NCBI GenBank assembly: GCA_029857955.1
Contig: JAOUFY010000002.1
Location: 58,141 to 122,140, forward strand
Direction: 5' to 3'
Origin: Spirochaetia bacterium
GTDB taxonomy: Bacteria; Spirochaetota; Leptospiria; Turneriellales; JAOUFE01
Length of the DNA stretch: 64,000 nt
Part shown: piece after piece, positions 1-64,000 of the stretch
How positions within the stretch are numbered: position 1 is the first letter of the stretch
How the letters are laid out: every line of letters starts with the position of its first letter
Made by a program: the position numbers and the translations under genes
Notes under the pieces: generated by a model
The model's input: only the letters and a program-made list of their open reading frames with translations
Told to the model about the DNA's origin: nothing
Databases searched by the model: none

Positions 1-424
1 CAAGATTGCTTTTATTTACAAAGTCTGCTAATTGATTTATATTTTCATCAGTAACTACGGTAGTATTTTCATATAAATTAGCAATGTTTTTTTTTATTCC
101 TGAATATAATACGGAGTCTGATTCAAAAACAAGAATGTCACCACCGTTATTTTTTTGCTGATTTTTTAAAAGCTCAATGAGCTTGATACAGCCTGCTCCG
201 ATTACAACCGCAATTAATCCTTTTTTAAGTATAAAATTACCTAAAATTCTAAGAGCTTCTTTTTCAGGATCCCTTTCACTCACAAAAGGTTGAAACTGCT
301 CATTTTTTAACTTTTCAACCCGATAACGGATATAATATTGCCCATCTCTAAGGCTGATTTCATAGTCAGCTGTAGAACCGTGAATTAACCAGGCATTTTT
401 ATCCATATATGACAGGGCTTCCAT
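1..424 (-). CDS. Hypothetical protein, N-terminal part (gene runs off the window start). Possibly a DUF115/MptE-like (motility-associated-factor type) N-terminus.
   Basis: Open-ended ORF, absent from the ORF track. Hand translation from ATG at 424 (alternative ATG at 406): MEALSYMDKNAWLIHGSTADYEISLRDGQYYIRYRVEKLKNEQFQPFVSERDPEKEALRILGNF..LIAVVIGAGCIKLIELL..ILVFESD. The 'RDPxKEA' motif followed by 'VVIGAG..E-D' resembles N-termini of DUF115/Maf-type proteins, from memory only. Confidence 0.35.
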   Translation of the reverse strand, partial: MEALSYMDKNAWLIHGSTADYEISLRDGQYYIRYRVEKLKNEQFQPFVSERDPEKEALRILGNFILKKGLIAVVIGAGCIKLIELLKNQQKNNGGDILVFESDSVLYSGIKKNIANLYENTTVVTDENINQLADFVNKSNL

Positions 425-517
425 TTGGACATTGTCGGACAAGTATATTCTATAGGAGACTTCTCATAAATTATTTGCTTTCATTACCTGATCATCAGCA
501 TTTAAAAAAATTATTAT

Positions 518-3265
518 ATGTTTATTAAAGAATTAGAAATATCAGGATTTAAATCTTTTGGAGAGAAAACAAAAATTGAATTTAGTTCAAAAATTACCGG
601 AATTGTTGGACCAAATGGATGCGGTAAATCGAATATTCTTGATGCTATAAAATGGGTTCTCGGTGAAAAATCAGTCAAATCCATGCGTGGCGACAAAATG
701 GAAGATGTTATCTTTTCTGGAACAGAACATAAAAAACCCTCAGGGTTTGCTCAAGTTGATTTACTGCTTGATAATACTGAAAAAATATTACCAATTGAAT
801 TTCATGAAGTAAAAATAACCAGAAAACTCTTTAGAGACGGACAAAGTCAGTTTTATCTTAATGATAGCAGGGTTTCCAGAAAAGAGGTTGAAGAGATACT
901 AATGGATACAGGGCTAGGTAAAGCTAGTTATTCATTTATGCAGCAGGGGCAAATGGATATGATTTTATCCAGTAAACCGGAAGATCGCAGGTTAATATTT
1001 GAAGAAGCAGCTGGAATTTCCCGCTATAAAAGTCAAAAAGAAGAAGCTGAAAAAAAACTAGAACAAACGGAATTTAATATCACGAGATTAAAAGATATTA
1101 TTTCAGAACTCGAACGTGAACTCAAAATAAAAAAAAGTCAATCTGATAAAACCAGGATTTTTCAAGAGTTGGATGAAAAAAGAAAAATTCATGATCAAAA
1201 AATATTGTTAACAACCATAACAGACATGGATGATAATCTTCTTAAACTTCAGGAAAAACTTAAAAAAATTATAAATGAAAGGGAAAAAAGCAGGCAACGA
1301 GTCATTCAAGTTGAAGAACAAATTATTAACCTGGACTCTGAAAAACAAAAAATAATAAATGAAATGCACCAAAAAGATATTGCTCATCAGCTTAATGTTG
1401 AAAAGATCTTGCACCATGAAAAAAATATTGAACTTAATAATCAAAAAAGAAAACAAGTTTCAGAGGAATTAAAAGTAATTAAAGAGCACGTTGATAATGT
1501 AAATAACCGAATACTCGAATTAAAAAAACAGTTAAATGACCAAAAGCAATTGTATCTGGAACTAAATCATCAATTTGGCGATACCGAAAAAACAATTAAA
1601 GATACGAATAATCGAATAATTAAACTGAACATAGATATTGAAAAAATACAGACATCCCAAAAACAAATGCTTAAAGATGTCGATTTAAAAAGAGAAAATC
1701 TTAAAAGCTTAAGAAAAAACCAAGAAGTAATCATTCAAAATCTTTTGGAATTTTTAAAAAGAGAAAAAGAACAATGGCATAAAACTCTAGGAGATATTGA
1801 GTCTCAAAAATCAGATTTTAAAAAAGAAATTAATGAATTTTCATTATCAATATCAAAAGCACTCGAAGAAGTCAATGCTAAACCAGAAAGTGCAAAACAT
1901 GTCTTATCGGAACTCAGTAAAAGCTTAAAATCATCTCAATGGATATCGACAGTTGACAAACTCAGTAATCTCGAAAAAAAATTCTGGAATCTTTTATTTG
2001 AAAAAGGCGGAATACATTCTCAAAAAGAAGATTTTGATGAAAAAATAACTGCCGATGAAAATCAAATAGAAGAATTTGAAACTAAAATTATCGAATTAAC
2101 ACATCAACTCAACTCTAAAAAAGATGAAATAAATACTTTATCATCTAAAAGAGATTCTATGATCGGTGATTTGAAAACTTTTGAAGTACAAAAAATCAAT
2201 GTAAATGAAAAAGAAAAATATATATCTCAGCAGTTGTATAATGAAGATGCAAGTTTAGTTTATTTTTCTGAAAGATATTCTTTAATTGAAAGTGAGTTAT
2301 TAAATATTAATCTCCAAGAAAAAAACCTAAACAAAGAGGTTCAGGGATTAAAAAATAGTCTAGTTTTAGAGCAAAATAAAATTGAAAACTATAAAAATAC
2401 AATTAAAAAACTTGATGATAAAAAGGACAAACTTTTAGAGCAAATTAAAAAAGAAAATAATTCATCACGTGAAGAGTTCGAAGGTACAAATGAGCTTGAA
2501 GTAAAAATTGGAACCATCATTGGTAGCAGAGAAGCTCTTTTGATGGATATTTATAATAATTATAATATTACATTAGATGAATTAAAAGAAAAATTCTCAA
2601 TTAAAAAAATTGATCTCAAAATCGAAAAAGAAAAGTTAGCCGAAATTCAAAGGGAGATGAAAAATCTTGGTATTATCAATCCCCTTGCCATTGAGGAATT
2701 AAATACAATTCAAAGTTTATATGATCATAATTCAGATCAGGTTAATGATATTATTACCGCTCGAAAAGATATTTTGACTGTAATTGAAGAAATTCAAGGC
2801 AAATCAGAAAAAATATTTATGGATTCTTTTATACAAATTGGTGAAAATTTTAAAAAAACCTTTCAAAAACTATTTAAAGGAGGTGATGTATCTCTAAAAC
2901 TTACAGAAGAAAATAAACCTTTAGAAAGTGGTATTGAAATACAGGTGCAACCTCCAGGTAAAAGAGCTAGATCACTTAGATTACTTTCCGGTGGAGAAAA
3001 AGCTCTTACAGCTATTGCCTTAATGTTTGGTGTTTATATGCTAAAGTCATCGCCTTTTTGTGTTCTTGATGAAATTGATGCGCCACTTGACGATCAAAAT
3101 GTCGGAAGATTTTTAATTTTATTGGATGATTTTATTAAAAATACTCAGTTTCTATTGATTACTCATAATAAAAAAACAATGGCAAAGGCTGACACCCTTT
3201 TTGGTGTTACAATGGATGAACCAGGTATTAGTAAACTTCTTAGTGTTGAAATAAAAGCTGGATAA
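518..3265 (+). CDS. smc: Chromosome segregation protein SMC (short form, 915 aa, no recognisable hinge)
   Basis: N-terminal head with Walker A GPNGCGKSN and FEEAAGISRYK. Long K/E/L/N-rich coiled-coil middle. C-terminal signature LSGGEKALTAIAL and Walker B FCVLDEIDAPLDD. Confidence 0.9.
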   Translation: MFIKELEISGFKSFGEKTKIEFSSKITGIVGPNGCGKSNILDAIKWVLGEKSVKSMRGDKMEDVIFSGTEHKKPSGFAQVDLLLDNTEKILPIEFHEVKITRKLFRDGQSQFYLNDSRVSRKEVEEILMDTGLGKASYSFMQQGQMDMILSSKPEDRRLIFEEAAGISRYKSQKEEAEKKLEQTEFNITRLKDIISELERELKIKKSQSDKTRIFQELDEKRKIHDQKILLTTITDMDDNLLKLQEKLKKIINEREKSRQRVIQVEEQIINLDSEKQKIINEMHQKDIAHQLNVEKILHHEKNIELNNQKRKQVSEELKVIKEHVDNVNNRILELKKQLNDQKQLYLELNHQFGDTEKTIKDTNNRIIKLNIDIEKIQTSQKQMLKDVDLKRENLKSLRKNQEVIIQNLLEFLKREKEQWHKTLGDIESQKSDFKKEINEFSLSISKALEEVNAKPESAKHVLSELSKSLKSSQWISTVDKLSNLEKKFWNLLFEKGGIHSQKEDFDEKITADENQIEEFETKIIELTHQLNSKKDEINTLSSKRDSMIGDLKTFEVQKINVNEKEKYISQQLYNEDASLVYFSERYSLIESELLNINLQEKNLNKEVQGLKNSLVLEQNKIENYKNTIKKLDDKKDKLLEQIKKENNSSREEFEGTNELEVKIGTIIGSREALLMDIYNNYNITLDELKEKFSIKKIDLKIEKEKLAEIQREMKNLGIINPLAIEELNTIQSLYDHNSDQVNDIITARKDILTVIEEIQGKSEKIFMDSFIQIGENFKKTFQKLFKGGDVSLKLTEENKPLESGIEIQVQPPGKRARSLRLLSGGEKALTAIALMFGVYMLKSSPFCVLDEIDAPLDDQNVGRFLILLDDFIKNTQFLLITHNKKTMAKADTLFGVTMDEPGISKLLSVEIKAG

Positions 3266-3281
3266 CAGAATAAATAATAGA

Positions 3282-4496
3282 TTATTGTAAAAATGCCGAA
3301 ACTTCATATTGAAAATTTTTGATAACTTGTCTTACTTTTGGATACATTCGAATACTTCCTGTAATTAAATGTCTACATTTATCATTTGTAAGTTTTTCAA
3401 TCAATGAATCATGAGTTAAAATTTTTATTGAAGATATATTTTTAAAATCTTTACTTTCATAATAACCAGGTTCCTCTATTGGATATAAATAAATATCAAT
3501 TTGACATCTTTCATTTTTTAAGGATTTAATCAAGTCAATTATTTCAATTATATTACGTTCTCGCATCATATTTAAATATATCTGCCATTTTCCAGGATTT
3601 TGGTTTATCCAAAATAGCAATTCTTTAAATGCAATTTTATTATGAGCGCTATCAAAAATAATATACGGATTATTGGAAAGTATTTCGAGTCTGCCTTTAA
3701 TACTATCGTTTATATCAGGAATATTTTTTTTAAAAAAATCTTCATAAATCCATTTAATAAATAATAAATTATTTTTATTATAAAATAAATTATTATCAGG
3801 CAAAAAATATTTGATTTTTGTATTTTGATCAAGGCAGACTTTGTCAAGACAGTTTCTGACTGCAACATTATCTACATAGGCATAAACAGGTGTATTTTTT
3901 TTAATTATTCCACCCTTCTCCATTGTTATTTTTTCTATTGTATCACCCAAAATATTTTGATGATCCATACCAATGGGTGTTATAATACAAAATTCGGGAG
4001 AAATTGTATTTGTCGAGTCAAGCCTTCCTCCAAGACCAGTTTCAAAAACAGCCCATTCTACCTTTTTATGTTTAAAGTATAACATCGAAATTACAGTTAG
4101 TGCATCAAAAAAACTTATGTCTTTAATTGATTTTATTTCTTTAATTGAATTCCACAGCTGTAGAAATTCCTCGTTTGAAATATATTCAAATTGATGATTA
4201 TACTGTATTCCAATCCTTTCATTTATTTTTTCAAAATGCGGCGATGTATACAATCCGGTTTTGCATGAATTGCCTAGAGCTCGAGCCATTAAAGTTGCTG
4301 CGCTTCCTTTTCCGGAAGTGCCAGCGATGTGAATTGTTTTATATTCTTTTTGCGGATTGTTCAATTCATTTAAAAATATTTTTAATGGATTTGGATCATA
4401 AATATAACTTTCTCCAAATCTTCTTGATTTCTCGTAATTTTTACTTGAAAAGAAATTGATAAAATCGGTAAATTCCAAGTCATATTCTTTATTCAT
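3282..4496 (-). CDS. folC: Folylpolyglutamate synthase / dihydrofolate synthase (Mur-ligase family)
   Basis: P-loop HIAGTSGKGS followed by TSPH. 404 aa, a Mur-ligase-type length and layout. Confidence 0.8.
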   Translation of the reverse strand: MNKEYDLEFTDFINFFSSKNYEKSRRFGESYIYDPNPLKIFLNELNNPQKEYKTIHIAGTSGKGSAATLMARALGNSCKTGLYTSPHFEKINERIGIQYNHQFEYISNEEFLQLWNSIKEIKSIKDISFFDALTVISMLYFKHKKVEWAVFETGLGGRLDSTNTISPEFCIITPIGMDHQNILGDTIEKITMEKGGIIKKNTPVYAYVDNVAVRNCLDKVCLDQNTKIKYFLPDNNLFYNKNNLLFIKWIYEDFFKKNIPDINDSIKGRLEILSNNPYIIFDSAHNKIAFKELLFWINQNPGKWQIYLNMMRERNIIEIIDLIKSLKNERCQIDIYLYPIEEPGYYESKDFKNISSIKILTHDSLIEKLTNDKCRHLITGSIRMYPKVRQVIKNFQYEVSAFLQ

Positions 4497-4896
4497 ATTT
4501 TATATCATAAGTTATTTCTGCTGTTTTTCTTAACATCTCCGAAACACCACAATATTTAGTTTGTGATAACTCAACAGCCCTTGAAACTTTTTCATGATCA
4601 AGTTCTCCAGAAAAATAATATATAATATGTATAGTTTTAAAAACCATTGGATGCTCTTCGGTTTGTTCTGCACTAACGTCAATACGAAATGTTTCTGGAA
4701 ATTGTCTCATTTTTTTTAAAATTGAAATTACATCCATTGCAGAGCATCCGCCTATACCGTGTAATAAGAATTCCTTTGGTCTTGCTGCTAAATTTTCGCC
4801 GCCATTTTCTTCCGAGGCATCCATATAGATCTCATGCCCTGTACCGGATTTTGCTTTAAATTTCATTTTACCATTCCATTCAATTTTTGAATTCAT
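4489..4896 (-). CDS. OsmC family protein (peroxiredoxin-like)
   Basis: 135 aa. Two conserved Cys contexts typical of OsmC/YhfA (GIGGCSAMDV and TKYCGVSEM). 8-nt overlap with folC. Confidence 0.7.
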   Translation of the reverse strand: MNSKIEWNGKMKFKAKSGTGHEIYMDASEENGGENLAARPKEFLLHGIGGCSAMDVISILKKMRQFPETFRIDVSAEQTEEHPMVFKTIHIIYYFSGELDHEKVSRAVELSQTKYCGVSEMLRKTAEITYDIKYE

Positions 4897-4923
4897 TTGA
4901 TTACCTCGCTTTTAAGCTAAAAT

Positions 4924-5808
4924 TTATTTTAAAATTGCTTTTAATGGTTTGTTTTGAAAACCAATTTCAATTTTATCACCGATATGAAGTTTTAATTTTT
5001 TTTGCCCACCATCTATATAAATATATCCTTCAATCATACTTATGATAATTTTTAGCTTATCATTTTCTGTTACCATTCCCTTTAGCAGAGTATCTTTTTC
5101 TGGTCGATATATTTCACGTATGATAAATCCAAATTGTTTTTCACCTTTTTTATTATATTGCGGAAATACTTCCCCGCCTGATGAAGCATATGCCGCAGTC
5201 GATCCCATTGCTGTGGATATCCATATTCCTGAAGACTTTTGGTGATATAAATTATCGTTAAAACTAAGTATATATCTAGTTGTAGTTGCAGGGTTTTTAT
5301 CTACAATTAAAATATCATTAATAATGGGAATATTAATATCTTCATTATTAATTTTTAATTTTAAGCGGTTTAATTCGGTTATGTCAGGTTTACCAATTAA
5401 AATTTCCTCAATTTCGGAAATTATATCCTGGGACTTATCAAACAAATTAAATTTACAATAATGTCCGATGCTATAATCCGGAGCTGAATTAATTCCAATC
5501 ATTAAAGCTTCTTTAACATAATGCGATGCAAATATAAATGTACCGTCTCCCCCCAATGCAATAAAAATATTATCACTATTGATTTTTGGCATAACTTTAT
5601 CTCCCCTGCAGTGAAAAATAACAGGAGTTTTAAGTGATTTCATTTTTTTTTGAATAATTTTTACAGATTCATGATGTTCTTCATGCGCCATTATCAGGGA
5701 GTCATACATTTTTTTATTATTTTTTTTAACATGACTTTTCTCAATGAGTTTTTCATACATTTCAAATGTACTTTTTTTATAGAGAACAATTATTTTTGAA
5801 TAATTCAT
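4924..5808 (-). CDS. nadK: NAD(+) kinase
   Basis: GGDGT motif (ALGGDGTFIFAS). 294 aa. C-terminal beta-rich domain typical of the PpnK family. Confidence 0.8.
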   Translation of the reverse strand: MNYSKIIVLYKKSTFEMYEKLIEKSHVKKNNKKMYDSLIMAHEEHHESVKIIQKKMKSLKTPVIFHCRGDKVMPKINSDNIFIALGGDGTFIFASHYVKEALMIGINSAPDYSIGHYCKFNLFDKSQDIISEIEEILIGKPDITELNRLKLKINNEDINIPIINDILIVDKNPATTTRYILSFNDNLYHQKSSGIWISTAMGSTAAYASSGGEVFPQYNKKGEKQFGFIIREIYRPEKDTLLKGMVTENDKLKIIISMIEGYIYIDGGQKKLKLHIGDKIEIGFQNKPLKAILK

Positions 5809-5813
5809 AATTT

Positions 5814-7334
5814 TTATGTGAGAACAAGATTAAGCATTTTTTCCGTAGCGAGAACTGCTGCCATGGTTTGATCACATTCAATTCCGCGTGTCGCTAGCGT
5901 TTCGTTATTTTTATTCAGCCAGGTTATTTTACATTCTACAAGAGCAGATGTTTGCCCCCCTGGCGGAATTCTTACCTCATAGTCCTTTAATGTTGGTAGC
6001 TCTATATTATTTTCTTTTGCCCAGTTTCGAATAGCATTCATAAATGCATCATATCCCCCATCACCACTACCCGTTATTTTAAATTCATTGTTTTTATAAC
6101 AAATTTTTAACGAGCATACCGGCATAATTTCCATTCCGGATGTAATGACAACATTTGTTAATTTAATAATATCATGTCCTGGTATTTTTAAAATATCACT
6201 AATTAAAAAAGGTAAATCTTCCAAGGTTACTTTTTTCTTTTTATCGCCTAACGATTTAATTTTATCTAAAACTTTTTTGTGATTTTCTTCGGTTAATTCA
6301 ATTCCAAGTTCTTTTAAATTTTGATCAAGTGAAGCTTTACCTGACATTTTACCAAGCGCATATGATCTTTTTCTGTCAAATCTACCCGGCATTAATCTAC
6401 TTTCATACAATCCTGCTTTTTTATCGCCATCAGCATGAATACCAGCTGTCTGAGTAAAAACATCCTCACCAACAATTGGTGCATTGTCAGCCATTCTTTT
6501 ACCGGAAAAAGTTTCAACAACTCTTGAGATAAGATAAAGATAATTTTCAGATAAATTTGTTTTAATATTCAAGTGATCGTGCAATGATGCTGCTACTTCG
6601 GCAAGTGATGCATTACCAGTTCGTTCGCCCAGGCAATTCACTGTACAATGAATTCCGGATGCGCCGGCTCGAACAGCTTCAAGTGTGTTGATGGTCCCGA
6701 GACCATAATCATTATGAGCGTGAAAATCAAAATGAGTATCAGGATACTTTACTGATAAATCAGTAAAAAAACTAAATACCTGTAGTGGGTATAATATTCC
6801 CAGAGTATCCGGAAGCATGATTCGTTTTACCTTATTTTTATTAAGATGATTGATTAAATCATAAACATATTCTGTTGATTCAATATAACCGTTTGACCAG
6901 TCTTCAAGGTAAACGTTAACGTTTATTTTCTTTTTTTTAGCATACTCAATGGTGCGTGAAATATCATTAAAATGCTCTTCCGGTTTTTTTTTCAACTGAT
7001 ATTTTAAATGTTTTATACTTCCTTTTGTTAAAAGATTAAGTACTTTTCCACCTACATCAGAAATCCAGTCAACGGATTTATTTGTATCGACATAACCAAG
7101 TATTTCTATATTGTTAATATAATTATTTTGTTTAGCCCATTTTAATATTTTACCGGTACTTTCTTTTTCACCAGGTGAAACTAATGCTGATGCAATTTCA
7201 ATACGATCAATTTTTACTTTTTCAAGTAAAATCCTTGCGATTTGCATTTTTTCAGACGGAGAAAATGCTACGTTATTGGTTTGTTCACCGTCGCGTAGCG
7301 TAGTATCCATGATTTCAGGAATTTTCTTTTTCAT
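5814..7334 (-). CDS. cimA: (R)-citramalate synthase (LeuA/CimA family, with C-terminal LeuA-type regulatory domain)
   Basis: N-terminal DTTLRDGEQT. HxH metal site FHAHNDYGLG. Long blocks (VDWISDVGGKVLNLLTKGS, VYLEDWSNG, VFTQTAGIHADGDKK, EVRIPPGG.TSALVE) match my recollection of Leptospira interrogans CimA. CimA and LeuA cannot be separated rigorously by eye. Confidence 0.7.
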   Translation of the reverse strand: MKKKIPEIMDTTLRDGEQTNNVAFSPSEKMQIARILLEKVKIDRIEIASALVSPGEKESTGKILKWAKQNNYINNIEILGYVDTNKSVDWISDVGGKVLNLLTKGSIKHLKYQLKKKPEEHFNDISRTIEYAKKKKINVNVYLEDWSNGYIESTEYVYDLINHLNKNKVKRIMLPDTLGILYPLQVFSFFTDLSVKYPDTHFDFHAHNDYGLGTINTLEAVRAGASGIHCTVNCLGERTGNASLAEVAASLHDHLNIKTNLSENYLYLISRVVETFSGKRMADNAPIVGEDVFTQTAGIHADGDKKAGLYESRLMPGRFDRKRSYALGKMSGKASLDQNLKELGIELTEENHKKVLDKIKSLGDKKKKVTLEDLPFLISDILKIPGHDIIKLTNVVITSGMEIMPVCSLKICYKNNEFKITGSGDGGYDAFMNAIRNWAKENNIELPTLKDYEVRIPPGGQTSALVECKITWLNKNNETLATRGIECDQTMAAVLATEKMLNLVLT

Positions 7335-7476
7335 ATTTCCTTATACTATGTATTTATAAAACTTCTCATTATACCAAGTTATCAATAATTAAATATCTTT
7401 GTAATATGAATAAAAAATAGATACTAACACGAGGGTCAACTTTTATTTAATTTATAGTTGACATAATGTATTAAAC

Positions 7477-7536
7477 ACTATACGTGTGTATAGTTACTGT
7501 ATAGACAGTATTGTATTCCGTTTCTAACCAGAAACG
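7477..7536 (+). promoter_or_regulatory. Three consecutive short hairpins in the leader of the 7540 ORF (divergent cimA promoter region)
   Basis: Hairpin 1: actatac-gtgt-gtatagt (7477-7494). Hairpin 2: tactgt-atag-acagta (7495-7510). Hairpin 3: cgtttct-aacc-agaaacg (7519-7536). The last ends 3 nt before the ATG, and no Shine-Dalgarno (SD) sequence is visible. Confidence 0.3.
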
Positions 7537-7539
7537 ACT

Positions 7540-7860
7540 ATGAAAGTTAAAACAAATTGGTTAGAGTCCAACAATATTGTTGGTGATAAAAACGGGATTT
7601 TTGAAAATAAAGGCGCTGATGTTAAAAATAAGCAATTAAAAGCTGAGTTTTACATCATTAAAAAACAAAAAAAAGCCTCTGAAAACTTCTCAATGATGTT
7701 AATTAATGAATTTAATGGATTGAGAATTACTGATTCACGGAATAAATCAATAAAATCTTTTTTAGATAAAAATAAAAAAGAAGAATCAACTAGCAACAAT
7801 AAAAGTGTTAGTGAAAGTGATTTAAAAGCCGTTAATTTTTTAAATGGGTACTGGGCATAG
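7540..7860 (+). CDS. Hypothetical protein (106 aa, K/N-rich)
   Basis: ORF only. A weak 'ENFSMMLINEF' stretch vaguely recalls rod-binding/FlgJ N-terminal proteins, which is not enough to call. Confidence 0.35.
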   Translation: MKVKTNWLESNNIVGDKNGIFENKGADVKNKQLKAEFYIIKKQKKASENFSMMLINEFNGLRITDSRNKSIKSFLDKNKKEESTSNNKSVSESDLKAVNFLNGYWA

Positions 7861-8380
7861 AAAATATGCCTGGTACTTTTATTACCCAGATTCCCATTAT
7901 CCAGAAAAATATGACATTAACACCGAATAAATAAAACCAGACAGTAAATGTAGCCTCTGGCGTAGCAGAAATTCTTGAGGGTTTTAGTATATTTAAAATA
8001 TAAAAAATAGTGACAATCAATAATCCTGATGAAAAACATAGTTTAGCCAGGTAACGATGGTCAAATTTCATTAATATTTTAAATATCCCGGGAATGAACA
8101 TAATTATAAAACCAATTAAAAAAATTAAAAAATCATTTGTAGCGATAGTATGCTGATTCATCTCATCATTAATTAATATTTTATATGAGCGCCATCCAAT
8201 ACCTGTTAATATAATAGAGTAACCGATTAGAACAAAATATATTATTTCTTTAAAATTGAAAAGCTTTAATCGCATGAATAATTTCAATAATAATACATTA
8301 TAAATAAAATATAATCCTGATATTACAATAATTAAATACGATTTAATATATCCAAGGGCATTTATGGTTTTTTGAATCAT
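7832..8380 (-). CDS. Hypothetical polytopic membrane protein
   Basis: 182 aa with about 5-6 hydrophobic helices. No recognisable motif. Confidence 0.45.
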   Translation of the reverse strand: MIQKTINALGYIKSYLIIVISGLYFIYNVLLLKLFMRLKLFNFKEIIYFVLIGYSIILTGIGWRSYKILINDEMNQHTIATNDFLIFLIGFIIMFIPGIFKILMKFDHRYLAKLCFSSGLLIVTIFYILNILKPSRISATPEATFTVWFYLFGVNVIFFWIMGIWVIKVPGIFSMPSTHLKN

Positions 8381-8461
8381 TTATCTGTCATATTTAATTA
8401 AATGTTCATATGATCAATTTTTTTATTTGACTTTGCATATGCCAAATGTCGAGTATATACT

Positions 8462-9226
8462 ATGAAAAAATTTAAAACTGCCATTATTTCTGCGATTTTT
8501 AATTTTCTGGTAATAAATGGATATCTAGCGGCAAGCGACTTTAAGACGCCTAAATTAACAGAACACGCGCAAGACTTAATCGAAACTTTAAAGATTGGCC
8601 CTCTTGAAGAACGAATTCGAGCAATTGAAGAATGTGGAATTAACGGATACATTCCTTGCTACTACACTTTAGTCAGCCTGTTAAATGATCCTGCCCCTGT
8701 TATTCGCAAAAAAAGCGCAATTTCATTAGGTTTATTGAGAAATAAAAATGCAATACCTCATCTTGAAAAAGCCATGGAATCTGAAAAAGATGAATCTGTT
8801 CAGATTGATATCATTCGATCTTTATGGTTTTTTAAAAACAAGGAATCTGCAGTTTTTGCTGAAAAATATTTATCCAGCAATTCTGAAAAATTAAGATTTA
8901 TAGCAGCAAAAGTTTTAACGACAGTAACCGACGATTCTCTGTATGATAAAATCGGTGAAAGGTTAAAAGTTGAAAATTCTGATATTGTTAAAGTAATGCT
9001 CTTGCATGCTTCTTTAAAAATTAAAAAAACCTCTGCAAATGTTACAGAGCTGATTAAATATTTTTACTCAACTCAAACAAATGTTCGCTTGTATGCTGCA
9101 AGAGCAGCCGGAGATTTAAAAATTAAAGAGGCATTATTAGATTTAAAAAAAGCATTGATACTTGAACCTGATGTTGAAACAAGATTTGAATTTCATAAAG
9201 CCTACAATGAAACTTTTATAAATTAA
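8462..9226 (+). CDS. HEAT-repeat (PBS-lyase-like) protein with signal peptide
   Basis: N-terminal signal-like MKKFKTAIISAIFNFLVINGYLAA. Repeated 'VR..a...LG.l....A...L' units (VIRKKSAISLGLLRNKNAIPHLEKA; VRLYAARAAGDLKIKEALLDLKKA). Confidence 0.6.
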   Translation: MKKFKTAIISAIFNFLVINGYLAASDFKTPKLTEHAQDLIETLKIGPLEERIRAIEECGINGYIPCYYTLVSLLNDPAPVIRKKSAISLGLLRNKNAIPHLEKAMESEKDESVQIDIIRSLWFFKNKESAVFAEKYLSSNSEKLRFIAAKVLTTVTDDSLYDKIGERLKVENSDIVKVMLLHASLKIKKTSANVTELIKYFYSTQTNVRLYAARAAGDLKIKEALLDLKKALILEPDVETRFEFHKAYNETFIN

Positions 9227-9241
9227 ATAATACACACAATC

Positions 9242-9292
9242 AGCTTTAGTTTAAATTTATGGACTTAAATTTAAACTAAAGCTTGGTTTTTT
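9242..9292 (+). terminator. Rho-independent terminator after the HEAT-repeat gene
   Basis: Perfect 18-bp stem agctttagtttaaattta (9242-9259) / taaatttaaactaaagct (9266-9283), 6-nt loop, then tgg + TTTTTT (9287-9292). Confidence 0.75.
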
Positions 9293-10454
9293 AATATCTC
9301 GGCATAGTTGGATCAATTCGGTCTGCCCACTTTTCAACTCCACCTTTTAAGCTTCTCACCTTTTTATAACCCCACCCGTGAAGTAACCTTACAGCATCTA
9401 ATGAACGAGAACCAACTTTACATATGGTTACGATTTCTTCGTCCATCGGTATTTGATTTAAAAAATCCGCAAGTTTTGCAAGCGGAACTACATGTGAATT
9501 CTCTATCATACAAATTTCTGTTTCTTCAGGTGTTCTTACATCAAGAAGAAATAATTTTTTACCAGAGTCAATTTCCGCTTTTAATTCCTCAGCACTGACT
9601 TCAAGTTTTGGATCGAAATTGCCTGGCGCTACTCCATGAATAGATACGCCGCAAAAATGCTCATAATCGATCAGTTCATGAATGATACGTTTAGATGAAC
9701 ATACAGGACAATCAGGATCTTTTTTAATTTTCAGCTCTCTAAATTTCATTGCCAGTGCATCAAATGTCAAAAGTCGACCAATCAAAGGTTTACCTTCGCC
9801 AATGATTAATTTGATAGCTTCAGTAGCCTGCATTATACCAATAATACCAGGTAAAATACCAAGTACACCGCCCTCTGCGCAAGATGGTACCATGCCCGCT
9901 GGTGGCGGATCTGGATAAAGGCATCGGTAGCAAGGGCCTTCTGGATGTCCAAAAACAGTTGCCTGACCATCAAATCGAAAAACAGAACCAAAGACGTTCA
10001 TTTTACCGGTCAAAACACATAGATCATTTACAAGATATCTGGTAGGAAAATTATCTGTACCATCTATAATTATACCAAAATCTTTTGATATTTCCATGGC
10101 ATTTTCAGATGTAAATGGAGTATTAAAAGTAGTGATTTTTATATGAGGATTAATTTTTAACAATTTTTCTTTGGCAGTTTCAGCTTTAGATTTTCCAACA
10201 TCATCCGTATTGTAAATGATTTGTCGCTGTAAATTTGAAAAATCAACAGTATCAAAATCTACAATACCAATATGGCCAACTCCCGCAGCGGCAAGATAAA
10301 GGCCAAGGGGCGATCCTAGCCCGCCTGCGCCGATAAGAAGAACGGAACTTTCTTTTAGCTTTTTCTGCCCCTTCATTCCGACTTCCGGCATAATTAAATG
10401 TCTGGAATATCTTTTTATTTCGTCATTTGTTAGTTTTGTATTTGATTTTTGCAT
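9291..10454 (-). CDS. moeB: ThiF/MoeB-family adenylyltransferase with C-terminal rhodanese domain (MoeZ type)
   Basis: RYSRHLIMPEVG..GQKKL, nucleotide loop LIGAGGLGSP, two CxxC pairs (CYRC, CPVC). C-terminal rhodanese-like region (LLDVRTPEE...ICKVGSRS). Confidence 0.8.
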   Translation of the reverse strand: MQKSNTKLTNDEIKRYSRHLIMPEVGMKGQKKLKESSVLLIGAGGLGSPLGLYLAAAGVGHIGIVDFDTVDFSNLQRQIIYNTDDVGKSKAETAKEKLLKINPHIKITTFNTPFTSENAMEISKDFGIIIDGTDNFPTRYLVNDLCVLTGKMNVFGSVFRFDGQATVFGHPEGPCYRCLYPDPPPAGMVPSCAEGGVLGILPGIIGIMQATEAIKLIIGEGKPLIGRLLTFDALAMKFRELKIKKDPDCPVCSSKRIIHELIDYEHFCGVSIHGVAPGNFDPKLEVSAEELKAEIDSGKKLFLLDVRTPEETEICMIENSHVVPLAKLADFLNQIPMDEEIVTICKVGSRSLDAVRLLHGWGYKKVRSLKGGVEKWADRIDPTMPRY

Positions 10455-10536
10455 TTTATCCTCATCTTATTGTTCATTTTTTATAATATAATTCATAATA
10501 ACTTGCCTGCCAATATAACATTTAATTTCAATGATC

Positions 10537-11079
10537 TTAATTTAAAAAAGGATCCTTGATATTTTTAGCAAAATACGAAAATATTCCGCCATTGTATAAT
10601 AAGGCTTCTCTCCAAACTATTTCCGGATTAGAATGAAATATCATTTCTTTTTGTGCAGGCATAACCATCCATGTTTTTGCTTCTAACTCAGATTCAAGCT
10701 GTCCAGGTGCCCATCCTGCATAACCATGATAAATATGATAAGGGAGATTTTCTTCAGCCAATATCTCTATAAGTTCTATCGATGTGCCAAGAAATACATC
10801 AGGAATGATTTCTTCACCAAATCCGCTGTGCAACCGCGAGTTATACAATATAAACAAAATTTCCTCTCGAACTGGCCCGCCCCTGTAAACTTTAAACAAT
10901 TCGCCTTTCTTTATAACTTCAGGCATTTGATCAAGATATTTGATTTCTTCAAGTTGATTTACAACTAAACCAAAAGCACCCTCTTCATTATGTTCAACAA
11001 TAAATATTACCGACTCGTTAAAACTTTTTTCTTTTAATGTTGAATTAGAAATTAAAAAAAAACCTTTTAAGAAATCCAT
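10537..11079 (-). CDS. YqgE/AlgH family protein (UPF0301)
   Basis: 180 aa. Family blocks FNESVIFIVEHNEEGAFGLVVN, YRGGPV and GYAGWAPGQLE. Confidence 0.75.
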   Translation of the reverse strand: MDFLKGFFLISNSTLKEKSFNESVIFIVEHNEEGAFGLVVNQLEEIKYLDQMPEVIKKGELFKVYRGGPVREEILFILYNSRLHSGFGEEIIPDVFLGTSIELIEILAEENLPYHIYHGYAGWAPGQLESELEAKTWMVMPAQKEMIFHSNPEIVWREALLYNGGIFSYFAKNIKDPFLN

Positions 11080-11199
11080 TATTATAAATTAGCTTTTCAA
11101 CCATTTAACCAGTTCAGTAGTCGATAGCAATTTGTTGAAAAATAAAAACATAGTATATTTATATTAAATAAAATATAAAATTAATTTTATTTTTAATCT

Positions 11200-12162
11200 T
11201 TAGGTTAAATAACCTTTTTTTGTCATAATTTCTTTTGATGATTCTACACTGTGAGCGCTCTTATCAAGGGCCTTTTTTTCATCAGGATTTAAATTGATTT
11301 CAATGACCTTTTCAACACCGTTTCCACCGAGAATAACCGGTATGCAAATAAATATATCTTTATGCCCATATTCACCGTTTACAAAAGCAGCAGCTGAAAA
11401 AATTCTGCGTTGGTCACTTAATATGCTTTCTGCCATCGTAATTGCTCCAACAGCCGGAGCATAAAATGCTGAACCTGTTTTAAGTAAATTTACGATCTCA
11501 GCCCCTCCATTTCGTGTTCTCTCAACCATTTTATCAACCTTTTCCTTGGTTATACCAGGAAAATCAAGAAGAGGTATACCGCCAACATAGGTATAACGAA
11601 TCAAAGGAACCATATCGTCTCCATGACCTCCCAGAACAAATGTACGTATGTCATATGGACTTACACCTGTTTCCATTGAAATAAAAGTTCTTAACCTTGA
11701 AGAGTCAAGAATTCCTGACATTCCAACCACTTTATTTTTCTCAAAACCTGAAATCATAGCAAACTGATACACCATTGCATCTAGCGGGTTTGATATTACA
11801 ATTACAACAGAATCAGGTGCGTGTTTTTTTACATTTAAAGCAACATCCTTCATAATTTTAGCGTTAATATCAAGCAGATCATCTCGGCTCATTCCTGGTA
11901 ATCTGGGTTTTCCAGCTGTTATAATAACAATATCACTTCCATCGATATCTTTATAGTCATTTGTACCGCTGACCTGTGTATGAATATTTTGCGCTGCAAA
12001 GGATTGCATTATATCAAGAGCTTTCCCCTGTGGAAGACCTGGTACTACATCAAATAAGACAACGTCTCCCAGCCCTTTTTGAGCTGCCATCAGGGCAAGG
12101 TTACCTCCGATGTTACCTGCGCCAATAAGTGATATTTTCTTTCTATTAAAACGTTTTTTCAT
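11200..12162 (-). CDS. mdh: Malate dehydrogenase (LDH-like type)
   Basis: Rossmann ISLIGAGNIGG. Substrate loop AGKPRLPGMSRDDLL (Arg, MDH-type). Catalytic GGHGDDMVP. Confidence 0.9.
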   Translation of the reverse strand: MKKRFNRKKISLIGAGNIGGNLALMAAQKGLGDVVLFDVVPGLPQGKALDIMQSFAAQNIHTQVSGTNDYKDIDGSDIVIITAGKPRLPGMSRDDLLDINAKIMKDVALNVKKHAPDSVVIVISNPLDAMVYQFAMISGFEKNKVVGMSGILDSSRLRTFISMETGVSPYDIRTFVLGGHGDDMVPLIRYTYVGGIPLLDFPGITKEKVDKMVERTRNGGAEIVNLLKTGSAFYAPAVGAITMAESILSDQRRIFSAAAFVNGEYGHKDIFICIPVILGGNGVEKVIEINLNPDEKKALDKSAHSVESSKEIMTKKGYLT

Positions 12163-12490
12163 TTTTTCTCCTGCGATGCATTAATATTTATATATTTTAA
12201 TGAATATATGAATATAAAATTCCCTCAATAATATTATTTAACATCACAATGCAAAATGTTTTAAACAAACTGTCAACTATTAACCCCTGGTTTTAAAAAA
12301 GCGCAAAAAATGCCGATGATTGCTTGAACCATATTTTTATAGTAAAAGATAGGTTGTTACCAGTAATAGAGTCTGTTTTTTAATTTTCTTTGTTTTTTCA
12401 GCTGATTTAAGATTTTATTCAATAAAATCTTAAAAATATAAATAAAATTGTTTACAAGTAATGATTTTAAATATAACATTTCTTAATTAA

Positions 12491-12506
12491 TAATGAATAT
12501 TCATTA
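12491..12506. promoter_or_regulatory. Perfect 16-bp palindrome TAATGAATATTCATTA (Fur/PerR/Zur-box-like operator candidate)
   Basis: Read directly. It lies about 135 nt upstream of the GTG of the outer-membrane protein gene. It resembles AT-rich Fur-family inverted repeats (AATGA..TCATT) but has 8-0-8 rather than 7-1-7 geometry. Confidence 0.25.
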
Positions 12507-12640
12507 ATTTTATGATAATTTTAAATTACAGTATAAACAAGTTACGGCTAATAGAACATACGTTCTACGTAACGAAAATAAAACTGTAAATATTTTATAA
12601 TAAAATTTTTAATAAGTAATTATTAAATTAAGGAGAATAT

Positions 12641-14092
12641 GTGAAAAATCTTTTCAAACTAAAAAAAGAATTAAATTTAGGAATGTTAATGGCATTAACA
12701 TTGGTGTATTCAAGCTCCCGTTTACTGGCAACAGAAGCCCGTTCCGCAGGCATGGGTATTTCCACTGCCAATGAAAACACATGGGCAACTGAAGGGCAAT
12801 TACCGTACATCTACAGTAACCCGGCGGCGATTGGCAACTTTGGACCAATGATTTATGGCGAATATGGCGCAATCGGCGGATTAGGTAAAGGCGGTATAAT
12901 CCTTCAACCTACGTCAGCTTTAAATGTTGGTATTTTTGTTGGCCATACAGCAGATACAGCCGGTATTACCAAAATACATACTGCGTTTACTAGTTTTGCT
13001 CCCACTAATTTAGGAGTTCCATCAGTTTTTTCGCTCATAGGAATTAATGCTGGATTAACCAATCAGAATGCTTCATTAATAGGAGAATACAATTTAGGTA
13101 AATTTATTTTGGGAGCAGGATTTTCTTACGCTAGAGCAGCTAAGACTGCCACTTCAAAAGATACAAATACTAAACAAGATATAACTGTTAATGTATCAGA
13201 CATTGTTTTAAAACCCGTTATCGGTTTTATTTTTGATGCGAATAAACTAAAGTTTGATGGTTCAATTGCATACCGTATTAACGGTGTTGATGATTCAAAT
13301 ACTTTTAAAGACGCTATAAACAATATTGATCAAAAAGAAACATATAAAAATAATGGTTTGGGAGATATCGTAAGTGATTTTCAAGCTATTTTTGAAGCAG
13401 GTCACAATACACTTCATGCAACAGTGGGTTTTGACTATTTAGACAGAAATTCAAAGTACGACTTTTCCTTCACATCTGCAGCTGGAACTTTCACAAATGA
13501 AGTAAATTACTTTGAGTCTGGTTATAAAATTAAAGCCGGAATTTCGGATGAATTAAAAATAAGCAATGATGTTTTAGCATTTGCAGGAGTTGGTTTTAGC
13601 ATGGAAAACATAACCACTTCAACACCTTCATTTAAAAGTGTATTAAATAGTGGTACACCAACTACAGGCTATATGGGTGCATTTCAAAAAAGTACAGATA
13701 CTAGAATTTTAGTACCAGTATTTTTAGGTATGGAAGCCAGCTTGAGCGAAAAATGGCAAGGTCGTTTTGGAGTTAAAGCAAATTTATTTGATATAAAACC
13801 TGCAATTGCATATACTTCAACTGTTGTAACACCTGGGGCAACTTCTGGCACCAGTATAACCACCAAAGCAGAAACATGGAACGATTCTGCACCTAGATTT
13901 GCAACTGGAATTACATTTAAAATTTCAAATTTAGCCGCAGACTGGAATGTAAGTGTTCCACTTTTTACATCGGGACCATTTATTGTAAGTGGTAATGCAA
14001 TTCCTGCTGGCATGGCCACAGATTTTGCGGTATCGTATAAATTTGGCGAAAACTCTGGAAAAACAACAATTAAAAAAGATGACATTCGATAA
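12641..14092 (+). CDS. Outer-membrane beta-barrel protein (FadL/PorV/UPF0164-like N-terminal motif)
   Basis: AAGGAG SD 7 nt before the GTG start. Signal peptide. The 'EARSAGMGISTAN' motif resembles the ARxxGMGGA motif of PorV/treponemal UPF0164 barrels. Alternating G/S/T/aromatic beta-strand pattern, ending with an aromatic-rich strand (DFAVSYKF). Confidence 0.55.
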   Translation: MKNLFKLKKELNLGMLMALTLVYSSSRLLATEARSAGMGISTANENTWATEGQLPYIYSNPAAIGNFGPMIYGEYGAIGGLGKGGIILQPTSALNVGIFVGHTADTAGITKIHTAFTSFAPTNLGVPSVFSLIGINAGLTNQNASLIGEYNLGKFILGAGFSYARAAKTATSKDTNTKQDITVNVSDIVLKPVIGFIFDANKLKFDGSIAYRINGVDDSNTFKDAINNIDQKETYKNNGLGDIVSDFQAIFEAGHNTLHATVGFDYLDRNSKYDFSFTSAAGTFTNEVNYFESGYKIKAGISDELKISNDVLAFAGVGFSMENITTSTPSFKSVLNSGTPTTGYMGAFQKSTDTRILVPVFLGMEASLSEKWQGRFGVKANLFDIKPAIAYTSTVVTPGATSGTSITTKAETWNDSAPRFATGITFKISNLAADWNVSVPLFTSGPFIVSGNAIPAGMATDFAVSYKFGENSGKTTIKKDDIR

Positions 14093-14110
14093 TTAAACTT
14101 TTTTTAATTA

Positions 14111-14165
14111 CCGTCTAATGACTCTTATTGTAATTACAATAAGATGTTGTTAGACGGTTTTTTTA
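14111..14165 (+). terminator. Rho-independent terminator after the outer-membrane protein gene
   Basis: ccgtctaa (14111-14118) pairs with ttagacgg (14150-14157). Inner palindrome cttattgtaattacaataag. Followed by a T-run at 14158-14165. Confidence 0.8.
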
Positions 14166-14206
14166 ATTGACATATAAAATTCTGTACATAAAACAACTTA
14201 CATAAA

Positions 14207-14776
14207 ATGAAACTATCCATTCAAATTTCAAAAGAGGATTCTTTAATTTTTCAATTATTTTCAATATCACTTTCAAAACAAATTAAAAACCAAAAACTTT
14301 TTATGTGGATATTTGGAGCCATATTAAATTATTCCATTTACATTATCATTTCCCAGATATATCACAAATATTTGTTTTCCAGCTTTGTTTTTGTTTCATG
14401 CATTAGTTTATCGTGGATTTTGGCATATCCTTTTTACTGGAAATTTGTTATTAAAAGAAGATTAAAAAAAATGCTTCGCGAAAGACTAGAAAAAGATAAC
14501 GATGAACAATATACCATTTCATTTAATAAAAATAATATATCCGTATTGGCTAAAACTAATCAATCTACCATCAATTACAACACTTTATATTCTCTGGTAG
14601 AGACCCCGAAATACTTTTATTTGTTTATAAATAAATTTTCTGCTTTTATTGTTCCTGAAAACCAAATGTCTGAAAAAGAAAAACTTGCCTTTCTTTCTAT
14701 AATTCATAAAAATAATATCAGAGTTGTAGATCAAAAAAAATGGAAATGGAGTTTTTTTATAAATTCAATAAATTAA
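14207..14776 (+). CDS. Hypothetical membrane protein (YcxB-like topology)
   Basis: 189 aa. Two N-terminal TM helices followed by a soluble domain. No catalytic motif. Confidence 0.4.
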   Translation: MKLSIQISKEDSLIFQLFSISLSKQIKNQKLFMWIFGAILNYSIYIIISQIYHKYLFSSFVFVSCISLSWILAYPFYWKFVIKRRLKKMLRERLEKDNDEQYTISFNKNNISVLAKTNQSTINYNTLYSLVETPKYFYLFINKFSAFIVPENQMSEKEKLAFLSIIHKNNIRVVDQKKWKWSFFINSIN

Positions 14777-14863
14777 CATTTAAATTTAAAATAAAATCCA
14801 ATGGTTATTTTTTAAGTTTCAATTTTCTTGACATGCGGTCTCGTCTTTACATCATTTTTAGTA

Positions 14864-15895
14864 ATGAGTGAACAAAGCTTCTACGATACCGTCATCATTG
14901 GCGCAGGACCTGCCGGTCTTGCCGTTGCCAATCGATTACAAAAAGATAACATAAACTGTCTTGTTGTAGAAAGAAAATTTATTGGTTACAACATTTCACG
15001 ATTTCCGGTTGGTATGACTTTTTTTTCAAGCCGAGAATTACTTGAAATCGACAACTTTGCCTTAACCATTCCCGATGAAAAACCAAATCGCGAACAATAC
15101 ATGTCTTATTTATTTCATTTTGCATCTAAACGAAAAATAAACATTGTAGATAATACAGAAGTCCTCTCATTAAAAAAAGCAAATGATATTTTCAAAATAA
15201 GTATTCAACAAAATAACAAGAGTTTAAATACCAGTTCTGCAAAAACAGTGGTCTGCGCTTGTGGAGCATTTGACGAACCGCAGCAATTAAACGTACCTGC
15301 CGAAAACCTGTCGCATGTTAGTCATTTTTTTAACGAGGTTTATCGCTATATTGGTCATTCAGTTATGATTGTCGGTTCAGGAAATTCTGCTGTTGAAGCG
15401 GCATTAAAATTACACCGAGTCGGCGCCAGAGTAAATGTTTCTTATCGAAAACCAGCGCTCAATTCAAACAAGATTAAATACTGGATATACCCAGATATTG
15501 AAAAAAGATTTACAACTCATGAAATTGGACATTTTCCTTCTACGAAGGTAAAAAAAATTGAACCAGGAAAACTCATTTTAGAGAAGACGTTAGAAACGTC
15601 AAACAAAACAGATCGTAGCCACTTGAAAGATATTGAACTACAGGCTGATTTTGTGCTTGCCCTCACCGGTTACAACCCCCCAATAGCTTTTTTAAAAGAC
15701 ATGGGTATTCAAATCAATGATTTAAATTATGTTCCAACTTATAATCCAGATACTCTGGAAACAAACGTAGAAGGGTTATTTATAGCCGGCGTCATTACGG
15801 GCGGTAACATAAGCGGTAAGGTATTTATTGAAAACTCTCGTCATCATGGCGATTTAATCGTTGGTCAAATACATAAAATTTTAAAGGAAGGTTAA
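14864..15895 (+). CDS. ypdA: YpdA-family FAD/NAD(P)-dependent disulfide reductase (putative bacillithiol disulfide reductase family)
   Basis: The track ORF starts at TTG 14828. ATG 14864 gives MSEQSFYDTVIIGAGPAGLA. Blocks TFFSS.E.LEI, VGSGNSAVEAAL, LTGY.P and FIAGVI..GN....FIEN.R.HG align with my recollection of B. subtilis YpdA. Confidence 0.7.
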   Translation: MSEQSFYDTVIIGAGPAGLAVANRLQKDNINCLVVERKFIGYNISRFPVGMTFFSSRELLEIDNFALTIPDEKPNREQYMSYLFHFASKRKINIVDNTEVLSLKKANDIFKISIQQNNKSLNTSSAKTVVCACGAFDEPQQLNVPAENLSHVSHFFNEVYRYIGHSVMIVGSGNSAVEAALKLHRVGARVNVSYRKPALNSNKIKYWIYPDIEKRFTTHEIGHFPSTKVKKIEPGKLILEKTLETSNKTDRSHLKDIELQADFVLALTGYNPPIAFLKDMGIQINDLNYVPTYNPDTLETNVEGLFIAGVITGGNISGKVFIENSRHHGDLIVGQIHKILKEG

Positions 15896-15896
15896 T

Positions 15897-16388
15897 ATGG
15901 CAGATAATTCATTTGACATTGTTTCAGAAATCAATCATCAGGAGTTGATCAACGCAATTGATCAAACAAAACGTGAATTGCAAACAAGATTTGATTTTAA
16001 AGGTTCAAATGCAAACGTAGAATCTACGAAAGATGAAGTTACTTTAACCGCTGAAGATGATTCCAAGTTAACTCAACTTAAAGATATTTTTCATAGCAAA
16101 CTCATCAAACGCGGAATTTCTTTAAAAGCTCTTACCTATCAAACTCAGGAAAAAGCAGCGGGGGCAACTGCTCGTCAAAAAGCAAAAATTGTGGCAGGTC
16201 TAGACCAGGAAAATATCAAAACAATCAACCGTTTAATTAAAGATTCTGCTCTTAAAGTAAAAACTCAGCAGATGGATCAAAAAATTCGCGTAACATCAAG
16301 CTCAAAAAATACCCTTCAAGAAGTTATGCAATTATTAAAAGAAAGTAAAGACATTACCATTCCCTTGCAGTTTAATAATTACAGATGA
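15897..16388 (+). CDS. yajQ: YajQ family nucleotide / cyclic-di-GMP-binding protein (UPF0234)
   Basis: 163 aa. N-terminus SFDIVSEINHQELINAIDQTKRELQTRFDFKGS is characteristic of YajQ. Starts 1 nt after the ypdA stop. Confidence 0.85.
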   Translation: MADNSFDIVSEINHQELINAIDQTKRELQTRFDFKGSNANVESTKDEVTLTAEDDSKLTQLKDIFHSKLIKRGISLKALTYQTQEKAAGATARQKAKIVAGLDQENIKTINRLIKDSALKVKTQQMDQKIRVTSSSKNTLQEVMQLLKESKDITIPLQFNNYR

Positions 16389-16522
16389 TGTCAAAGCTTT
16401 TAGAAAGCTATCCGGTAAAAATTTTAAATAATAATCATTTTAATAGACCAATTTTAACGTTAAATTATTAATGATAATGAATTTAATTATATTTTAAACT
16501 GCATGGTATAAATAAATTTAAA

Positions 16523-17671
16523 TTAATTATTTTCAGCAGATTGTTGTCTAAGGAATGAATCAATAAAGGGGTCAAAAGCGCCATTCATTACGCCATGAAC
16601 GTCGGCGGTTTCATAATCAGTCCGTAAATCTTTAACCATATTATAAGGGTGAAATACATAGGAACGAATCTGGTTGCCCCATGAAATATCTTTTTTCTCG
16701 CCAGATTTAGAGGCAATTTCCTTTTGTTTTTCTTCCTGGGCAAGTTCATAAAGGCGTGCTTTTAACATTTTCATGGCGGTTGACTTGTTTTTAGTCTGGC
16801 TTCTTTCATTTTGACAGGCAACAACAATTCCTGTCGGGTTATGTGTAATCCGAACGGCTGAATCGGTTTTGTTGATGTGCTGACCGCCGGAACCGCTGGA
16901 ACGATAGGTATCTATGCGAAGATCTTTTTCATTGATGTCAACTTCAACATCGTCAGAAATTTCAGGAGAAACATGAACCGAAACAAAGGATGTATGTCTT
17001 CGTTTATTTGAATCAAATGGTGAAATTCTAACCAGACGATGAACTCCATTTTCAGCTTTTAAAAACCCATAGGCGTTTTCGCCTTGAATGTACAAAGTTA
17101 CGTTTTTAATACCGGCTTCTTCACCGGCTTGATAGTCAATAATGTCTACTTTAAATCCCTTGTTTTCGCCCCATCGGGAATATGCCCGAAATAACATATC
17201 CGCCCAGTCATGAGATTCTGTTCCGCCGGCACCGGGATGTATATTTAAAAAAGCATTTTTAAGATCGTCCGGTCCGGTTAAAAGACTCTCTAAATCCAGT
17301 GCGTTAAACATTTCATCAGCTTCGGTAGCTTTTTTCAATAAATCCGGCAGTAAAGATTCTTCTTTTTCCATGATGCCAATTTCAGTGTATTCCATTAAAT
17401 CATGAACTGTGCTTTTTATTTTTGTCCATCCATCAAGTTTACGTTCAATCGATGATATTTGCATTTGAATAACGCGAACCTCGTCAATTTTTTTATCATC
17501 TCCCCATAATTTGGGATTTTCAAGTTTTCTTTTAAGGTCACTTAACATAGTTTCCTGACCAGGTAAATTTAGACCGTTAAACCTGTTATCGATTTTACTT
17601 TTAAGGTTATTTAACTGTCCGAGGAATTCTTTTAAATTTTCAGCTTTCACGATTTTTAAAGCAAAAAACAA
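16523..17671 (-). CDS. prfB: Peptide chain release factor 2 (single uninterrupted frame)
   Basis: SPF tripeptide (RISPFDS), GGQ ([19 protein letters not shown]). The track start is TTG 17671, and GTG at 17650 is an alternative. No in-frame TGA recoding site. Confidence 0.9.
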
Positions 17672-17690
17672 TATTTAAAGTCGGTGTAAA

Positions 17691-18137
17691 TCAAATTAAA
17701 GTTGAGTTTTGTGGAATTGTATTTTGTTTGTTTACGAGATTATTAAGGTTTAATTGCAGCATTTCGATGGTTTTATCATCATCAAGTACATTGGCAAGAT
17801 TTTTTCTATCCTGATACATTGCCTGTTTTATTCTTGCTAATACTTCACGGGCTTGACTCGATATTTCCTTAACCTGATAAATATTTTCTTCCCATTCTGT
17901 AATCAATGAATCCAGTCTTCGCATTTTTTTTTCAATTCTTGCCTGTTTTAGTATATATTCTTTTTCGATAACTCGTATTTCCAAACGTTGCGATTTTACC
18001 AGTTCTTGAATTTGTTTTTCATGTTCTTGAAACATTAAATTCATTGCTTTTCGATACCTTACAGTTGCCTGCATCTCGCCGTCGAAAAATCCTTTTTGTC
18101 TTGATTTTTTTAATTTTTTTCTTAATTTAACAATCAT
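17691..18137 (-). CDS. Hypothetical coiled-coil protein (148 aa)
   Basis: Basic N-terminus, then heptad-like K/E/Q/L-rich sequence. Sits 19 nt upstream of prfB on the same strand. Confidence 0.45.
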   Translation of the reverse strand: MIVKLRKKLKKSRQKGFFDGEMQATVRYRKAMNLMFQEHEKQIQELVKSQRLEIRVIEKEYILKQARIEKKMRRLDSLITEWEENIYQVKEISSQAREVLARIKQAMYQDRKNLANVLDDDKTIEMLQLNLNNLVNKQNTIPQNSTLI

Positions 18138-18369
18138 TTTCTAATACCTGGAATTTTATATTTATAAATATACTCCTTTTCATTAAAGTTGTCAAAATAT
18201 TAACCTTCACTTGTAACTTTGTTTTTTTCAAGCTTATATACGTAATTTATAGACGTAGATCAAAATTTAACGTCTGTAATCGTATAACGCTAAAAAATTA
18301 TTTATGACATTATTAATAGCCATTTTTTAATTAATTGACAACACATAAACCTATTTTATTTTTGAAGTT

Positions 18370-19320
18370 ATGGAAGATCGTAATCTCAAGAATGACTGGA
18401 CAATCGTTAAAGGAAAGTTATTTACTCCAAAACAAAATTTTTATGGTCTAATGATCATTTTTTATGACAATAATAGAAATGTGGTAGATAATGTAAATTT
18501 AGTATTTTCGATGTATTCAGAAACTCATGATATTGAACTAACGGATAGCTGGATTAAGTTTGAAAAAACAATACAAGATATGATCTTTGGTGCAAACTTC
18601 TCTCAATCTTTTACGATGACAGCTATAGATAAATTAAAAGCTGACACCAATTCAAATTTGTTTGCAAGTGAATTAAAAACAAGTTTAAACAAGCAAGATA
18701 TAACCGCCATCAATACATTATTTAAACATATATTTTCTAAAATAATAAATGATGAAAAAATCGTTATTGACTGTGCTTTTGAAGAAATTTCACATAAAGA
18801 ATTAATTGATGGAAGAATTAGAGAAGATGTAAACACAATTGAAAATGATGATTTCAGTGAAAGCATAAGCACTCCTCCTGATTATAAATTGATCAACGCA
18901 AAATTAATTCTTGCTCCAATTGACGGTAAATTAATTACCGAATTAAACGTTGGCGACTCAATAATGGTTAATTTAATCATAATGAGTATGGCTGAAAATG
19001 CTGTAATTGATAAATTAAAACTGCGAAAACCAGATGGTAGCGCAAAACCCGTGCCGGCTAAAATTGTTAAAATTCAGCCCTATGCAAAAGGATTTCAATT
19101 GTTAGTTAACATTACAGAAAATTATTATGCAAAAATAATTGAAGAAGAAAGAATTTTAGTAAAAACAGTTAATTCGCCGCTTGTTAAAGATAAAGGAAAA
19201 TTAACAGATAAAAAAAATAAAAATAATGATAATGAAAAAAGTGGTATTTCATGGATTATGATTGGAACCGTTGTCGTTCTTGGTATCGCGATCATTTACT
19301 TTGTATTTATTGGCGGATAA
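18370..19320 (+). CDS. Hypothetical protein with C-terminal membrane anchor
   Basis: 316 aa. K/N-rich linker, then TM helix ISWIMIGTVVVLGIAIIYFVFIGG at the extreme C-terminus. No known motif. Confidence 0.5.
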   Translation: MEDRNLKNDWTIVKGKLFTPKQNFYGLMIIFYDNNRNVVDNVNLVFSMYSETHDIELTDSWIKFEKTIQDMIFGANFSQSFTMTAIDKLKADTNSNLFASELKTSLNKQDITAINTLFKHIFSKIINDEKIVIDCAFEEISHKELIDGRIREDVNTIENDDFSESISTPPDYKLINAKLILAPIDGKLITELNVGDSIMVNLIIMSMAENAVIDKLKLRKPDGSAKPVPAKIVKIQPYAKGFQLLVNITENYYAKIIEEERILVKTVNSPLVKDKGKLTDKKNKNNDNEKSGISWIMIGTVVVLGIAIIYFVFIGG

Positions 19321-19701
19321 ATGAAAGATCAACAATATTTTCGACTCCTTACGATCATAGCGACTATTTTAGTATTTAGTTTAATAATTGGAGATGTAAT
19401 AATGGCTCCCATTATTATGTACCATGATCTTTTAGTTGAGTTTTTTGGATGGTTATTTTTAATTTTAATAATACTTTTAACCTTAAGTAAATTTATTGCT
19501 AATTTTAAAGTGATTAAATATTCAAAAAAACTAACAACCTATAGTTCTGTATTTAAAAAAACATTTACCACTACATTTTTACAAATATTTCAAAAAACCA
19601 GGGGGGTTGTAATGTATCTGGTTTTTATAATTATTGTCGGATTCTTAACTTTTTTTACAATTTGGTTAAACAGTAAAATAGTAACAATAAATATAAATTA
19701 A
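19321..19701 (+). CDS. Hypothetical small membrane protein
   Basis: 126 aa, 3-4 TM helices. The ATG directly abuts the previous stop (TAAATG). Confidence 0.45.
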   Translation: MKDQQYFRLLTIIATILVFSLIIGDVIMAPIIMYHDLLVEFFGWLFLILIILLTLSKFIANFKVIKYSKKLTTYSSVFKKTFTTTFLQIFQKTRGVVMYLVFIIIVGFLTFFTIWLNSKIVTININ

Positions 19702-19710
19702 TAATTTTTA

Positions 19711-20544
19711 TTAATTCTGAAGATTTTGAATCTGGGGATTTAAATTATCAATAGTTCCTGTCAAATTGATGATTATATTTGGATTTTTTTGCATCAATGC
19801 ATTTAACATATTTTTTTCTTCAGGATATTTGTTACTGAACTCTTCTAATGGTAAAATATTTAATTGTATATTAATATTATACGGATAAACAATAGTAACA
19901 TTTCCCGTTAATGTTATCTTAGCAATGTCAGTAAGTATCTCGGAAGGTTCTAGTTGATAAATACTGTTTATTATATGACCTTTTATATTACCTGTTTTTA
20001 TTAAAGCAATATAATTTGAATTCATCATTTTATATTGAATCATTGCATCTTTTACGGTAAGTTTTACAGTTCCATCCCATTGTTGAGTATTTTTTTGGAT
20101 ATTTTTTATATTCGACAAGATGTTCCATGAACCGGCAGATAATAATCCATCTTTAAACGGTACTTTAACGCTTCGTATATTTATATTCGATTCTAAATTT
20201 TTTGAAAAAAGTAATTTAAAAATTGAAACTTCCCCGCCTGTATACTCTACTTTTATTTGATCAGAAATGCCCTGTCGTGTTTGAAAAGTATATCTTAAAC
20301 GTTCCATGTTAAAATTTCCTGACAAATGAATTTCTAATTTATCAATTTCAACAGGATAACCTTCTTTTTGAATCATATATTTTGCGATAACTTCAAAGTT
20401 AAAAAAATAAATAAAACCAACAGTAAAACTAATGATTAAAATAATCGTCGGAACTATAAACAAAGTTATTTTTTTAAATTTTGTTTTATTGTCATTTATG
20501 AGTAAATTTTCCTGGTCTTCAGATAACGGATTTTCACTATTCAA
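19711..20544 (-). CDS. gspN: Putative type II secretion system protein N-like
   Basis: Last gene after gspK-L-M. Single N-terminal TM (ITLFIVPTIILIISFTVGFIYFF) plus a beta-rich periplasmic part. The track ORF starts at TTG 20598. I prefer TTG 20544, which is preceded by AGGAGA at 6 nt. The family call rests on position and topology only. Confidence 0.4.
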   Translation of the reverse strand: MNSENPLSEDQENLLINDNKTKFKKITLFIVPTIILIISFTVGFIYFFNFEVIAKYMIQKEGYPVEIDKLEIHLSGNFNMERLRYTFQTRQGISDQIKVEYTGGEVSIFKLLFSKNLESNINIRSVKVPFKDGLLSAGSWNILSNIKNIQKNTQQWDGTVKLTVKDAMIQYKMMNSNYIALIKTGNIKGHIINSIYQLEPSEILTDIAKITLTGNVTIVYPYNINIQLNILPLEEFSNKYPEEKNMLNALMQKNPNIIINLTGTIDNLNPQIQNLQN

Positions 20545-20572
20545 TTTAATTCTCCTGTAATATGAATAAACT

Positions 20573-21076
20573 TTATTCTTTATTTTTAAATGCAGCAATT
20601 TTCATCGAAATTCTGTATATACCGGCTTTATTGGTTATGGGTACTGTTTGAAAATATTCGATGGTATATGGTATTGTATTGTGATCTTCTAATTCACGAA
20701 TTATATTGAGTATACTTGAAGCATCAATTTCCTTAAATTCAATGCTGACCAGTCTTTTTAAAAACTTGTTTTCTATTATACTGTCGCTAGGTTGTAATGT
20801 TGCATTATTTCTAACGCCATATTTTTGCAAAAGAGATTCAATCTGGGGAATCATCGGATCAAGATCAATTTTATCAGAAGTCCTAAGTACAGCTAATTTT
20901 TTAAATTCTTTACCGTACTGAATCATATTTGCTTCATCTATTTGAGCTTCTTTTATTTTTGCATCAAGAGAAAAAATATGATCGTTTAAATAATTAAAAC
21001 TAAAATAAATAATTAAAATAAATAAAAATATCAAACCAGCAAATATAAATCTTTTTTCTCTTAAAGTAAAATTCAT
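20573..21076 (-). CDS. gspM: Putative type II secretion system protein M
   Basis: 167 aa. N-terminal TM (FIFAGLIFLFILIIYFSF) plus a small periplasmic domain. Abuts gspL (stop and start adjacent). Confidence 0.5.
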   Translation of the reverse strand: MNFTLREKRFIFAGLIFLFILIIYFSFNYLNDHIFSLDAKIKEAQIDEANMIQYGKEFKKLAVLRTSDKIDLDPMIPQIESLLQKYGVRNNATLQPSDSIIENKFLKRLVSIEFKEIDASSILNIIRELEDHNTIPYTIEYFQTVPITNKAGIYRISMKIAAFKNKE

Positions 21077-22660
21077 TTAATTTTCCTGTATTTTAGGTTT
21101 TATGATTATATTAAATCTAACCCTGTTTTTTCCATCTGCTGAAAGATAGGTTCTTTGTTCTTTCATCTCAATTTCTTTAAAAATTGGATTAACTGTTATA
21201 AGACTTTTGATATTATTAATTTCATTAAAATCCATGGCATTTCCATTTATGTTAATTATATTGTTTGAGTATACAAATCTTTCTATTTGTATACTTGATG
21301 ATTTAATTAAACTTTTATTTAACTCATAAAGTATCAATGATAATTTAATTTTATTACTTTGAAGCTTATAGACCTCTGACCTTTTCTTCTGCTCGTCAAC
21401 CAACATAGAAGCCTGGGTTGTAATGGATGTTTGATCATCAGGTTTTTTATTAAATAGAGTCGTAAAAAGTTCAATTTTTTTCTTTTGAATTATTGAATAA
21501 TGTTTTTGCTTTTGCAAAATATTTATAACAAATGAGCTGGAAAATAATACAAATGATAAAAATAACACAGCATACATAAGTTTATCTGAATGATCTTTAC
21601 GTTTTTTAAATAATTTTTTAAGATTAGAATCCAATAAATTTAAATATTGATTAGATGAAATGGCATTTACCATTCCAACAGGAATAATAAAAGATCGACC
21701 GATTAAAGAAATCGGCGTTCGTCCATATGGAAATGGGTTTATACCTAGAGATATTTTTTCAGATAGTATGTTTTCTAAAAAAACCTGATTTTCTAAATCG
21801 CTCATAAGTACAATGTTCTTTACAGAAGATACGTCAGTATAAAATTTTCTTAAAGTAGAGTTTAATTCATGATTTACATTTTTGCTGAATTGAGTCAATA
21901 ACTCTACAAGTTCTTTTGATTTAACGCTGCTTAATTTAAATTTTTCTTTATAATATTCAAAATCAACGATATCTGAATCCGAAACAGGTATTTCTGTAAA
22001 AATTTTTTTACTTTCTTGCGTATCTTTTTTCCACTTCCTGGATATATCTAAAAATAATCGTTCATACCCCAGGGGAACTAATCTTGAAAATTGCCAAACA
22101 CCCTGATTTACAATTAAAAATATTGAGTAATTACCCGACATATAAAGAATGCATGCAACTGGTTCTTCAAGAGATGAAGTAAGTTGCAGTAGTGAATCGC
22201 CTGGTACATATATTCCCTTTAGTTTTAATTCATTTTTTAAAAAAAATTGAATATATTTTTCAAGAAAAGTTTTTCGACAAGCCGTTACAATGATATGCGT
22301 TTTTTCTTCATTTTCATCAGGATAAGCATGATAATCATAAAAAATATCAGATATTTCATATGGCAGTTGTGATTCAAGCTCAAATGGTAATAAATCTTTA
22401 ATTTTACTTCGTCCTTTAAATGGTAATGTAAATTCTCTTAATATTAATTCTTCAATGGGTACATTTATATAAATACCCGTATTTTCAAAAAAATGTTCTC
22501 TTATAAAATAATTTAATTCATCATTTTGACTTTCAAAATCATTACTTTCAAATTGATAACTTTTAGGTTGTTCGAAATTTCCACCAAAATTATTTAATTT
22601 AAACGGCATTGCTCTCAAATGAGTATTTGTTCTTTCAATTATGACAGGTAATTTTTTCAT
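21077..22660 (-). CDS. gspL: Putative type II secretion system protein L (cytoplasmic actin-like domain + TM + periplasmic domain)
   Basis: 527 aa with one central TM (LMYAVLFLSFVLFSSSFVINIL). Positioned between gspK and gspM. Confidence 0.5.
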   Translation of the reverse strand: MKKLPVIIERTNTHLRAMPFKLNNFGGNFEQPKSYQFESNDFESQNDELNYFIREHFFENTGIYINVPIEELILREFTLPFKGRSKIKDLLPFELESQLPYEISDIFYDYHAYPDENEEKTHIIVTACRKTFLEKYIQFFLKNELKLKGIYVPGDSLLQLTSSLEEPVACILYMSGNYSIFLIVNQGVWQFSRLVPLGYERLFLDISRKWKKDTQESKKIFTEIPVSDSDIVDFEYYKEKFKLSSVKSKELVELLTQFSKNVNHELNSTLRKFYTDVSSVKNIVLMSDLENQVFLENILSEKISLGINPFPYGRTPISLIGRSFIIPVGMVNAISSNQYLNLLDSNLKKLFKKRKDHSDKLMYAVLFLSFVLFSSSFVINILQKQKHYSIIQKKKIELFTTLFNKKPDDQTSITTQASMLVDEQKKRSEVYKLQSNKIKLSLILYELNKSLIKSSSIQIERFVYSNNIININGNAMDFNEINNIKSLITVNPIFKEIEMKEQRTYLSADGKNRVRFNIIIKPKIQEN

Positions 22661-22663
22661 TTT

Positions 22664-23743
22664 TTATTCCAGATAACTAATGATTTTTTTCACATTGGTA
22701 TCATAAAAGCCCATGACTCGAGCAGTTTTTGAACCGACTGACACATCGACAATTATCTTATATATTCTACCGCTATAATTGATTCTTCCGGCAATCTCCT
22801 GCAATAACGTTATTTTTCCAACAGTTGGTAAATGTAATTGTGATATTTTTTCGAGATCAGAAATATTTGAAAAATATCCGCCATTTTTAATCCTTTCTAC
22901 AATAATTGCCCTGGCAACTTCCGGGGTTATAAATTCAGATAATGCTAAAATAACGTGATATGGTGCTGAATTTATATTAATTTTCCAATCACCCTCATTT
23001 GTTTTTTCCGGCATATAGGCTGTTATATTATTACTGAGAATAAAGTCTGAGTCATGAATGGTCATTAACTCCTCTTCGGTCATGAAATCTTTTGAATATT
23101 TTCTCTTTTCTTCATCAGTTCGTCTGTCAGCATATAGTGTCCATGTATCAAAACCTGGAATAAACATCAACTCTTCAACTGAATGTAAATATGAATTCTT
23201 TATTCGTCTTGGCGGATTCATTAAAGCATAATCTTGCTTCTCATATCCAAATGGCATTTTTATATCGTTATCGTCGATCCAATCTATCACAGCATCCCAT
23301 CTGTCATAGCTGATTCCCATTGATTCAGACAATCGATCCAACATTTCACGAATTGCCATATTCACACTTTGATCAGTATAGTTATTATTTACCAGATAAT
23401 TTAAATTTATTTTGCCAGTTTCATCAGTAATTGATATGATCACTTGAGCCTTATTATTGTATGAAAAAGGTTTTGGACCGTCAAAAATACCAAACATATA
23501 CAATTGATTTTCTGGTATTTTACTAAGGATGTTTACTGCAAAAACCATCCAGCTTTGCGCAAAATACCTGGCTTTTACATAATCTGATCTTAATCTTACT
23601 TTATTATATTCAGCAAATGCCTGCTTATAAATGCTTAAAACAGAAATAAAAGTTAATATTAAAATGGTAAAAGTTACCATTATAATAACAAAACCTCTTT
23701 TTTTATAATGAATGAAAAAAAAAACAGATAATTTATTAATCAC
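22664..23743 (-). CDS. gspK: Type II secretion system minor pseudopilin GspK
   Basis: Prepilin-like N-terminus KKRGFVIIMVTFTILILTF. GKINLNYL and ININSAPYHVILAL (NxN(T/S)A motif). SVEELMFIPGF. GTG start. Confidence 0.75.
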   Translation of the reverse strand: MINKLSVFFFIHYKKRGFVIIMVTFTILILTFISVLSIYKQAFAEYNKVRLRSDYVKARYFAQSWMVFAVNILSKIPENQLYMFGIFDGPKPFSYNNKAQVIISITDETGKINLNYLVNNNYTDQSVNMAIREMLDRLSESMGISYDRWDAVIDWIDDNDIKMPFGYEKQDYALMNPPRRIKNSYLHSVEELMFIPGFDTWTLYADRRTDEEKRKYSKDFMTEEELMTIHDSDFILSNNITAYMPEKTNEGDWKININSAPYHVILALSEFITPEVARAIIVERIKNGGYFSNISDLEKISQLHLPTVGKITLLQEIAGRINYSGRIYKIIVDVSVGSKTARVMGFYDTNVKKIISYLE

Positions 23744-23755
23744 AGTCGATGGATG

Positions 23756-24694
23756 CTAGTCCCAAAGTCCTTTTGAATAATATTTATCACCTGAATCAGG
23801 AAGTATCGTAACAATAACAGCCTCATGTACTCCCTGTTTATGTAACTTTTCAGCAAGATGAAGAGCAGACCAGAGGGCTCCACCTGAAGATTGTCCGGAA
23901 AAAATTCCTTCTTCTTTTGCCAATAACCTGGCCATTTCATAGGATGGTTCTGTTGGAACCTCAATGATTCCACTAAACCATGAAGGATCATAAATTTCAG
24001 GTACCAGTGATGATTCCATATGCTTTAATCCCTCCAAACCATGCAATGCATCGTCAGGTTCTGCGGCATAGACTTGAATTTGATTGTTTTTCTCAAGTAG
24101 ATATTTTCCTGTGCCCATGATCGTTCCACTTGTTCCAATAGTTGCAACAAAATGGGTTACCCTTCCTTCCAGTTGATTCCAAATTTCAGGTCCAGTAGAT
24201 ATATAGTGAGCTTTAGGATTGGATGGATTTGCATACTGATCTGGTTTATAATATTTTTTAGATTCTTTTGCGTACATTTCTCTTGCCATTAAAATAGCGC
24301 CATCAGAACCTTCCATCGGTGAAGTATAAATTACTTCAGCACCATAAGATTTAATTTTAGTCTTACGTTCTTTAGATACATTGGAAGGCATACACAGAGT
24401 TACTGGTATTTTTAATACGCTTCCAATCAATGCAAGAGCAATACCTGTGTTACCGCTGGTTGAATCAATGATAACTTTATCAGATGTTAATTCACCTGAT
24501 TCAATGCCATCCATAATCATCTGCATTGCCGGTCGATCTTTTACGGAGCCTCCCGGGTTTGCACCCTCTATTTTTGCCCAGACTTCAATACCCCTTGGTA
24601 AATGTCTGGTTAAATGATTAATTCTTACTATGGGAGTATTTCCAATAGTTTCAAGTATTGTATTTTTCAATTCAATTATAATATCTGACTTCAT
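23756..24694 (-). CDS. cysK: Cysteine synthase / cystathionine beta-synthase-like PLP enzyme (fold type II)
   Basis: PLP-lysine context GGSVKDRPA, STSGNTGIALA, GTSGTIMGTG. 312 aa with no CBS-pair domains. Confidence 0.8.
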   Translation of the reverse strand: MKSDIIIELKNTILETIGNTPIVRINHLTRHLPRGIEVWAKIEGANPGGSVKDRPAMQMIMDGIESGELTSDKVIIDSTSGNTGIALALIGSVLKIPVTLCMPSNVSKERKTKIKSYGAEVIYTSPMEGSDGAILMAREMYAKESKKYYKPDQYANPSNPKAHYISTGPEIWNQLEGRVTHFVATIGTSGTIMGTGKYLLEKNNQIQVYAAEPDDALHGLEGLKHMESSLVPEIYDPSWFSGIIEVPTEPSYEMARLLAKEEGIFSGQSSGGALWSALHLAEKLHKQGVHEAVIVTILPDSGDKYYSKGLWD

Positions 24695-24697
24695 AAA

Positions 24698-25900
24698 CTA
24701 TATTTTACTTAGCGCTTGATCCAAATCTTTTATCAGATCTTCTGTATCTTCAATACCAATAGAAAATCGAATTAAATTATCATAAATCCCGATACTTTCT
24801 CTTTCTTGAGTGGTTAATTCGTAATAACTCATCAATGAGGGTTGTTCAATTAACGACTCAACTCCACCAATCGATGGAGCAATTTTAGGTATCTTCATCG
24901 AATCAATAAATTTAGTACCCGTTTCAAGATTACCTTTAATCTGAAAGGATACTACACCGCCAAATGCCTTCATATATTTTTTTGCAATTTCATAATCCGG
25001 ATGCGATTTTAATCCTGGATACCAAACTTTATCGATTTTAGAATGCTTCTCAAGATAATTGGCAATGATCATCGCTGATTCATTTTGTCGTTGCATACGT
25101 AACGGGAAAGTTTTTAATCCCCTTATAATTAAATAACTGGAATTTGGATCTGAAATACCCCCAATAATTGCCTGAAGTTCCTTTATTGCTGATATGATGG
25201 TAGACTTTCCAAGTAATACTCCGGCAAGTACATCATTGTGACCTGATAAATATTTTGTTACAGAATGTGTAACAATATCAACTCCATAGTCAAGTGGTTT
25301 AAAGTTAAATGGAGTTGCTAAAGTTGAATCTATCATTATTTTTATACGATGTTTATGTCCAATGGCAACAATTTTTTCAAAGTCGACTACCCTTAAATAC
25401 GGATTTGTTGGACTTTCTGATATAATTAAACGGGTATTATTTTTAATAACTTTTTCTACACTTTCGGCATCAGGTTCTGTTAGTGTAAATTCAACTCCAT
25501 AACGACTCATGATCTGTCGAATAAACTGGCGTGTACGACGATATGAATCTGAAGTTATGACAATGTGGTCTCCCATTTTACAAATTGCAAAAATTGCAGT
25601 TGTAATTGCGCTCATACCACTTGGGAATAAAAGTGCAGCCTCTGCATTTTCAAGTTTGCATAATTTATCCTCAGCAACTTCCTGCGTTGGATTTCCATAA
25701 CGCCCGTATTCACTTATACGCTGACTTCGACCTTCAAAAAAATCACGTAATTGAGCTGTATTTTCAAAAGTATATGTTGAAGTTTGGTAAATGGGAGTAG
25801 TTATTGCGTATTTATCATTAAATTCGTATTCACCGCCATGAACCGATTTTGTAGTCTCCCCTGCTTCTTGTTCAAGTATTATCTTTTTTTCGCCCATCAT
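24698..25900 (-). CDS. Cys/Met-metabolism PLP enzyme (cystathionine gamma-synthase / gamma-lyase family)
   Basis: PLP-lysine motif HSVTKYLSGHNDVLAG. YGRYGNPT near the N-terminus. 400 aa. Confidence 0.8.
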   Translation of the reverse strand: MMGEKKIILEQEAGETTKSVHGGEYEFNDKYAITTPIYQTSTYTFENTAQLRDFFEGRSQRISEYGRYGNPTQEVAEDKLCKLENAEAALLFPSGMSAITTAIFAICKMGDHIVITSDSYRRTRQFIRQIMSRYGVEFTLTEPDAESVEKVIKNNTRLIISESPTNPYLRVVDFEKIVAIGHKHRIKIMIDSTLATPFNFKPLDYGVDIVTHSVTKYLSGHNDVLAGVLLGKSTIISAIKELQAIIGGISDPNSSYLIIRGLKTFPLRMQRQNESAMIIANYLEKHSKIDKVWYPGLKSHPDYEIAKKYMKAFGGVVSFQIKGNLETGTKFIDSMKIPKIAPSIGGVESLIEQPSLMSYYELTTQERESIGIYDNLIRFSIGIEDTEDLIKDLDQALSKI

Positions 25901-25905
25901 TCACC

Positions 25906-27255
25906 TTATTCTAGACCATGTTTCATTAATTCTTCGACTTTTTTATGAACTAACTTTTTAACAATATCAATGTTGGCTTCAATTTCAATAGGAATATTTT
26001 GATATTTTACATTTACCTCATCGAGAGTATTTTCGTGATATTTTACTTTAAAATCGGTAAATTTTAAACCATTTGCAGTAGAAATGACTACAACAGTTTC
26101 TTCATGTTGAATTGTATTACTTGACTTCAATTTCTGCAATGCTGCCAGAGCAACTCCCGTATGCGGGTCTGTCATTAAACCGGAAAAATCTGCCAGAGCA
26201 GATGCATTGGCGAGTTCATCTTCAGAGGTTTGTTCAACGACTCCATTAAATCTTCGTAGTGTTTTTATAGCTTTATTAACCGAAACAGGATTACCTATTT
26301 GAATGGCTGACGCCAATGTTTTTTGAGCCTTTACCGGTTTAAATTCTTCAAACCCTTTTTTAAAAGACTCATAAAGAGGACTTGCTTTTTCTGCCTGTGC
26401 CAAAGCTATTCTTGGAAGTTTTTGAATCAGACCAAGTTCAAGAAGCATAAGTAGACCATTTCCCAGAGCAGATACGTTTCCTAGATTTCCGCCAGGTATA
26501 ATAAACCAATCTGGAACTCTCCAATCTAACTGTTGAATCACCTCAATGCCGACTGTTTTTTGACCTTCAATACGAAGACTATTCATAGAATTTGCAAGAT
26601 AGATTTCTTTTTCATAGGTTAATTCTTGAACAATTTTCATACATCCGTCAAAATCAGTATCTAGCGCAAGAACCATAGCTCCATTTGCGACAGGTTGTAT
26701 AAGTTGTGTTAGAGACACCTTATTTTTAGGTAAAAGTATAATTGCTGGAATTTCAGCATTCGCTGCATAAGCTGCTAGAGCGGCAGAAGTATCGCCTGTT
26801 GAAGCGCAAGCTATTGCTCGAATAGGTTGACCAGCTGCAATCATTGATTTAACCTGACTGACTAAAACCGTCATACCTAAATCTTTAAAGGATCCTGTGT
26901 GGCTATTACCGCATAGCTTGACCCATATTTCTCGTTGTTTAAAAAGTTTTTCTAAACGCTGTGATCGAAATAAATTAGTCGCCCCTTCATACATAGATAC
27001 TATATGTTCACTGTCAATTTCTGGCAAAATCCATTCTTTTTTGCCCCACACACCAGAGCCATAAGGAAATTCAGAAGAACGATATCGATCATTAAATAAC
27101 GAAATCCAGCTTTGAGACGATCTGTCTTTTAATGCATCCATATCATGAATAACTTCAAGTAAATTATTACATGTTGGACATCGATATATTACAGTATTTA
27201 AACTAATTTTATCTGTACATCCATTAATACAACGAAAATGCGCTGAATATCTCAT
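25906..27255 (-). CDS. thrC: Threonine synthase (long form with N-terminal Zn-ribbon)
   Basis: N-terminal C..C...C..C (CINGC...CPTC). PLP lysine [23 protein letters not shown]. 449 aa. Confidence 0.8.
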
Positions 27256-27445
27256 ATTTCAGTCAAACATTTAAATTAAAGACAAGCTATCAACAAAACA
27301 ATTATAAATATAGATGGTTTTTTTAAATGAATAACCTGCGATTTTTAAGTTATACATAAAATAATATATATAACAAATTCCAGGTATTAAATTGAAAAAC
27401 CATTTTTCATTTACAGGATAGAAGCAAAAGTTGTAATGAACGACA

Positions 27446-28618
27446 GTGAAATTTCTAGATGTAAAACTTCCAAATCATAACTATCCCATTATTTGGAATA
27501 ACGATTTTTCAAGTCTTGCTAAACTAATTAAAGAAAAGACAGCAAATGGTAAACATTTTTTAATTACAAATAACACATTATTTAATATATACGAGAATGA
27601 AATTCATCAAATTTTTGGAAATTGTCATATTTTAACCCCTCTTGAAGATGGAGAAAGCCATAAAAATTTTACAACAATCACGAAACTTGCTGATGAATTG
27701 TTGCAATATGGAGCCAATAGAAAATCAATTTTATGGGCATTTGGCGGTGGAGTTATCGGAGATATAACAGGTTTTTTAGCCTCCATCTACATGCGCGGTA
27801 TTTCATTTTACCAGATTCCTACAACTCTTCTGTCTATGGTAGATTCATCAGTCGGAGGTAAAACCGGTGTAAATCTTTTACATGGAAAAAACATGATCGG
27901 CACTTTCCATCAACCAGAAGGCGTTTTTATTCATGTAAATTTTTTAAAAACCTTAAGTGAACGTGAGTTTAGATGTGGTTTAAGCGAAGTAATTAAATCT
28001 GCATTACTTGTTGATCAAAACTTTTTTGCATACATGGAAGGTCAAATTCAGCTTATCAATGACCATATTTCCTTTGTAAAGGATCATGAAATTTATTTTC
28101 TAAATTATGAAACTCGCAATGATTTTAAATTAAATGAATCTATTTTAGAAGAACTATCTTTCAGAAGTGTTCAAGTTAAAGCAAATGTAGTTATAGAAGA
28201 TGAAAAAGAATCAGGTCGTCGGGCAATTTTAAACCTGGGTCACACTCTTGCGCATGCTCTTGAAAGTTTTTATAACTATACAAATATAAAACATGGAGAA
28301 GCTGTATCTGTTGGAATTATTTTTGCCGCTCTTCTTTCATTAAAAAAAGGTCTACATCAAAAAGATTTTCAAAGAATTAAAAATATGATTCAAAAATTAC
28401 ATTTAATACATGATTTTAATGATCTTTTAAAAATTAATCCTTTGTTAAATCCCAAGGATAACTTAAATATTTTAATCGATCTTATGAAGGGTGATAAAAA
28501 AAACACTGACGAATCAATTCGATTTATTTTATTACAAGAGATAGGTAAAACTATGTCACCAGAAGCTGTAGATATTCCGATAATATGGAAAACACTTAAG
28601 GAGTTTACATGCCTGTAA
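27446..28618 (+). CDS. aroB: 3-dehydroquinate synthase
   Basis: GGGVIGDITGF, VDSSVGGKTG, metal-binding LNLGHTLAHALE and HGEAV. GTG start. Confidence 0.85.
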   Translation: MKFLDVKLPNHNYPIIWNNDFSSLAKLIKEKTANGKHFLITNNTLFNIYENEIHQIFGNCHILTPLEDGESHKNFTTITKLADELLQYGANRKSILWAFGGGVIGDITGFLASIYMRGISFYQIPTTLLSMVDSSVGGKTGVNLLHGKNMIGTFHQPEGVFIHVNFLKTLSEREFRCGLSEVIKSALLVDQNFFAYMEGQIQLINDHISFVKDHEIYFLNYETRNDFKLNESILEELSFRSVQVKANVVIEDEKESGRRAILNLGHTLAHALESFYNYTNIKHGEAVSVGIIFAALLSLKKGLHQKDFQRIKNMIQKLHLIHDFNDLLKINPLLNPKDNLNILIDLMKGDKKNTDESIRFILLQEIGKTMSPEAVDIPIIWKTLKEFTCL

Positions 28619-29046
28619 ATATCAGCATTATTCACGGACCAAACTTAAATATGCTTGGAAAACGTGAAAAAAGTATTTATGGTAGCTTAACTCTTGATGA
28701 AATCAATCAAACTATTTTAACAAAATTTGATAAACTGGCTTCAATTGATATTTTTCAAAGCAATCATGAAGGACAACTCATTGAATATATTCAAAAACTA
28801 GATGCCCAAAAAACAAAAGGTATAGTGATTAATGCAGCTGCACTTACCCATAGCAGTGTTGGAATTCGTGATGCTTTGCTGAGTGTCTCAATTCCTTTTA
28901 TTGAAGTTCATTTAAGTAATGTATACAAGAGAGAAGATTTTAGAAAAATTTCTTTTTTAAGTGACTGCGCCGTTGGTGTAATCAGCGGTCTTGGTCCAAA
29001 AGTATATAGTTTTGCAATCGACTATTTCATTCATGATTTTACATAA
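28609..29046 (+). CDS. aroQ: Type II 3-dehydroquinate dehydratase
   Basis: IIHGPNLNMLGKRE, SNHEGQLIE, INAAALTHSS, EVHLSN. 10-nt overlap with aroB. Confidence 0.9.
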   Translation: MPVNISIIHGPNLNMLGKREKSIYGSLTLDEINQTILTKFDKLASIDIFQSNHEGQLIEYIQKLDAQKTKGIVINAAALTHSSVGIRDALLSVSIPFIEVHLSNVYKREDFRKISFLSDCAVGVISGLGPKVYSFAIDYFIHDFT

Positions 29047-29060
29047 ATATTAAATTAAAC

Positions 29061-30383
29061 ATGAAAGAGTTAATAACTAAATCACCAGACGGTAATTTTA
29101 ATTTAACTGAAGATGGCGAGCAGGAATTATATTTTATAACTACTCGCAGATTAATCCTGTATTATTTAAAAGAAGTCTTAAAACAAAACGATATTTCCAT
29201 TGCTGAAACAAATAATTCATTAAAAAGTTTTATAACCCAAAATTTTAAAAAAGTTGAAGATTATTTAAAAAAATTACCTGATCTAGCCCGATTTATAAAT
29301 GAATCCAATATTGAAAAATTTCAAAAATTCATGGGACAATACTTCATTACTACTCTTCAAAAAGAAAAACAAGCATTAATAAATAAAGAAATTGAAAAAT
29401 CTAAAGAAATACTTGATAACCCGTTTTGGGCACCATCAAACCAAATGTTAAAAATATATGCACAGGATTTTTTAAAATCACCTCCTCTTGAGATGGATGG
29501 GGAAGCAAAACCTGATGAAATAATTAAAATTAATTCAGTTAAGGAAAATAAAAAAGAAATATTTGTAGCTTCGACATTAGAAGGTGCACCGGGTTTTATA
29601 TTTCTTCAATCTTCACTCAGTAACTCTTTTATTAATGCTAAACCACTTGATTTTAAAAGCTTTGAATTTAATGAAATCAATAATTTTGATGACGAACAAA
29701 ATGATTCTCAAGAGAATGATAATGCAATTAATATTGCAACGCTAAAAACAAATGAGAACATTCTTCAAGATCCTCCCGGTGAAAAACTATTAAGAGATCT
29801 ACAAATACATTTTAACAAATGCCCCCCTCTTGAATTGTCACATGAACACTTTATTGATGAATCAAAAGATAAAATTCCTGTAGATAAACATATAATAACC
29901 TTAAAATCATTTGCAGGTATTTTAAGTAATATAGCAAAATTTACAAAAAATAAGGATAATGCAGGGTATCAAAACTGGTACAATAATCTTAACAGTAATT
30001 TAAAGGGAGCTCTTAAAATTAACAGCCTTATCAATTCTGAAAAAAAAGGTGAATCTGTAAATTGGGGACAGGAAATTATGATGTTTGCTGCCTCAACAAA
30101 TATAAATAAAGACGAGCTTTATCAGCTAACTGAAGAAGTAAAACTTTATTCTAAAATCCTAAACTTTATTCGTCATAGACTGACAAACGATCCGAAAATT
30201 AAATTAAATAAAAATGAAGCATCTAATATATATACTCAGTCAATAAATATACTTTCAGGCAATGAAAGTTTTGCAGAAAAAAAATCAGCATTAACTATAC
30301 TTTTGTTTCAAATTACTGACCAGACAATGAGAGAAATTATTTTAAAAGATTATGAAAAAATTCTAGTAACTTTATATAAATAA
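29061..30383 (+). CDS. Hypothetical protein (440 aa, soluble, no recognisable motif)
   Basis: Long ORF starting 15 nt after aroQ. Mixed helical/acidic composition. No domain recognised. Confidence 0.5.
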   Translation: MKELITKSPDGNFNLTEDGEQELYFITTRRLILYYLKEVLKQNDISIAETNNSLKSFITQNFKKVEDYLKKLPDLARFINESNIEKFQKFMGQYFITTLQKEKQALINKEIEKSKEILDNPFWAPSNQMLKIYAQDFLKSPPLEMDGEAKPDEIIKINSVKENKKEIFVASTLEGAPGFIFLQSSLSNSFINAKPLDFKSFEFNEINNFDDEQNDSQENDNAINIATLKTNENILQDPPGEKLLRDLQIHFNKCPPLELSHEHFIDESKDKIPVDKHIITLKSFAGILSNIAKFTKNKDNAGYQNWYNNLNSNLKGALKINSLINSEKKGESVNWGQEIMMFAASTNINKDELYQLTEEVKLYSKILNFIRHRLTNDPKIKLNKNEASNIYTQSINILSGNESFAEKKSALTILLFQITDQTMREIILKDYEKILVTLYK

Positions 30384-30408
30384 TTTAAACCGAAAAATAT
30401 TTACAACA

Positions 30409-31194
30409 TTATGTACCGGTTGAATGATATGCCTTTGAACCAATACGAAATATGGATAAAGATAAAAGAAACAAAAAAAGCCCGACTGGAAGTGACATGT
30501 ATTTTAAACCTTCAAAAAAAAGTCCATTTTTATTAATAAATAAATGACTGGGATAAAAATTAACAAAAGCAATTGGAAAAATAAATGTTAAGACAAAAGG
30601 TATCGGATTTTTATAAATATTAATCGGATACAATATAAACTCCTTAGAGCTGTATACAAAAAAATGAACGAGTGATTCAATGGATACCGCATAAAAAGCA
30701 ATCGAGGCTATAAAAATTCGAATAGAGGCAAAAACAAATGATCCGCCCAACCAAATTTGAATAATGAAAATGGTATTAATTAAATTAAAATGTAGGCCCA
30801 TGTTTGAAGCCGCGTAGAAGAAGAATCCAATTCCTAACACAAAATGAACAATAGCTGAAGGATCAAACTGCATACACAATAATGTTATTAACGGGTGCAA
30901 TGGTTTAACCAAAAGATAGTCCCAGTCTCCTTTTCTAATAATTTCATCAAAACGAACCAAAGGGCCAAAGATCATTGTATTTATACCCTGTGCGACCAAT
31001 ACAAAAGAATATAAAAATGCAATTTCTTGCAGCCTCCACCCTTGTATGTCATGAAATTTCATAATTGTAAAACCTACGATAGAAAACTGGACAATATAGT
31101 ATAATCCCATTGAAAGAAGAGAAATAAAAAAAGTCATTCTATATTCCAGCTGAATTTGAATGGACTTTTTAATTAGAATTAAATATCGACTCAT
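30409..31194 (-). CDS. ABC-2-type transporter permease-like membrane protein (DUF990/ABC2_membrane_6-like)
   Basis: 261 aa, about 6 TM helices. N-terminus YLILIKKSIQIQLEYRMTF, GDWDYLLVKPLHPL and a C-terminal YHSTGT-type tail, as I recall for this family. The ATG overlaps the upstream TGA (ATGA at 31191-31194). Confidence 0.55.
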   Translation of the reverse strand: MSRYLILIKKSIQIQLEYRMTFFISLLSMGLYYIVQFSIVGFTIMKFHDIQGWRLQEIAFLYSFVLVAQGINTMIFGPLVRFDEIIRKGDWDYLLVKPLHPLITLLCMQFDPSAIVHFVLGIGFFFYAASNMGLHFNLINTIFIIQIWLGGSFVFASIRIFIASIAFYAVSIESLVHFFVYSSKEFILYPINIYKNPIPFVLTFIFPIAFVNFYPSHLFINKNGLFFEGLKYMSLPVGLFLFLLSLSIFRIGSKAYHSTGT

Positions 31195-34100
31195 GAATTT
31201 ACGGATACAAGGTCAGATGAAATCGTCTGTTTATAAAAATTATCTGAAGTATTATCTTTTCTCAGGTTAGCAATGTATTTTTTTAAAAAATAATCTATTG
31301 TCTCTACTCTTATCTTAATTGAACCTGATGGATTATTTTCATCAATATCTTTAAAAGAAAAAAATGGCTTGGAAGCTTTTTCAAAAATTCGTTCTATAGT
31401 TGAATATAATGTAGAATCATGCCCGCATTTAAAGCTGGAAAGCTCAACCGGAATTAAATTTGGATTTCTGGAAATAAATTTAGCAGCCCATATTTTCAAA
31501 GTACTACCTGCAGAAAATGAATTTTTCCAAACATCATCTACGTTTAATGAATCCTCTTCATTTATAAATAATTTTTCAATATAATTTAAATCGGTAGGTA
31601 ATGAAGACATTGTAATTACCGGGTACCCTCGTTCTACAAATAAATCAAATATTCCATGATTTAAACCAGCATCATTATGATAAGCTCTCCCAAGTAAGAC
31701 AAGGGCAACCCTTTTTTCATTGGTTACCATATCAATAATCTTCTTACCCTGCGCTTCCATTAATTTTTTATTATGTTTAAGAGCATAAAACCCAGCTCTT
31801 ATTGCAATTCTGTTTTCATTATCTGATATTTGAAAAATTTTTGAAAACTGATTATAAAGTTGTTTTTCCAAAAGTCCATAATCATCCATATTAAGATATG
31901 GCTTTAAAAATTTTATCCCTTTTTTTTGAAATAAATCTTCTTCTTTCGTCATCGCCGCATAAACCATTTCAGGAGCTCCTGTTATAGTTGGACATGCTTT
32001 ATTATCGATCACATTTTGCATACCTGTAGGATACGAACCTATCATGGGAAAAATCATGTAATCTAGCTTTTCACCATAACGATCCAGTAAATCGTTTACA
32101 TGAGATAATGAAACTTTTGAAGGAAAACAAGGATCTACCGAACCTCTTTTAGAACCATTTTTATACATTTCTTCATTAGTATACTGACTAAAGTAAAAGT
32201 TTTGATAATCAAAACCAAGTGTTTCGAAGTATGCGTTAAAGAATGGTTGTAATATATAATGATTTAATACGCGTGGAAAACCTAGTTTAAAGTTCTTTCT
32301 TAATTTTCGTATATTTTCATATTGTTTATTAAATATTTTTTTTGACTCCATTTTATGTAAAAAATGAATATGTCCTCTAACAATATCCTTGTTTGATTCC
32401 CATACCTTTTTAGTTGCAAATTGAATTAAATTTGGATTTTTTTCTCGAAGTAAATTCATTTCTTTTTGAACTTTCCGTGCGTAATTAATTTCTTCAAATC
32501 TACCTTTTTCGCATGGTGCAATTATTAATCGCCTTGATAATCCTGAAGATGTAATATTTATAAAAGTTCGAATACACTTATTCCTACAAAAATCACATCG
32601 AGTTGTTTCATTATGCGTAGTGGTATGTTGAATGGTTGTAACCTGGTCAAAACCAATAAATGATGTTTTATAATTTGAGTTTTGTTTAAGCATGAAAAGC
32701 GCTTCATGCGCCGCTCCAATTGCTCCGCATACCGAAGTGAACTTGTGAACAAATATCTCTGGGGTTTTATTTGAATTTTTAAACTTTTTCTTAATGTAAT
32801 CAACTTGAGATTTTACAGCAGCAGCATTTTTTTGAGTACCTCCCTGTAATACAAAAGTTGTACCAAGCATTTCAAGATTAGATATTCCAGCTACATACTG
32901 CCAGATATTTTTAGGTAATACTTCAGCAAGTCCTGCCATAATTTCAGGACCTTCCCAGCCCTGTCTTTGAAAATCAACGATATCAGTTTGTAAAAAAACT
33001 GCGCATCCATATCCAAATTCTGCGACTTTATTTGCGCTAAATGCGATTTCAGCAAAATCTTCTACTTTATATCCAAAGTTTTCCGCTGTATTTTGCAAAA
33101 AATAACCGTTCCCGGCGGAACATTGAGTATTTAACTTAAAATCTTTAATAATACCATCTTTAAGCATGATTAATTTTATATCCTGTCCGCCAACATCTAC
33201 AATTACATCAACTTCCGGATAGTAATGTTTCGCAGCCAATGTATGGGCAACTGTTTCAACAACAGCAACATCCGCCAATAAAACTTCTTTTAAAATATCT
33301 TTTCCATAACCAGTAGTTCCAACTGCAGTAATTTCAATACTGGCTCCATTTTCCTCAATTTTTTGTCGTAATGAATTCAAGATATTTTTACTATCCTCAA
33401 TTGGATTACCTTTTGATAACATATAACTCATGGCTATTACTTCACCACTTTCTGATAATAATACGCCCTTTGTACTTGTCGAACCACTGTCGATTCCAAT
33501 AATTGCTTTTACTGTTTCACCATGAACAAATGATGGCAAATTCGTATAATCATACATATATTTTTTTAAAAAGTCTGATTTGTTTTCATTTTTAAAAAAT
33601 GCTGATTTACCCTGAATTAAAATTTTTTCACGATTATTAATATACTCCTCAAGTAACCCCGTACCTTTATACATTAAAGGTTTACGAGTTAGTTTATCTT
33701 TAATTCCTTGATATATTGCGCCTATTGCTGCAAAATAATTACCATTTTCCGGTACTGAAACCATTTCATCGATTCCATCAAATGAAGTTAAATTAACTCC
33801 TCTGTCATTCCAGATTTTTAATAAATTAAATTTCCACGCATCTTGAAGAGCTGGTAAAAAATAATTAGGACCACCAAGTAAAATAACACCAGGTAAAAGA
33901 GTATTTCCCCTGGTTAAAACAGATAAATTTTGTTGTACAATAGCTTCAAATAATGAAGCCATAAGCTCATCTGAGCCAACTCCCTGTTTTTGTAAACCAT
34001 TTATATCAGTTTCGGCGAACACTCCACATTTGCCGGCTACTGGATGTAATTTTGTATTTCTATATTGAATTTTAGAAAGATCATCTAATGAAAGTCTTAA

Positions 34101-34568
34101 TTTTGATGAGATTTTATCTATAACTGCACCGGTTCCACCTGCACATTTATCATTCATAGTCATCATTTTTCTTTTTTCGCCGGTTGATTTATCGTTTTTA
34201 TACAATATTATTTTAGCATCTTGACCGCCAAGTTCAATGACCGATTTTGTTTCTGGATAAAGTTTTTCAACAGCACATGATACTGCAGATACTTCTTGAT
34301 AAAAATAAGCTCCAACCAGATTTTTAATGGAATTACCCCCAGAACCGGTAATAAAAATATCAACTAAAGGCGATTCAGGGTAAAAAATAGATGGAAATAA
34401 AACTTCTAATTCGCGAAAAAACTCTAATATTTTCTCAGCTTGACGTGTTTCATGTCGTTCATAGCATTTCCATATGACCTGAAGAGAATTATCAACAGAT
34501 TTCATTAAAACGCCTTTAACTGTTGTAGAACCTACATCAAGACCAAGATAATTTCTATTCTCTTCCAC
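31191..34568 (-). CDS. Fusion protein: two tandem BcrAD/BadFG-type (HgdC-like) activator ATPase modules plus a C-terminal DUF2229/HAD-subunit-like domain (acyl-CoA dehydratase activase-related)
   Basis: Module 1: GLDVGSTTVKG, ITGSGG, NDKCAGGTG, GKCGVFAETD. Module 2: GIDSGSTSTKG, GTTGYG, NTQCSAGNG, YGCAVFLQTD. Then a Cys cluster (RCDFCRNKC), LGFPRVLN, DPCFPSK and ELSSFKCGHD. GGAG SD 8 nt before the GTG start. Confidence 0.8.
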   Translation of the reverse strand: MEENRNYLGLDVGSTTVKGVLMKSVDNSLQVIWKCYERHETRQAEKILEFFRELEVLFPSIFYPESPLVDIFITGSGGNSIKNLVGAYFYQEVSAVSCAVEKLYPETKSVIELGGQDAKIILYKNDKSTGEKRKMMTMNDKCAGGTGAVIDKISSKLRLSLDDLSKIQYRNTKLHPVAGKCGVFAETDINGLQKQGVGSDELMASLFEAIVQQNLSVLTRGNTLLPGVILLGGPNYFLPALQDAWKFNLLKIWNDRGVNLTSFDGIDEMVSVPENGNYFAAIGAIYQGIKDKLTRKPLMYKGTGLLEEYINNREKILIQGKSAFFKNENKSDFLKKYMYDYTNLPSFVHGETVKAIIGIDSGSTSTKGVLLSESGEVIAMSYMLSKGNPIEDSKNILNSLRQKIEENGASIEITAVGTTGYGKDILKEVLLADVAVVETVAHTLAAKHYYPEVDVIVDVGGQDIKLIMLKDGIIKDFKLNTQCSAGNGYFLQNTAENFGYKVEDFAEIAFSANKVAEFGYGCAVFLQTDIVDFQRQGWEGPEIMAGLAEVLPKNIWQYVAGISNLEMLGTTFVLQGGTQKNAAAVKSQVDYIKKKFKNSNKTPEIFVHKFTSVCGAIGAAHEALFMLKQNSNYKTSFIGFDQVTTIQHTTTHNETTRCDFCRNKCIRTFINITSSGLSRRLIIAPCEKGRFEEINYARKVQKEMNLLREKNPNLIQFATKKVWESNKDIVRGHIHFLHKMESKKIFNKQYENIRKLRKNFKLGFPRVLNHYILQPFFNAYFETLGFDYQNFYFSQYTNEEMYKNGSKRGSVDPCFPSKVSLSHVNDLLDRYGEKLDYMIFPMIGSYPTGMQNVIDNKACPTITGAPEMVYAAMTKEEDLFQKKGIKFLKPYLNMDDYGLLEKQLYNQFSKIFQISDNENRIAIRAGFYALKHNKKLMEAQGKKIIDMVTNEKRVALVLLGRAYHNDAGLNHGIFDLFVERGYPVITMSSLPTDLNYIEKLFINEEDSLNVDDVWKNSFSAGSTLKIWAAKFISRNPNLIPVELSSFKCGHDSTLYSTIERIFEKASKPFFSFKDIDENNPSGSIKIRVETIDYFLKKYIANLRKDNTSDNFYKQTISSDLVSVNS

Positions 34569-34606
34569 TGATAAACTCCATTGGTAAATTTATTTAGATA
34601 CTTTTG

Positions 34607-36232
34607 TTAAATTGACTTTATAAACATTATTGCTTTTAGAGCAGTACCTTCAACATAAGGTAATTTTTTAAGAGCATTTATATAGTTATTTCTATCATTA
34701 AGTTTTTTTAAAATCTTTTTTGGTATTTTTTCAAGTGCTATTTCATATTCTTTTATTGCTCGTTCTCTAGCTTCACTTAAAGCCATCTGCACCCTTGACA
34801 GAGCATTAATTTTACCTTCACCCGAAGTTTCCAGAGGTAAAAAAATCATTTTATTAAAATCCGTCATGACTTTAACCTGAATTGAATCAGAAATTGTCGA
34901 AGGCATACAACCAAATGGCTTAAGAGATAAAACCATGTGAGCGAGGTTATTTTTTGTAAAATATATATTTTTAGCAACCTCAAGAAAACCTTCCCCCCCC
35001 TCATATCTGACATCCATATATTTCGAAGCTATTTTAGCCAACTTACCGACAGGAGTTAATTTTCTATAGTTTTGACCAAGTAATTTACCAATTTTATTAT
35101 ATTGAAAATTATAGAGGAATATTCCTAAATAGTAATAAAAATTTTTATAAATTTTATCCGAAAGTGAGACTAAATACTTTATGGGTTTTTTATATGTAAC
35201 TCGACCTAATGAGTTTGTCATTGACTTTTCATTAAATAAATATTTAGAGCTCCAAAGTAAATACATTACCCATGAGCTAACAGGTTCTACAATTATTTCA
35301 CAACCTTCATCTTCAAGAAATTTAAACATATGGTAATTTCCGTCTCCTTCAGTACTTTGGGCCCAGAATTCGCCTGTTATTTTCACTATAGGTTTAATTT
35401 GTAAGTAGTTTAATTCTATTGAATTTATTTTTTTATGACAAACTCTAAGTACATTTTTTAAATCACGATCAAATAATTGCTTAAAGATATTTTTTGTTTT
35501 CTCAAAATAAACCTTTTTTAATTCTTCATGATTTAACATAGATCGAAGAGGCTTTTTATTCCTTAAATAAACTGCTATAATGTCAGTACATTCACCAATA
35601 ATGAGTTCCGTTTTACCAGATTCAACTTCATATGGTTTTATCATATAACGCAATTCATTTAAATGATCTGATAGTATAATTGCATTTAAAATCGAACGAA
35701 AGAACTCAAAATCCATCCTAAGGCCTGAATTTAAATCACCCTGATAAAATTCTCCAGCCATTTGAAATACAATAACACGAAAACCTTTAAATCCGGAATT
35801 TTCAAGTGCGTATTCATATTCATACTCATACATACCAAATCTACACGGACCACACGAACCTGCTGTTACAAAAATATAGTTTTCAATGATTTCATTTTTA
35901 GATAATCCGGATTCAACAAGATTTTCCAGAAATAAAATTAAATTACCTACAGTAAAATATGTTGGATTACATAATGCTGTATCACAGTATTCTTTACCAT
36001 ATGACATAGCGTGCATATCTGGAACTGGTAATGATTGAACCTTGTAACCAAGTCCAATTAACGAATTTTGTAAAAACTTATCAGCTATAACAGATAAACC
36101 GCCATGTAAAATAGTAGTTGTACTTCGCTCTTCAATCTTAAAATCTCTTTGAATCGTTCTTTTATAATGATGAATTGTTTTTTTATTTTGTATTTTTAAT
36201 GATTTCTCGTTATCAGCAGTTTCAGTTATCAT
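34607..36232 (-). CDS. DUF2229 / 2-hydroxyacyl-CoA-dehydratase-subunit-like protein (partner of the activase fusion)
   Basis: 541 aa. TTILHGGL, CDTALCNPTYF, AGSCGPCRFGMYEYEY, PFGCMPST. AGGAAGG SD before the ATG. Confidence 0.7.
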   Translation of the reverse strand: MITETADNEKSLKIQNKKTIHHYKRTIQRDFKIEERSTTTILHGGLSVIADKFLQNSLIGLGYKVQSLPVPDMHAMSYGKEYCDTALCNPTYFTVGNLILFLENLVESGLSKNEIIENYIFVTAGSCGPCRFGMYEYEYEYALENSGFKGFRVIVFQMAGEFYQGDLNSGLRMDFEFFRSILNAIILSDHLNELRYMIKPYEVESGKTELIIGECTDIIAVYLRNKKPLRSMLNHEELKKVYFEKTKNIFKQLFDRDLKNVLRVCHKKINSIELNYLQIKPIVKITGEFWAQSTEGDGNYHMFKFLEDEGCEIIVEPVSSWVMYLLWSSKYLFNEKSMTNSLGRVTYKKPIKYLVSLSDKIYKNFYYYLGIFLYNFQYNKIGKLLGQNYRKLTPVGKLAKIASKYMDVRYEGGEGFLEVAKNIYFTKNNLAHMVLSLKPFGCMPSTISDSIQVKVMTDFNKMIFLPLETSGEGKINALSRVQMALSEARERAIKEYEIALEKIPKKILKKLNDRNNYINALKKLPYVEGTALKAIMFIKSI

Positions 36233-36393
36233 TTGCCTTCCTGTATAAATTGAATAATCAATATGATCTTACAGGGACAACCTTTTTTTCGAAAATGACA
36301 ACAAATAATTCAATAAATTATAAAAAATTAATAAGTTTTAAATTTTTTAAAAATGTTTATATCTATCATGTTTAAATTATAAAATATGTTAAT

Positions 36394-37239
36394 ATGTTTG
36401 AAGATAAGTTATTTGATGCCTTTAAGGCCTTTATTTTACCATATGGAATTAATTTATTTTTATCGCTGATAACTATCAGTTTTATATTATTTGTTCGCTT
36501 TATTTTTTTAAAAACAATTCGTAGTACAAAAGCCAATAAAGATATTCATTGGGAAAAAAAAAGTTATTATCTTTCGAGCTTTTTAATGGCAGTGATGATT
36601 TTTATCATTTGGCTTCCGCACTTAACAACCTTTTTTACACTATTTAGTATTATTGGAACCGGACTTGTAATTGTTCTTAAAGAAGTATTATTAAATATTG
36701 CGGGTTGGTTTTATATTATCATTCGAAGACCATTTGAAGTCGGTAACAGAATCACATTAAAAGAGTTTAATGGGGATGTCATTGATATTAGGATGATAGA
36801 ATTTTCAATGATTGAAGTAACAGAAATGAACTCCGGAGGCCAAAGCACTGGTAGAATTATCCGAATACCAAATGCAATGTTATTTCTTAATCCCCTGATT
36901 AATGCAAGTAAAGACTTCTCATTATGCTGGAATGAGATAAAAGTTAAAGTAACTAAAAACAGCAACTGGGAAAAAGCATCAAAGCTTTTAGAGTTACTAT
37001 CAAATGAGCACCTTGAGCACATATACAAATCAGATACAAGATTAACTCATGCTGAAAAAAAATATTCAATAAAATACAATAAGATAGAACCGAAAGTATA
37101 TGTCAGTTTTAGTGATGAAACAATACACTTAACTCTGCGTCATCTATCCGAACCCAAGAAAATGAGGGATATCAGCGATCACCTTTGGCGTGTAATTCTT
37201 GAAAGGTTTAATAATGAAAAAGATATTGATTTAATATAA
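36394..37239 (+). CDS. Small-conductance mechanosensitive channel (MscS family)
   Basis: Three N-terminal TM helices. Beta-domain GDVIDIRMIEFSMIEV....GRIIRIPNAMLF, typical of MscS. Confidence 0.75.
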   Translation: MFEDKLFDAFKAFILPYGINLFLSLITISFILFVRFIFLKTIRSTKANKDIHWEKKSYYLSSFLMAVMIFIIWLPHLTTFFTLFSIIGTGLVIVLKEVLLNIAGWFYIIIRRPFEVGNRITLKEFNGDVIDIRMIEFSMIEVTEMNSGGQSTGRIIRIPNAMLFLNPLINASKDFSLCWNEIKVKVTKNSNWEKASKLLELLSNEHLEHIYKSDTRLTHAEKKYSIKYNKIEPKVYVSFSDETIHLTLRHLSEPKKMRDISDHLWRVILERFNNEKDIDLI

Positions 37240-37402
37240 GTAATAATTTTTTCAATTTTATGCAAAAATCAGTAAATGCTAAATAATTTAATTCTAATAA
37301 TTAAATTATTTTACTTCAGGAATTATGTCGTATTCCGATAATATAAAAGTTAAGAATAAAATAAACATCTTAACATTAATTAATTTTTAAAGCGGAGTAC
37401 AC

Positions 37403-37621
37403 ATGGAAAAAAATCATGATGAGAATTTTAGAAAAAGTCTTGGTAAATATTTAAAGCATAGAAATCTAGAAATTGTTTTTACATTAAAAAATGGAAAACG
37501 TGTTGCTTTAAATGGTAAAAGACGTATTATTGGTGATGAAGTTATTCAATATTTTGGTGAAGAAAAAGGCATTATTATTCAAGTCAACGAGATTCAATCA
37601 GCAGATGTATACGCCTTATAA
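37403..37621 (+). CDS. Hypothetical small protein (72 aa)
   Basis: GGAG SD 6 nt upstream of the ATG. Basic, beta-rich. No motif. Confidence 0.4.
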   Translation: MEKNHDENFRKSLGKYLKHRNLEIVFTLKNGKRVALNGKRRIIGDEVIQYFGEEKGIIIQVNEIQSADVYAL

Positions 37622-37634
37622 TAACTAAATTTAG

Positions 37635-37669
37635 TTTGGATTTTAAGTTAATTAAACTTAAAATCCAAA
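37635..37669. terminator. 15-bp perfect hairpin between convergent genes (candidate bidirectional terminator)
   Basis: tttggattttaagtt (37635-37649) / aacttaaaatccaaa (37655-37669), loop aatta. The flanking runs are T-rich and A-rich, but neither side has a clean U-tract. Confidence 0.45.
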
Positions 37670-37686
37670 AAACCTTTTAATTATTT

Positions 37687-40107
37687 TTACTCAATAATTT
37701 TTCTGTATTTATCATAATCGGATTGATTAACAATATCTACCAATTCAAAGATAGTAACAGGCTCTTTTTTCCCCTTTACTCGAATTGAATCAAGTTCTCT
37801 TACAATAACCCGATCTTTTACATGTGCATAAGTATACTCAGATATTATAATTCTAGTTGTATAAACCTTGTTTGTACCTTCAAGACGTGATCCAAGGTTA
37901 ACTGTGTCTCCCATTACAGTATAATCCATTCTGTGAGATGAGCCCATATTTCCAACTACGGCATAACCAGTGTTTAAACCTATACCGATATCAATGATTG
38001 GCCACCCCTGAGTTGCCCATTTTCCTTGTAGAATTTTTAAGGCTTCAAGTTGCTTTAATGAAGCAACACACGCATAATATGCATGATCTTTTAAATCCAG
38101 AGGAGCTCCCCAGAAAGCCATAATAGCATCTCCCATATACTTATCAACAGTACCTTTATAATCAATAACAAGTTCTGTCATGGTCGATAAATAGTCATTT
38201 AACAATTGTACCAAATCTTCAGGACTAAGTGCTTCTGACATCGTAGTAAAACCGCGAATATCAGAAAAAAAGACTGTGATTTCTTTTTTTGCACCACCTA
38301 GCTTTATTGCTTCAGGGTTTGCCAGCATTTCGTTAACAATATCTTTGGAAACAAACTTGGAGAATGTACTACGAATATATTTAACATTTTCTTCTTCAGT
38401 TAAAACCTTATATCCAGTAATTGCAATTAAAATTATCACGATTTGTATGTATGGTGTAAAATACACATGCACGTAATTTAAAACATTAAATGCAAAAAAA
38501 ACTTCAAATGTAAATAGAAATGCAAAAACTGCCGTTCCAAGAAGCACTGTTTTTATATTGTATCTAGGAGCAGCAAAACCTAAAATTAAACCGATTATTA
38601 GATAAATCATAAAATTTACAGGATGATTTGCATAATGTATAAAATCTTGTTTTAATATTGTATTTAATGCATTTGCATGATGTTCAATTCCAGCAACTGC
38701 TCCAAAAGGAGAATTATGAATATCAAATGCCACACCGGTTGCATAATATATGGCAACTAATAATATTTTATTTGCAAATGGATCGTTTCTTCCAAATTCA
38801 CCTTTTTCTGAAGTTGCTAGATCTACAAACGACCAACTAGGAAATGACCATGGTCCACCAATAAATTTTATTCCCATAAACCCTTCCGGATCAATAGGAA
38901 TTGTAATGGTACGTTCTTTGTTAGGTTTAACCATAATATCGTGTTCAGGAACATTTGGGTCAACTCCTATTTTTCTGACTACTGAAGGTATATTTTTAAT
39001 TTTTACATATTCACCAAGTTTAACTTCAATATCTTTTTGAAAATCAACCCCATAATATCTTGCAGCCAGTATTAAATCAATAGATGGATAAATCTTGTTT
39101 TTCCATTTAATTACAAGAGGAATTGATCTATTTACACCGGTTTGCTCTTTACGAATGTTCGCATAACCTATACCTTTTGAGACATTACCTATTGCCGGTA
39201 TAGGTGGTTCTGGATGATTAACCCATTCTTGATCGTTATCATATTTACTGGGAAGTACATTAATAATTTCATATCGATTTAATATATCAATTTTTTTTTG
39301 ATAATCTGACATATCAATATCTTTTTCAGCTAATCGCGATAACTCAAAAGTATAATCCATAACCACATTATTATTGATCGACATTTGATTACTAAGTGTA
39401 GAACTTGCATTACTGATTTGATTTGCACTTACATTGATAGATTCATAGTATCCTTTTGAAATAGATTTTAAAACTCTAGCTCTAACATCATCAATAAGCG
39501 ATAAAACTCCATAATCATTTTTTACTGGATCCATAAAGAAAATATCAAACATAATTGTATTAACTTTTGAGCCTTCCATTGCACCCATAAAATCTGCATA
39601 ATATCGCCAAGGGAAAGGAAATCCCTGATAAGCATTAACAGTTTTTTGATCAATACCAACAATTTCAATTGCCGGATGTGCATCTGGATTCTTGGTATAT
39701 TCTATGACACCACTTTGAACATCTTTAGATTTTATTTGAAATGAAGATAGTCTAAATCTGGCATCAATACTGAATTCCTCAATAGATTTAAGGACTTTCG
39801 TATAATCCATTATAATAAATCCAATCGAAATAATTAAACCAAGAACTATCCCCATTGTCTTATGTCGATCTAAACCCAGAAAATTAACAAATTCCAATAT
39901 TACAACACTAAAAGCGAGAGCTCCAGCAAGTCCCAGCATCTCAAGTACGCCGATTATATCGCCAATTATAAAAACAGGTTTAAGATTAAATATTTGATCA
40001 AGAATAACGGCCAATAAACCGCCAAGAATAAATCCAGACGTTATAAGAGCGTATTTTGACTTTAATGCATCATTTTTAAATTCTATTTTCATGATGACAA
40101 TATTCAT
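37687..40107 (-). CDS. Membrane-bound class III adenylate/guanylate cyclase with CHASE2-like sensor domain
   Basis: CHASE2-type block IVGIDQKTVNAYQGFPFPWRYYADFM...IMFDIFFMDP. Several TM helices. C-terminal cyclase core ITVFFSDIRGFTTMSE...KYMGDAIMAFWGAP...GDTVNLGSRLE. Confidence 0.85.
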   Translation of the reverse strand: MNIVIMKIEFKNDALKSKYALITSGFILGGLLAVILDQIFNLKPVFIIGDIIGVLEMLGLAGALAFSVVILEFVNFLGLDRHKTMGIVLGLIISIGFIIMDYTKVLKSIEEFSIDARFRLSSFQIKSKDVQSGVIEYTKNPDAHPAIEIVGIDQKTVNAYQGFPFPWRYYADFMGAMEGSKVNTIMFDIFFMDPVKNDYGVLSLIDDVRARVLKSISKGYYESINVSANQISNASSTLSNQMSINNNVVMDYTFELSRLAEKDIDMSDYQKKIDILNRYEIINVLPSKYDNDQEWVNHPEPPIPAIGNVSKGIGYANIRKEQTGVNRSIPLVIKWKNKIYPSIDLILAARYYGVDFQKDIEVKLGEYVKIKNIPSVVRKIGVDPNVPEHDIMVKPNKERTITIPIDPEGFMGIKFIGGPWSFPSWSFVDLATSEKGEFGRNDPFANKILLVAIYYATGVAFDIHNSPFGAVAGIEHHANALNTILKQDFIHYANHPVNFMIYLIIGLILGFAAPRYNIKTVLLGTAVFAFLFTFEVFFAFNVLNYVHVYFTPYIQIVIILIAITGYKVLTEEENVKYIRSTFSKFVSKDIVNEMLANPEAIKLGGAKKEITVFFSDIRGFTTMSEALSPEDLVQLLNDYLSTMTELVIDYKGTVDKYMGDAIMAFWGAPLDLKDHAYYACVASLKQLEALKILQGKWATQGWPIIDIGIGLNTGYAVVGNMGSSHRMDYTVMGDTVNLGSRLEGTNKVYTTRIIISEYTYAHVKDRVIVRELDSIRVKGKKEPVTIFELVDIVNQSDYDKYRKIIE

Positions 40108-40177
40108 GTTTTAGGAGCTATGACAATCAAAAAAATAATAATTGACGGTATGATTTCAGGAATTTCTCTGTTTTTAT

Positions 40178-40378
40178 ATGAAACCAGATATTCATCCAAA
40201 TTATGTTGATGCAGTTATTAAATGCGTGTGTGGTCACGAACATATTACACGATCTACCAAAGCTAATATAAATGTTGAAATTTGTTCCAATTGTCATCCA
40301 TTTTTTACTGGAAAAACCAAACTCGTCGATGCAGCAGGACGTGTTGATAAATTCAAGAAAAAATATAAAATGAAATAA
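40178..40378 (+). CDS. rpmE: 50S ribosomal protein L31 (zinc-ribbon form)
   Basis: MKPDIHPNY..., Cys pairs CVCGH and [11 protein letters not shown]. 66 aa. Confidence 0.95.
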
Positions 40379-40381
40379 CTA

Positions 40382-40420
40382 ATAGATAAAACCTGAATAA
40401 TTAAATCAAGTTTTATCTAT
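40382..40420 (+). terminator. AT-rich hairpin after rpmE (candidate terminator)
   Basis: atagataaaac (40382-40392) / gttttatctat (40410-40420), 17-nt loop, followed by ttaattatt. Confidence 0.35.
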
Positions 40421-40427
40421 TTAATTA

Positions 40428-41783
40428 TTAATTATCCAATAAAATAATTTCAACTCTGCGATTTTTTTTTCTACCAGATGCAGAATCATTATCTGACACA
40501 GGAAATTTTGATCCAGCGCCTTCATATGATAATGATTCAAGTGGTATTTTTAAATTCTTAATTAAATATCGGGCAACGGAATAAGCGCGATTTTTAGATA
40601 ACTCTTCATTAAATTTTATATTTCCAACGTTATCAGTATGTCCCTTAATTAAAAGTTGGTGATCTTTTAAAAACGGATTTAAAATTTTTCCTATATTTTG
40701 TAAAGCAGCAATACTCTCTGATGAAAGTTGAGACGAATTTGTATCGAATAAAATATCAGGAATTTGAACGGAAATACCTTTGTTGGTTGATTCAACACTT
40801 ACATTAATTTCAGGTAATTGAGCAAGTTTATATTCTAAATTTTTACGAATTTCTTCTTTTTTCAACTGGTCGAGTTTTTCCTTTTTATAATAATTTGTTT
40901 TACTTACTATTTTAAATTCATGACTTACACCATTATTATACATTATTACCAGATTATAGTCTTCGGTAGTGTAATATGGAATTCCAGCCTTTTCATCCCA
41001 TAGTAATTTTGCACTTACATAACCAAACATTTGTTTAGGATTATCTGGTTTAAGTGTTTTTTTAAATTTATGATTAAATTCAATATTATATAAAATTTTA
41101 TGTAATATCTTAACAGCGCCTTTATTTGTAATTTTTCTACTTCCTCTATATTCATATTTAACATTTAAAGGCACCTGCTCAATTTCATCAACACGCATAA
41201 TTTCAAATCCAGGAAATACCCATGTATCACCATCTTTTAATTCATTTTTTTTAAAATTAGGATCTTTTTCAAGTGGAAAAACAGGAATATTTCTTACATT
41301 TGGCATATAATTACCTGGTGGAACAATAAATGTACCTCGCGGCTGAATATAAAAACTTGATTCCTGACTATCTTCTTCTTGATATAAATCACTTTGGTTT
41401 TGATTGTAATTAACCTGACTATGAAAAGAACCTTCAACTAAATAACCATTTTGTTGATCAATTCCAATTGTATTTAAAATAATACGGTGTATAACATCGC
41501 GCTGAATATTAGTGGATTGAAACAATTTGTTTGATTCATCTTCACCTGTAATTTTAATATCTTGAATTGATTTTTTTCTGATCTCAATGATATCACCAAT
41601 GTTTAACTTCCAACGGAGTGCTGCTCCTCCTGACATATCTAGACTTTTTTCAAGAACAGGTACTTCGGATAATTTAATCTCGGGGGTACTGTTGAAAGTA
41701 TCTTCTACTTCAGTTTCTTCCTGTGCAATAATTGAAAAGTTAAATAAAGCTATTAGAAGGAATAAATATTTAAATTTTTTCAT
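40428..41783 (-). CDS. OmpA-family protein (unknown N-terminal domain + C-terminal OmpA/MotB peptidoglycan-binding domain)
   Basis: Signal peptide MKKFKYLFLLIALFNFSIIAQ. C-terminus ILFDTNSSQL...GHTDNVG...NEELSKNRAYSVARYL...RRVEIILL. Confidence 0.8.
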   Translation of the reverse strand: MKKFKYLFLLIALFNFSIIAQEETEVEDTFNSTPEIKLSEVPVLEKSLDMSGGAALRWKLNIGDIIEIRKKSIQDIKITGEDESNKLFQSTNIQRDVIHRIILNTIGIDQQNGYLVEGSFHSQVNYNQNQSDLYQEEDSQESSFYIQPRGTFIVPPGNYMPNVRNIPVFPLEKDPNFKKNELKDGDTWVFPGFEIMRVDEIEQVPLNVKYEYRGSRKITNKGAVKILHKILYNIEFNHKFKKTLKPDNPKQMFGYVSAKLLWDEKAGIPYYTTEDYNLVIMYNNGVSHEFKIVSKTNYYKKEKLDQLKKEEIRKNLEYKLAQLPEINVSVESTNKGISVQIPDILFDTNSSQLSSESIAALQNIGKILNPFLKDHQLLIKGHTDNVGNIKFNEELSKNRAYSVARYLIKNLKIPLESLSYEGAGSKFPVSDNDSASGRKKNRRVEIILLDN

Positions 41784-42601
41784 TTTTTATTTTTTTTCTT
41801 AATACCTTTAACCATATAAGTCATTATTTTAATCATAAGCTGCGGCATCATAAATTTTAAAAAATAAAATAACGAAGAATCAAAATTAACAGTAATGATA
41901 AATTTACCTTTTTTTAATTTTTTTATATATCGAATTGCGACTTCTTCAGCACTCATTAGTTTAACTTTACCTGAAAGCAAACGTGTTTCAATTGGTTTCG
42001 TTTTTTCCTCCTCTTCATAACCAGGAGTATCTGTATCTGGTGGGCAAAGCACGCTAATTTGAATATTTTTATCCGTAAGTTCCTGCATAAGTGTTTCTGC
42101 AAAACCAATCAATGCAAAGTTTGGTCCAACATAGGAGCTGTATCCAAATACTCCCATAAAACCAACTACTGACGAAGTAAAGCTAATAAAACCATTGTGA
42201 TTAAGATGCGGATAAACTTCTTTAGTAATATATACTGCTCCAAGGTATTTTACTCTATTTATACTTTCGAATTCAACAATTTGAGTATCTTCGAAGTATT
42301 TTGGGATTGCCATTCCTGCATTACTTATAATTCCATCAATACTACCGGCCTTTTTAACGATATCTTTTACAACCTTTTTTACTTGATTGTAGTTTCCAAT
42401 ATCAGCTGAATGACCTGAAATGTTCCCATTTGGAAATTCAACAGATATTTCTTTTATTAATGCTTTGATAGCTTTTTCATCTCTAGAAATAATAAATACA
42501 TTTGCGCCTTCTTTAATTAAAACTTTTGAAATTTCGGATCCAATTCCTTTACTACCACCTGTAACTATTACATTTTTACCACTTAAAGTTATTTTACCCA
42601 T
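41780..42601 (-). CDS. SDR-family oxidoreductase, 3-ketodihydrosphingosine-reductase (KDSR)-like, lacking the canonical YxxxK lysine
   Basis: TGGSKGIG cofactor loop, SNAG, FTSS. CPPDTDTPGYEEEEKTKPIETRLLSG block, as in KDSR/FVT1 (from memory). The Tyr region reads GYSSYVGPNFAL with no Lys. Hydrophobic C-terminal tail. ATGA overlap with the OmpA-family gene. Confidence 0.75.
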   Translation of the reverse strand: MGKITLSGKNVIVTGGSKGIGSEISKVLIKEGANVFIISRDEKAIKALIKEISVEFPNGNISGHSADIGNYNQVKKVVKDIVKKAGSIDGIISNAGMAIPKYFEDTQIVEFESINRVKYLGAVYITKEVYPHLNHNGFISFTSSVVGFMGVFGYSSYVGPNFALIGFAETLMQELTDKNIQISVLCPPDTDTPGYEEEEKTKPIETRLLSGKVKLMSAEEVAIRYIKKLKKGKFIITVNFDSSLFYFLKFMMPQLMIKIMTYMVKGIKKKNKK

Positions 42602-42700
42602 TATTTTATCCCCTTACTTTTAAATTTTTAGACATATTTTTTACACTGTGTTTATTTTTTTTATTCTTATAAGATGTAACAATCACTATTTTATTAAATA

Positions 42701-44227
42701 CTACTTAACTTTTAATATTACTAAAGTCATATCATCATGTTGTTCTGTACCAAAAGAAAAATTATCTATATCTACCACTATTTTTTTTACAATTTCATCA
42801 ACCCTAAGCGGCGCATATTCAATTACTTTCTCTCTTAAACGATGAACACCAAATTCATTTTTTTCTTTATCCCATGCTTCTGAAACACCATCAGTATAAA
42901 GAACAACCATATCACCTGTTGCAAGTTGAAGTTGTGAATTATGATAAATATTGTCCTCATCAATTCCAAGCGGTAAACCCGTTTGTTTTGAAAGCGTGCA
43001 TACATGGTCTTGTGCCCGATAAATAAATAGAGGTCCTTGACCGCCATTTGCAAATTGAACTGTTTTTGTTTCAGGATCAAATATCGTAAACATCATTGTT
43101 GCAAACTTGTCGATATGCGCTTGTTTTGCCATGATTTTGTTGATTGCTGTTAATATCTCGTCGCATCTAATTTTATGAAATAATTCAATATATGTAACAA
43201 CAACAGTTTTTATCAAAACCATTACAAGCGATGCAGAAATTGATTTTCCTGAAACATCTGAAATAAGTAATGCTAATTTTTCATTAGGCAGTACTTGAAA
43301 ATCAAAATAATCACCCCCAACGCCTTTTGCTGCTCTTGTATAGCCCATTACCTGATATTCATTTTTATCCAACATGTTTAATGGGTTCATTCCCTCTTGA
43401 ATTTCTTTTGCCTGTCTGATTTGTTCGTTTACTAATAACTGCTCTTCTTTTTCTTGTTGAGCATTTTTTAACCCCTCAGTCATTGTATTGAACTGTTTAG
43501 CAAGATCACCTAATTCGTCATTAGTTAATACAGGCACTTTAAAATCCAGGTTACCCTCTCCGATTATTTTTGCCCCATCAACAAGTACTCGTATCGGCCT
43601 GACAATCAAACGACTTAAAAAAAACGAACCAAAACCACCGAGAAACCAAAATCCTATGGTGGTGATGATAAGTTGTCTTGCATTTTTTTTAATTCTTTCA
43701 CTAATAACTTCGTTAGATAAAACAATTTGTACCACACCAAGCAGAGGCGGATCTTGTTTGATAAAAGGATGATAAATTGGATAATATATTACAAATAATT
43801 TAACATCGCGTTTTTGATAATCTAATTGATCTAAATGAGGTTCATTTGATTTTGATAAATTGGTCCAGATTGATTCTGTTACTTGATTTATTGTTTTTTC
43901 AATATATGCTTTTTCATCACTGTAAGACTTATTGATAAACTCTACTGTCGCAACTTTTGTTTTTGGATTTAGCACATGCCCCAACACATAACCGGGCATA
44001 TTTCTCATACTTTGCAGGTTATCCGATATAGCCAGATCGTCATTATCCAGGATTGCTCTGGCAGAGCGAAAACCAAAATTTCTAGCATCATTTTTGGCAT
44101 TTTGAATCATGCTTTCTTTTAATTCATCTGCCTGCTTTTTTGTTATAAATATTCCGATAGAAACAAGAACTATGGTAATTAACAAAAGTATCATCATCAA
44201 TACTTTCCATCGAATGCTGACTCTCAA
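42701..44227 (-). CDS. Membrane sensor HAMP-domain PP2C (SpoIIE/RsbU-type) serine/threonine phosphatase
   Basis: TM1, a periplasmic region of about 150 aa, TM2. HAMP (RPIRVLVDGAKIIGEGNLDFKVP..NDELGDLAKQFNTM). PP2C blocks GGDYFDF, LLISDVSGKS, LYTDGVSEA and QHDDMTLV. Confidence 0.8.
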   Translation of the reverse strand: MRVSIRWKVLMMILLLITIVLVSIGIFITKKQADELKESMIQNAKNDARNFGFRSARAILDNDDLAISDNLQSMRNMPGYVLGHVLNPKTKVATVEFINKSYSDEKAYIEKTINQVTESIWTNLSKSNEPHLDQLDYQKRDVKLFVIYYPIYHPFIKQDPPLLGVVQIVLSNEVISERIKKNARQLIITTIGFWFLGGFGSFFLSRLIVRPIRVLVDGAKIIGEGNLDFKVPVLTNDELGDLAKQFNTMTEGLKNAQQEKEEQLLVNEQIRQAKEIQEGMNPLNMLDKNEYQVMGYTRAAKGVGGDYFDFQVLPNEKLALLISDVSGKSISASLVMVLIKTVVVTYIELFHKIRCDEILTAINKIMAKQAHIDKFATMMFTIFDPETKTVQFANGGQGPLFIYRAQDHVCTLSKQTGLPLGIDEDNIYHNSQLQLATGDMVVLYTDGVSEAWDKEKNEFGVHRLREKVIEYAPLRVDEIVKKIVVDIDNFSFGTEQHDDMTLVILKVK

Positions 44228-44536
44228 TTAATACTCTCCGGACTTTTGTTCATTAATATTACAATTAACGGTAAAGTAACTTTTAATGCAAACACTTTTA
44301 TTTAAATTTACATATAAAAATTCATATCGATTAATGTTAATTTTAATTAAAATAAACCCTTTAGGGCAATAAATTGCTGCGTGTGCCGTAAGCTGGCCAT
44401 ACTATCTACAACCTTGTTTATAAAATTGAGGAATTGTCAATAATATCATTACTTTAATAAATTATTTATTATTTATTATTGAATTTAGTGTAAAATATTT
44501 TAAAAAATTATAACAATATTATAATAAATATATTAT

Positions 44537-45529
44537 ATGGATAAAACAAACAAATACAGTCAGATCATTGCCTGCTTTACATTGCACATTGCAGGTCAAT
44601 CCGGTAAAATGATTTTTAAAAACTTGAGTGTTATCGATCAATTAGATTTCATTAAAGTTGGAGAAACTTTATTTGGAAACAAATTTATCAGTATGATGCA
44701 AAATGCAAAAGAAACATTAAATAATCATTTAGATTGTAATATTAACGTAATCACAGTTATAGAAAATGAATATCCTGTTTTATTAAAAAAATCATTAAAT
44801 CCTCCCCTTGCATTATTTTATATCGGAAATTTAAGTATATTATCAAAACCATTAATTTCAATCGTCGGTACTCGTAAACCATCAATCATTACCATTCATT
44901 GGGTTAAAGAAATTTGCTATTATCTCTCTAAACAAGGCTTTACTCTTGCGTCAGGACTTGCAATTGGTATTGATACAATTGTACATGCCAATTCTTATTT
45001 AAGAGGTACGATCGGAGTTGCAGCACAATCGCTGGATATTAGATCACCCAAAATAAATGCATACTTATTCGAAGAGGCAATGCATAAAAAATCTGAAGTT
45101 TTATTATTAAGCGAATATCCCCTAAAAACTCCAGCAAGAAAGTATCACTTTATCAATCGAAATAGAATAATTGCAGGGATATCAGAGAGTACCATTTTTG
45201 CGGAAGGTGGAATGAACAGCGGTGCAATGATCACTGCAAACTGGTGTTTAAAGAGACAAAAAAAATTATATGCAATACATTCAAAATTTCAAAAAAATAA
45301 TGAAGGAAATAATTATTTATTAAGTACCAACCAGGCTGTAAATATTAGTGAAGCTTTTCCAGTTAATATCTCACGTAAAAAATCTGAAGAAGCCGATGCA
45401 TTTTTTATATATAATACTCCCTATTATTTAGGAGATGATGAATGGTTATTTATTGATAAGAAGAATTTTTCAACAAAATTTCTCTTGTCTGATCAACAGG
45501 ATCCGGATTTTGTACAGTGTATCGACTAA
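44537..45529 (+). CDS. dprA: DNA-processing protein DprA (Smf)
   Basis: IVGTRKPS, SGLAIGIDTIVH, FINRNRIIAGIS, GGMNSGAMITA. Confidence 0.8.
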   Translation: MDKTNKYSQIIACFTLHIAGQSGKMIFKNLSVIDQLDFIKVGETLFGNKFISMMQNAKETLNNHLDCNINVITVIENEYPVLLKKSLNPPLALFYIGNLSILSKPLISIVGTRKPSIITIHWVKEICYYLSKQGFTLASGLAIGIDTIVHANSYLRGTIGVAAQSLDIRSPKINAYLFEEAMHKKSEVLLLSEYPLKTPARKYHFINRNRIIAGISESTIFAEGGMNSGAMITANWCLKRQKKLYAIHSKFQKNNEGNNYLLSTNQAVNISEAFPVNISRKKSEEADAFFIYNTPYYLGDDEWLFIDKKNFSTKFLLSDQQDPDFVQCID

Positions 45530-46223
45530 ATGAAGTAGTTTCTGCTTCTTTTTCCGTGTTTTTATAATCAGTATTTACTTGAATCTTATAGCCTGCTTCA
45601 TCTGCCATCTGAATCATATCTTTAGTGTATGCGCCATATGGCCATGCCCAGGAAACAACTGTTTTACCAATCAAGAATTCAAGTTTTTTTCTTGATAAAA
45701 ATATTTCTTTATAAAATTTTTTCTTGTTACTTTTAAATAATTTTTCCATATCCGAGTGAGAAAATGAGTGTGACCCAATTTCAAAATTATCCGGTAATGA
45801 AGCCATTTCTTTAAATATCCAGGGTTGGTTTTCGTACTTTTCAAGATAAATAAAAAATGTGGCGCCAAATTTATATTTTTTTAACAGCGGAATAGCTATA
45901 GAAAAAATAGATGCATATCCGTCATCAAAAGTTAGTACAATTGGCTGCTTTTTAAATTTTTCATGATTTTGTATTTTAAAATACCAGTCTTTAAGAGAAT
46001 ATACTTCGTATTTGGTTTTTAACATATCAAGAATTTCAATAAATTCTTCTTCCGAAATAGAATATTTACCATCGCCATTTATATCATGAAAACATAAAAT
46101 TATAATATTTCTGCCATCTATATTATTTTTTGGACTGTTGACAGAAAAAATAGAATCATAATTTATTATTGTCACTACAAATATAAAAAATATATTAATA
46201 AATGTACGGTTTAAACTAAACAT
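45450..46223 (-). CDS. Polysaccharide deacetylase (NodB/CE4 family) with signal peptide
   Basis: LTFDDGY and HSFSH motifs. N-terminal hydrophobic signal. Confidence 0.75.
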   Translation of the reverse strand: MFSLNRTFINIFFIFVVTIINYDSIFSVNSPKNNIDGRNIIILCFHDINGDGKYSISEEEFIEILDMLKTKYEVYSLKDWYFKIQNHEKFKKQPIVLTFDDGYASIFSIAIPLLKKYKFGATFFIYLEKYENQPWIFKEMASLPDNFEIGSHSFSHSDMEKLFKSNKKKFYKEIFLSRKKLEFLIGKTVVSWAWPYGAYTKDMIQMADEAGYKIQVNTDYKNTEKEAETTSFSRYTVQNPDPVDQTREILLKNSSYQ

Positions 46224-46488
46224 GAGCGCTGTCCATAGTATATATATTAGAAAAATGAGATATGAAGAAGCAAAAAATTTCTTCAGGGCTGAGCTGGAAA
46301 AATATTTTTTTAGAGGATTTGAATTGGTTGAAGTTGTTCATGGAATAGGTACTTATACTTTGCGAAATATGATCATTGACGAAATTAGTAATCTTGACTA
46401 TGTAAACATTATCGACTCACACAATCCTGGATCTTTATTATTAGAACTTTTAGTTCCCGATAAAAGAACATTACGGAAATTTACATAA
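46222..46488 (+). CDS. Smr-domain protein (small)
   Basis: 88 aa. EEAKNFFRAELEKYFFRGFELVEVVHGIGTYTLRN fits the Smr 'HGxG' core. Confidence 0.55.
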   Translation: MSAVHSIYIRKMRYEEAKNFFRAELEKYFFRGFELVEVVHGIGTYTLRNMIIDEISNLDYVNIIDSHNPGSLLLELLVPDKRTLRKFT

Positions 46489-46489
46489 T

Positions 46490-47083
46490 TTAATCATTTA
46501 ATGATCGCCATTTTGTTATGGTGTCTAAAGCCTTTACAAGATAATCTGTTTCAATATTTACTTTATAGCCAGCTACCCAGTCAGGAATATTTGTTTTTTT
46601 AATGGTTTCTGGAATTATTTGAAATCGGGCACTATTTTTCTGCAACTCATGTATTGTTAAACTTATTCCATCTATGGCAACTGAACCTTTCGGAACTAAA
46701 TACGGAGAAGAAATTTCTATGGTAACATCCCAATGATTTTCATATTTTTCAACATTTTTAACATTTGCCATAGATTCTACATGACCCTGGACAATGTGAC
46801 CACCCAATCGATCACTTGCTCGTAAAGCTCTTTCAAGATTTACCAAACTTCCAGTTTTTAATAAACCTATATTGGTTAGTTTTAATGTTTCTGGTACAGA
46901 AAAAATTGTAAACTGACTGCCGTTATTTTTTTCAACAGTTAAGCAGACACCGTTAACAGCAATACTGTCGCCATTTTTTAAATCTTGTAATACATAATCG
47001 GCTTTAATGGTGATTCTTTTACCATCATTCTTTTCATCGATGTCAATTATTTTTCCAGTTTCTTCAACGATTCCAGTGAACAT
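46490..47083 (-). CDS. ribE: Riboflavin synthase (alpha chain)
   Basis: True start MFTGIVEETGKI at ATG 47083. The 231-aa track ORF is an artefactual extension through the tRNA. Two lumazine-binding repeats (GDSIAVNGVCLTV / GSVAIDGISLTI). Confidence 0.85.
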   Translation of the reverse strand: MFTGIVEETGKIIDIDEKNDGKRITIKADYVLQDLKNGDSIAVNGVCLTVEKNNGSQFTIFSVPETLKLTNIGLLKTGSLVNLERALRASDRLGGHIVQGHVESMANVKNVEKYENHWDVTIEISSPYLVPKGSVAIDGISLTIHELQKNSARFQIIPETIKKTNIPDWVAGYKVNIETDYLVKALDTITKWRSLND

Positions 47084-47101
47084 ATTATTATCTAAATTGA
47101 T

Positions 47102-47172
47102 AGCGGGCGATGGGACTCGAACCCACTCTAAAAGCTTGGAAGGCTTTTGTGCTACCGTTACACCACGCCCGC
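47102..47172 (-). tRNA. tRNA-Gly (anticodon UCC)
   Basis: Hand-folded 71-nt cloverleaf: GCGGGCG-TG-GTGT-AACGGTA-GCAC-A-AAAGC-CTTCCAA-GCTTT-TAGA-GTGGG-TTCGAGT-CCCAT-CGCCCGC-T. Anticodon loop CT-TCC-AA. No encoded CCA. Confidence 0.9.
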
Positions 47173-47181
47173 GATATAAAA

Positions 47182-48360
47182 TCAATGCTTTTGATGAAAA
47201 TGTACCGATTCCTGGTAAAAAGGATCGCCTACAGGTTCAGGGTTTACTTTTGCATAAGCATTTAATACAGAATAACCGATTATACCTACTGCACCCAAAA
47301 ATAATCCGAATTCCATCCATTTAAATGGAAATCCATGTATATTATTTTCTTGAATTCCACCATAAACTAACCAAACTACATCAACAAATCCTATAAAAAT
47401 ATTCCATGCTGCTACTCTTGATAACATAACATAGTTTCTTTTCAGTTTACTTGAAAGAAGTATTAATAATGGTAATGCAAAATGTGTTAACCATAAAAAT
47501 ACTGTAAATGAAGCCCAAACTCCATGTAAACGTCTTTCAAGATAAACTGTTTCCTCTGGTAAATTTGCATACCAGGTTAACATGTGTTGTGAAAAAGCAA
47601 CATAACCCCAGTAACCGGTAAAGGCCAACTGGAACTTACCAAGGTCATGAAAATGTTCTTCATTCATACTTTTTAAGCCACCATTACTTTTAATAGCGCT
47701 TGTAATTAATATTACATAGGCAAAACCTGTAAACCAAATTCCTGCCATGCAATACATGGGAAACATAGTTGTTTGCCAATGTGGTTCTAATGACATAATT
47801 AAATCCATAGATGCGACTTCAAGAAAATAAGCAAAAATAATTAGAAAAGCAGCGCTTATTGCAGCGAGTACTCCTCGAGATGGTCCATTATGTCCTTCAT
47901 CTTGCTTGATAGATAACTTTCTCATATAATAGGCAACTGCAAACCATGACGTTAAATATACAACAGCTCTAATTATAAAAAAAGGTCTATTTAAATATGC
48001 TGATTTTCTTTGTAATATATGATCATTGTTCATAATATCTTCGTGAGTCCACTCATATAAATTATGCATTCCAAATATTAAAATAATAGCAACCAATACA
48101 GCCGCTACAATAATTAAATACAACATGGATTCCGGTACCCTTCTAAATACCACAGACCATTTAGAACCTGATACAAAATGTAACGCTGTAAAAAATCCGC
48201 CAAATAAACCTACACCCAGTATATAATACGCTGTGACAAGTAAACCCGCCCATGCCCTTTGTGAATCTACGATAAACCCGACTAATAAACTTGCTACACC
48301 AATAGCAATAAGTACATAAAAAATATTATTTAACTTAAGAGGTACTTTAAATTTTTCCAT
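47182..48360 (-). CDS. actF: Alternative Complex III subunit ActF (polytopic membrane subunit)
   Basis: 392 aa, about 10 TM helices. Last gene of the act cluster, following the monoheme ActE. Confidence 0.65.
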   Translation of the reverse strand: MEKFKVPLKLNNIFYVLIAIGVASLLVGFIVDSQRAWAGLLVTAYYILGVGLFGGFFTALHFVSGSKWSVVFRRVPESMLYLIIVAAVLVAIILIFGMHNLYEWTHEDIMNNDHILQRKSAYLNRPFFIIRAVVYLTSWFAVAYYMRKLSIKQDEGHNGPSRGVLAAISAAFLIIFAYFLEVASMDLIMSLEPHWQTTMFPMYCMAGIWFTGFAYVILITSAIKSNGGLKSMNEEHFHDLGKFQLAFTGYWGYVAFSQHMLTWYANLPEETVYLERRLHGVWASFTVFLWLTHFALPLLILLSSKLKRNYVMLSRVAAWNIFIGFVDVVWLVYGGIQENNIHGFPFKWMEFGLFLGAVGIIGYSVLNAYAKVNPEPVGDPFYQESVHFHQKH

Positions 48361-48376
48361 ATGATTTGCCTTCCCT

Positions 48377-49003
48377 TTATTTCATTGCTTCTATTTGTAA
48401 ATATTTAACATAATGCGCAATTGCCCATCTGTCAATTTCTGGTACCTGGGTAGCATAACTTTTCATTACGTTAATTCCTGTTGTAGTTACTAAAAAGATT
48501 CTTTCTACACTCCAGGTTTCGGTTCTAACCGGCTCTGTTTTATTTGGTCTTGCTATTGCTTTTATATTGTCAAATTTTGCTTTAACAAGTCCGTCACCTT
48601 TTCCGCCATAACCATGACAGGGTGAACAATAAATATTAAATCTTTGCTTACCACGTTCTAATGTAGCTTCATCACTTTTTAATGGACTGCTAATCATATG
48701 TGATCCAATTTCCTGCTCATCAGGGTTTGACGTTATTGTAAATCCGTTGATATTATAAGTAATATCCTGTTCATCTAAAACATAAGCTCCCGGTATTGTT
48801 CTATTAAATTTTGCATTTAAAAACTTATGTGCAATGGTATAATCTGGCGGAAATCGATTACCAGGTCTGTTTCCAATTGCATCAAATTTTTGACTGTCCA
48901 ATGCAGGGGAATACGCCATATCCATAAAATAATGGAATTTTCTTCTTATAGAGTTACAGCTAACCACGTTCGCTATAAGTATTAGTATTATTATTTTTTT
49001 CAT
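48377..49003 (-). CDS. actE: Alternative Complex III subunit ActE (monoheme cytochrome c lipoprotein)
   Basis: Lipobox-like LIANVVSC. Single heme motif CSPCHG. 208 aa. Confidence 0.7.
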   Translation of the reverse strand: MKKIIILILIANVVSCNSIRRKFHYFMDMAYSPALDSQKFDAIGNRPGNRFPPDYTIAHKFLNAKFNRTIPGAYVLDEQDITYNINGFTITSNPDEQEIGSHMISSPLKSDEATLERGKQRFNIYCSPCHGYGGKGDGLVKAKFDNIKAIARPNKTEPVRTETWSVERIFLVTTTGINVMKSYATQVPEIDRWAIAHYVKYLQIEAMK

Positions 49004-49030
49004 AATCTCACATCCTCATGTTTTATTTGT

Positions 49031-49579
49031 TTATACTTTAACAGGATTTATATCGGTATAAAGTCCCTGCAGTAACTTTTCAACATCAGACTTACTCATA
49101 TCGTCGCCGATCCAAATTGCAAAACCGTCAGATGTAACAGTATTTACTACTGGCCTTCTTGAACTTTTACCCAATCTTCCCAGATATAATGTTATACCAA
49201 GCGTAGCAAAGGCTGTAAACAATACTGTTAATTCAAACGTAATTGGTAGATATATGGGCCATGAAAATGGCGGCTTACCGCCAATTATCCTTGGCCAACT
49301 AGATGTATCAATCCATGTCATTGAAGAAAACGCAAATGTACCGCCAGTTAATGCCCCAATTGCTGATATAAATGGCACCCACGATCGGCTTAATCCCATG
49401 GCTTCCTGTAAATTATGTATTGGAAAAGGAGTAAAACAGTCGAATCGTTTTATTCCTGCATCTCGTACTTTTTCTGCGCCCTTGATAAGGCTTTCCGCAT
49501 CTTTTATTACGATAACCCAACCTTTATCAGGTTCCTCATATCGATATAATCCTTTTTTAACATCTTCAAAACTAGTCAT
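49031..49579 (-). CDS. actD: Alternative Complex III subunit ActD (DUF3341 membrane protein)
   Basis: AEKVRDAGIKRFDCFTPFPIHNLQEAMGL...GGKPPFSWP..ITFELTVLF matches the DUF3341/ActD pattern. Confidence 0.7.
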   Translation of the reverse strand: MTSFEDVKKGLYRYEEPDKGWVIVIKDAESLIKGAEKVRDAGIKRFDCFTPFPIHNLQEAMGLSRSWVPFISAIGALTGGTFAFSSMTWIDTSSWPRIIGGKPPFSWPIYLPITFELTVLFTAFATLGITLYLGRLGKSSRRPVVNTVTSDGFAIWIGDDMSKSDVEKLLQGLYTDINPVKV

Positions 49580-49623
49580 CTTTTTCCTCCCAAGTTTTTT
49601 TGATCAATAGACTAACCTGATTG

Positions 49624-51015
49624 TTAGTGACCAAAACCCTTTGCTTTATCGCCAGCCTCATCAGCCTTTAATTCAGCAACCGCTATTTGTGGCAATGCAC
49701 GTACAAATATAAGATACCAAAAAAAGAACCAACCAAATGATCCAACCAGCATGGCATAATCAAAAAAAGTTGGTACGTATAAATCCCAGCTTGATGGTAA
49801 GTAGTCTCTGTGAAGAGATGTAACGATGATAACAAATCTCTCAAACCACATACCAATATTCACCACAATGGATATTGCAAATAAAACATATATATTTGTG
49901 CGCAGTTTTTTAAACCACATAAAATGTGGCGAAACAACATTACATGTAAACATCGTCCAAAATGACCAAGCATACGGACCTTTTAATCTATTTAAAAATA
50001 CATACTGCTCCATATCATTGGCGCTGTAATATGCCATGACAAATTCAGTTGTGTATGCAAAAGATACCATCATTCCCGTAAGTAAAATTACGAGAGCCAT
50101 ATTTTCAAGGTGTTTTAAGGTGACATATTGTTTTAAACCAAATACTTCTCTTGAAATAATCATAATTGTCATCACCATTGCAAATCCCGAATAAATCGCA
50201 CCAGCAACAAAGTAAGGCGGAAATATTGTTGCGTGCCAACCAGGAATCACTGAAGTAGCAAAGTCAAATGATACAATCGAGTGTACTGAAAATACCAAAG
50301 GTGTAGAAATAGCTGCCAGAATTAACACCATTTTCTCATAATGAATCCATGTTTTCGCCGATCCTACCCAACCTATGGAAAGTATATTAACTACATTTTT
50401 TCGAAGCTTCAATAACGTATTACCTAATTTAGTTTTTGCTTCAATATTGACCAATCGATCTCTCATTGTCGCAAGATCAGGTACCAGCCCCATGTACCAA
50501 AAGATCAAAGAAACGGTAAAATAAGTTGAAATCGCAAAAACATCCCACAATAAAGGAGAACGAAAATTCACCCATAGAGGTCCTCTCTCATTAGGATACG
50601 GAAAGAAGAAAAATATTAACCATGGTCGACCTAAGTGAAGAACTGGAAATGTTAATGCTGTCATTACAGCAAAAATCGTCATTGCTTCAGCTGCCCTATT
50701 GATCGTAGTTCTCCATCTTTGCCTAAATAAATATAAAATTGCTGAAATTAACGTTCCAGCATGACCAATACCTATCCAAAAAACAAAGTTGATGATGTAA
50801 AATCCCCAACCCACCGGCGTGTTGATAGCAAAAATTCCAAGACCTTTGACAAAACTATAGCCAGCAATTGACCAAAACATCACAACCCCAGCTGTCGCCA
50901 AACCAAAAGCTATATACCATAATTTCGTAGGAAAACTTTCAAGAGGTTTTAATATATCATTATCTATTTCTCTATCAGGTTTACCGATATTATAAACATT
51001 TTCTAGTGCACTCAT
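49624..51015 (-). CDS. actC: Alternative Complex III subunit ActC (NrfD/PsrC-like quinol-interacting membrane subunit)
   Basis: 463 aa, polytopic NrfD-type. Directly downstream of the Fe-S/molybdopterin-like subunit. Confidence 0.8.
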   Translation of the reverse strand: MSALENVYNIGKPDREIDNDILKPLESFPTKLWYIAFGLATAGVVMFWSIAGYSFVKGLGIFAINTPVGWGFYIINFVFWIGIGHAGTLISAILYLFRQRWRTTINRAAEAMTIFAVMTALTFPVLHLGRPWLIFFFFPYPNERGPLWVNFRSPLLWDVFAISTYFTVSLIFWYMGLVPDLATMRDRLVNIEAKTKLGNTLLKLRKNVVNILSIGWVGSAKTWIHYEKMVLILAAISTPLVFSVHSIVSFDFATSVIPGWHATIFPPYFVAGAIYSGFAMVMTIMIISREVFGLKQYVTLKHLENMALVILLTGMMVSFAYTTEFVMAYYSANDMEQYVFLNRLKGPYAWSFWTMFTCNVVSPHFMWFKKLRTNIYVLFAISIVVNIGMWFERFVIIVTSLHRDYLPSSWDLYVPTFFDYAMLVGSFGWFFFWYLIFVRALPQIAVAELKADEAGDKAKGFGH

Positions 51016-51036
51016 ACTTTCTCCTTCCGTACTCTG

Positions 51037-54000
51037 TTAACCTTTATTCATAATCCTGGTTAAATAATTAACTCTAGGTTTAACATTTACCTCTTCTAAC
51101 ATTCTATAGGATCTTTCAGTTGCAGCTAATTGTGCAACCGTTTTGGTTTTATCACCTAAATCGCCAAATGTAATCGCATTAGATGGACAACCCTGTTGAC
51201 ATGCTGTCTTCAGGTCATCTTCGTTAATCTTATGACCATCATTTTTGGCCATTTGTCTCTGTTCATTTATTCTTTGTACACAAAATGAACATTTTTCAAT
51301 AACCCCGCGACCTCTGACAGTAACATCAGGATTTAAAGACATTTGCATTGGATCTTTTAACTTTCCATATTGATTTTCAAACCAGTTAAAACGTCTTACT
51401 TTAAAAGGACAGTTGTCAGAACAATATCTTGTTCCAACGCATCTATTATAGGTCATATCGTTTAGACCTTCTGAACTATGTGAAGTTGCTCCTACCGGAC
51501 AAACATTTTCGCATGGAGCATTCTCACAATGTTGGCACATTACCGGCGCAAAATGTGTACTTGGATTAGATGGCTCACCTTCATAATAACGGTCAATTCT
51601 CAACCAACTCATTTCACGACCACGCCATACTTCTGATTTACCGGTTACTGGTATATTATTTTCAGAATAACAGCTCATAACACATGCAGAGCAACCCGTA
51701 CACTTGCTTAAATCTATAGTCATACCCCATTTATACACGTCTGAATTGGTTTCGAGGGCATAGTTTTGTAATGGATACAAACCCTTTCCTTCCAGTTTAT
51801 GCTCATGATTACCAGCTCTTTTATCTTTTTTATAATCTTTTAACTCTGCGTATCGAACAAGAGCTCTACCTTCCATTTCATGATGTCTTTGAGTAGTTGC
51901 AAGCTCATAACCACCTTTTACTTTTTGTACGGATACTAGAATACCAGTATATTTTGTTCCTGTACTTGAGAATTTAGCTAATTTTAGCGCATTAACGCCT
52001 AAACCTTTCGCAATATTTCCAAGCTCGTCATGACCATAACCAATAGCAATGGCAACGCTGCCTTTTGGGATACCTGGTTGTACATACAATGGAATATGAA
52101 CTTCTTTTTCACCATTCTTTAAACTTAAAATATCTCCCATTCTCCATCCATTCGATTTAGCATCCTCTGTAGAAACCGCAACAAAGTTTTCCCATACGAT
52201 TTTAGTAATTGGATCAGGTAATTCATGACGGAAAGCATTATTACCGCCCTGTCCATCACCAATTTGAATGCTTTCATACAATGATAAAGTAAATCCAGAG
52301 GCATCTTTTTGTGTTTTCCCAACACCAGCCAGTGCATTTGCATTAAAACCACGAGCTCCAGAGTACCCTGAAGTTTTTCTGCTAACAAAATAACCATCTG
52401 CCAGAGTTTGATCCCATAATTTTGCAAAATTGCCAGAAAGATACGATGGTGCACTATTTGCTTTTATAAACTGATAGTAACTCATATTTGAACCCTGTAA
52501 ATGCAACCATGCATCACCAGGAGAAAGTGTATCAAACAATGTACGCAACACTGGTTGAGCAATTGTGTACACACCTGTTGTGTATGCATCATTCCATGAC
52601 TCAAATGAATGACTCAAAGCGATTACAATGTTTGACTTAACTGTACTTTCATCCATAAAATATGAAAGACTAATTACATTTTTAACCTTGCTTAATGCTT
52701 CTAAAACACCTGAATCCGCAGGAAGATCAAAAACGGGATTAACACGATCAAGAATCAATACATCAACTTTTCCATTGTTCATTTCTTGAATTAAATTATT
52801 TAATTCAAAATTACCTGCAAGACTATCCAAATCTGCAGCCGGTACGTCTGATAAAATTGTTGATCCATCATTTCCAAGAATTGAATTTAATAGATTTATC
52901 ACAATCTCTAATTCGCCTGAAATTTCAGACCTTGAGGAAACACCGCCGCCAACTACGATTGAATTGCCAGCATACTTTTTTAATTCATCTGCCAGTCCCT
53001 TGATTTTATCAATATTTAAACCTGTTATTTCGGATGTTTTCTCTGGCGTATAGTCACGAACTGCTGCCAAAATTGCACCGTTTCCAGCATATACACTAAA
53101 AGGCAATAGTAAATTGGCAAGTCCTAATGCCAGAGCAACGTGAGTACCTGAATTAATCGGCATTCTATCATCTGCATTAGCGCCAGTTAGACTCATCATA
53201 CTTTCAGCTACGATAAGTCTGTTCATTTTTTTATCAGGACTTCGAAGATTTGAATAACGCTTGGTATTTACTTCAGGTGATATCCATGTACCTAGAAAAT
53301 CACCTTCGATAGATAAAATTAATTCTGCCTTATCAAATCGATATTGAGGTATAATTGATTTTCCATAGCTTTTTCTTTGAGCTTCAACATAGGATTGCAT
53401 TGTACCTGAAAAATCATAAACAATTTGTTTAGCCTGCGGTTTACTTCGTAAAAAACCATTGATTACACTTTTATCTGCAGGGCTAAAACTCTGTCTTGAC
53501 AGTATTCTAATGGTTTGTCCACCATTAATCACTTCATTTGCCTGTATTATGGCATCGGCGGTTGAAATATCAACGTGTTTATCACCTTTTTTAATTTTAG
53601 AAGATTTTAATCTATCCGGATCATATAAGTCCCATATACTTGAAAAAGCATCTGCGGTCATCGCACCCTGATTGATTGGATGATCATCATGTCCGTCAAT
53701 TTTAATCGGTTTACCTTCTCTTGTTTTAACCAATACCGGAACTACACCTCGTGAACTTGTTAATGCTGTAGCATAATAAGCAGCTATACCAGGTTGAGCT
53801 TCAGGAGCTCTTACAAGATATGGCATAATTTTTTCAACTGGTTCTCTGGAACACTTTAAACCAGCCATTCCAATCGAAGCCCCCATTATACCAAGAAATT
53901 TTTTTCTGTCGAGTTTATAACCGATACCTTTATCGATTAATTCCTGTACTGTTCCAGAAAATTCCTGACTTTTATCATCCCATTTATTTTCATACTTTGC

Positions 54001-54069
54001 TCGATCTTTTGATTCAACCGAACGCCACATTTTTTTTTCTTGATATTTTGATTTCATAAATTTGATCAC
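51037..54069 (-). CDS. actB: Alternative Complex III subunit ActB (molybdopterin-oxidoreductase-like domain fused to a 4Fe-4S ferredoxin domain)
   Basis: Tat-like DRKKFLGIMGASIGMAG. A large MopB-like domain. C-terminal Cys clusters CTGCSACVMSC, CQHCENAPCENVCP, CVGTRYCSDNCP and CSFC...CQQGCP. Confidence 0.9.
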   Translation of the reverse strand: MIKFMKSKYQEKKMWRSVESKDRAKYENKWDDKSQEFSGTVQELIDKGIGYKLDRKKFLGIMGASIGMAGLKCSREPVEKIMPYLVRAPEAQPGIAAYYATALTSSRGVVPVLVKTREGKPIKIDGHDDHPINQGAMTADAFSSIWDLYDPDRLKSSKIKKGDKHVDISTADAIIQANEVINGGQTIRILSRQSFSPADKSVINGFLRSKPQAKQIVYDFSGTMQSYVEAQRKSYGKSIIPQYRFDKAELILSIEGDFLGTWISPEVNTKRYSNLRSPDKKMNRLIVAESMMSLTGANADDRMPINSGTHVALALGLANLLLPFSVYAGNGAILAAVRDYTPEKTSEITGLNIDKIKGLADELKKYAGNSIVVGGGVSSRSEISGELEIVINLLNSILGNDGSTILSDVPAADLDSLAGNFELNNLIQEMNNGKVDVLILDRVNPVFDLPADSGVLEALSKVKNVISLSYFMDESTVKSNIVIALSHSFESWNDAYTTGVYTIAQPVLRTLFDTLSPGDAWLHLQGSNMSYYQFIKANSAPSYLSGNFAKLWDQTLADGYFVSRKTSGYSGARGFNANALAGVGKTQKDASGFTLSLYESIQIGDGQGGNNAFRHELPDPITKIVWENFVAVSTEDAKSNGWRMGDILSLKNGEKEVHIPLYVQPGIPKGSVAIAIGYGHDELGNIAKGLGVNALKLAKFSSTGTKYTGILVSVQKVKGGYELATTQRHHEMEGRALVRYAELKDYKKDKRAGNHEHKLEGKGLYPLQNYALETNSDVYKWGMTIDLSKCTGCSACVMSCYSENNIPVTGKSEVWRGREMSWLRIDRYYEGEPSNPSTHFAPVMCQHCENAPCENVCPVGATSHSSEGLNDMTYNRCVGTRYCSDNCPFKVRRFNWFENQYGKLKDPMQMSLNPDVTVRGRGVIEKCSFCVQRINEQRQMAKNDGHKINEDDLKTACQQGCPSNAITFGDLGDKTKTVAQLAATERSYRMLEEVNVKPRVNYLTRIMNKG

Positions 54070-54086
54070 TCCTTAATAAAAATTCA

Positions 54087-54668
54087 TCAATAATGGCAGG
54101 TGCTACAATCGACACGAGCTCCCAATGCCTTATTCTCCCGATGACAACTTATGCAGAATCCCATATTCAATGGTTTTACTTGCTCAACAACTTCCATAGT
54201 TGCGATATCGCCATGACATGGCTTACAAGCCTCTTTAGTAGCTTGACCTGGTTTTAATAGCGCATGAATATGAGGTTGATGTGAAAAACGTACGTGATCT
54301 GGAAGATTATGTATTCTTATCCATTCTGGAACTTTATTGTCCTCCCAGTATTTACGCAATTTTTTAATTTCCCCAGTATAAAATGCATCCGTTTTTTTAT
54401 CTCCTGTATCTACATTATCACCAACAATTTCATGGCAGTTAAAACATATGTTCAAGCTCGGTACTGCAGCCTTTTTACCCATGGTAACACCAGTATGACA
54501 ATACTGACAATCCATATTGTATTTACCGGCATGTACTTTATGACTGTATTGTATAGGCTGTATTGGAGCGTATCCAACTCTTGGATTTGGCGGGTAGCCC
54601 ATCATTACCCAAATAAATCCGCTAATCAGTACAACTGGGATACCAATTTTTAATAACTTACTTTTCAT
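54087..54668 (-). CDS. actA: Alternative Complex III subunit ActA (pentaheme cytochrome c, membrane anchored)
   Basis: Five CxxCH motifs (CQYCH, CFNCH, CKPCH, CISCH, CSTCH). N-terminal TM helix. Confidence 0.85.
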   Translation of the reverse strand: MKSKLLKIGIPVVLISGFIWVMMGYPPNPRVGYAPIQPIQYSHKVHAGKYNMDCQYCHTGVTMGKKAAVPSLNICFNCHEIVGDNVDTGDKKTDAFYTGEIKKLRKYWEDNKVPEWIRIHNLPDHVRFSHQPHIHALLKPGQATKEACKPCHGDIATMEVVEQVKPLNMGFCISCHRENKALGARVDCSTCHY

Positions 54669-54705
54669 AATTCACCTTTCATATTAAATTTTATTATATC
54701 ATTCT

Positions 54706-55077
54706 CTATTCTACAGAACTTGCTGCTAAAGATTTAACATATTCTGCAACTTGAGTAATTTGTTCATCAGTTAAAACTTCTGCCCAGCTTGGCATAGCCG
54801 TGCCTTCAAGACCTTCATTAATTGTTCTTTTTACTTCTTCAATACTTGATCCATATTTAAACCCATCTTTTTTATAATTTCTTGGTTTTGGATTTAATGC
54901 TGCAGCGCCAGGTCCATCACCTTCACCACTAATCCCGTGACAGGCTGAACAGTTTGCTTCATAGATATTTTTACCATTTTCAATGGATTCATCGGCTTTC
55001 TTTTTTTTATTACATTGTAGAGTAATTAAAGAAAGAACGCCTAATAAACATAAAAATGTAATTGTTTTTTTTATCAT
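54706..55077 (-). CDS. Class I c-type cytochrome (monoheme, probable lipoprotein)
   Basis: CSACHG plus a distal Met (GTAMPSW). Probable start at the second Met (MIKKTITFLCLLGVLSLITLQC), which has a lipobox-like LQC. The track ORF extends to 55095. Confidence 0.8.
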   Translation of the reverse strand: MIKKTITFLCLLGVLSLITLQCNKKKKADESIENGKNIYEANCSACHGISGEGDGPGAAALNPKPRNYKKDGFKYGSSIEEVKRTINEGLEGTAMPSWAEVLTDEQITQVAEYVKSLAASSVE

Positions 55078-55291
55078 AATACTCTTTACTCCCATAATGT
55101 GTTTTATCTATTTTTAATAAACACAAAAATAAACTGACTTTTTTATTTTTTTTTAGTCGGTTTATATCCAATCTCAATGTCACTTAAAATATATTATTTC
55201 ATACGTCTATTTTTTTTTAAATTAATACTTGCATTAACCAAAAAAAATAATATTAGACTTTCGTAATATTGTTATTAATATTTTACTTCTT

Positions 55292-55318
55292 TAAGATATG
55301 TAAAAAAATCGTCGATAA
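55292..55318 (+). promoter_or_regulatory. Candidate sigma-28 (FliA)-type promoter upstream of the acidic-protein/fliM operon
   Basis: TAAG-N15-GTCGATAA, against the consensus TAAA-N15-GCCGATAA. Lies about 85 nt upstream of ATG 55402. A sigma-70-like TTGACA at about 55353 is an alternative. Confidence 0.25.
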
Positions 55319-55401
55319 TGTTAAAATGTTAGTTGGATCTTAAGTAAAAACTTGACAAGAACTTGCTAAATATGCATTAATTAAATAAAACGAGCTTAAG
55401 T

Positions 55402-57294
55402 ATGAAAAATAACTCTCTAAACATTGAATATGATATTTTATCATCTGATGACCCTATCGAAGAAATGCCTTTAAAAATTAACAATTTTATAAATCCGATT
55501 ATAGATCTATTGCACCCTGAAGCAAGCAGTATACATGAAGATATAAATCACTTAGAACTTACTGAAGATGAGATAGACGATGTTTTAACAAAAAGTGATA
55601 CTTTCCATTTAGACATGGAGGAAATTCATGATGATTTTAAACTGGAAACTTCAAATCACGATTCAATACCTTCTTTGAATATTAATGATGAAAATGATAA
55701 TGAAATTATTTCACATAATGACTTTGACTTTACTAATAATTCATATGATAACATCGATGTAGATGTAACGAAAAGCAATATTGAACAACCGCAAGACAAT
55801 AGTTTTGAAACAGAGTTTAATATTGATGACAATGAAAAAAAAGATACTTCTATTGAAGATGATTTTTTTGAAGAAACTGAGGAAGGGCCAATTGCGCTTT
55901 CTGACGAAGAACTCGAAAGTGCGCTCTCAGATACTTCAAGCCTGACTGCTGATACACTTGATACGACTGAAAAATCAAATGATAATGAAGTAAGTTTAGA
56001 AGATGAATTTGATTTTACCTATAATCCAGATGATAACATCGATGTAGACGCAAAGAAAAGCAATATTGAACAGCCGCAAGACAATAGTTTTGAAACAGAA
56101 TTTAATATCGATGACAATGAAAAAAAAGCTACTTCCACCGATGATAATTTTTTTGAAGAAACAGATGAAGGACCAATTGCACTTTCTGACGAAGAACTCG
56201 AAAGTGCACTCTCGGAAACTTCAAGCCTGACTGCTGATTCACTTGATACGAACGAAAAACCAAATGAAAAGGAAACAAGTTTAGATGATGAATTTGATTT
56301 TTCCTATAATCCACATGATAACATCGATGTAGACGCAAAGAAAAGCAATATTGAACAACCACAAGACAATAGTTTTGAAACAGAGTTTAATATTGATGAC
56401 AATGAAAAAAAAGATACTTCCATTGATGATAATTTTTTTGAAGAAACAGATGAAGGACCAATTGCACTTTCTGACGAAGAACTCGAAAGTGCACTCTCGA
56501 ATACTGAAAACGCAACCTCAGATCAACCGATAATTCTAGAAGATGTATCTAATCAAGAGATAAGCCTTGAAGATGACTTTGATTTTTCATTTAAGCCTGA
56601 TGAAAGTAAAAATGGTGAAATAGAAAAATCTTCAAATAATATCGAACAAGTTAATGATGATCTATTTGAAAAAGATATGAAAATAAATGAATCAAATACA
56701 GATGATTCGATGGAAAAAAACTTTTTTGAAGAAAATGAAGATGAACCTATTACACTTTCTGAAGAAGAACTTGAAAATACATTAATGGAACCAGAACCTT
56801 CGCAAAAGAATTATGAAGGCAATGAAATTGATGAAAAATTAAACGAAAATTTTGATATTCCTGTTTTTGATGATGAACTTTTAGATGAAACAGAATCAGT
56901 TAATTCAAGCGATGATGAAAATACAAGTAACACAATAAGTGATGCTGATAAAGCCTATAAAGAAACCTCTCAACAAGTAGATTCAGAAGAAGACAATGAG
57001 TGGGAAATAGAATTGACGCCGGATGACTACAAAAAAACTCCTGAAATAAAACAGGATCTGGAAGTTAAACCATCAGCAAGCAATGATGCATCTGATATGA
57101 TTTCAGATGAGGAAGGTAAAGTGAATTTTCATGAAGAGTCCAATGTTTCTTTGCCAAATCGCGATGAACTAAAAAAAGTTGTAGCCTATCTGGACAATCT
57201 TCTTGGTGAATTGCCCGACGAATTAATTGAAAAGTTTGCTAAATCAGAGTATTTTAAATTGTACCAAAAAGTAATGGAAGATCTTGGTTTATAA
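55402..57294 (+). CDS. Extremely acidic repeat protein (630 aa) with a conserved-looking helical C-terminal tail
   Basis: D/E/N/S-rich throughout. Three near-identical 95-aa repeats plus one degenerate copy. C-terminus LPNRDELKKVVAYLDNLLGELPDELIEKFAKSEYFKLYQKVMEDLGL. No known domain recognised. Confidence 0.6.
   Translation: MKNNSLNIEYDILSSDDPIEEMPLKINNFINPIIDLLHPEASSIHEDINHLELTEDEIDDVLTKSDTFHLDMEEIHDDFKLETSNHDSIPSLNINDENDNEIISHNDFDFTNNSYDNIDVDVTKSNIEQPQDNSFETEFNIDDNEKKDTSIEDDFFEETEEGPIALSDEELESALSDTSSLTADTLDTTEKSNDNEVSLEDEFDFTYNPDDNIDVDAKKSNIEQPQDNSFETEFNIDDNEKKATSTDDNFFEETDEGPIALSDEELESALSETSSLTADSLDTNEKPNEKETSLDDEFDFSYNPHDNIDVDAKKSNIEQPQDNSFETEFNIDDNEKKDTSIDDNFFEETDEGPIALSDEELESALSNTENATSDQPIILEDVSNQEISLEDDFDFSFKPDESKNGEIEKSSNNIEQVNDDLFEKDMKINESNTDDSMEKNFFEENEDEPITLSEEELENTLMEPEPSQKNYEGNEIDEKLNENFDIPVFDDELLDETESVNSSDDENTSNTISDADKAYKETSQQVDSEEDNEWEIELTPDDYKKTPEIKQDLEVKPSASNDASDMISDEEGKVNFHEESNVSLPNRDELKKVVAYLDNLLGELPDELIEKFAKSEYFKLYQKVMEDLGL
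55723..56577 (+). repeat. Tandem direct repeat, 3 x 285 bp (in-frame, 95 aa each), with a fourth degenerate unit to about 56800
   Basis: Unit starts (TTT GAY TTT = FDF) at 55723, 56008 and 56293, with the degenerate unit at 56578. Long stretches are nearly identical at nucleotide level (e.g. aacatcgatgtaga...agcaatattgaaca.ccgcaagacaatagttttgaaacaga.tttaatat.gatgacaatgaaaaaaaag). Confidence 0.9.
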
Positions 57295-59003
57295 TGGGAT
57301 TAAAAGACAAAGCAAGTAATTCTCGAAACGCATCCAGACAAATTGGGGCATTAAAAAATGACCAGGATTTTTACAATTCGTATGCCCAGGATGAAATTTC
57401 TTTTGATCAAGAAAAAATGCTCGATATTTTAAAAAAAAAAGGTAAAATAGATAAAGAGGAGTTATTTAAAACTGGAAAAACTGGACTTGAAGAAAATCTT
57501 TCACGTTATCTTTTACCGGACGATTTATCTGGTTCAACACAACCTGCAGATTCAGATTATTCATTAAATAGTCGTTTAGAAGCACTGATAAACCTGATTG
57601 AACTCTCCAAAGAATTGGCGTTAACCGATAATCCTGAAGAACTATGGGAGTCTTTATTATTTAATATACTTGGTCAGGTCGGAGCAAGAGAGGCGGCAAT
57701 TTTTATTAAAGATGATAACCGCATGCAGCTAAAAGCATATAAAGGTTTTATTTTTCCTGAAAACTTTAATTTATCAAAACGTTCAGGAATTGAACGAATT
57801 TTACAAAAAGATTTAAATATTCATTATGGAAATAAATTATCAAATGATATTGTCGGTGATGAATATACCTTATTTACGTCACTTCAGATCGAACTTGTAA
57901 TTCCTATCATTCAAATTGAAGAATTAAATGGTTTTATTTTAATTGGAAAAACAATTGGAGCCAGCGACTATTCTATAGAAGATTTATTGTATTTAAAACT
58001 TCTCGGTGAAGTGATAGGATCATTTCATTCTGTAATACAAAAAAGTGAAATCATAAACAATCAAAAAAAAATATGGAATTCTAGAGAAAAAGTTTATCAA
58101 AAGTACCTTTACTTTCAACAACAAATACAATCTGGTAAAACCCCTGAAGAAACTCAGCAAATATTCAATACTTATATGACTGATCTTTTTAAATTTCAAG
58201 CCTATCTATTGTTTATTTTAAACGAAAAGGAAGAGTATCTTCTCACTGCTCAAAAAGGATTACAGGAAAGTAGTTATAAAAACTTGCGATTTTCTCCAGA
58301 AGATGAAGTCATCTTCAAATGCCAGCAACACCATACATGGTTTACTTATGAAAACTTGTTAGATGAAACGATGTTTAGCAGCAATTTATCTAAAGAAGAT
58401 AAGATCATCTTAAAAGAATGCAGGATTTTGCCTTTACATTTTCATGGTAACCTTTATGGCTTTTTTATTTTACTAAATGTAAAAAATGATATACCTACAG
58501 AATACATGCATTACGCACAAAATATAATCATCACTTATTTTTGGTATTATCTAAGCCACATTTATTTAAAAAAGGCGCAAAAAAACTTAAAAATATCAAT
58601 TACTGATCCAATGCACGCAATTAAAGATGTAATATCTCGTCACGAAAAAATACTTTCTAAAAAAGGAATCCCCTACTCCATTTTTATTATTCAAATTACC
58701 AATCTTGATCGTTTAGAAAATCTTTTTGGAGAAAAATTTACTTTTACATTACGAAGAAAAATTAAAAAAATATTAAATCAGGAATTTTCAAATTCAAAAT
58801 TTATTTCTGAATTATTTTCCAATAAATTTATAGTTATTTTTGAAAAAATCGATAAATCCATGCTATGGATTTACGATAAAAATTTTATTAAAAAAGTAAA
58901 TGCGGCTTTTGATAATGAACAAAAAAGACCTCTCTTAAATAATCGCCTTTATTCACGACCTGAAGATAAGGAAAGAACTCTTGAACAATTAATAAATTAT
59001 TAA
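57294..59003 (+). CDS. GAF-GAF protein with a degenerate GGDEF-like C-terminal domain
   Basis: The start overlaps the upstream stop (TAATG). GAF-like cores (GAREAAIFIKDDNRMQLKAYKGF...ELVIPIIQIEELNGFILIGK; a second in LLFILNEKEEYLLTAQKG...ILPLHFHGNLYGFFILL). The C-terminal segment has GGDEF-domain spacing (IQITNLDRLENLFGEKFTFTLRRKI...) but reads FSNKF where GGDEF would sit. Confidence 0.5.
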   Translation: MGLKDKASNSRNASRQIGALKNDQDFYNSYAQDEISFDQEKMLDILKKKGKIDKEELFKTGKTGLEENLSRYLLPDDLSGSTQPADSDYSLNSRLEALINLIELSKELALTDNPEELWESLLFNILGQVGAREAAIFIKDDNRMQLKAYKGFIFPENFNLSKRSGIERILQKDLNIHYGNKLSNDIVGDEYTLFTSLQIELVIPIIQIEELNGFILIGKTIGASDYSIEDLLYLKLLGEVIGSFHSVIQKSEIINNQKKIWNSREKVYQKYLYFQQQIQSGKTPEETQQIFNTYMTDLFKFQAYLLFILNEKEEYLLTAQKGLQESSYKNLRFSPEDEVIFKCQQHHTWFTYENLLDETMFSSNLSKEDKIILKECRILPLHFHGNLYGFFILLNVKNDIPTEYMHYAQNIIITYFWYYLSHIYLKKAQKNLKISITDPMHAIKDVISRHEKILSKKGIPYSIFIIQITNLDRLENLFGEKFTFTLRRKIKKILNQEFSNSKFISELFSNKFIVIFEKIDKSMLWIYDKNFIKKVNAAFDNEQKRPLLNNRLYSRPEDKERTLEQLINY

Positions 59004-59057
59004 TTACAGAAAAAGTATATTAATAAAAATGGATTTTTTGCCGAAAATCTATTAGTT

Positions 59058-60122
59058 ATGTCTCACTACCTTCATAAATTTAAAAAACATAAAAATCAAA
59101 GTTTATTTGTTAACAAATTACAATACTATATAATTGTTTATTTCGTTGTAGCTTTCCCCTCGATCATTCAATCACAGGGATGGCCTAAATATGACCAGCG
59201 CGGGAATCTAACTGAAAGTTATTCCAGTCAAGGTTTAGCATTATACATTACATCCAGCAAATCCAGATATCTTACGGATGAAACTATTTCAATTAACTGT
59301 CAGATTAAAAATGAAGGCCTGTATCCAATCACGATTTATTTAAATAATGAAATATTAAAAAATTTTACATTTATTATACGTGATAATAAGGGGCAAAGCT
59401 TGCCATTAAAAACTGATTCTATAAAAAGCAGATCTAGAGAAATTAAAAATCAAACTTATTTTGGAGATTACACCGCAACCGACTATAATGCAAGAGCAAT
59501 GGTCATTCAGCCTGGTGAATCTGTTACAAAGTCTTTTAATCTAAGTGAGTTTTTAACAAAAGATGTAATAAATTCAACGTCAAATACCCTCAATGTAATG
59601 GCTTATTTTTATCCAAATCCTGAGCAGTCCAATCAACTGTATATTCCTTCCAGTAACCAGTATAGCATTTACATAGATTCTGGAAACATCTATAAAACAA
59701 ATAAATATTACAGTGAACATCAATTAGCCATGCAGGAATTAAAAGTTTCTCCCAAAGAGGTGATATATTTAATGTTAACTGCTGAATATGAAAAAAACTG
59801 GTTAAATTTTTTCAAATATTTAGATTTAAAAGAGATAATACGAGATTATCCTGATCAGGCAAGACAATACATAAGAGCCCCTGACGATAAAAAAAATCTT
59901 GTAATTGAAGATTTTAAAAATTATTTAATGGGTTCATCACATCATAAATTGTTAAAATTTGAAGTTGTCAGTGAAAATATAGAAAATAAAAATGCAACAG
60001 TAAAGGTTAAAGCAATGAGAGAAGTAGATGGATTTGACAGAGATTTAATCTATACATATTATTTAAGTGAAAGAGATAAATTATGGCAAATTTCCGGTGT
60101 GGATTCACAACTGGCGAAATAA
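59058..60122 (+). CDS. Hypothetical exported/anchored protein (354 aa)
   Basis: N-terminal hydrophobic segment YYIIVYFVVAFPSIIQSQG. A beta-rich middle and an alpha+beta C-terminal part. No motif recognised. Confidence 0.5.
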   Translation: MSHYLHKFKKHKNQSLFVNKLQYYIIVYFVVAFPSIIQSQGWPKYDQRGNLTESYSSQGLALYITSSKSRYLTDETISINCQIKNEGLYPITIYLNNEILKNFTFIIRDNKGQSLPLKTDSIKSRSREIKNQTYFGDYTATDYNARAMVIQPGESVTKSFNLSEFLTKDVINSTSNTLNVMAYFYPNPEQSNQLYIPSSNQYSIYIDSGNIYKTNKYYSEHQLAMQELKVSPKEVIYLMLTAEYEKNWLNFFKYLDLKEIIRDYPDQARQYIRAPDDKKNLVIEDFKNYLMGSSHHKLLKFEVVSENIENKNATVKVKAMREVDGFDRDLIYTYYLSERDKLWQISGVDSQLAK

Positions 60123-60184
60123 ATGATTGTACACAGTTATAAAATATGAGACGATTTAATGGATAGAAATTACGGCGGGATAAA

Positions 60185-61207
60185 ATGACAGATATACTAT
60201 CACAAGACGAAATTGATCAGTTATTAAATGCAATATCAAGCGGAGATATTCAACCTGAAGAATTTTCTCAACAGGCCGAACAAAAAAAAGTAAAAATCTA
60301 TGACTTTAAAAGACCGGACAAGTTTTCTAAAGATCAAATTAGAACGGTTCAGATGATGCATGAAACTTTTGCGCGTCTGACAACAACGGCTTTATCTGCA
60401 AAACTGAGATCGATGGTTGGCGTACACGTTACCAGTGTGGATCAGTTAACCTATGAGGAGTTTATACGTTCTATTCCAAACCCGACAACTCTGGCATTAA
60501 TCAATATGGATCCTCTAAAAGGTTCGGCAATTCTAGAAGTTGATCCTGCCATTACATTTACGATCATTGATCGATTATTTGGCGGTACGGGTGAACATTA
60601 TAAAATTAACCGTGAATTAACCGACATTGAACTATCCGTTATTGAAGGTATTGTTGTACATATACTTGGAAACCTTCGTGAAGCCTGGTCTACTGTAATT
60701 GACCTTCGACCGCGACTTGGTACCATTGAAACAAATCCACAATTTGCGCAGATCGTACCTCCAAATGAGATGGTAATGCTCATTACACTTGAAACTAAAA
60801 TCGGTGAAAGCGAAGGTATGATGAACCTTTGTATACCATACATCACCATTGAACCTATCATTGCTAAACTTTCAGCCCAATACTGGTTTTCTTCCATACG
60901 AAGAGGAGAATCAGAAGTAAATATGAAAATTATACAAAATCGACTCGAAAATGTAGAAGTAGAAGTTCGAGTTGAAGTTGGTGAGGCAATGCTTCCATTT
61001 TCGGAGTTCATCAATCTGGAAGTTGGCGAAACGATTAAATTAAACACTCGAGTTCATGATGACTTTACATTGCGTGTGGGCGAAAGACCCAAATACAAAT
61101 GCCGTCCGGGACGCGTTGGAGCACACCTTGCGGTGCAAATTGGCGAAGAAATACATGAGGTACCTGATGAATTCCTCATTACCAGTCGTTCTCAGGAAGA
61201 TTATTAA
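60185..61207 (+). CDS. fliM: Flagellar motor switch protein FliM
   Basis: N-terminal CheY-P-binding motif LSQDEIDQLLNAI. YDFKRPDKFSKDQIR, GGTG loop (DRLFGGTGE). C-terminal SpoA-like domain. 340 aa. Confidence 0.9.
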   Translation: MTDILSQDEIDQLLNAISSGDIQPEEFSQQAEQKKVKIYDFKRPDKFSKDQIRTVQMMHETFARLTTTALSAKLRSMVGVHVTSVDQLTYEEFIRSIPNPTTLALINMDPLKGSAILEVDPAITFTIIDRLFGGTGEHYKINRELTDIELSVIEGIVVHILGNLREAWSTVIDLRPRLGTIETNPQFAQIVPPNEMVMLITLETKIGESEGMMNLCIPYITIEPIIAKLSAQYWFSSIRRGESEVNMKIIQNRLENVEVEVRVEVGEAMLPFSEFINLEVGETIKLNTRVHDDFTLRVGERPKYKCRPGRVGAHLAVQIGEEIHEVPDEFLITSRSQEDY

Positions 61208-61211
61208 AATT

Positions 61212-62168
61212 TTAAATTAAAACAGGTATTGACTCAGGTTGAAAATTATTTAATATTTCATGAATTTTTTCGGCCTTTGTTTCTGTAATTAGTTTTTGTT
61301 TAATTGCCGATGAAGACGCAATTCCTTTTAAATATCTCGTAATTTGTTTTCTAAACAATAAAACTCCTTGAGATTCACCATGATAGGCAACATTTAAATC
61401 TAAATGCCGCAAAATTACACCAACTCTTTCTAAATATGATATTTCATTTAATTTTTTATCTGAAAAAACCCAGGGATTTCCCATAGCTTTTCTGCCAATT
61501 AAAACTCCATCTACGCCATATTGATATATTTTGTTTCTGGCATCAGCAAGATCTAATACGTCTCCGTTACCAAAGACTGGTATCTGTACATTTTCTTTTA
61601 AAAGAGAAATTTCTTCCCATGAGGCATTACCTTTATAACCCATTGTTCGAGTTCTTGCATGTATAAAAACCGCCCATGCGCCCTCACCTTCTAGAATTTT
61701 TCCAATCTCAATATAGTTTTTTTCGGAATCTGACCAGCCTAGTCTTATTTTACCTGAAACAGGTACCTTGATTATTTTTTTTAGAGCGGAAAATAATTTA
61801 ATAACTTTTTGTGGTTCATGCATTAACCCTACACCAGCGCCTCTTTGACAAATCTTTTTAACAGAGCAGCCCATGTTGATGTCTATGGCATCCGGCTTTT
61901 TTTCTTCAACCAAACGAGCAGCTTCTACAATGGTATCAACATCATGTCCAAAAATTTGAAAGATCACAGGCCTTTCAACTTCATCGTACTGGAGTATTTT
62001 ATGGGTCTTTTCAATTTTCCTGCATACTGCATCTGCAGCTACAAATTCAGTAAAACTAAAAGCAGACCCAAGCTCCCTGCAAATCATTCGAAATGGCATA
62101 TCAGTATATCCATCCATAGGAGCCAGAGCTACAGGATTTTTAGGCAGTATAGATAAAATATGTTCCAT
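61212..62168 (-). CDS. dus: tRNA-dihydrouridine synthase
   Basis: LAPMDGYTDMPFR, DINMGCSVKK (catalytic Cys context), FIHARTR. 318 aa. Confidence 0.85.
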   Translation of the reverse strand: MEHILSILPKNPVALAPMDGYTDMPFRMICRELGSAFSFTEFVAADAVCRKIEKTHKILQYDEVERPVIFQIFGHDVDTIVEAARLVEEKKPDAIDINMGCSVKKICQRGAGVGLMHEPQKVIKLFSALKKIIKVPVSGKIRLGWSDSEKNYIEIGKILEGEGAWAVFIHARTRTMGYKGNASWEEISLLKENVQIPVFGNGDVLDLADARNKIYQYGVDGVLIGRKAMGNPWVFSDKKLNEISYLERVGVILRHLDLNVAYHGESQGVLLFRKQITRYLKGIASSSAIKQKLITETKAEKIHEILNNFQPESIPVLI

Positions 62169-62206
62169 TATTGATGATTGATTATTAAATAATATGTTTT
62201 ACAAAT

Positions 62207-62251
62207 GGGGGAAGGCCGCAACCATGTGCGGCCTTGGGGGCATAGCCCCCG
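62207..62251. other. Isolated GC-rich tandem hairpin element in a divergent intergenic region
   Basis: Hairpin 1: aaggccgca (62212-62220) / tgcggcctt (62227-62235), loop accatg. Hairpin 2: gggggc (62236-62241) / gccccc (62245-62250), loop ata. An upstream ggggg (62207-62211) could alternatively pair with ccccc. Confidence 0.5.
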
Positions 62252-62322
62252 TTTATCCTGGTTTTATTTATACATGTCATTTTTTTTTATTGACTTAACG
62301 AGCAAATTTGTTTTTTTGCGTT

Positions 62323-63105
62323 ATGAAAAAATTTATCGGATGCTCTATTTTATTGGTTATAAGCTTATTAACGTTTAACTGTTCCAAAAATTATGATGCT
62401 CTGTATCTTGAAGCCATGGATTTAAAAAATCAAGGTAAATACACAGAAGCCAGAGAGGTTTTTGAAAAAGCTGCAGTTAAAAAAGAAACTCCTGAGGTTT
62501 ATAAGGAAATTGCAAATTTTTATATTGAATATTCAAAAGATTATAATAAAGCTGAAGATTATCTTCAAAAATCTTTAAAACTTAATCCCAATTATCCGAA
62601 CTCTATTCATAACATGGGTCTTGTTTATTTAAAAAAATATGAAAAAAGTGTAGAAAATAATGAAATAAATAATGAGTATTTGAAAACTTCCGAACAATGG
62701 TTTACAAAAAACATAAACTTAAACCCTGACTTTGGATTATCATATGCAGAGTACGGTATGGTCTTGTTTTATAATAAAAAAAATAACGATGCTGTTTTAA
62801 AAATTAAAACCGGTATTGAAAAAGGAGCTAATAAAAGTTACGCCCATCTCTTACTCGGAAAAATTTATTTTAATGGTTATCAGGATTATAATCTAGCGCT
62901 AGAAAACTTCAATATCGCTTATAATGATTTTGGCAAAGATCCTTTTTTATTAAAAATGATGGCTCTTACAAATAAAAAATTAAACCATATCAATGATGCT
63001 CGTACCTATTATCATAAATACATAAAATCTCTGGAAGACTCAGGATTACCTGAAGAAATGATTAAAAAAGCCAGAGAAGATGAATCAAAACTGATCTCAG
63101 GTTAA
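62323..63105 (+). CDS. TPR-repeat lipoprotein
   Basis: Preferred start ATG 62323 (MKKFIGCSILLVISLLTFNCSK, spirochaete-style lipobox). The track ORF starts at TTG 62308. Several TPR-like units (e.g. AEDYLQKSLKLNPNYPNSIHNMGLVYL). Confidence 0.6.
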   Translation: MKKFIGCSILLVISLLTFNCSKNYDALYLEAMDLKNQGKYTEAREVFEKAAVKKETPEVYKEIANFYIEYSKDYNKAEDYLQKSLKLNPNYPNSIHNMGLVYLKKYEKSVENNEINNEYLKTSEQWFTKNINLNPDFGLSYAEYGMVLFYNKKNNDAVLKIKTGIEKGANKSYAHLLLGKIYFNGYQDYNLALENFNIAYNDFGKDPFLLKMMALTNKKLNHINDARTYYHKYIKSLEDSGLPEEMIKKAREDESKLISG

Positions 63106-63175
63106 GTTTACATTAGCATAGGAGCGATAATAATTAATATAAATATAATATTTTAGTATATTTATATTGATCATT

Positions 63176-64000
63176 ATGCCTCCAAAAAGTAAAATTAGAA
63201 ATACTTCGTTAAAGTCATTTGCCGGCAAAAAAGCGGCCAGGAATATGCAAGGATCATTGTATTCCGGTAACTCAGAAAAATCTGAAAAAAGCGCTAAAGG
63301 TTCTGAGTTATCAAATTTACTGAAAAAACAATTCTCTCCGGGCAAAAATATCAATGTTACACATCGCGCCTATGAGATCATTCCAAGAAACAGCCCGTAT
63401 AGCCACCATTTTAAAACTCTGTTAAATGCAGAAAGTTTTATTTCTAAAAAAGAATTTCAGATGGCCATTGACATCTACCAAAGATTATTAAATAAAATAC
63501 CACTTAGATCTTCCAGAGAAAAAATTGAAGAAAACATTCAAGACATTCAAGGTTTTCTTACTGATTATGATGAACCATTTTCTCCTAAAGTTCAACTGGA
63601 CATAACATACTCAGGACCACCCCAGGGCATGCAGTCTAATGCCCCTGGACAAGCCCAGGGCGGACTTACTGGTCCTCTGGGAAGTACTCCCATTCAAATC
63701 CAAATGGGTATGCCCCAGATGCCCCAAATACCTCAAATGCCTCAAGGAGGAGGACAACCTTCTGGTATGGGTGGTATGGGCGGAATGTCTCCACAAATGG
63801 GTGGCGCTCCGATGGGCGGCGCAATGCCTCCATTTAGTCAGGGACAAGTACCTGCAAGTATACCCTTCGGCTTTATGCAGGTGCAGGCATTATCTGATCA
63901 AGATCATAAACAACAATCTCCCACAAGTCAAAAACCCTTTGGATTTTTTGATAAAGTAAAAGAACCTGATGAAGAACATGGAAAAGCAAAACGACCTTCT
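63176..64000 (+). CDS. Hypothetical protein with a P/Q/G/M-rich low-complexity region (3' partial, runs off the window)
   Basis: Open-ended ORF, absent from the track. ATG 63176 gives 275 codons with no stop: MPPKSKIRNTSLKSF...EFQMAIDIYQRLLNKIP...GPPQGMQSNAPGQAQGG...QMGMPQMPQIPQMPQGGGQPSGMGGMGGMSPQMGGAPMGGAMPPFSQGQ... Confidence 0.6.
   Translation, partial: MPPKSKIRNTSLKSFAGKKAARNMQGSLYSGNSEKSEKSAKGSELSNLLKKQFSPGKNINVTHRAYEIIPRNSPYSHHFKTLLNAESFISKKEFQMAIDIYQRLLNKIPLRSSREKIEENIQDIQGFLTDYDEPFSPKVQLDITYSGPPQGMQSNAPGQAQGGLTGPLGSTPIQIQMGMPQMPQIPQMPQGGGQPSGMGGMGGMSPQMGGAPMGGAMPPFSQGQVPASIPFGFMQVQALSDQDHKQQSPTSQKPFGFFDKVKEPDEEHGKAKRPS

Follow-up and report, generated by a model that had tools for sequence, protein, structure and literature searches.

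A fliM locus of a Turneriellaceae-like member of the Leptospirales, probably made up of two adjacent bicistronic units

The 64-kb window (the whole stretch of DNA analysed here) shows four plus-strand open reading frames (ORFs) in series between positions 55402 and 61207, here called A, B, C and fliM, and a convergent dusB gene whose stop codon is 4 nt past that of fliM:

55402..57294, plus strand, gene A, 630-aa hyper-acidic repeat protein (ORF)
57294..59003, plus strand, gene B, 569-aa GAF-GAF-degenerate-GGDEF pseudo-enzyme (ORF, family profile, model)
59058..60122, plus strand, gene C, 354-aa exported protein (ORF, synteny, signal peptide)
60185..61207, plus strand, fliM, flagellar motor switch protein of 340 aa (TIGR01397, 393 bits, cut-off 220; PF02154, 7e-83; PF01052, 6e-21)
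61212..62168, minus strand, dusB, convergent with fliM (TIGR00737, 296 bits)

The stop of A and the start of B share 1 nt as TAATG at 57294, B and C are 54 nt apart, and C and fliM 62 nt, all as an earlier note on this DNA had read them. That note had also regarded A, B and C as unknown proteins, and none of them matches a described flagellar family in Pfam or NCBIfam. Close relatives show the same convergent dusB beyond fliM, and the gene marks the boundary of the unit. No fliN, fliL or motAB-type genes were found elsewhere in the window, with the screen of ORFs shorter than 150 aa limited to a FliN-like SPOA domain.

Gene A encodes a protein with 30.8% D+E, a pI of about 4.05 and a net charge of -154; the protein is probably disordered and bears a conserved domain at its C-terminus. 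It belongs to no Pfam or NCBIfam family, and its homologues in Leptospira, Turneriella and Treponema are all annotated as hypothetical. The gene contains a tandem repeat, five copies of a motif and the C-terminal domain:

55558..55587, plus strand, motif copy 1, LTEDEIDDVL, aa 53-62 (regular expression)
55692..56505, plus strand, 285-bp tandem repeat, a 95-aa protein repeat (Tandem Repeats Finder: 2.9 copies, 90% matches, score 1327)
55897..55926, plus strand, motif copy 2, (FFEETEEGPIA)LSDEELESAL, aa 166-175 (regular expression, alignment)
56182..56211, plus strand, motif copy 3, LSDEELESAL, aa 261-270 (regular expression, alignment)
56467..56496, plus strand, motif copy 4, LSDEELESAL, aa 356-365 (regular expression, alignment)
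56755..56784, plus strand, motif copy 5, (FFEENEDEPIT)LSEEELENTL, aa 452-461 (regular expression, alignment)
57148..57291, plus strand, conserved C-terminal domain of about 48 aa, YLDxLLGxLPxxxIxxFxxSEYFxLYxKV (alignment)

The conserved form of the motif is (FF..E)EPIALSxDELDxIL, with 264 instances in 98 family proteins versus 1.8 expected from shuffled sequences. The repeat period varies among species (95, 55 and 44 aa), so the conserved element is the motif and not the repeat unit. Copy 1 is the nearest to LSQDEIDQLL of FliM, and the motif resembles the CheY-binding N-terminus of that protein, a likeness without statistical significance: an HMM of the motif gives 8.3 bits and E of about 1 on the FliM N-terminus, equal to chance matches in ArgH and DnaK. 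The C-terminal domain is present in 1585 cluster representatives (E <= 1e-3), almost always at the extreme C-terminus, and shows no relative in Pfam or PDB.

The GAF-GAF-degenerate-GGDEF make-up proposed earlier for B is upheld by profile search and Foldseek:

57564..58022, plus strand, GAF domain 1, aa 91-243 (Pfam GAF_3, secondary structure of the model, Foldseek to tandem GAFs)
58143..58574, plus strand, GAF domain 2, aa 284-427 (family profile versus PDB: 5w10, E = 2e-4, and 3ci6, E = 1e-3; model)
58614..58994, plus strand, catalytically degenerate GGDEF-like domain, aa 441-567 (profile versus the DosC GGDEF; Foldseek to IsPadC)
58815..58829, plus strand, position of the GG(D/E)EF signature, FSNKF, aa 508-512 (alignment to DosC)

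Pfam GAF_3 covers residues 113-243 with E = 3e-3, below the curated cut-off; with the family profile, the second GAF match in PDB sequences spans residues 272-409 (E = 2e-4) and the DosC GGDEF match spans 446-532 (E = 4e-3). The AlphaFold model of B (pLDDT 74.9) matches phytochrome-diguanylate cyclases and the tandem GAFs of PDE2/5/6 in Foldseek, with E down to 5e-13. GGDEF or GGEEF is kept in none of the 52 B-family sequences with aligned residues at the signature (53 were extracted). In the lineage of B the I-site RxxD is lost too, reading SNSK, which makes it unlikely that c-di-GMP binds at the usual place.

Gene C encodes a predicted periplasmic protein with a signal peptide and two domains:

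59058..59177, plus strand, signal peptide, aa 1 to about 40, with a K-rich n-region, a hydrophobic helix at 18-32 and IQS/QG (sequence, model helix)
59220..59678, plus strand, beta-sandwich domain, aa 55-207 (AlphaFold model, overall pLDDT 76.7)
59745..60119, plus strand, NTF2-like alpha+beta domain, aa 230-354 (model, block pLDDT mostly 87-94)

The signal peptide contains no lipobox Cys, and the C homologues show AXA-type cleavage sites (VHA/QG, SEA/QS and AGA/ET). C has no relative in Pfam, NCBIfam or PDB sequences. In Foldseek the beta-sandwich matches the Fn3-like domains of GH3 enzymes and Spo0M, and the NTF2-like domain matches VirB8-like OrfG, the CaMKII hub and 3k7c; these folds are generic, and no known flagellar protein is among the 50 PDB matches listed. 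The models of B and C, from shallow alignments, are of moderate confidence (pLDDT 75-77).

FliM begins with MTDILSQDEIDQLLNAI and carries an N-terminal motif of the type that binds CheY-P in FliM/FliY N-termini (PMC6946799):

60197..60235, plus strand, N-terminal EIDAL-type CheY-P-binding motif LSQDEIDQLLNAI (translation; role of the motif from PMC6946799)

The locus was compared with 160 related loci: 80 genome loci found via FliM (the best 80 in the Leptospirales, the genus Leptospira itself not among them) and 80 metagenome loci found via the C-terminal domain of A. C is directly 5' of fliM in all 80 of these best FliM loci, and the tie to the genus Leptospira comes from one sentence in one paper. 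The median C-fliM gap is 3 nt, and in 31 of the 80 loci the gap is 0 or less, with 4-nt overlaps in 27 of these. The neighbours of the pair change by lineage: argininosuccinate lyase, a MiaB-like radical-SAM protein, a PPIase, glycosidases and a sulfatase. A separate fliM is the norm in the Leptospirales and not the orphan oddity described earlier. The synteny proposed for the three genes next to fliM holds for C and fails for A and B, which are directly 5' of C-fliM only in the clade of the window (13 of 80 genome loci, FliM identity 78-92%), so the claimed four-gene module does not extend beyond it. One locus (L073) has A-B and C-fliM on one strand and only 5 kb apart, with A-B upstream; in 66 of the 80, including Turneriella, which has A elsewhere in its genome, A-B is not within 10 kb of fliM.

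A and B are themselves tightly coupled across Spirochaetota, mostly distant from fliM, with a gap of 15 nt or less in 52 of 61 pairs. The pair is present in 46 of the 80 metagenome loci, and only five of these 46 carry C-fliM. A-B is directly after atpC in Leptospira and many metagenome loci; the order in L. interrogans is atpBEFHAGDC, a 93-aa gene, A (1061 aa) and B (718 aa, LIC_11247), with no fliM. In one clade with a sigma-28-like box, A is followed by two genes of the MptE/Maf type, a family which includes flagellin-glycosylation factors.

Four promoter-like sites are found in the region:

55292..55318, plus strand, sigma-28-like motif TAAG-N15-GTCGATAA ahead of A (read from the sequence)
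58853..58879, plus strand, alternative sigma-28-like site TAAA-N15-TACGATAA in the 3' end of B (sequence match, this window)
59021..59047, plus strand, sigma-28-like site TAAT-N15-GCCGAAAA between B and C, putative C-fliM promoter (sequence)
60034..60062, plus strand, sigma-70-like site TTGACA-17-TATTAT within the C 3' end, which may act as an internal fliM promoter (11/12 match; weak)

Within the window alone, the sigma-28-like pattern shows four matches versus 1.1 expected, barely above chance. Such patterns occur within unrelated genes of the window too. The motif ahead of A, already reported in the earlier note, is kept in relatives: an equivalent lies 31-68 nt 5' of the A homologue in 19 of 51 related loci versus about two expected, and its position is fixed in two distant clades. 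A sigma-28-like motif is found at most 150 nt upstream of 39 of 126 A or C genes versus 21 of 1381 other genes, and this enrichment suggests two separately promoted units of the motility regulon. Loci in which the atp operon precedes A-B, that of L. interrogans among them, showed no such box 5' of A. The B-C spacer contains a CCGA[TA]A -10 box in 13 of 15 close relatives, which makes separate transcription of C-fliM likely, and the canonical TAAx-N15/16-xCCGATAA is present 5' of C in many other Leptospirales; the window shows a variant -10 (GCCGAAAA), with just 10 nt between its end and the ATG start of C. Sigma-70-like sites in the region do not exceed in total the shuffled expectation, so the internal fliM promoter is a weak candidate. 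No terminator-like hairpin was found on the plus strand between A, B, C and fliM, and transcripts of A-B conceivably run on across the 54-nt gap into C-fliM, which has the same orientation. Leptospira has FliA, with predicted sigma-28 sites before flaA1, flaB1, flaB4 and fliS (PMC5243855, PMC12655853).

With a probability of roughly 0.6, the locus is a pair of neighbouring bicistronic units in a Turneriellaceae-like member of the Leptospirales, both probably transcribed from a sigma-28 (FliA)-type promoter of their own, and A, B and C, all uncharacterised, are probably tied to motility. A sigma-28-dependent fliM runs against the classical flagellar hierarchy. Unit 2, C-fliM, would be the ancestral, order-wide unit, in which FliM would act as an ordinary C-ring switch protein with its CheY-P-binding N-terminus intact, and C would be a Sec-exported soluble periplasmic protein whose synthesis is translationally tied to FliM. 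Gene linkage points to a flagellar role of C, which may serve the endoflagellar motor as a periplasmic component or assembly factor specific to the Leptospirales. Unit 1, A-B, would be a separate, spirochaete-wide cytoplasmic pair which abuts C-fliM by happenstance, in this clade only. A would presumably be a disordered hyper-acidic scaffold showing several FFxE..EPIALSxDELDxIL copies and then the 48-aa domain, and B would combine tandem GAF domains with a GGDEF fold that is unable to make c-di-GMP. Both may act together, the C-terminal domain of A docking on B, and the sigma-28-type promoter would group them with late motility and chemotaxis functions.

A possible but doubtful alternative is that A-B is a signalling or scaffold pair unrelated to motility, perhaps envelope- or metabolism-related, its adjacency to fliM being an accident of rearrangement and the boxes being due to chance or to another sigma factor. 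This agrees with the box-free A-B pairs right after atpC in Leptospira and many other loci, with the sigma-28-like patterns inside unrelated genes and with the score of the A motif on FliM (no better than those on ArgH and DnaK), but not with a box at a fixed distance from A in two distant clades, the MptE/Maf-type pair after A in a box-bearing clade or a C-fliM adjacency that lasts across the clade with FliM identity down to 78%. The reading of the earlier note, in which the four genes form one operon and one module, a switch-complex accessory or regulator where B would act on FliM in response to a small ligand sensed by its GAF domains, is unlikely. A-B is more than 10 kb from fliM or missing in 66 of 80 loci, Turneriella (A elsewhere) included, and stands behind the atp operon in L. 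interrogans and many metagenome loci, and a promoter-like box is conserved in the B-C spacer; these points outweigh the shared strand, the 1-nt overlap and short gaps with no terminator-like site between, the order kept in 13 loci of the clade, the 5-kb distance in L073 and the sigma-28-like boxes before both A and C. It is very improbable that C is a diverged FliL or other known flagellar protein (collar or stator-ring component) in the fliL position, as in the Borrelia order motA-motB-fliL-fliM-fliN, since C, although directly 5' of fliM and with an N-terminal hydrophobic helix before a periplasmic part, matches no FliL or other flagellar family of Pfam/NCBIfam at E <= 0.1, is about twice as long as a typical FliL, is predicted as beta-sandwich plus NTF2-like and not SPFH-like, with no flagellar protein among the Foldseek matches listed, and shows an N-terminus closer to a cleavable signal peptide than to a membrane anchor.

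The two bicistronic units can be set beside several known systems. In unit 1, L. interrogans LIC_11247 (UniProt Q72SX5, annotated as 'cGMP-specific phosphodiesterase') is a member of the B family (BLASTP E = 4e-30 over 513 aa) and is listed as a newly recognised, catalytically degenerate GGDEF protein in a paper that mentions neither the partner gene A nor any motility link (PMC12943098). As in B, the aligned region covers both GAFs and the GGDEF-like domain, the N-terminus is MGL, the signature is dead (RIGQGKY versus FSNKF) and an A-family acidic protein is encoded just before; unlike B, to which it is only 24% identical, it has a longer acidic N-terminal extension and its gene is placed after the atp operon, away from fliM. 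PMC12943098 cites FimX and the GTP-sensing GGDEF of CC3396, degenerate proteins with receptor or adaptor roles; B shares with them a GGDEF fold without catalytic residues and is presumably a sensor or adaptor, although it has no EAL or PilZ partner domain. The A motif, L-S-x-[DE]-E-[LIM]-[DEG]-x-[IVLA]-L, retains the hydrophobic and acidic positions of LSQDEIDQLL in the EIDAL motif, but it is internal and multi-copy, has its own conserved upstream part (FFxE..EPIA) and often shows G for the D of EID, such as LSDEELGNLL in Leptospira. Schuhmacher et al. are said to have shown in 2015 that FlhG binds the EIDAL motif of FliM/FliY N-termini.

In unit 2, C would be a lineage-specific periplasmic motor-linked protein like the Borrelia collar proteins FlbB, FlcA-C and BB0236 (PMC8609358, PMC11750108), with which no sequence similarity was detected. 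A neighbouring TPR protein scores 40.6 bits on the FlcA C-terminal model (cut-off 300). The fliL-fliM-fliN order is found in many bacteria and in the flgB operon of Borrelia; C resembles FliL there by its hydrophobic segment at the N-terminus, its periplasmic body and its tight coupling directly 5' of fliM, but it is not FliL by sequence or predicted fold, and C-fliM has no adjoining fliN, motA or motB. Like known FliM proteins, such as L. interrogans LIC_11836, the FliM of the window is a full-length match above the cut-off with an EIDAL-type N-terminus, a CheC-like middle and a SPOA C-terminal domain. In L. interrogans, too, fliM is separate from fliY/fliN and comes last in a small operon (PMC4820103, PMC3224694), and fliY is the first gene of the fliY-fliPQR-flhBAF operon (PMC3224694). 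The FliM protein of the window is itself ordinary; undescribed are the identity of its upstream partner, C, and a sigma-28-type box before the pair.

The earlier note had read four forward-strand ORFs ending in fliM, with a convergent dus gene behind them, and the mapping reproduced their coordinates exactly:

55402-57294, + strand: gene A, hyper-acidic repeat protein, 630 aa
57294-59003, + strand: gene B, GAF-GAF-degenerate-GGDEF protein, 569 aa
59058-60122, + strand: gene C, putatively exported protein, 354 aa
60185-61207, + strand: fliM, 340 aa
61212-62168, convergent with fliM: dus (TIGR00737, 296 bits)

The junctions are also as described there: the A stop overlaps the B start by one base (TAATG), the B-C and C-fliM gaps are 54 and 62 nt, and dus ends 4 nt past the fliM stop. 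FliM matches TIGR01397 with 393.3 bits (cut-off 219.6) over residues 3-323 of 340, and shows a middle CheC-like domain (PF02154, 6.9e-83, residues 39-229) and a C-terminal SPOA domain (PF01052, 6e-21, residues 253-323). The protein starts with MTDILSQDEIDQLLNAI and thus keeps the predicted EIDAL-type CheY-P-binding N-terminus; judged by its sequence, it is a canonical full-length switch protein. The source MAG is labelled "Spirochaetia bacterium" (locus tags OEV78_01225 and OEV78_01230), and the nearest FliM relatives belong to Turneriellaceae-like and other Leptospirales MAGs. No further flagellar genes were found in the 64-kb window, and a search of it with the SPOA domain of FliM gave no FliN-like ORF. 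The window ORFs of at least 150 aa include an alternative complex III operon, amino-acid metabolism genes, a type II secretion protein K-like gene and a CHASE2 cyclase. Sigma-70 and terminator scans were uninformative, with 42 promoter-like sites against 37.6 in the shuffled expectation.

The alternative complex III-type operon (47182-55095, - strand) is divergent from A across a 306-nt spacer of 21% GC, and contains small cytochromes c, a 1010-aa molybdopterin/FeS subunit, an NrfD-like protein, ActD, a cbb3-type cytochrome c and a 392-aa uncharacterised protein. A tRNA-Gly(TCC) at 47102-47172 (- strand) falls within the 5' region of a 231-aa ORF that was called mechanically (46490-47185; riboflavin synthase-like, Lum_binding), so the true start of this gene is further downstream. 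A HAMP-SpoIIE/PP2C phosphatase of 508 aa is encoded at 42701-44227 (- strand). On the other side, dus is followed by a gene for a TPR protein with a lipoprotein-like N-terminus (62308-63105; ..LLTFNCSK), kept at this place in the loci of close relatives (L001-L004 and L010). It was considered as the Borrelia collar protein FlcA and rejected, the C-terminal model NF047371 giving 40.6 bits against a cut-off of 300, which is generic TPR similarity.

Synteny resolves the four genes into two pairs, A-B and C-fliM. The window proteins were mapped onto the best 80 FliM-encoding loci of species-representative genomes (among some 160 loci of relatives compared in all, numbered with L). In all 80, C is directly upstream of fliM; A-B is directly upstream of C in only 13, which are the closest relatives of the window (FliM 78-92% identical), and in L073 A-B lies 5 kb from C-fliM. 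The earlier note had proposed a single four-gene switch-accessory module; of this proposal the conserved fliM partner C stands, whereas the adjacency of A-B is clade-specific and the genes form two units. The median C-fliM gap is 3 nt and the two genes overlap in 31 of the 80 loci, 27 of them by 4 nt, while the genes on the 5' side vary by lineage (argininosuccinate lyase, MiaB-like radical-SAM protein, PPIase, glycosidases, sulfatase). Given this constant pairing, the tight gaps or overlaps and the varying upstream genes, C-fliM is best described as an autonomous, translationally coupled bicistron. Nor is the orphan position of fliM an oddity, as had been thought: in L. interrogans fliY heads a separate operon, fliY-LA2612-fliPQR-flhB-flhA-flhF (PMC3224694), therefore an isolated fliM is the rule in this order and only the four-gene arrangement is peculiar to a clade. 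A literature search on LIC11835 and LIC11837, the neighbours of fliM, returned nothing. In some other Leptospirales an M23 peptidase gene is convergent with fliM (L040:11060-12073 and L052:4549-5646, both - strand), behind a near-perfect sigma-28 consensus (TAAACTTGACA..N..GCCGATAA / GTCCGATAA).

As the earlier note had supposed, the three upstream genes do not encode known flagellar proteins: A and C have no Pfam or NCBIfam match and B has only sub-threshold GAF matches. C has no relatives in Pfam, NCBIfam or PDB sequences, the family profile also giving nothing significant against the latter. A word-indexed search, repeated with a profile, retrieved about 30 clustered MAG proteins, all unnamed or hypothetical, and reached no homologue of the genus Leptospira among them. 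The N-termini of these homologues are positively charged, with a hydrophobic stretch followed by AXA-type sites (VHA/QG, SEA/QS, AGA/ET), and none has a lipobox cysteine; most likely, C is exported by Sec and soluble in the periplasm. Its model (pLDDT 76.7, built from 29 sequences) has a beta-sandwich at residues 55-207 and a better predicted NTF2-like alpha+beta domain at 230-354 (block pLDDT mostly 87-94). The Foldseek matches in the PDB are all of a general kind, namely Fn3-like domains of GH3 enzymes, Spo0M, and VirB8-like and other NTF2-like proteins; FliL, collar and stator-ring proteins do not appear among the 50 matches listed. FliL has a single membrane anchor and an SPFH-like periplasmic domain of about 110 aa; with no Pfam or NCBIfam match, predicted beta-sandwich and NTF2-like folds, and signal-peptidase-type sites in the homologues, C was rejected as a FliL. 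We infer a flagellar role of C only because it is universally linked to fliM, with translational coupling, and because its predicted compartment is the periplasm, where the flagella of spirochaetes lie, together with the spirochaete-specific additions to the motor. C is thus a newly recognised conserved fliM partner; throughout an order, no other gene shows such an invariable and translational tie to fliM (80 of the 80 best FliM loci). The gene upstream of LIC_11836, the L. interrogans fliM, is a concrete target for cryo-ET or knock-out work in L. biflexa or L. interrogans.

A-B recurs as a pair of its own. A scan with the C-terminal domain of A returned 80 metagenome loci, and in 46 of them the gene right after that of the acidic protein encodes a B-family member; C and fliM are also present in only five of these 46. 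The A-B gap is at most 15 nt in 52 of all 61 pairs. In many loci A-B comes after atpF-H-A-G-D-C, and the L. interrogans contig (L161) shows atpBEFHAGDC, a 93-aa gene, an A homologue of 1061 aa and a B homologue of 718 aa, without fliM in this arrangement. The 93-aa protein (L161:7707-7988), which ends 12 nt before A, starts with a hydrophobic segment and matches SLBB weakly. The sole part of A that can be aligned across homologues is the last 48 residues or so (YLDxLLGxLPxxxIxxFxxSEYFxLYxKV). The family with this domain is large, about 1,600 sequence clusters (1585 representatives at E <= 1e-3 in a full HMMER scan). The domain is nearly always at the extreme C-terminus of host proteins of 46-1156 aa, and the source organisms looked up are Leptospira, Turneriella and Treponema. 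Named members come from L. interrogans, L. perolatii, L. sanjuanensis, Turneriella, Treponema and Treponemataceae, and are annotated as hypothetical throughout. Neither Pfam and NCBIfam nor a comparison of the domain profile with PDB sequences gave a known relative of A, and a Pfam scan of 30 A-domain proteins showed no recurrent partner domain, DUF7880 being found in three only. The L. interrogans homologue has faint precomputed Pfam matches to PF27359 (TP_0179) and PF26591 (DUF8186_C); the literature on TP0179 is population-genomic only.

In L073 (L073:2-4269) a distant A homologue without the LSxDELDxIL motif shows the same C-terminal domain, preceded by an apparent inserted PAS-type segment (by eye), and its B partner has 735 aa. 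Its differing N-terminal part indicates that the C-terminal domain can be attached to other N-terminal modules. A separate "Spirochaetia" clade (L111, L120, L130, L136, L141 and similar loci, e.g. L136:512-4893) shows A, a 366-aa uncharacterised protein and two MptE-like genes (PF01973, Maf-type), all behind a conserved sigma-28-like box. The 366-aa protein (family f5) was tried as a diverged B and discarded, since hhalign showed no relation (E = 0.33).

The domain call of B as GAF-GAF-degenerate-GGDEF is borne out by family profile, model, Foldseek and the dead signature. In Pfam B itself reaches 18.3 bits on GAF_3, under the cut-off of 27, and homologues at other loci clear the Pfam GGDEF cut-off with 25-37 bits. 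Among PDB sequences, the family profile picks out GAF domains and a GGDEF domain (second GAF, E = 2e-4; DosC GGDEF domain, E = 4e-3). The AlphaFold model (pLDDT 74.9) shows a GAF at residues 91-243, a long helix at 245-279, a GAF at 284-427 and a GGDEF-like domain at 441-567, after 90 poorly ordered N-terminal residues. The top Foldseek matches are full-length bacteriophytochrome-diguanylate cyclases (E = 5e-13), followed by the tandem GAFs of PDE2A, PDE5, PDE6 and CyaB2 (E = 1e-10 to 1e-8). The signature position reads FSNKF and not GG(D/E)EF. Of the 53 family sequences extracted, 52 have residues aligned there, and all of these lack GG(D/E)EF; typical variants are RIGQGKF and RVDRHKF. What we take, from PleD, to be the I-site RxxD position, five residues upstream of the signature, reads SNSK in B, and distant members keep only the D (e.g. 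KESD, SDPD). Since the catalytic signature is lost family-wide, B is regarded as a pseudo-enzyme and A-B as a newly recognised, conserved acidic-protein/pseudo-cyclase pair. The 718-aa L. interrogans homologue is LIC_11247; the supplement of PMC12943098 gives its sequence, and the alignment to B spans 513 residues (E = 4e-30). That study reported it as a newly recognised GGDEF protein without catalytic residues, judged inactive by prediction, and does not mention a partner gene (PMC12943098). The conserved partner gene and, in some lineages, a promoter of the flagellar type narrow the search for the function of this lately catalogued orphan.

The B N-terminus, MGLKDKA (window 57294-57320), is strikingly conserved for a poorly ordered region: among 13 close homologues MGL is invariant and K6 and A7 nearly so, and LIC_11247 reads MGLLERV. 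The window also encodes an 806-aa CHASE2-adenylate/guanylate cyclase (37687-40107, - strand), a cNMP cyclase that is notable given the tandem GAFs of B.

The sigma-28-like motif noticed earlier upstream of A, TAAG-N15-GTCGATAA at 55292-55318, is present and agrees with the sigma-28 (FliA) consensus used here, TAAA-N15-GCCGATAA, at 3 of 4 and 7 of 8 positions. Within the window alone the core pattern is unimpressive, with four matches against 1.1 expected, and similar patterns also lie inside unrelated genes. Across loci, an equivalent motif is found 31-68 nt upstream of the A homologue in 19 of 51, in two distant clades: that of the window and the "Spirochaetia" clade with the MptE/Maf-type genes. 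TAAx-N15/16-xCCGATAA stands just upstream of C in about 30 Leptospirales loci, and a CCGA[TA]A box is in the B-C spacer of 13 of the 15 close relatives with A-B next door. The window spacer contains TAAT-N15-GCCGAAAA at 59021-59047 (3 of 4 and 7 of 8 consensus matches), which ends only 10 nt before the C ATG. Taken together, the motif occurs within 150 nt upstream of 39 of 126 A or C genes, against 21 of 1381 other genes. Loci with A-B behind the atp operon, L. interrogans included, showed no such box, and under LIC names these genes are absent from the L. interrogans TSS supplements. Leptospira encodes FliA (LIC_11380), with predicted sigma-28 sites before flaA1, flaB1, flaB4 and fliS (PMC12655853, PMC5243855). 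A-B and C-fliM are best read as separate units of the sigma-28 type, A-B thereby having putative promoter-level ties to the motility regulon. A fliM gene driven by sigma-28 is at odds with the textbook flagellar hierarchy. Read-through from A-B into C-fliM is possible because there is no terminator-like site between them. The three families, to which no function is assigned, are candidates in spirochaete motility, a virulence determinant in pathogenic Leptospira.

Two further sigma-28-like sites are located nearby. TAAC-N15-TCCGATAA (62333-62359, - strand), about 165 nt upstream of the dus start and inside the 5' end of the TPR gene, may be due to chance. TAAG-N16-AGCGATAA (63103-63130), conserved in L002, L081 and L085, precedes another uncharacterised gene (ATG at 63175), which is cut by the window end at 64000, has no Pfam match and may be a third motility-regulon unit nearby. 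Its product resembles a 549-aa protein of relatives (53% identity; L081:14497-16144, L002:13799-15427) and includes a low-complexity region rich in Pro, Gln, Gly and Met.

Protein A contains 30.8% Asp+Glu, has a net charge of -154 and holds a recent 285-bp tandem repeat. Within its acid tracts a short motif is present in five copies: LTEDEIDDVL (aa 53), LSDEELESAL (aa 166, 261 and 356) and LSEEELENTL (aa 452), the last four preceded by FFEE..E(G/E)PI(A/T). In homologues of other species this motif occurs 1-13 times, in repeats with periods of 95, about 55 or about 44 aa and with different surrounding sequence. A set of 98 family proteins of at least 300 aa contains 264 instances, where composition-preserving shuffles would lead one to expect 1.8, and 80 of the 98 have at least one; the consensus is FF-x-E-[DE]3-4-E-P-I-A-L-S-x-D-E-L-[DG]-N-I-L. 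At the sequence level, it is the motif and not the repeat unit that is kept by selection. An HMM from 227 motif instances was compared with about 7,500 ORFs of the loci, and its best matches beyond the A family were argininosuccinate lyase (8.6 bits), FliM N-termini (8.3 bits, E about 1) and DnaK. FliM ranks high but no better than chance matches, and the resemblance is a lead, not a result. An LSQDEFDSIL match in a 470-aa protein upstream of C (L054, L080) was rejected as a real motif: this protein is argininosuccinate lyase, so the match is due to chance and calibrates how weak the resemblance to FliM is.

Beyond FliM itself, mechanism is something that we infer. An unlikely proposal for A is multivalent mimicry of the FliM N-terminus, with CheY-P or FlhG as the bound partner. 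The EIDAL-type FliM N-terminal peptide also binds FlhG, the flagellar-number ATPase. A, presumably disordered, hyper-acidic and on this view made alongside late motility genes, would then compete with the switch complex for CheY-P (or FlhG) through EIDAL-like motifs, 1 to 13 per protein, and would serve as a sink, a buffer or a polar concentrator. The dead GAF-GGDEF protein B would be docked on the C-terminal domain of A and would set the availability of A on a small-ligand signal. If true, this could bear on how the CheY-P signal is shaped and coordinated in spirochaetes with motors at both cell ends. The known system for comparison is FliM, whose N-terminal peptide is the EIDAL motif and binds CheY-P (PMC6946799). 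The core of the A motif and the FliM N-terminus LSQDEIDQLL share the same residue pattern, the positions of L-S-Q-x-E-I-D-A-L-L being kept, and if this likeness is functional, A would be a new kind of chemotaxis-signal modulator.
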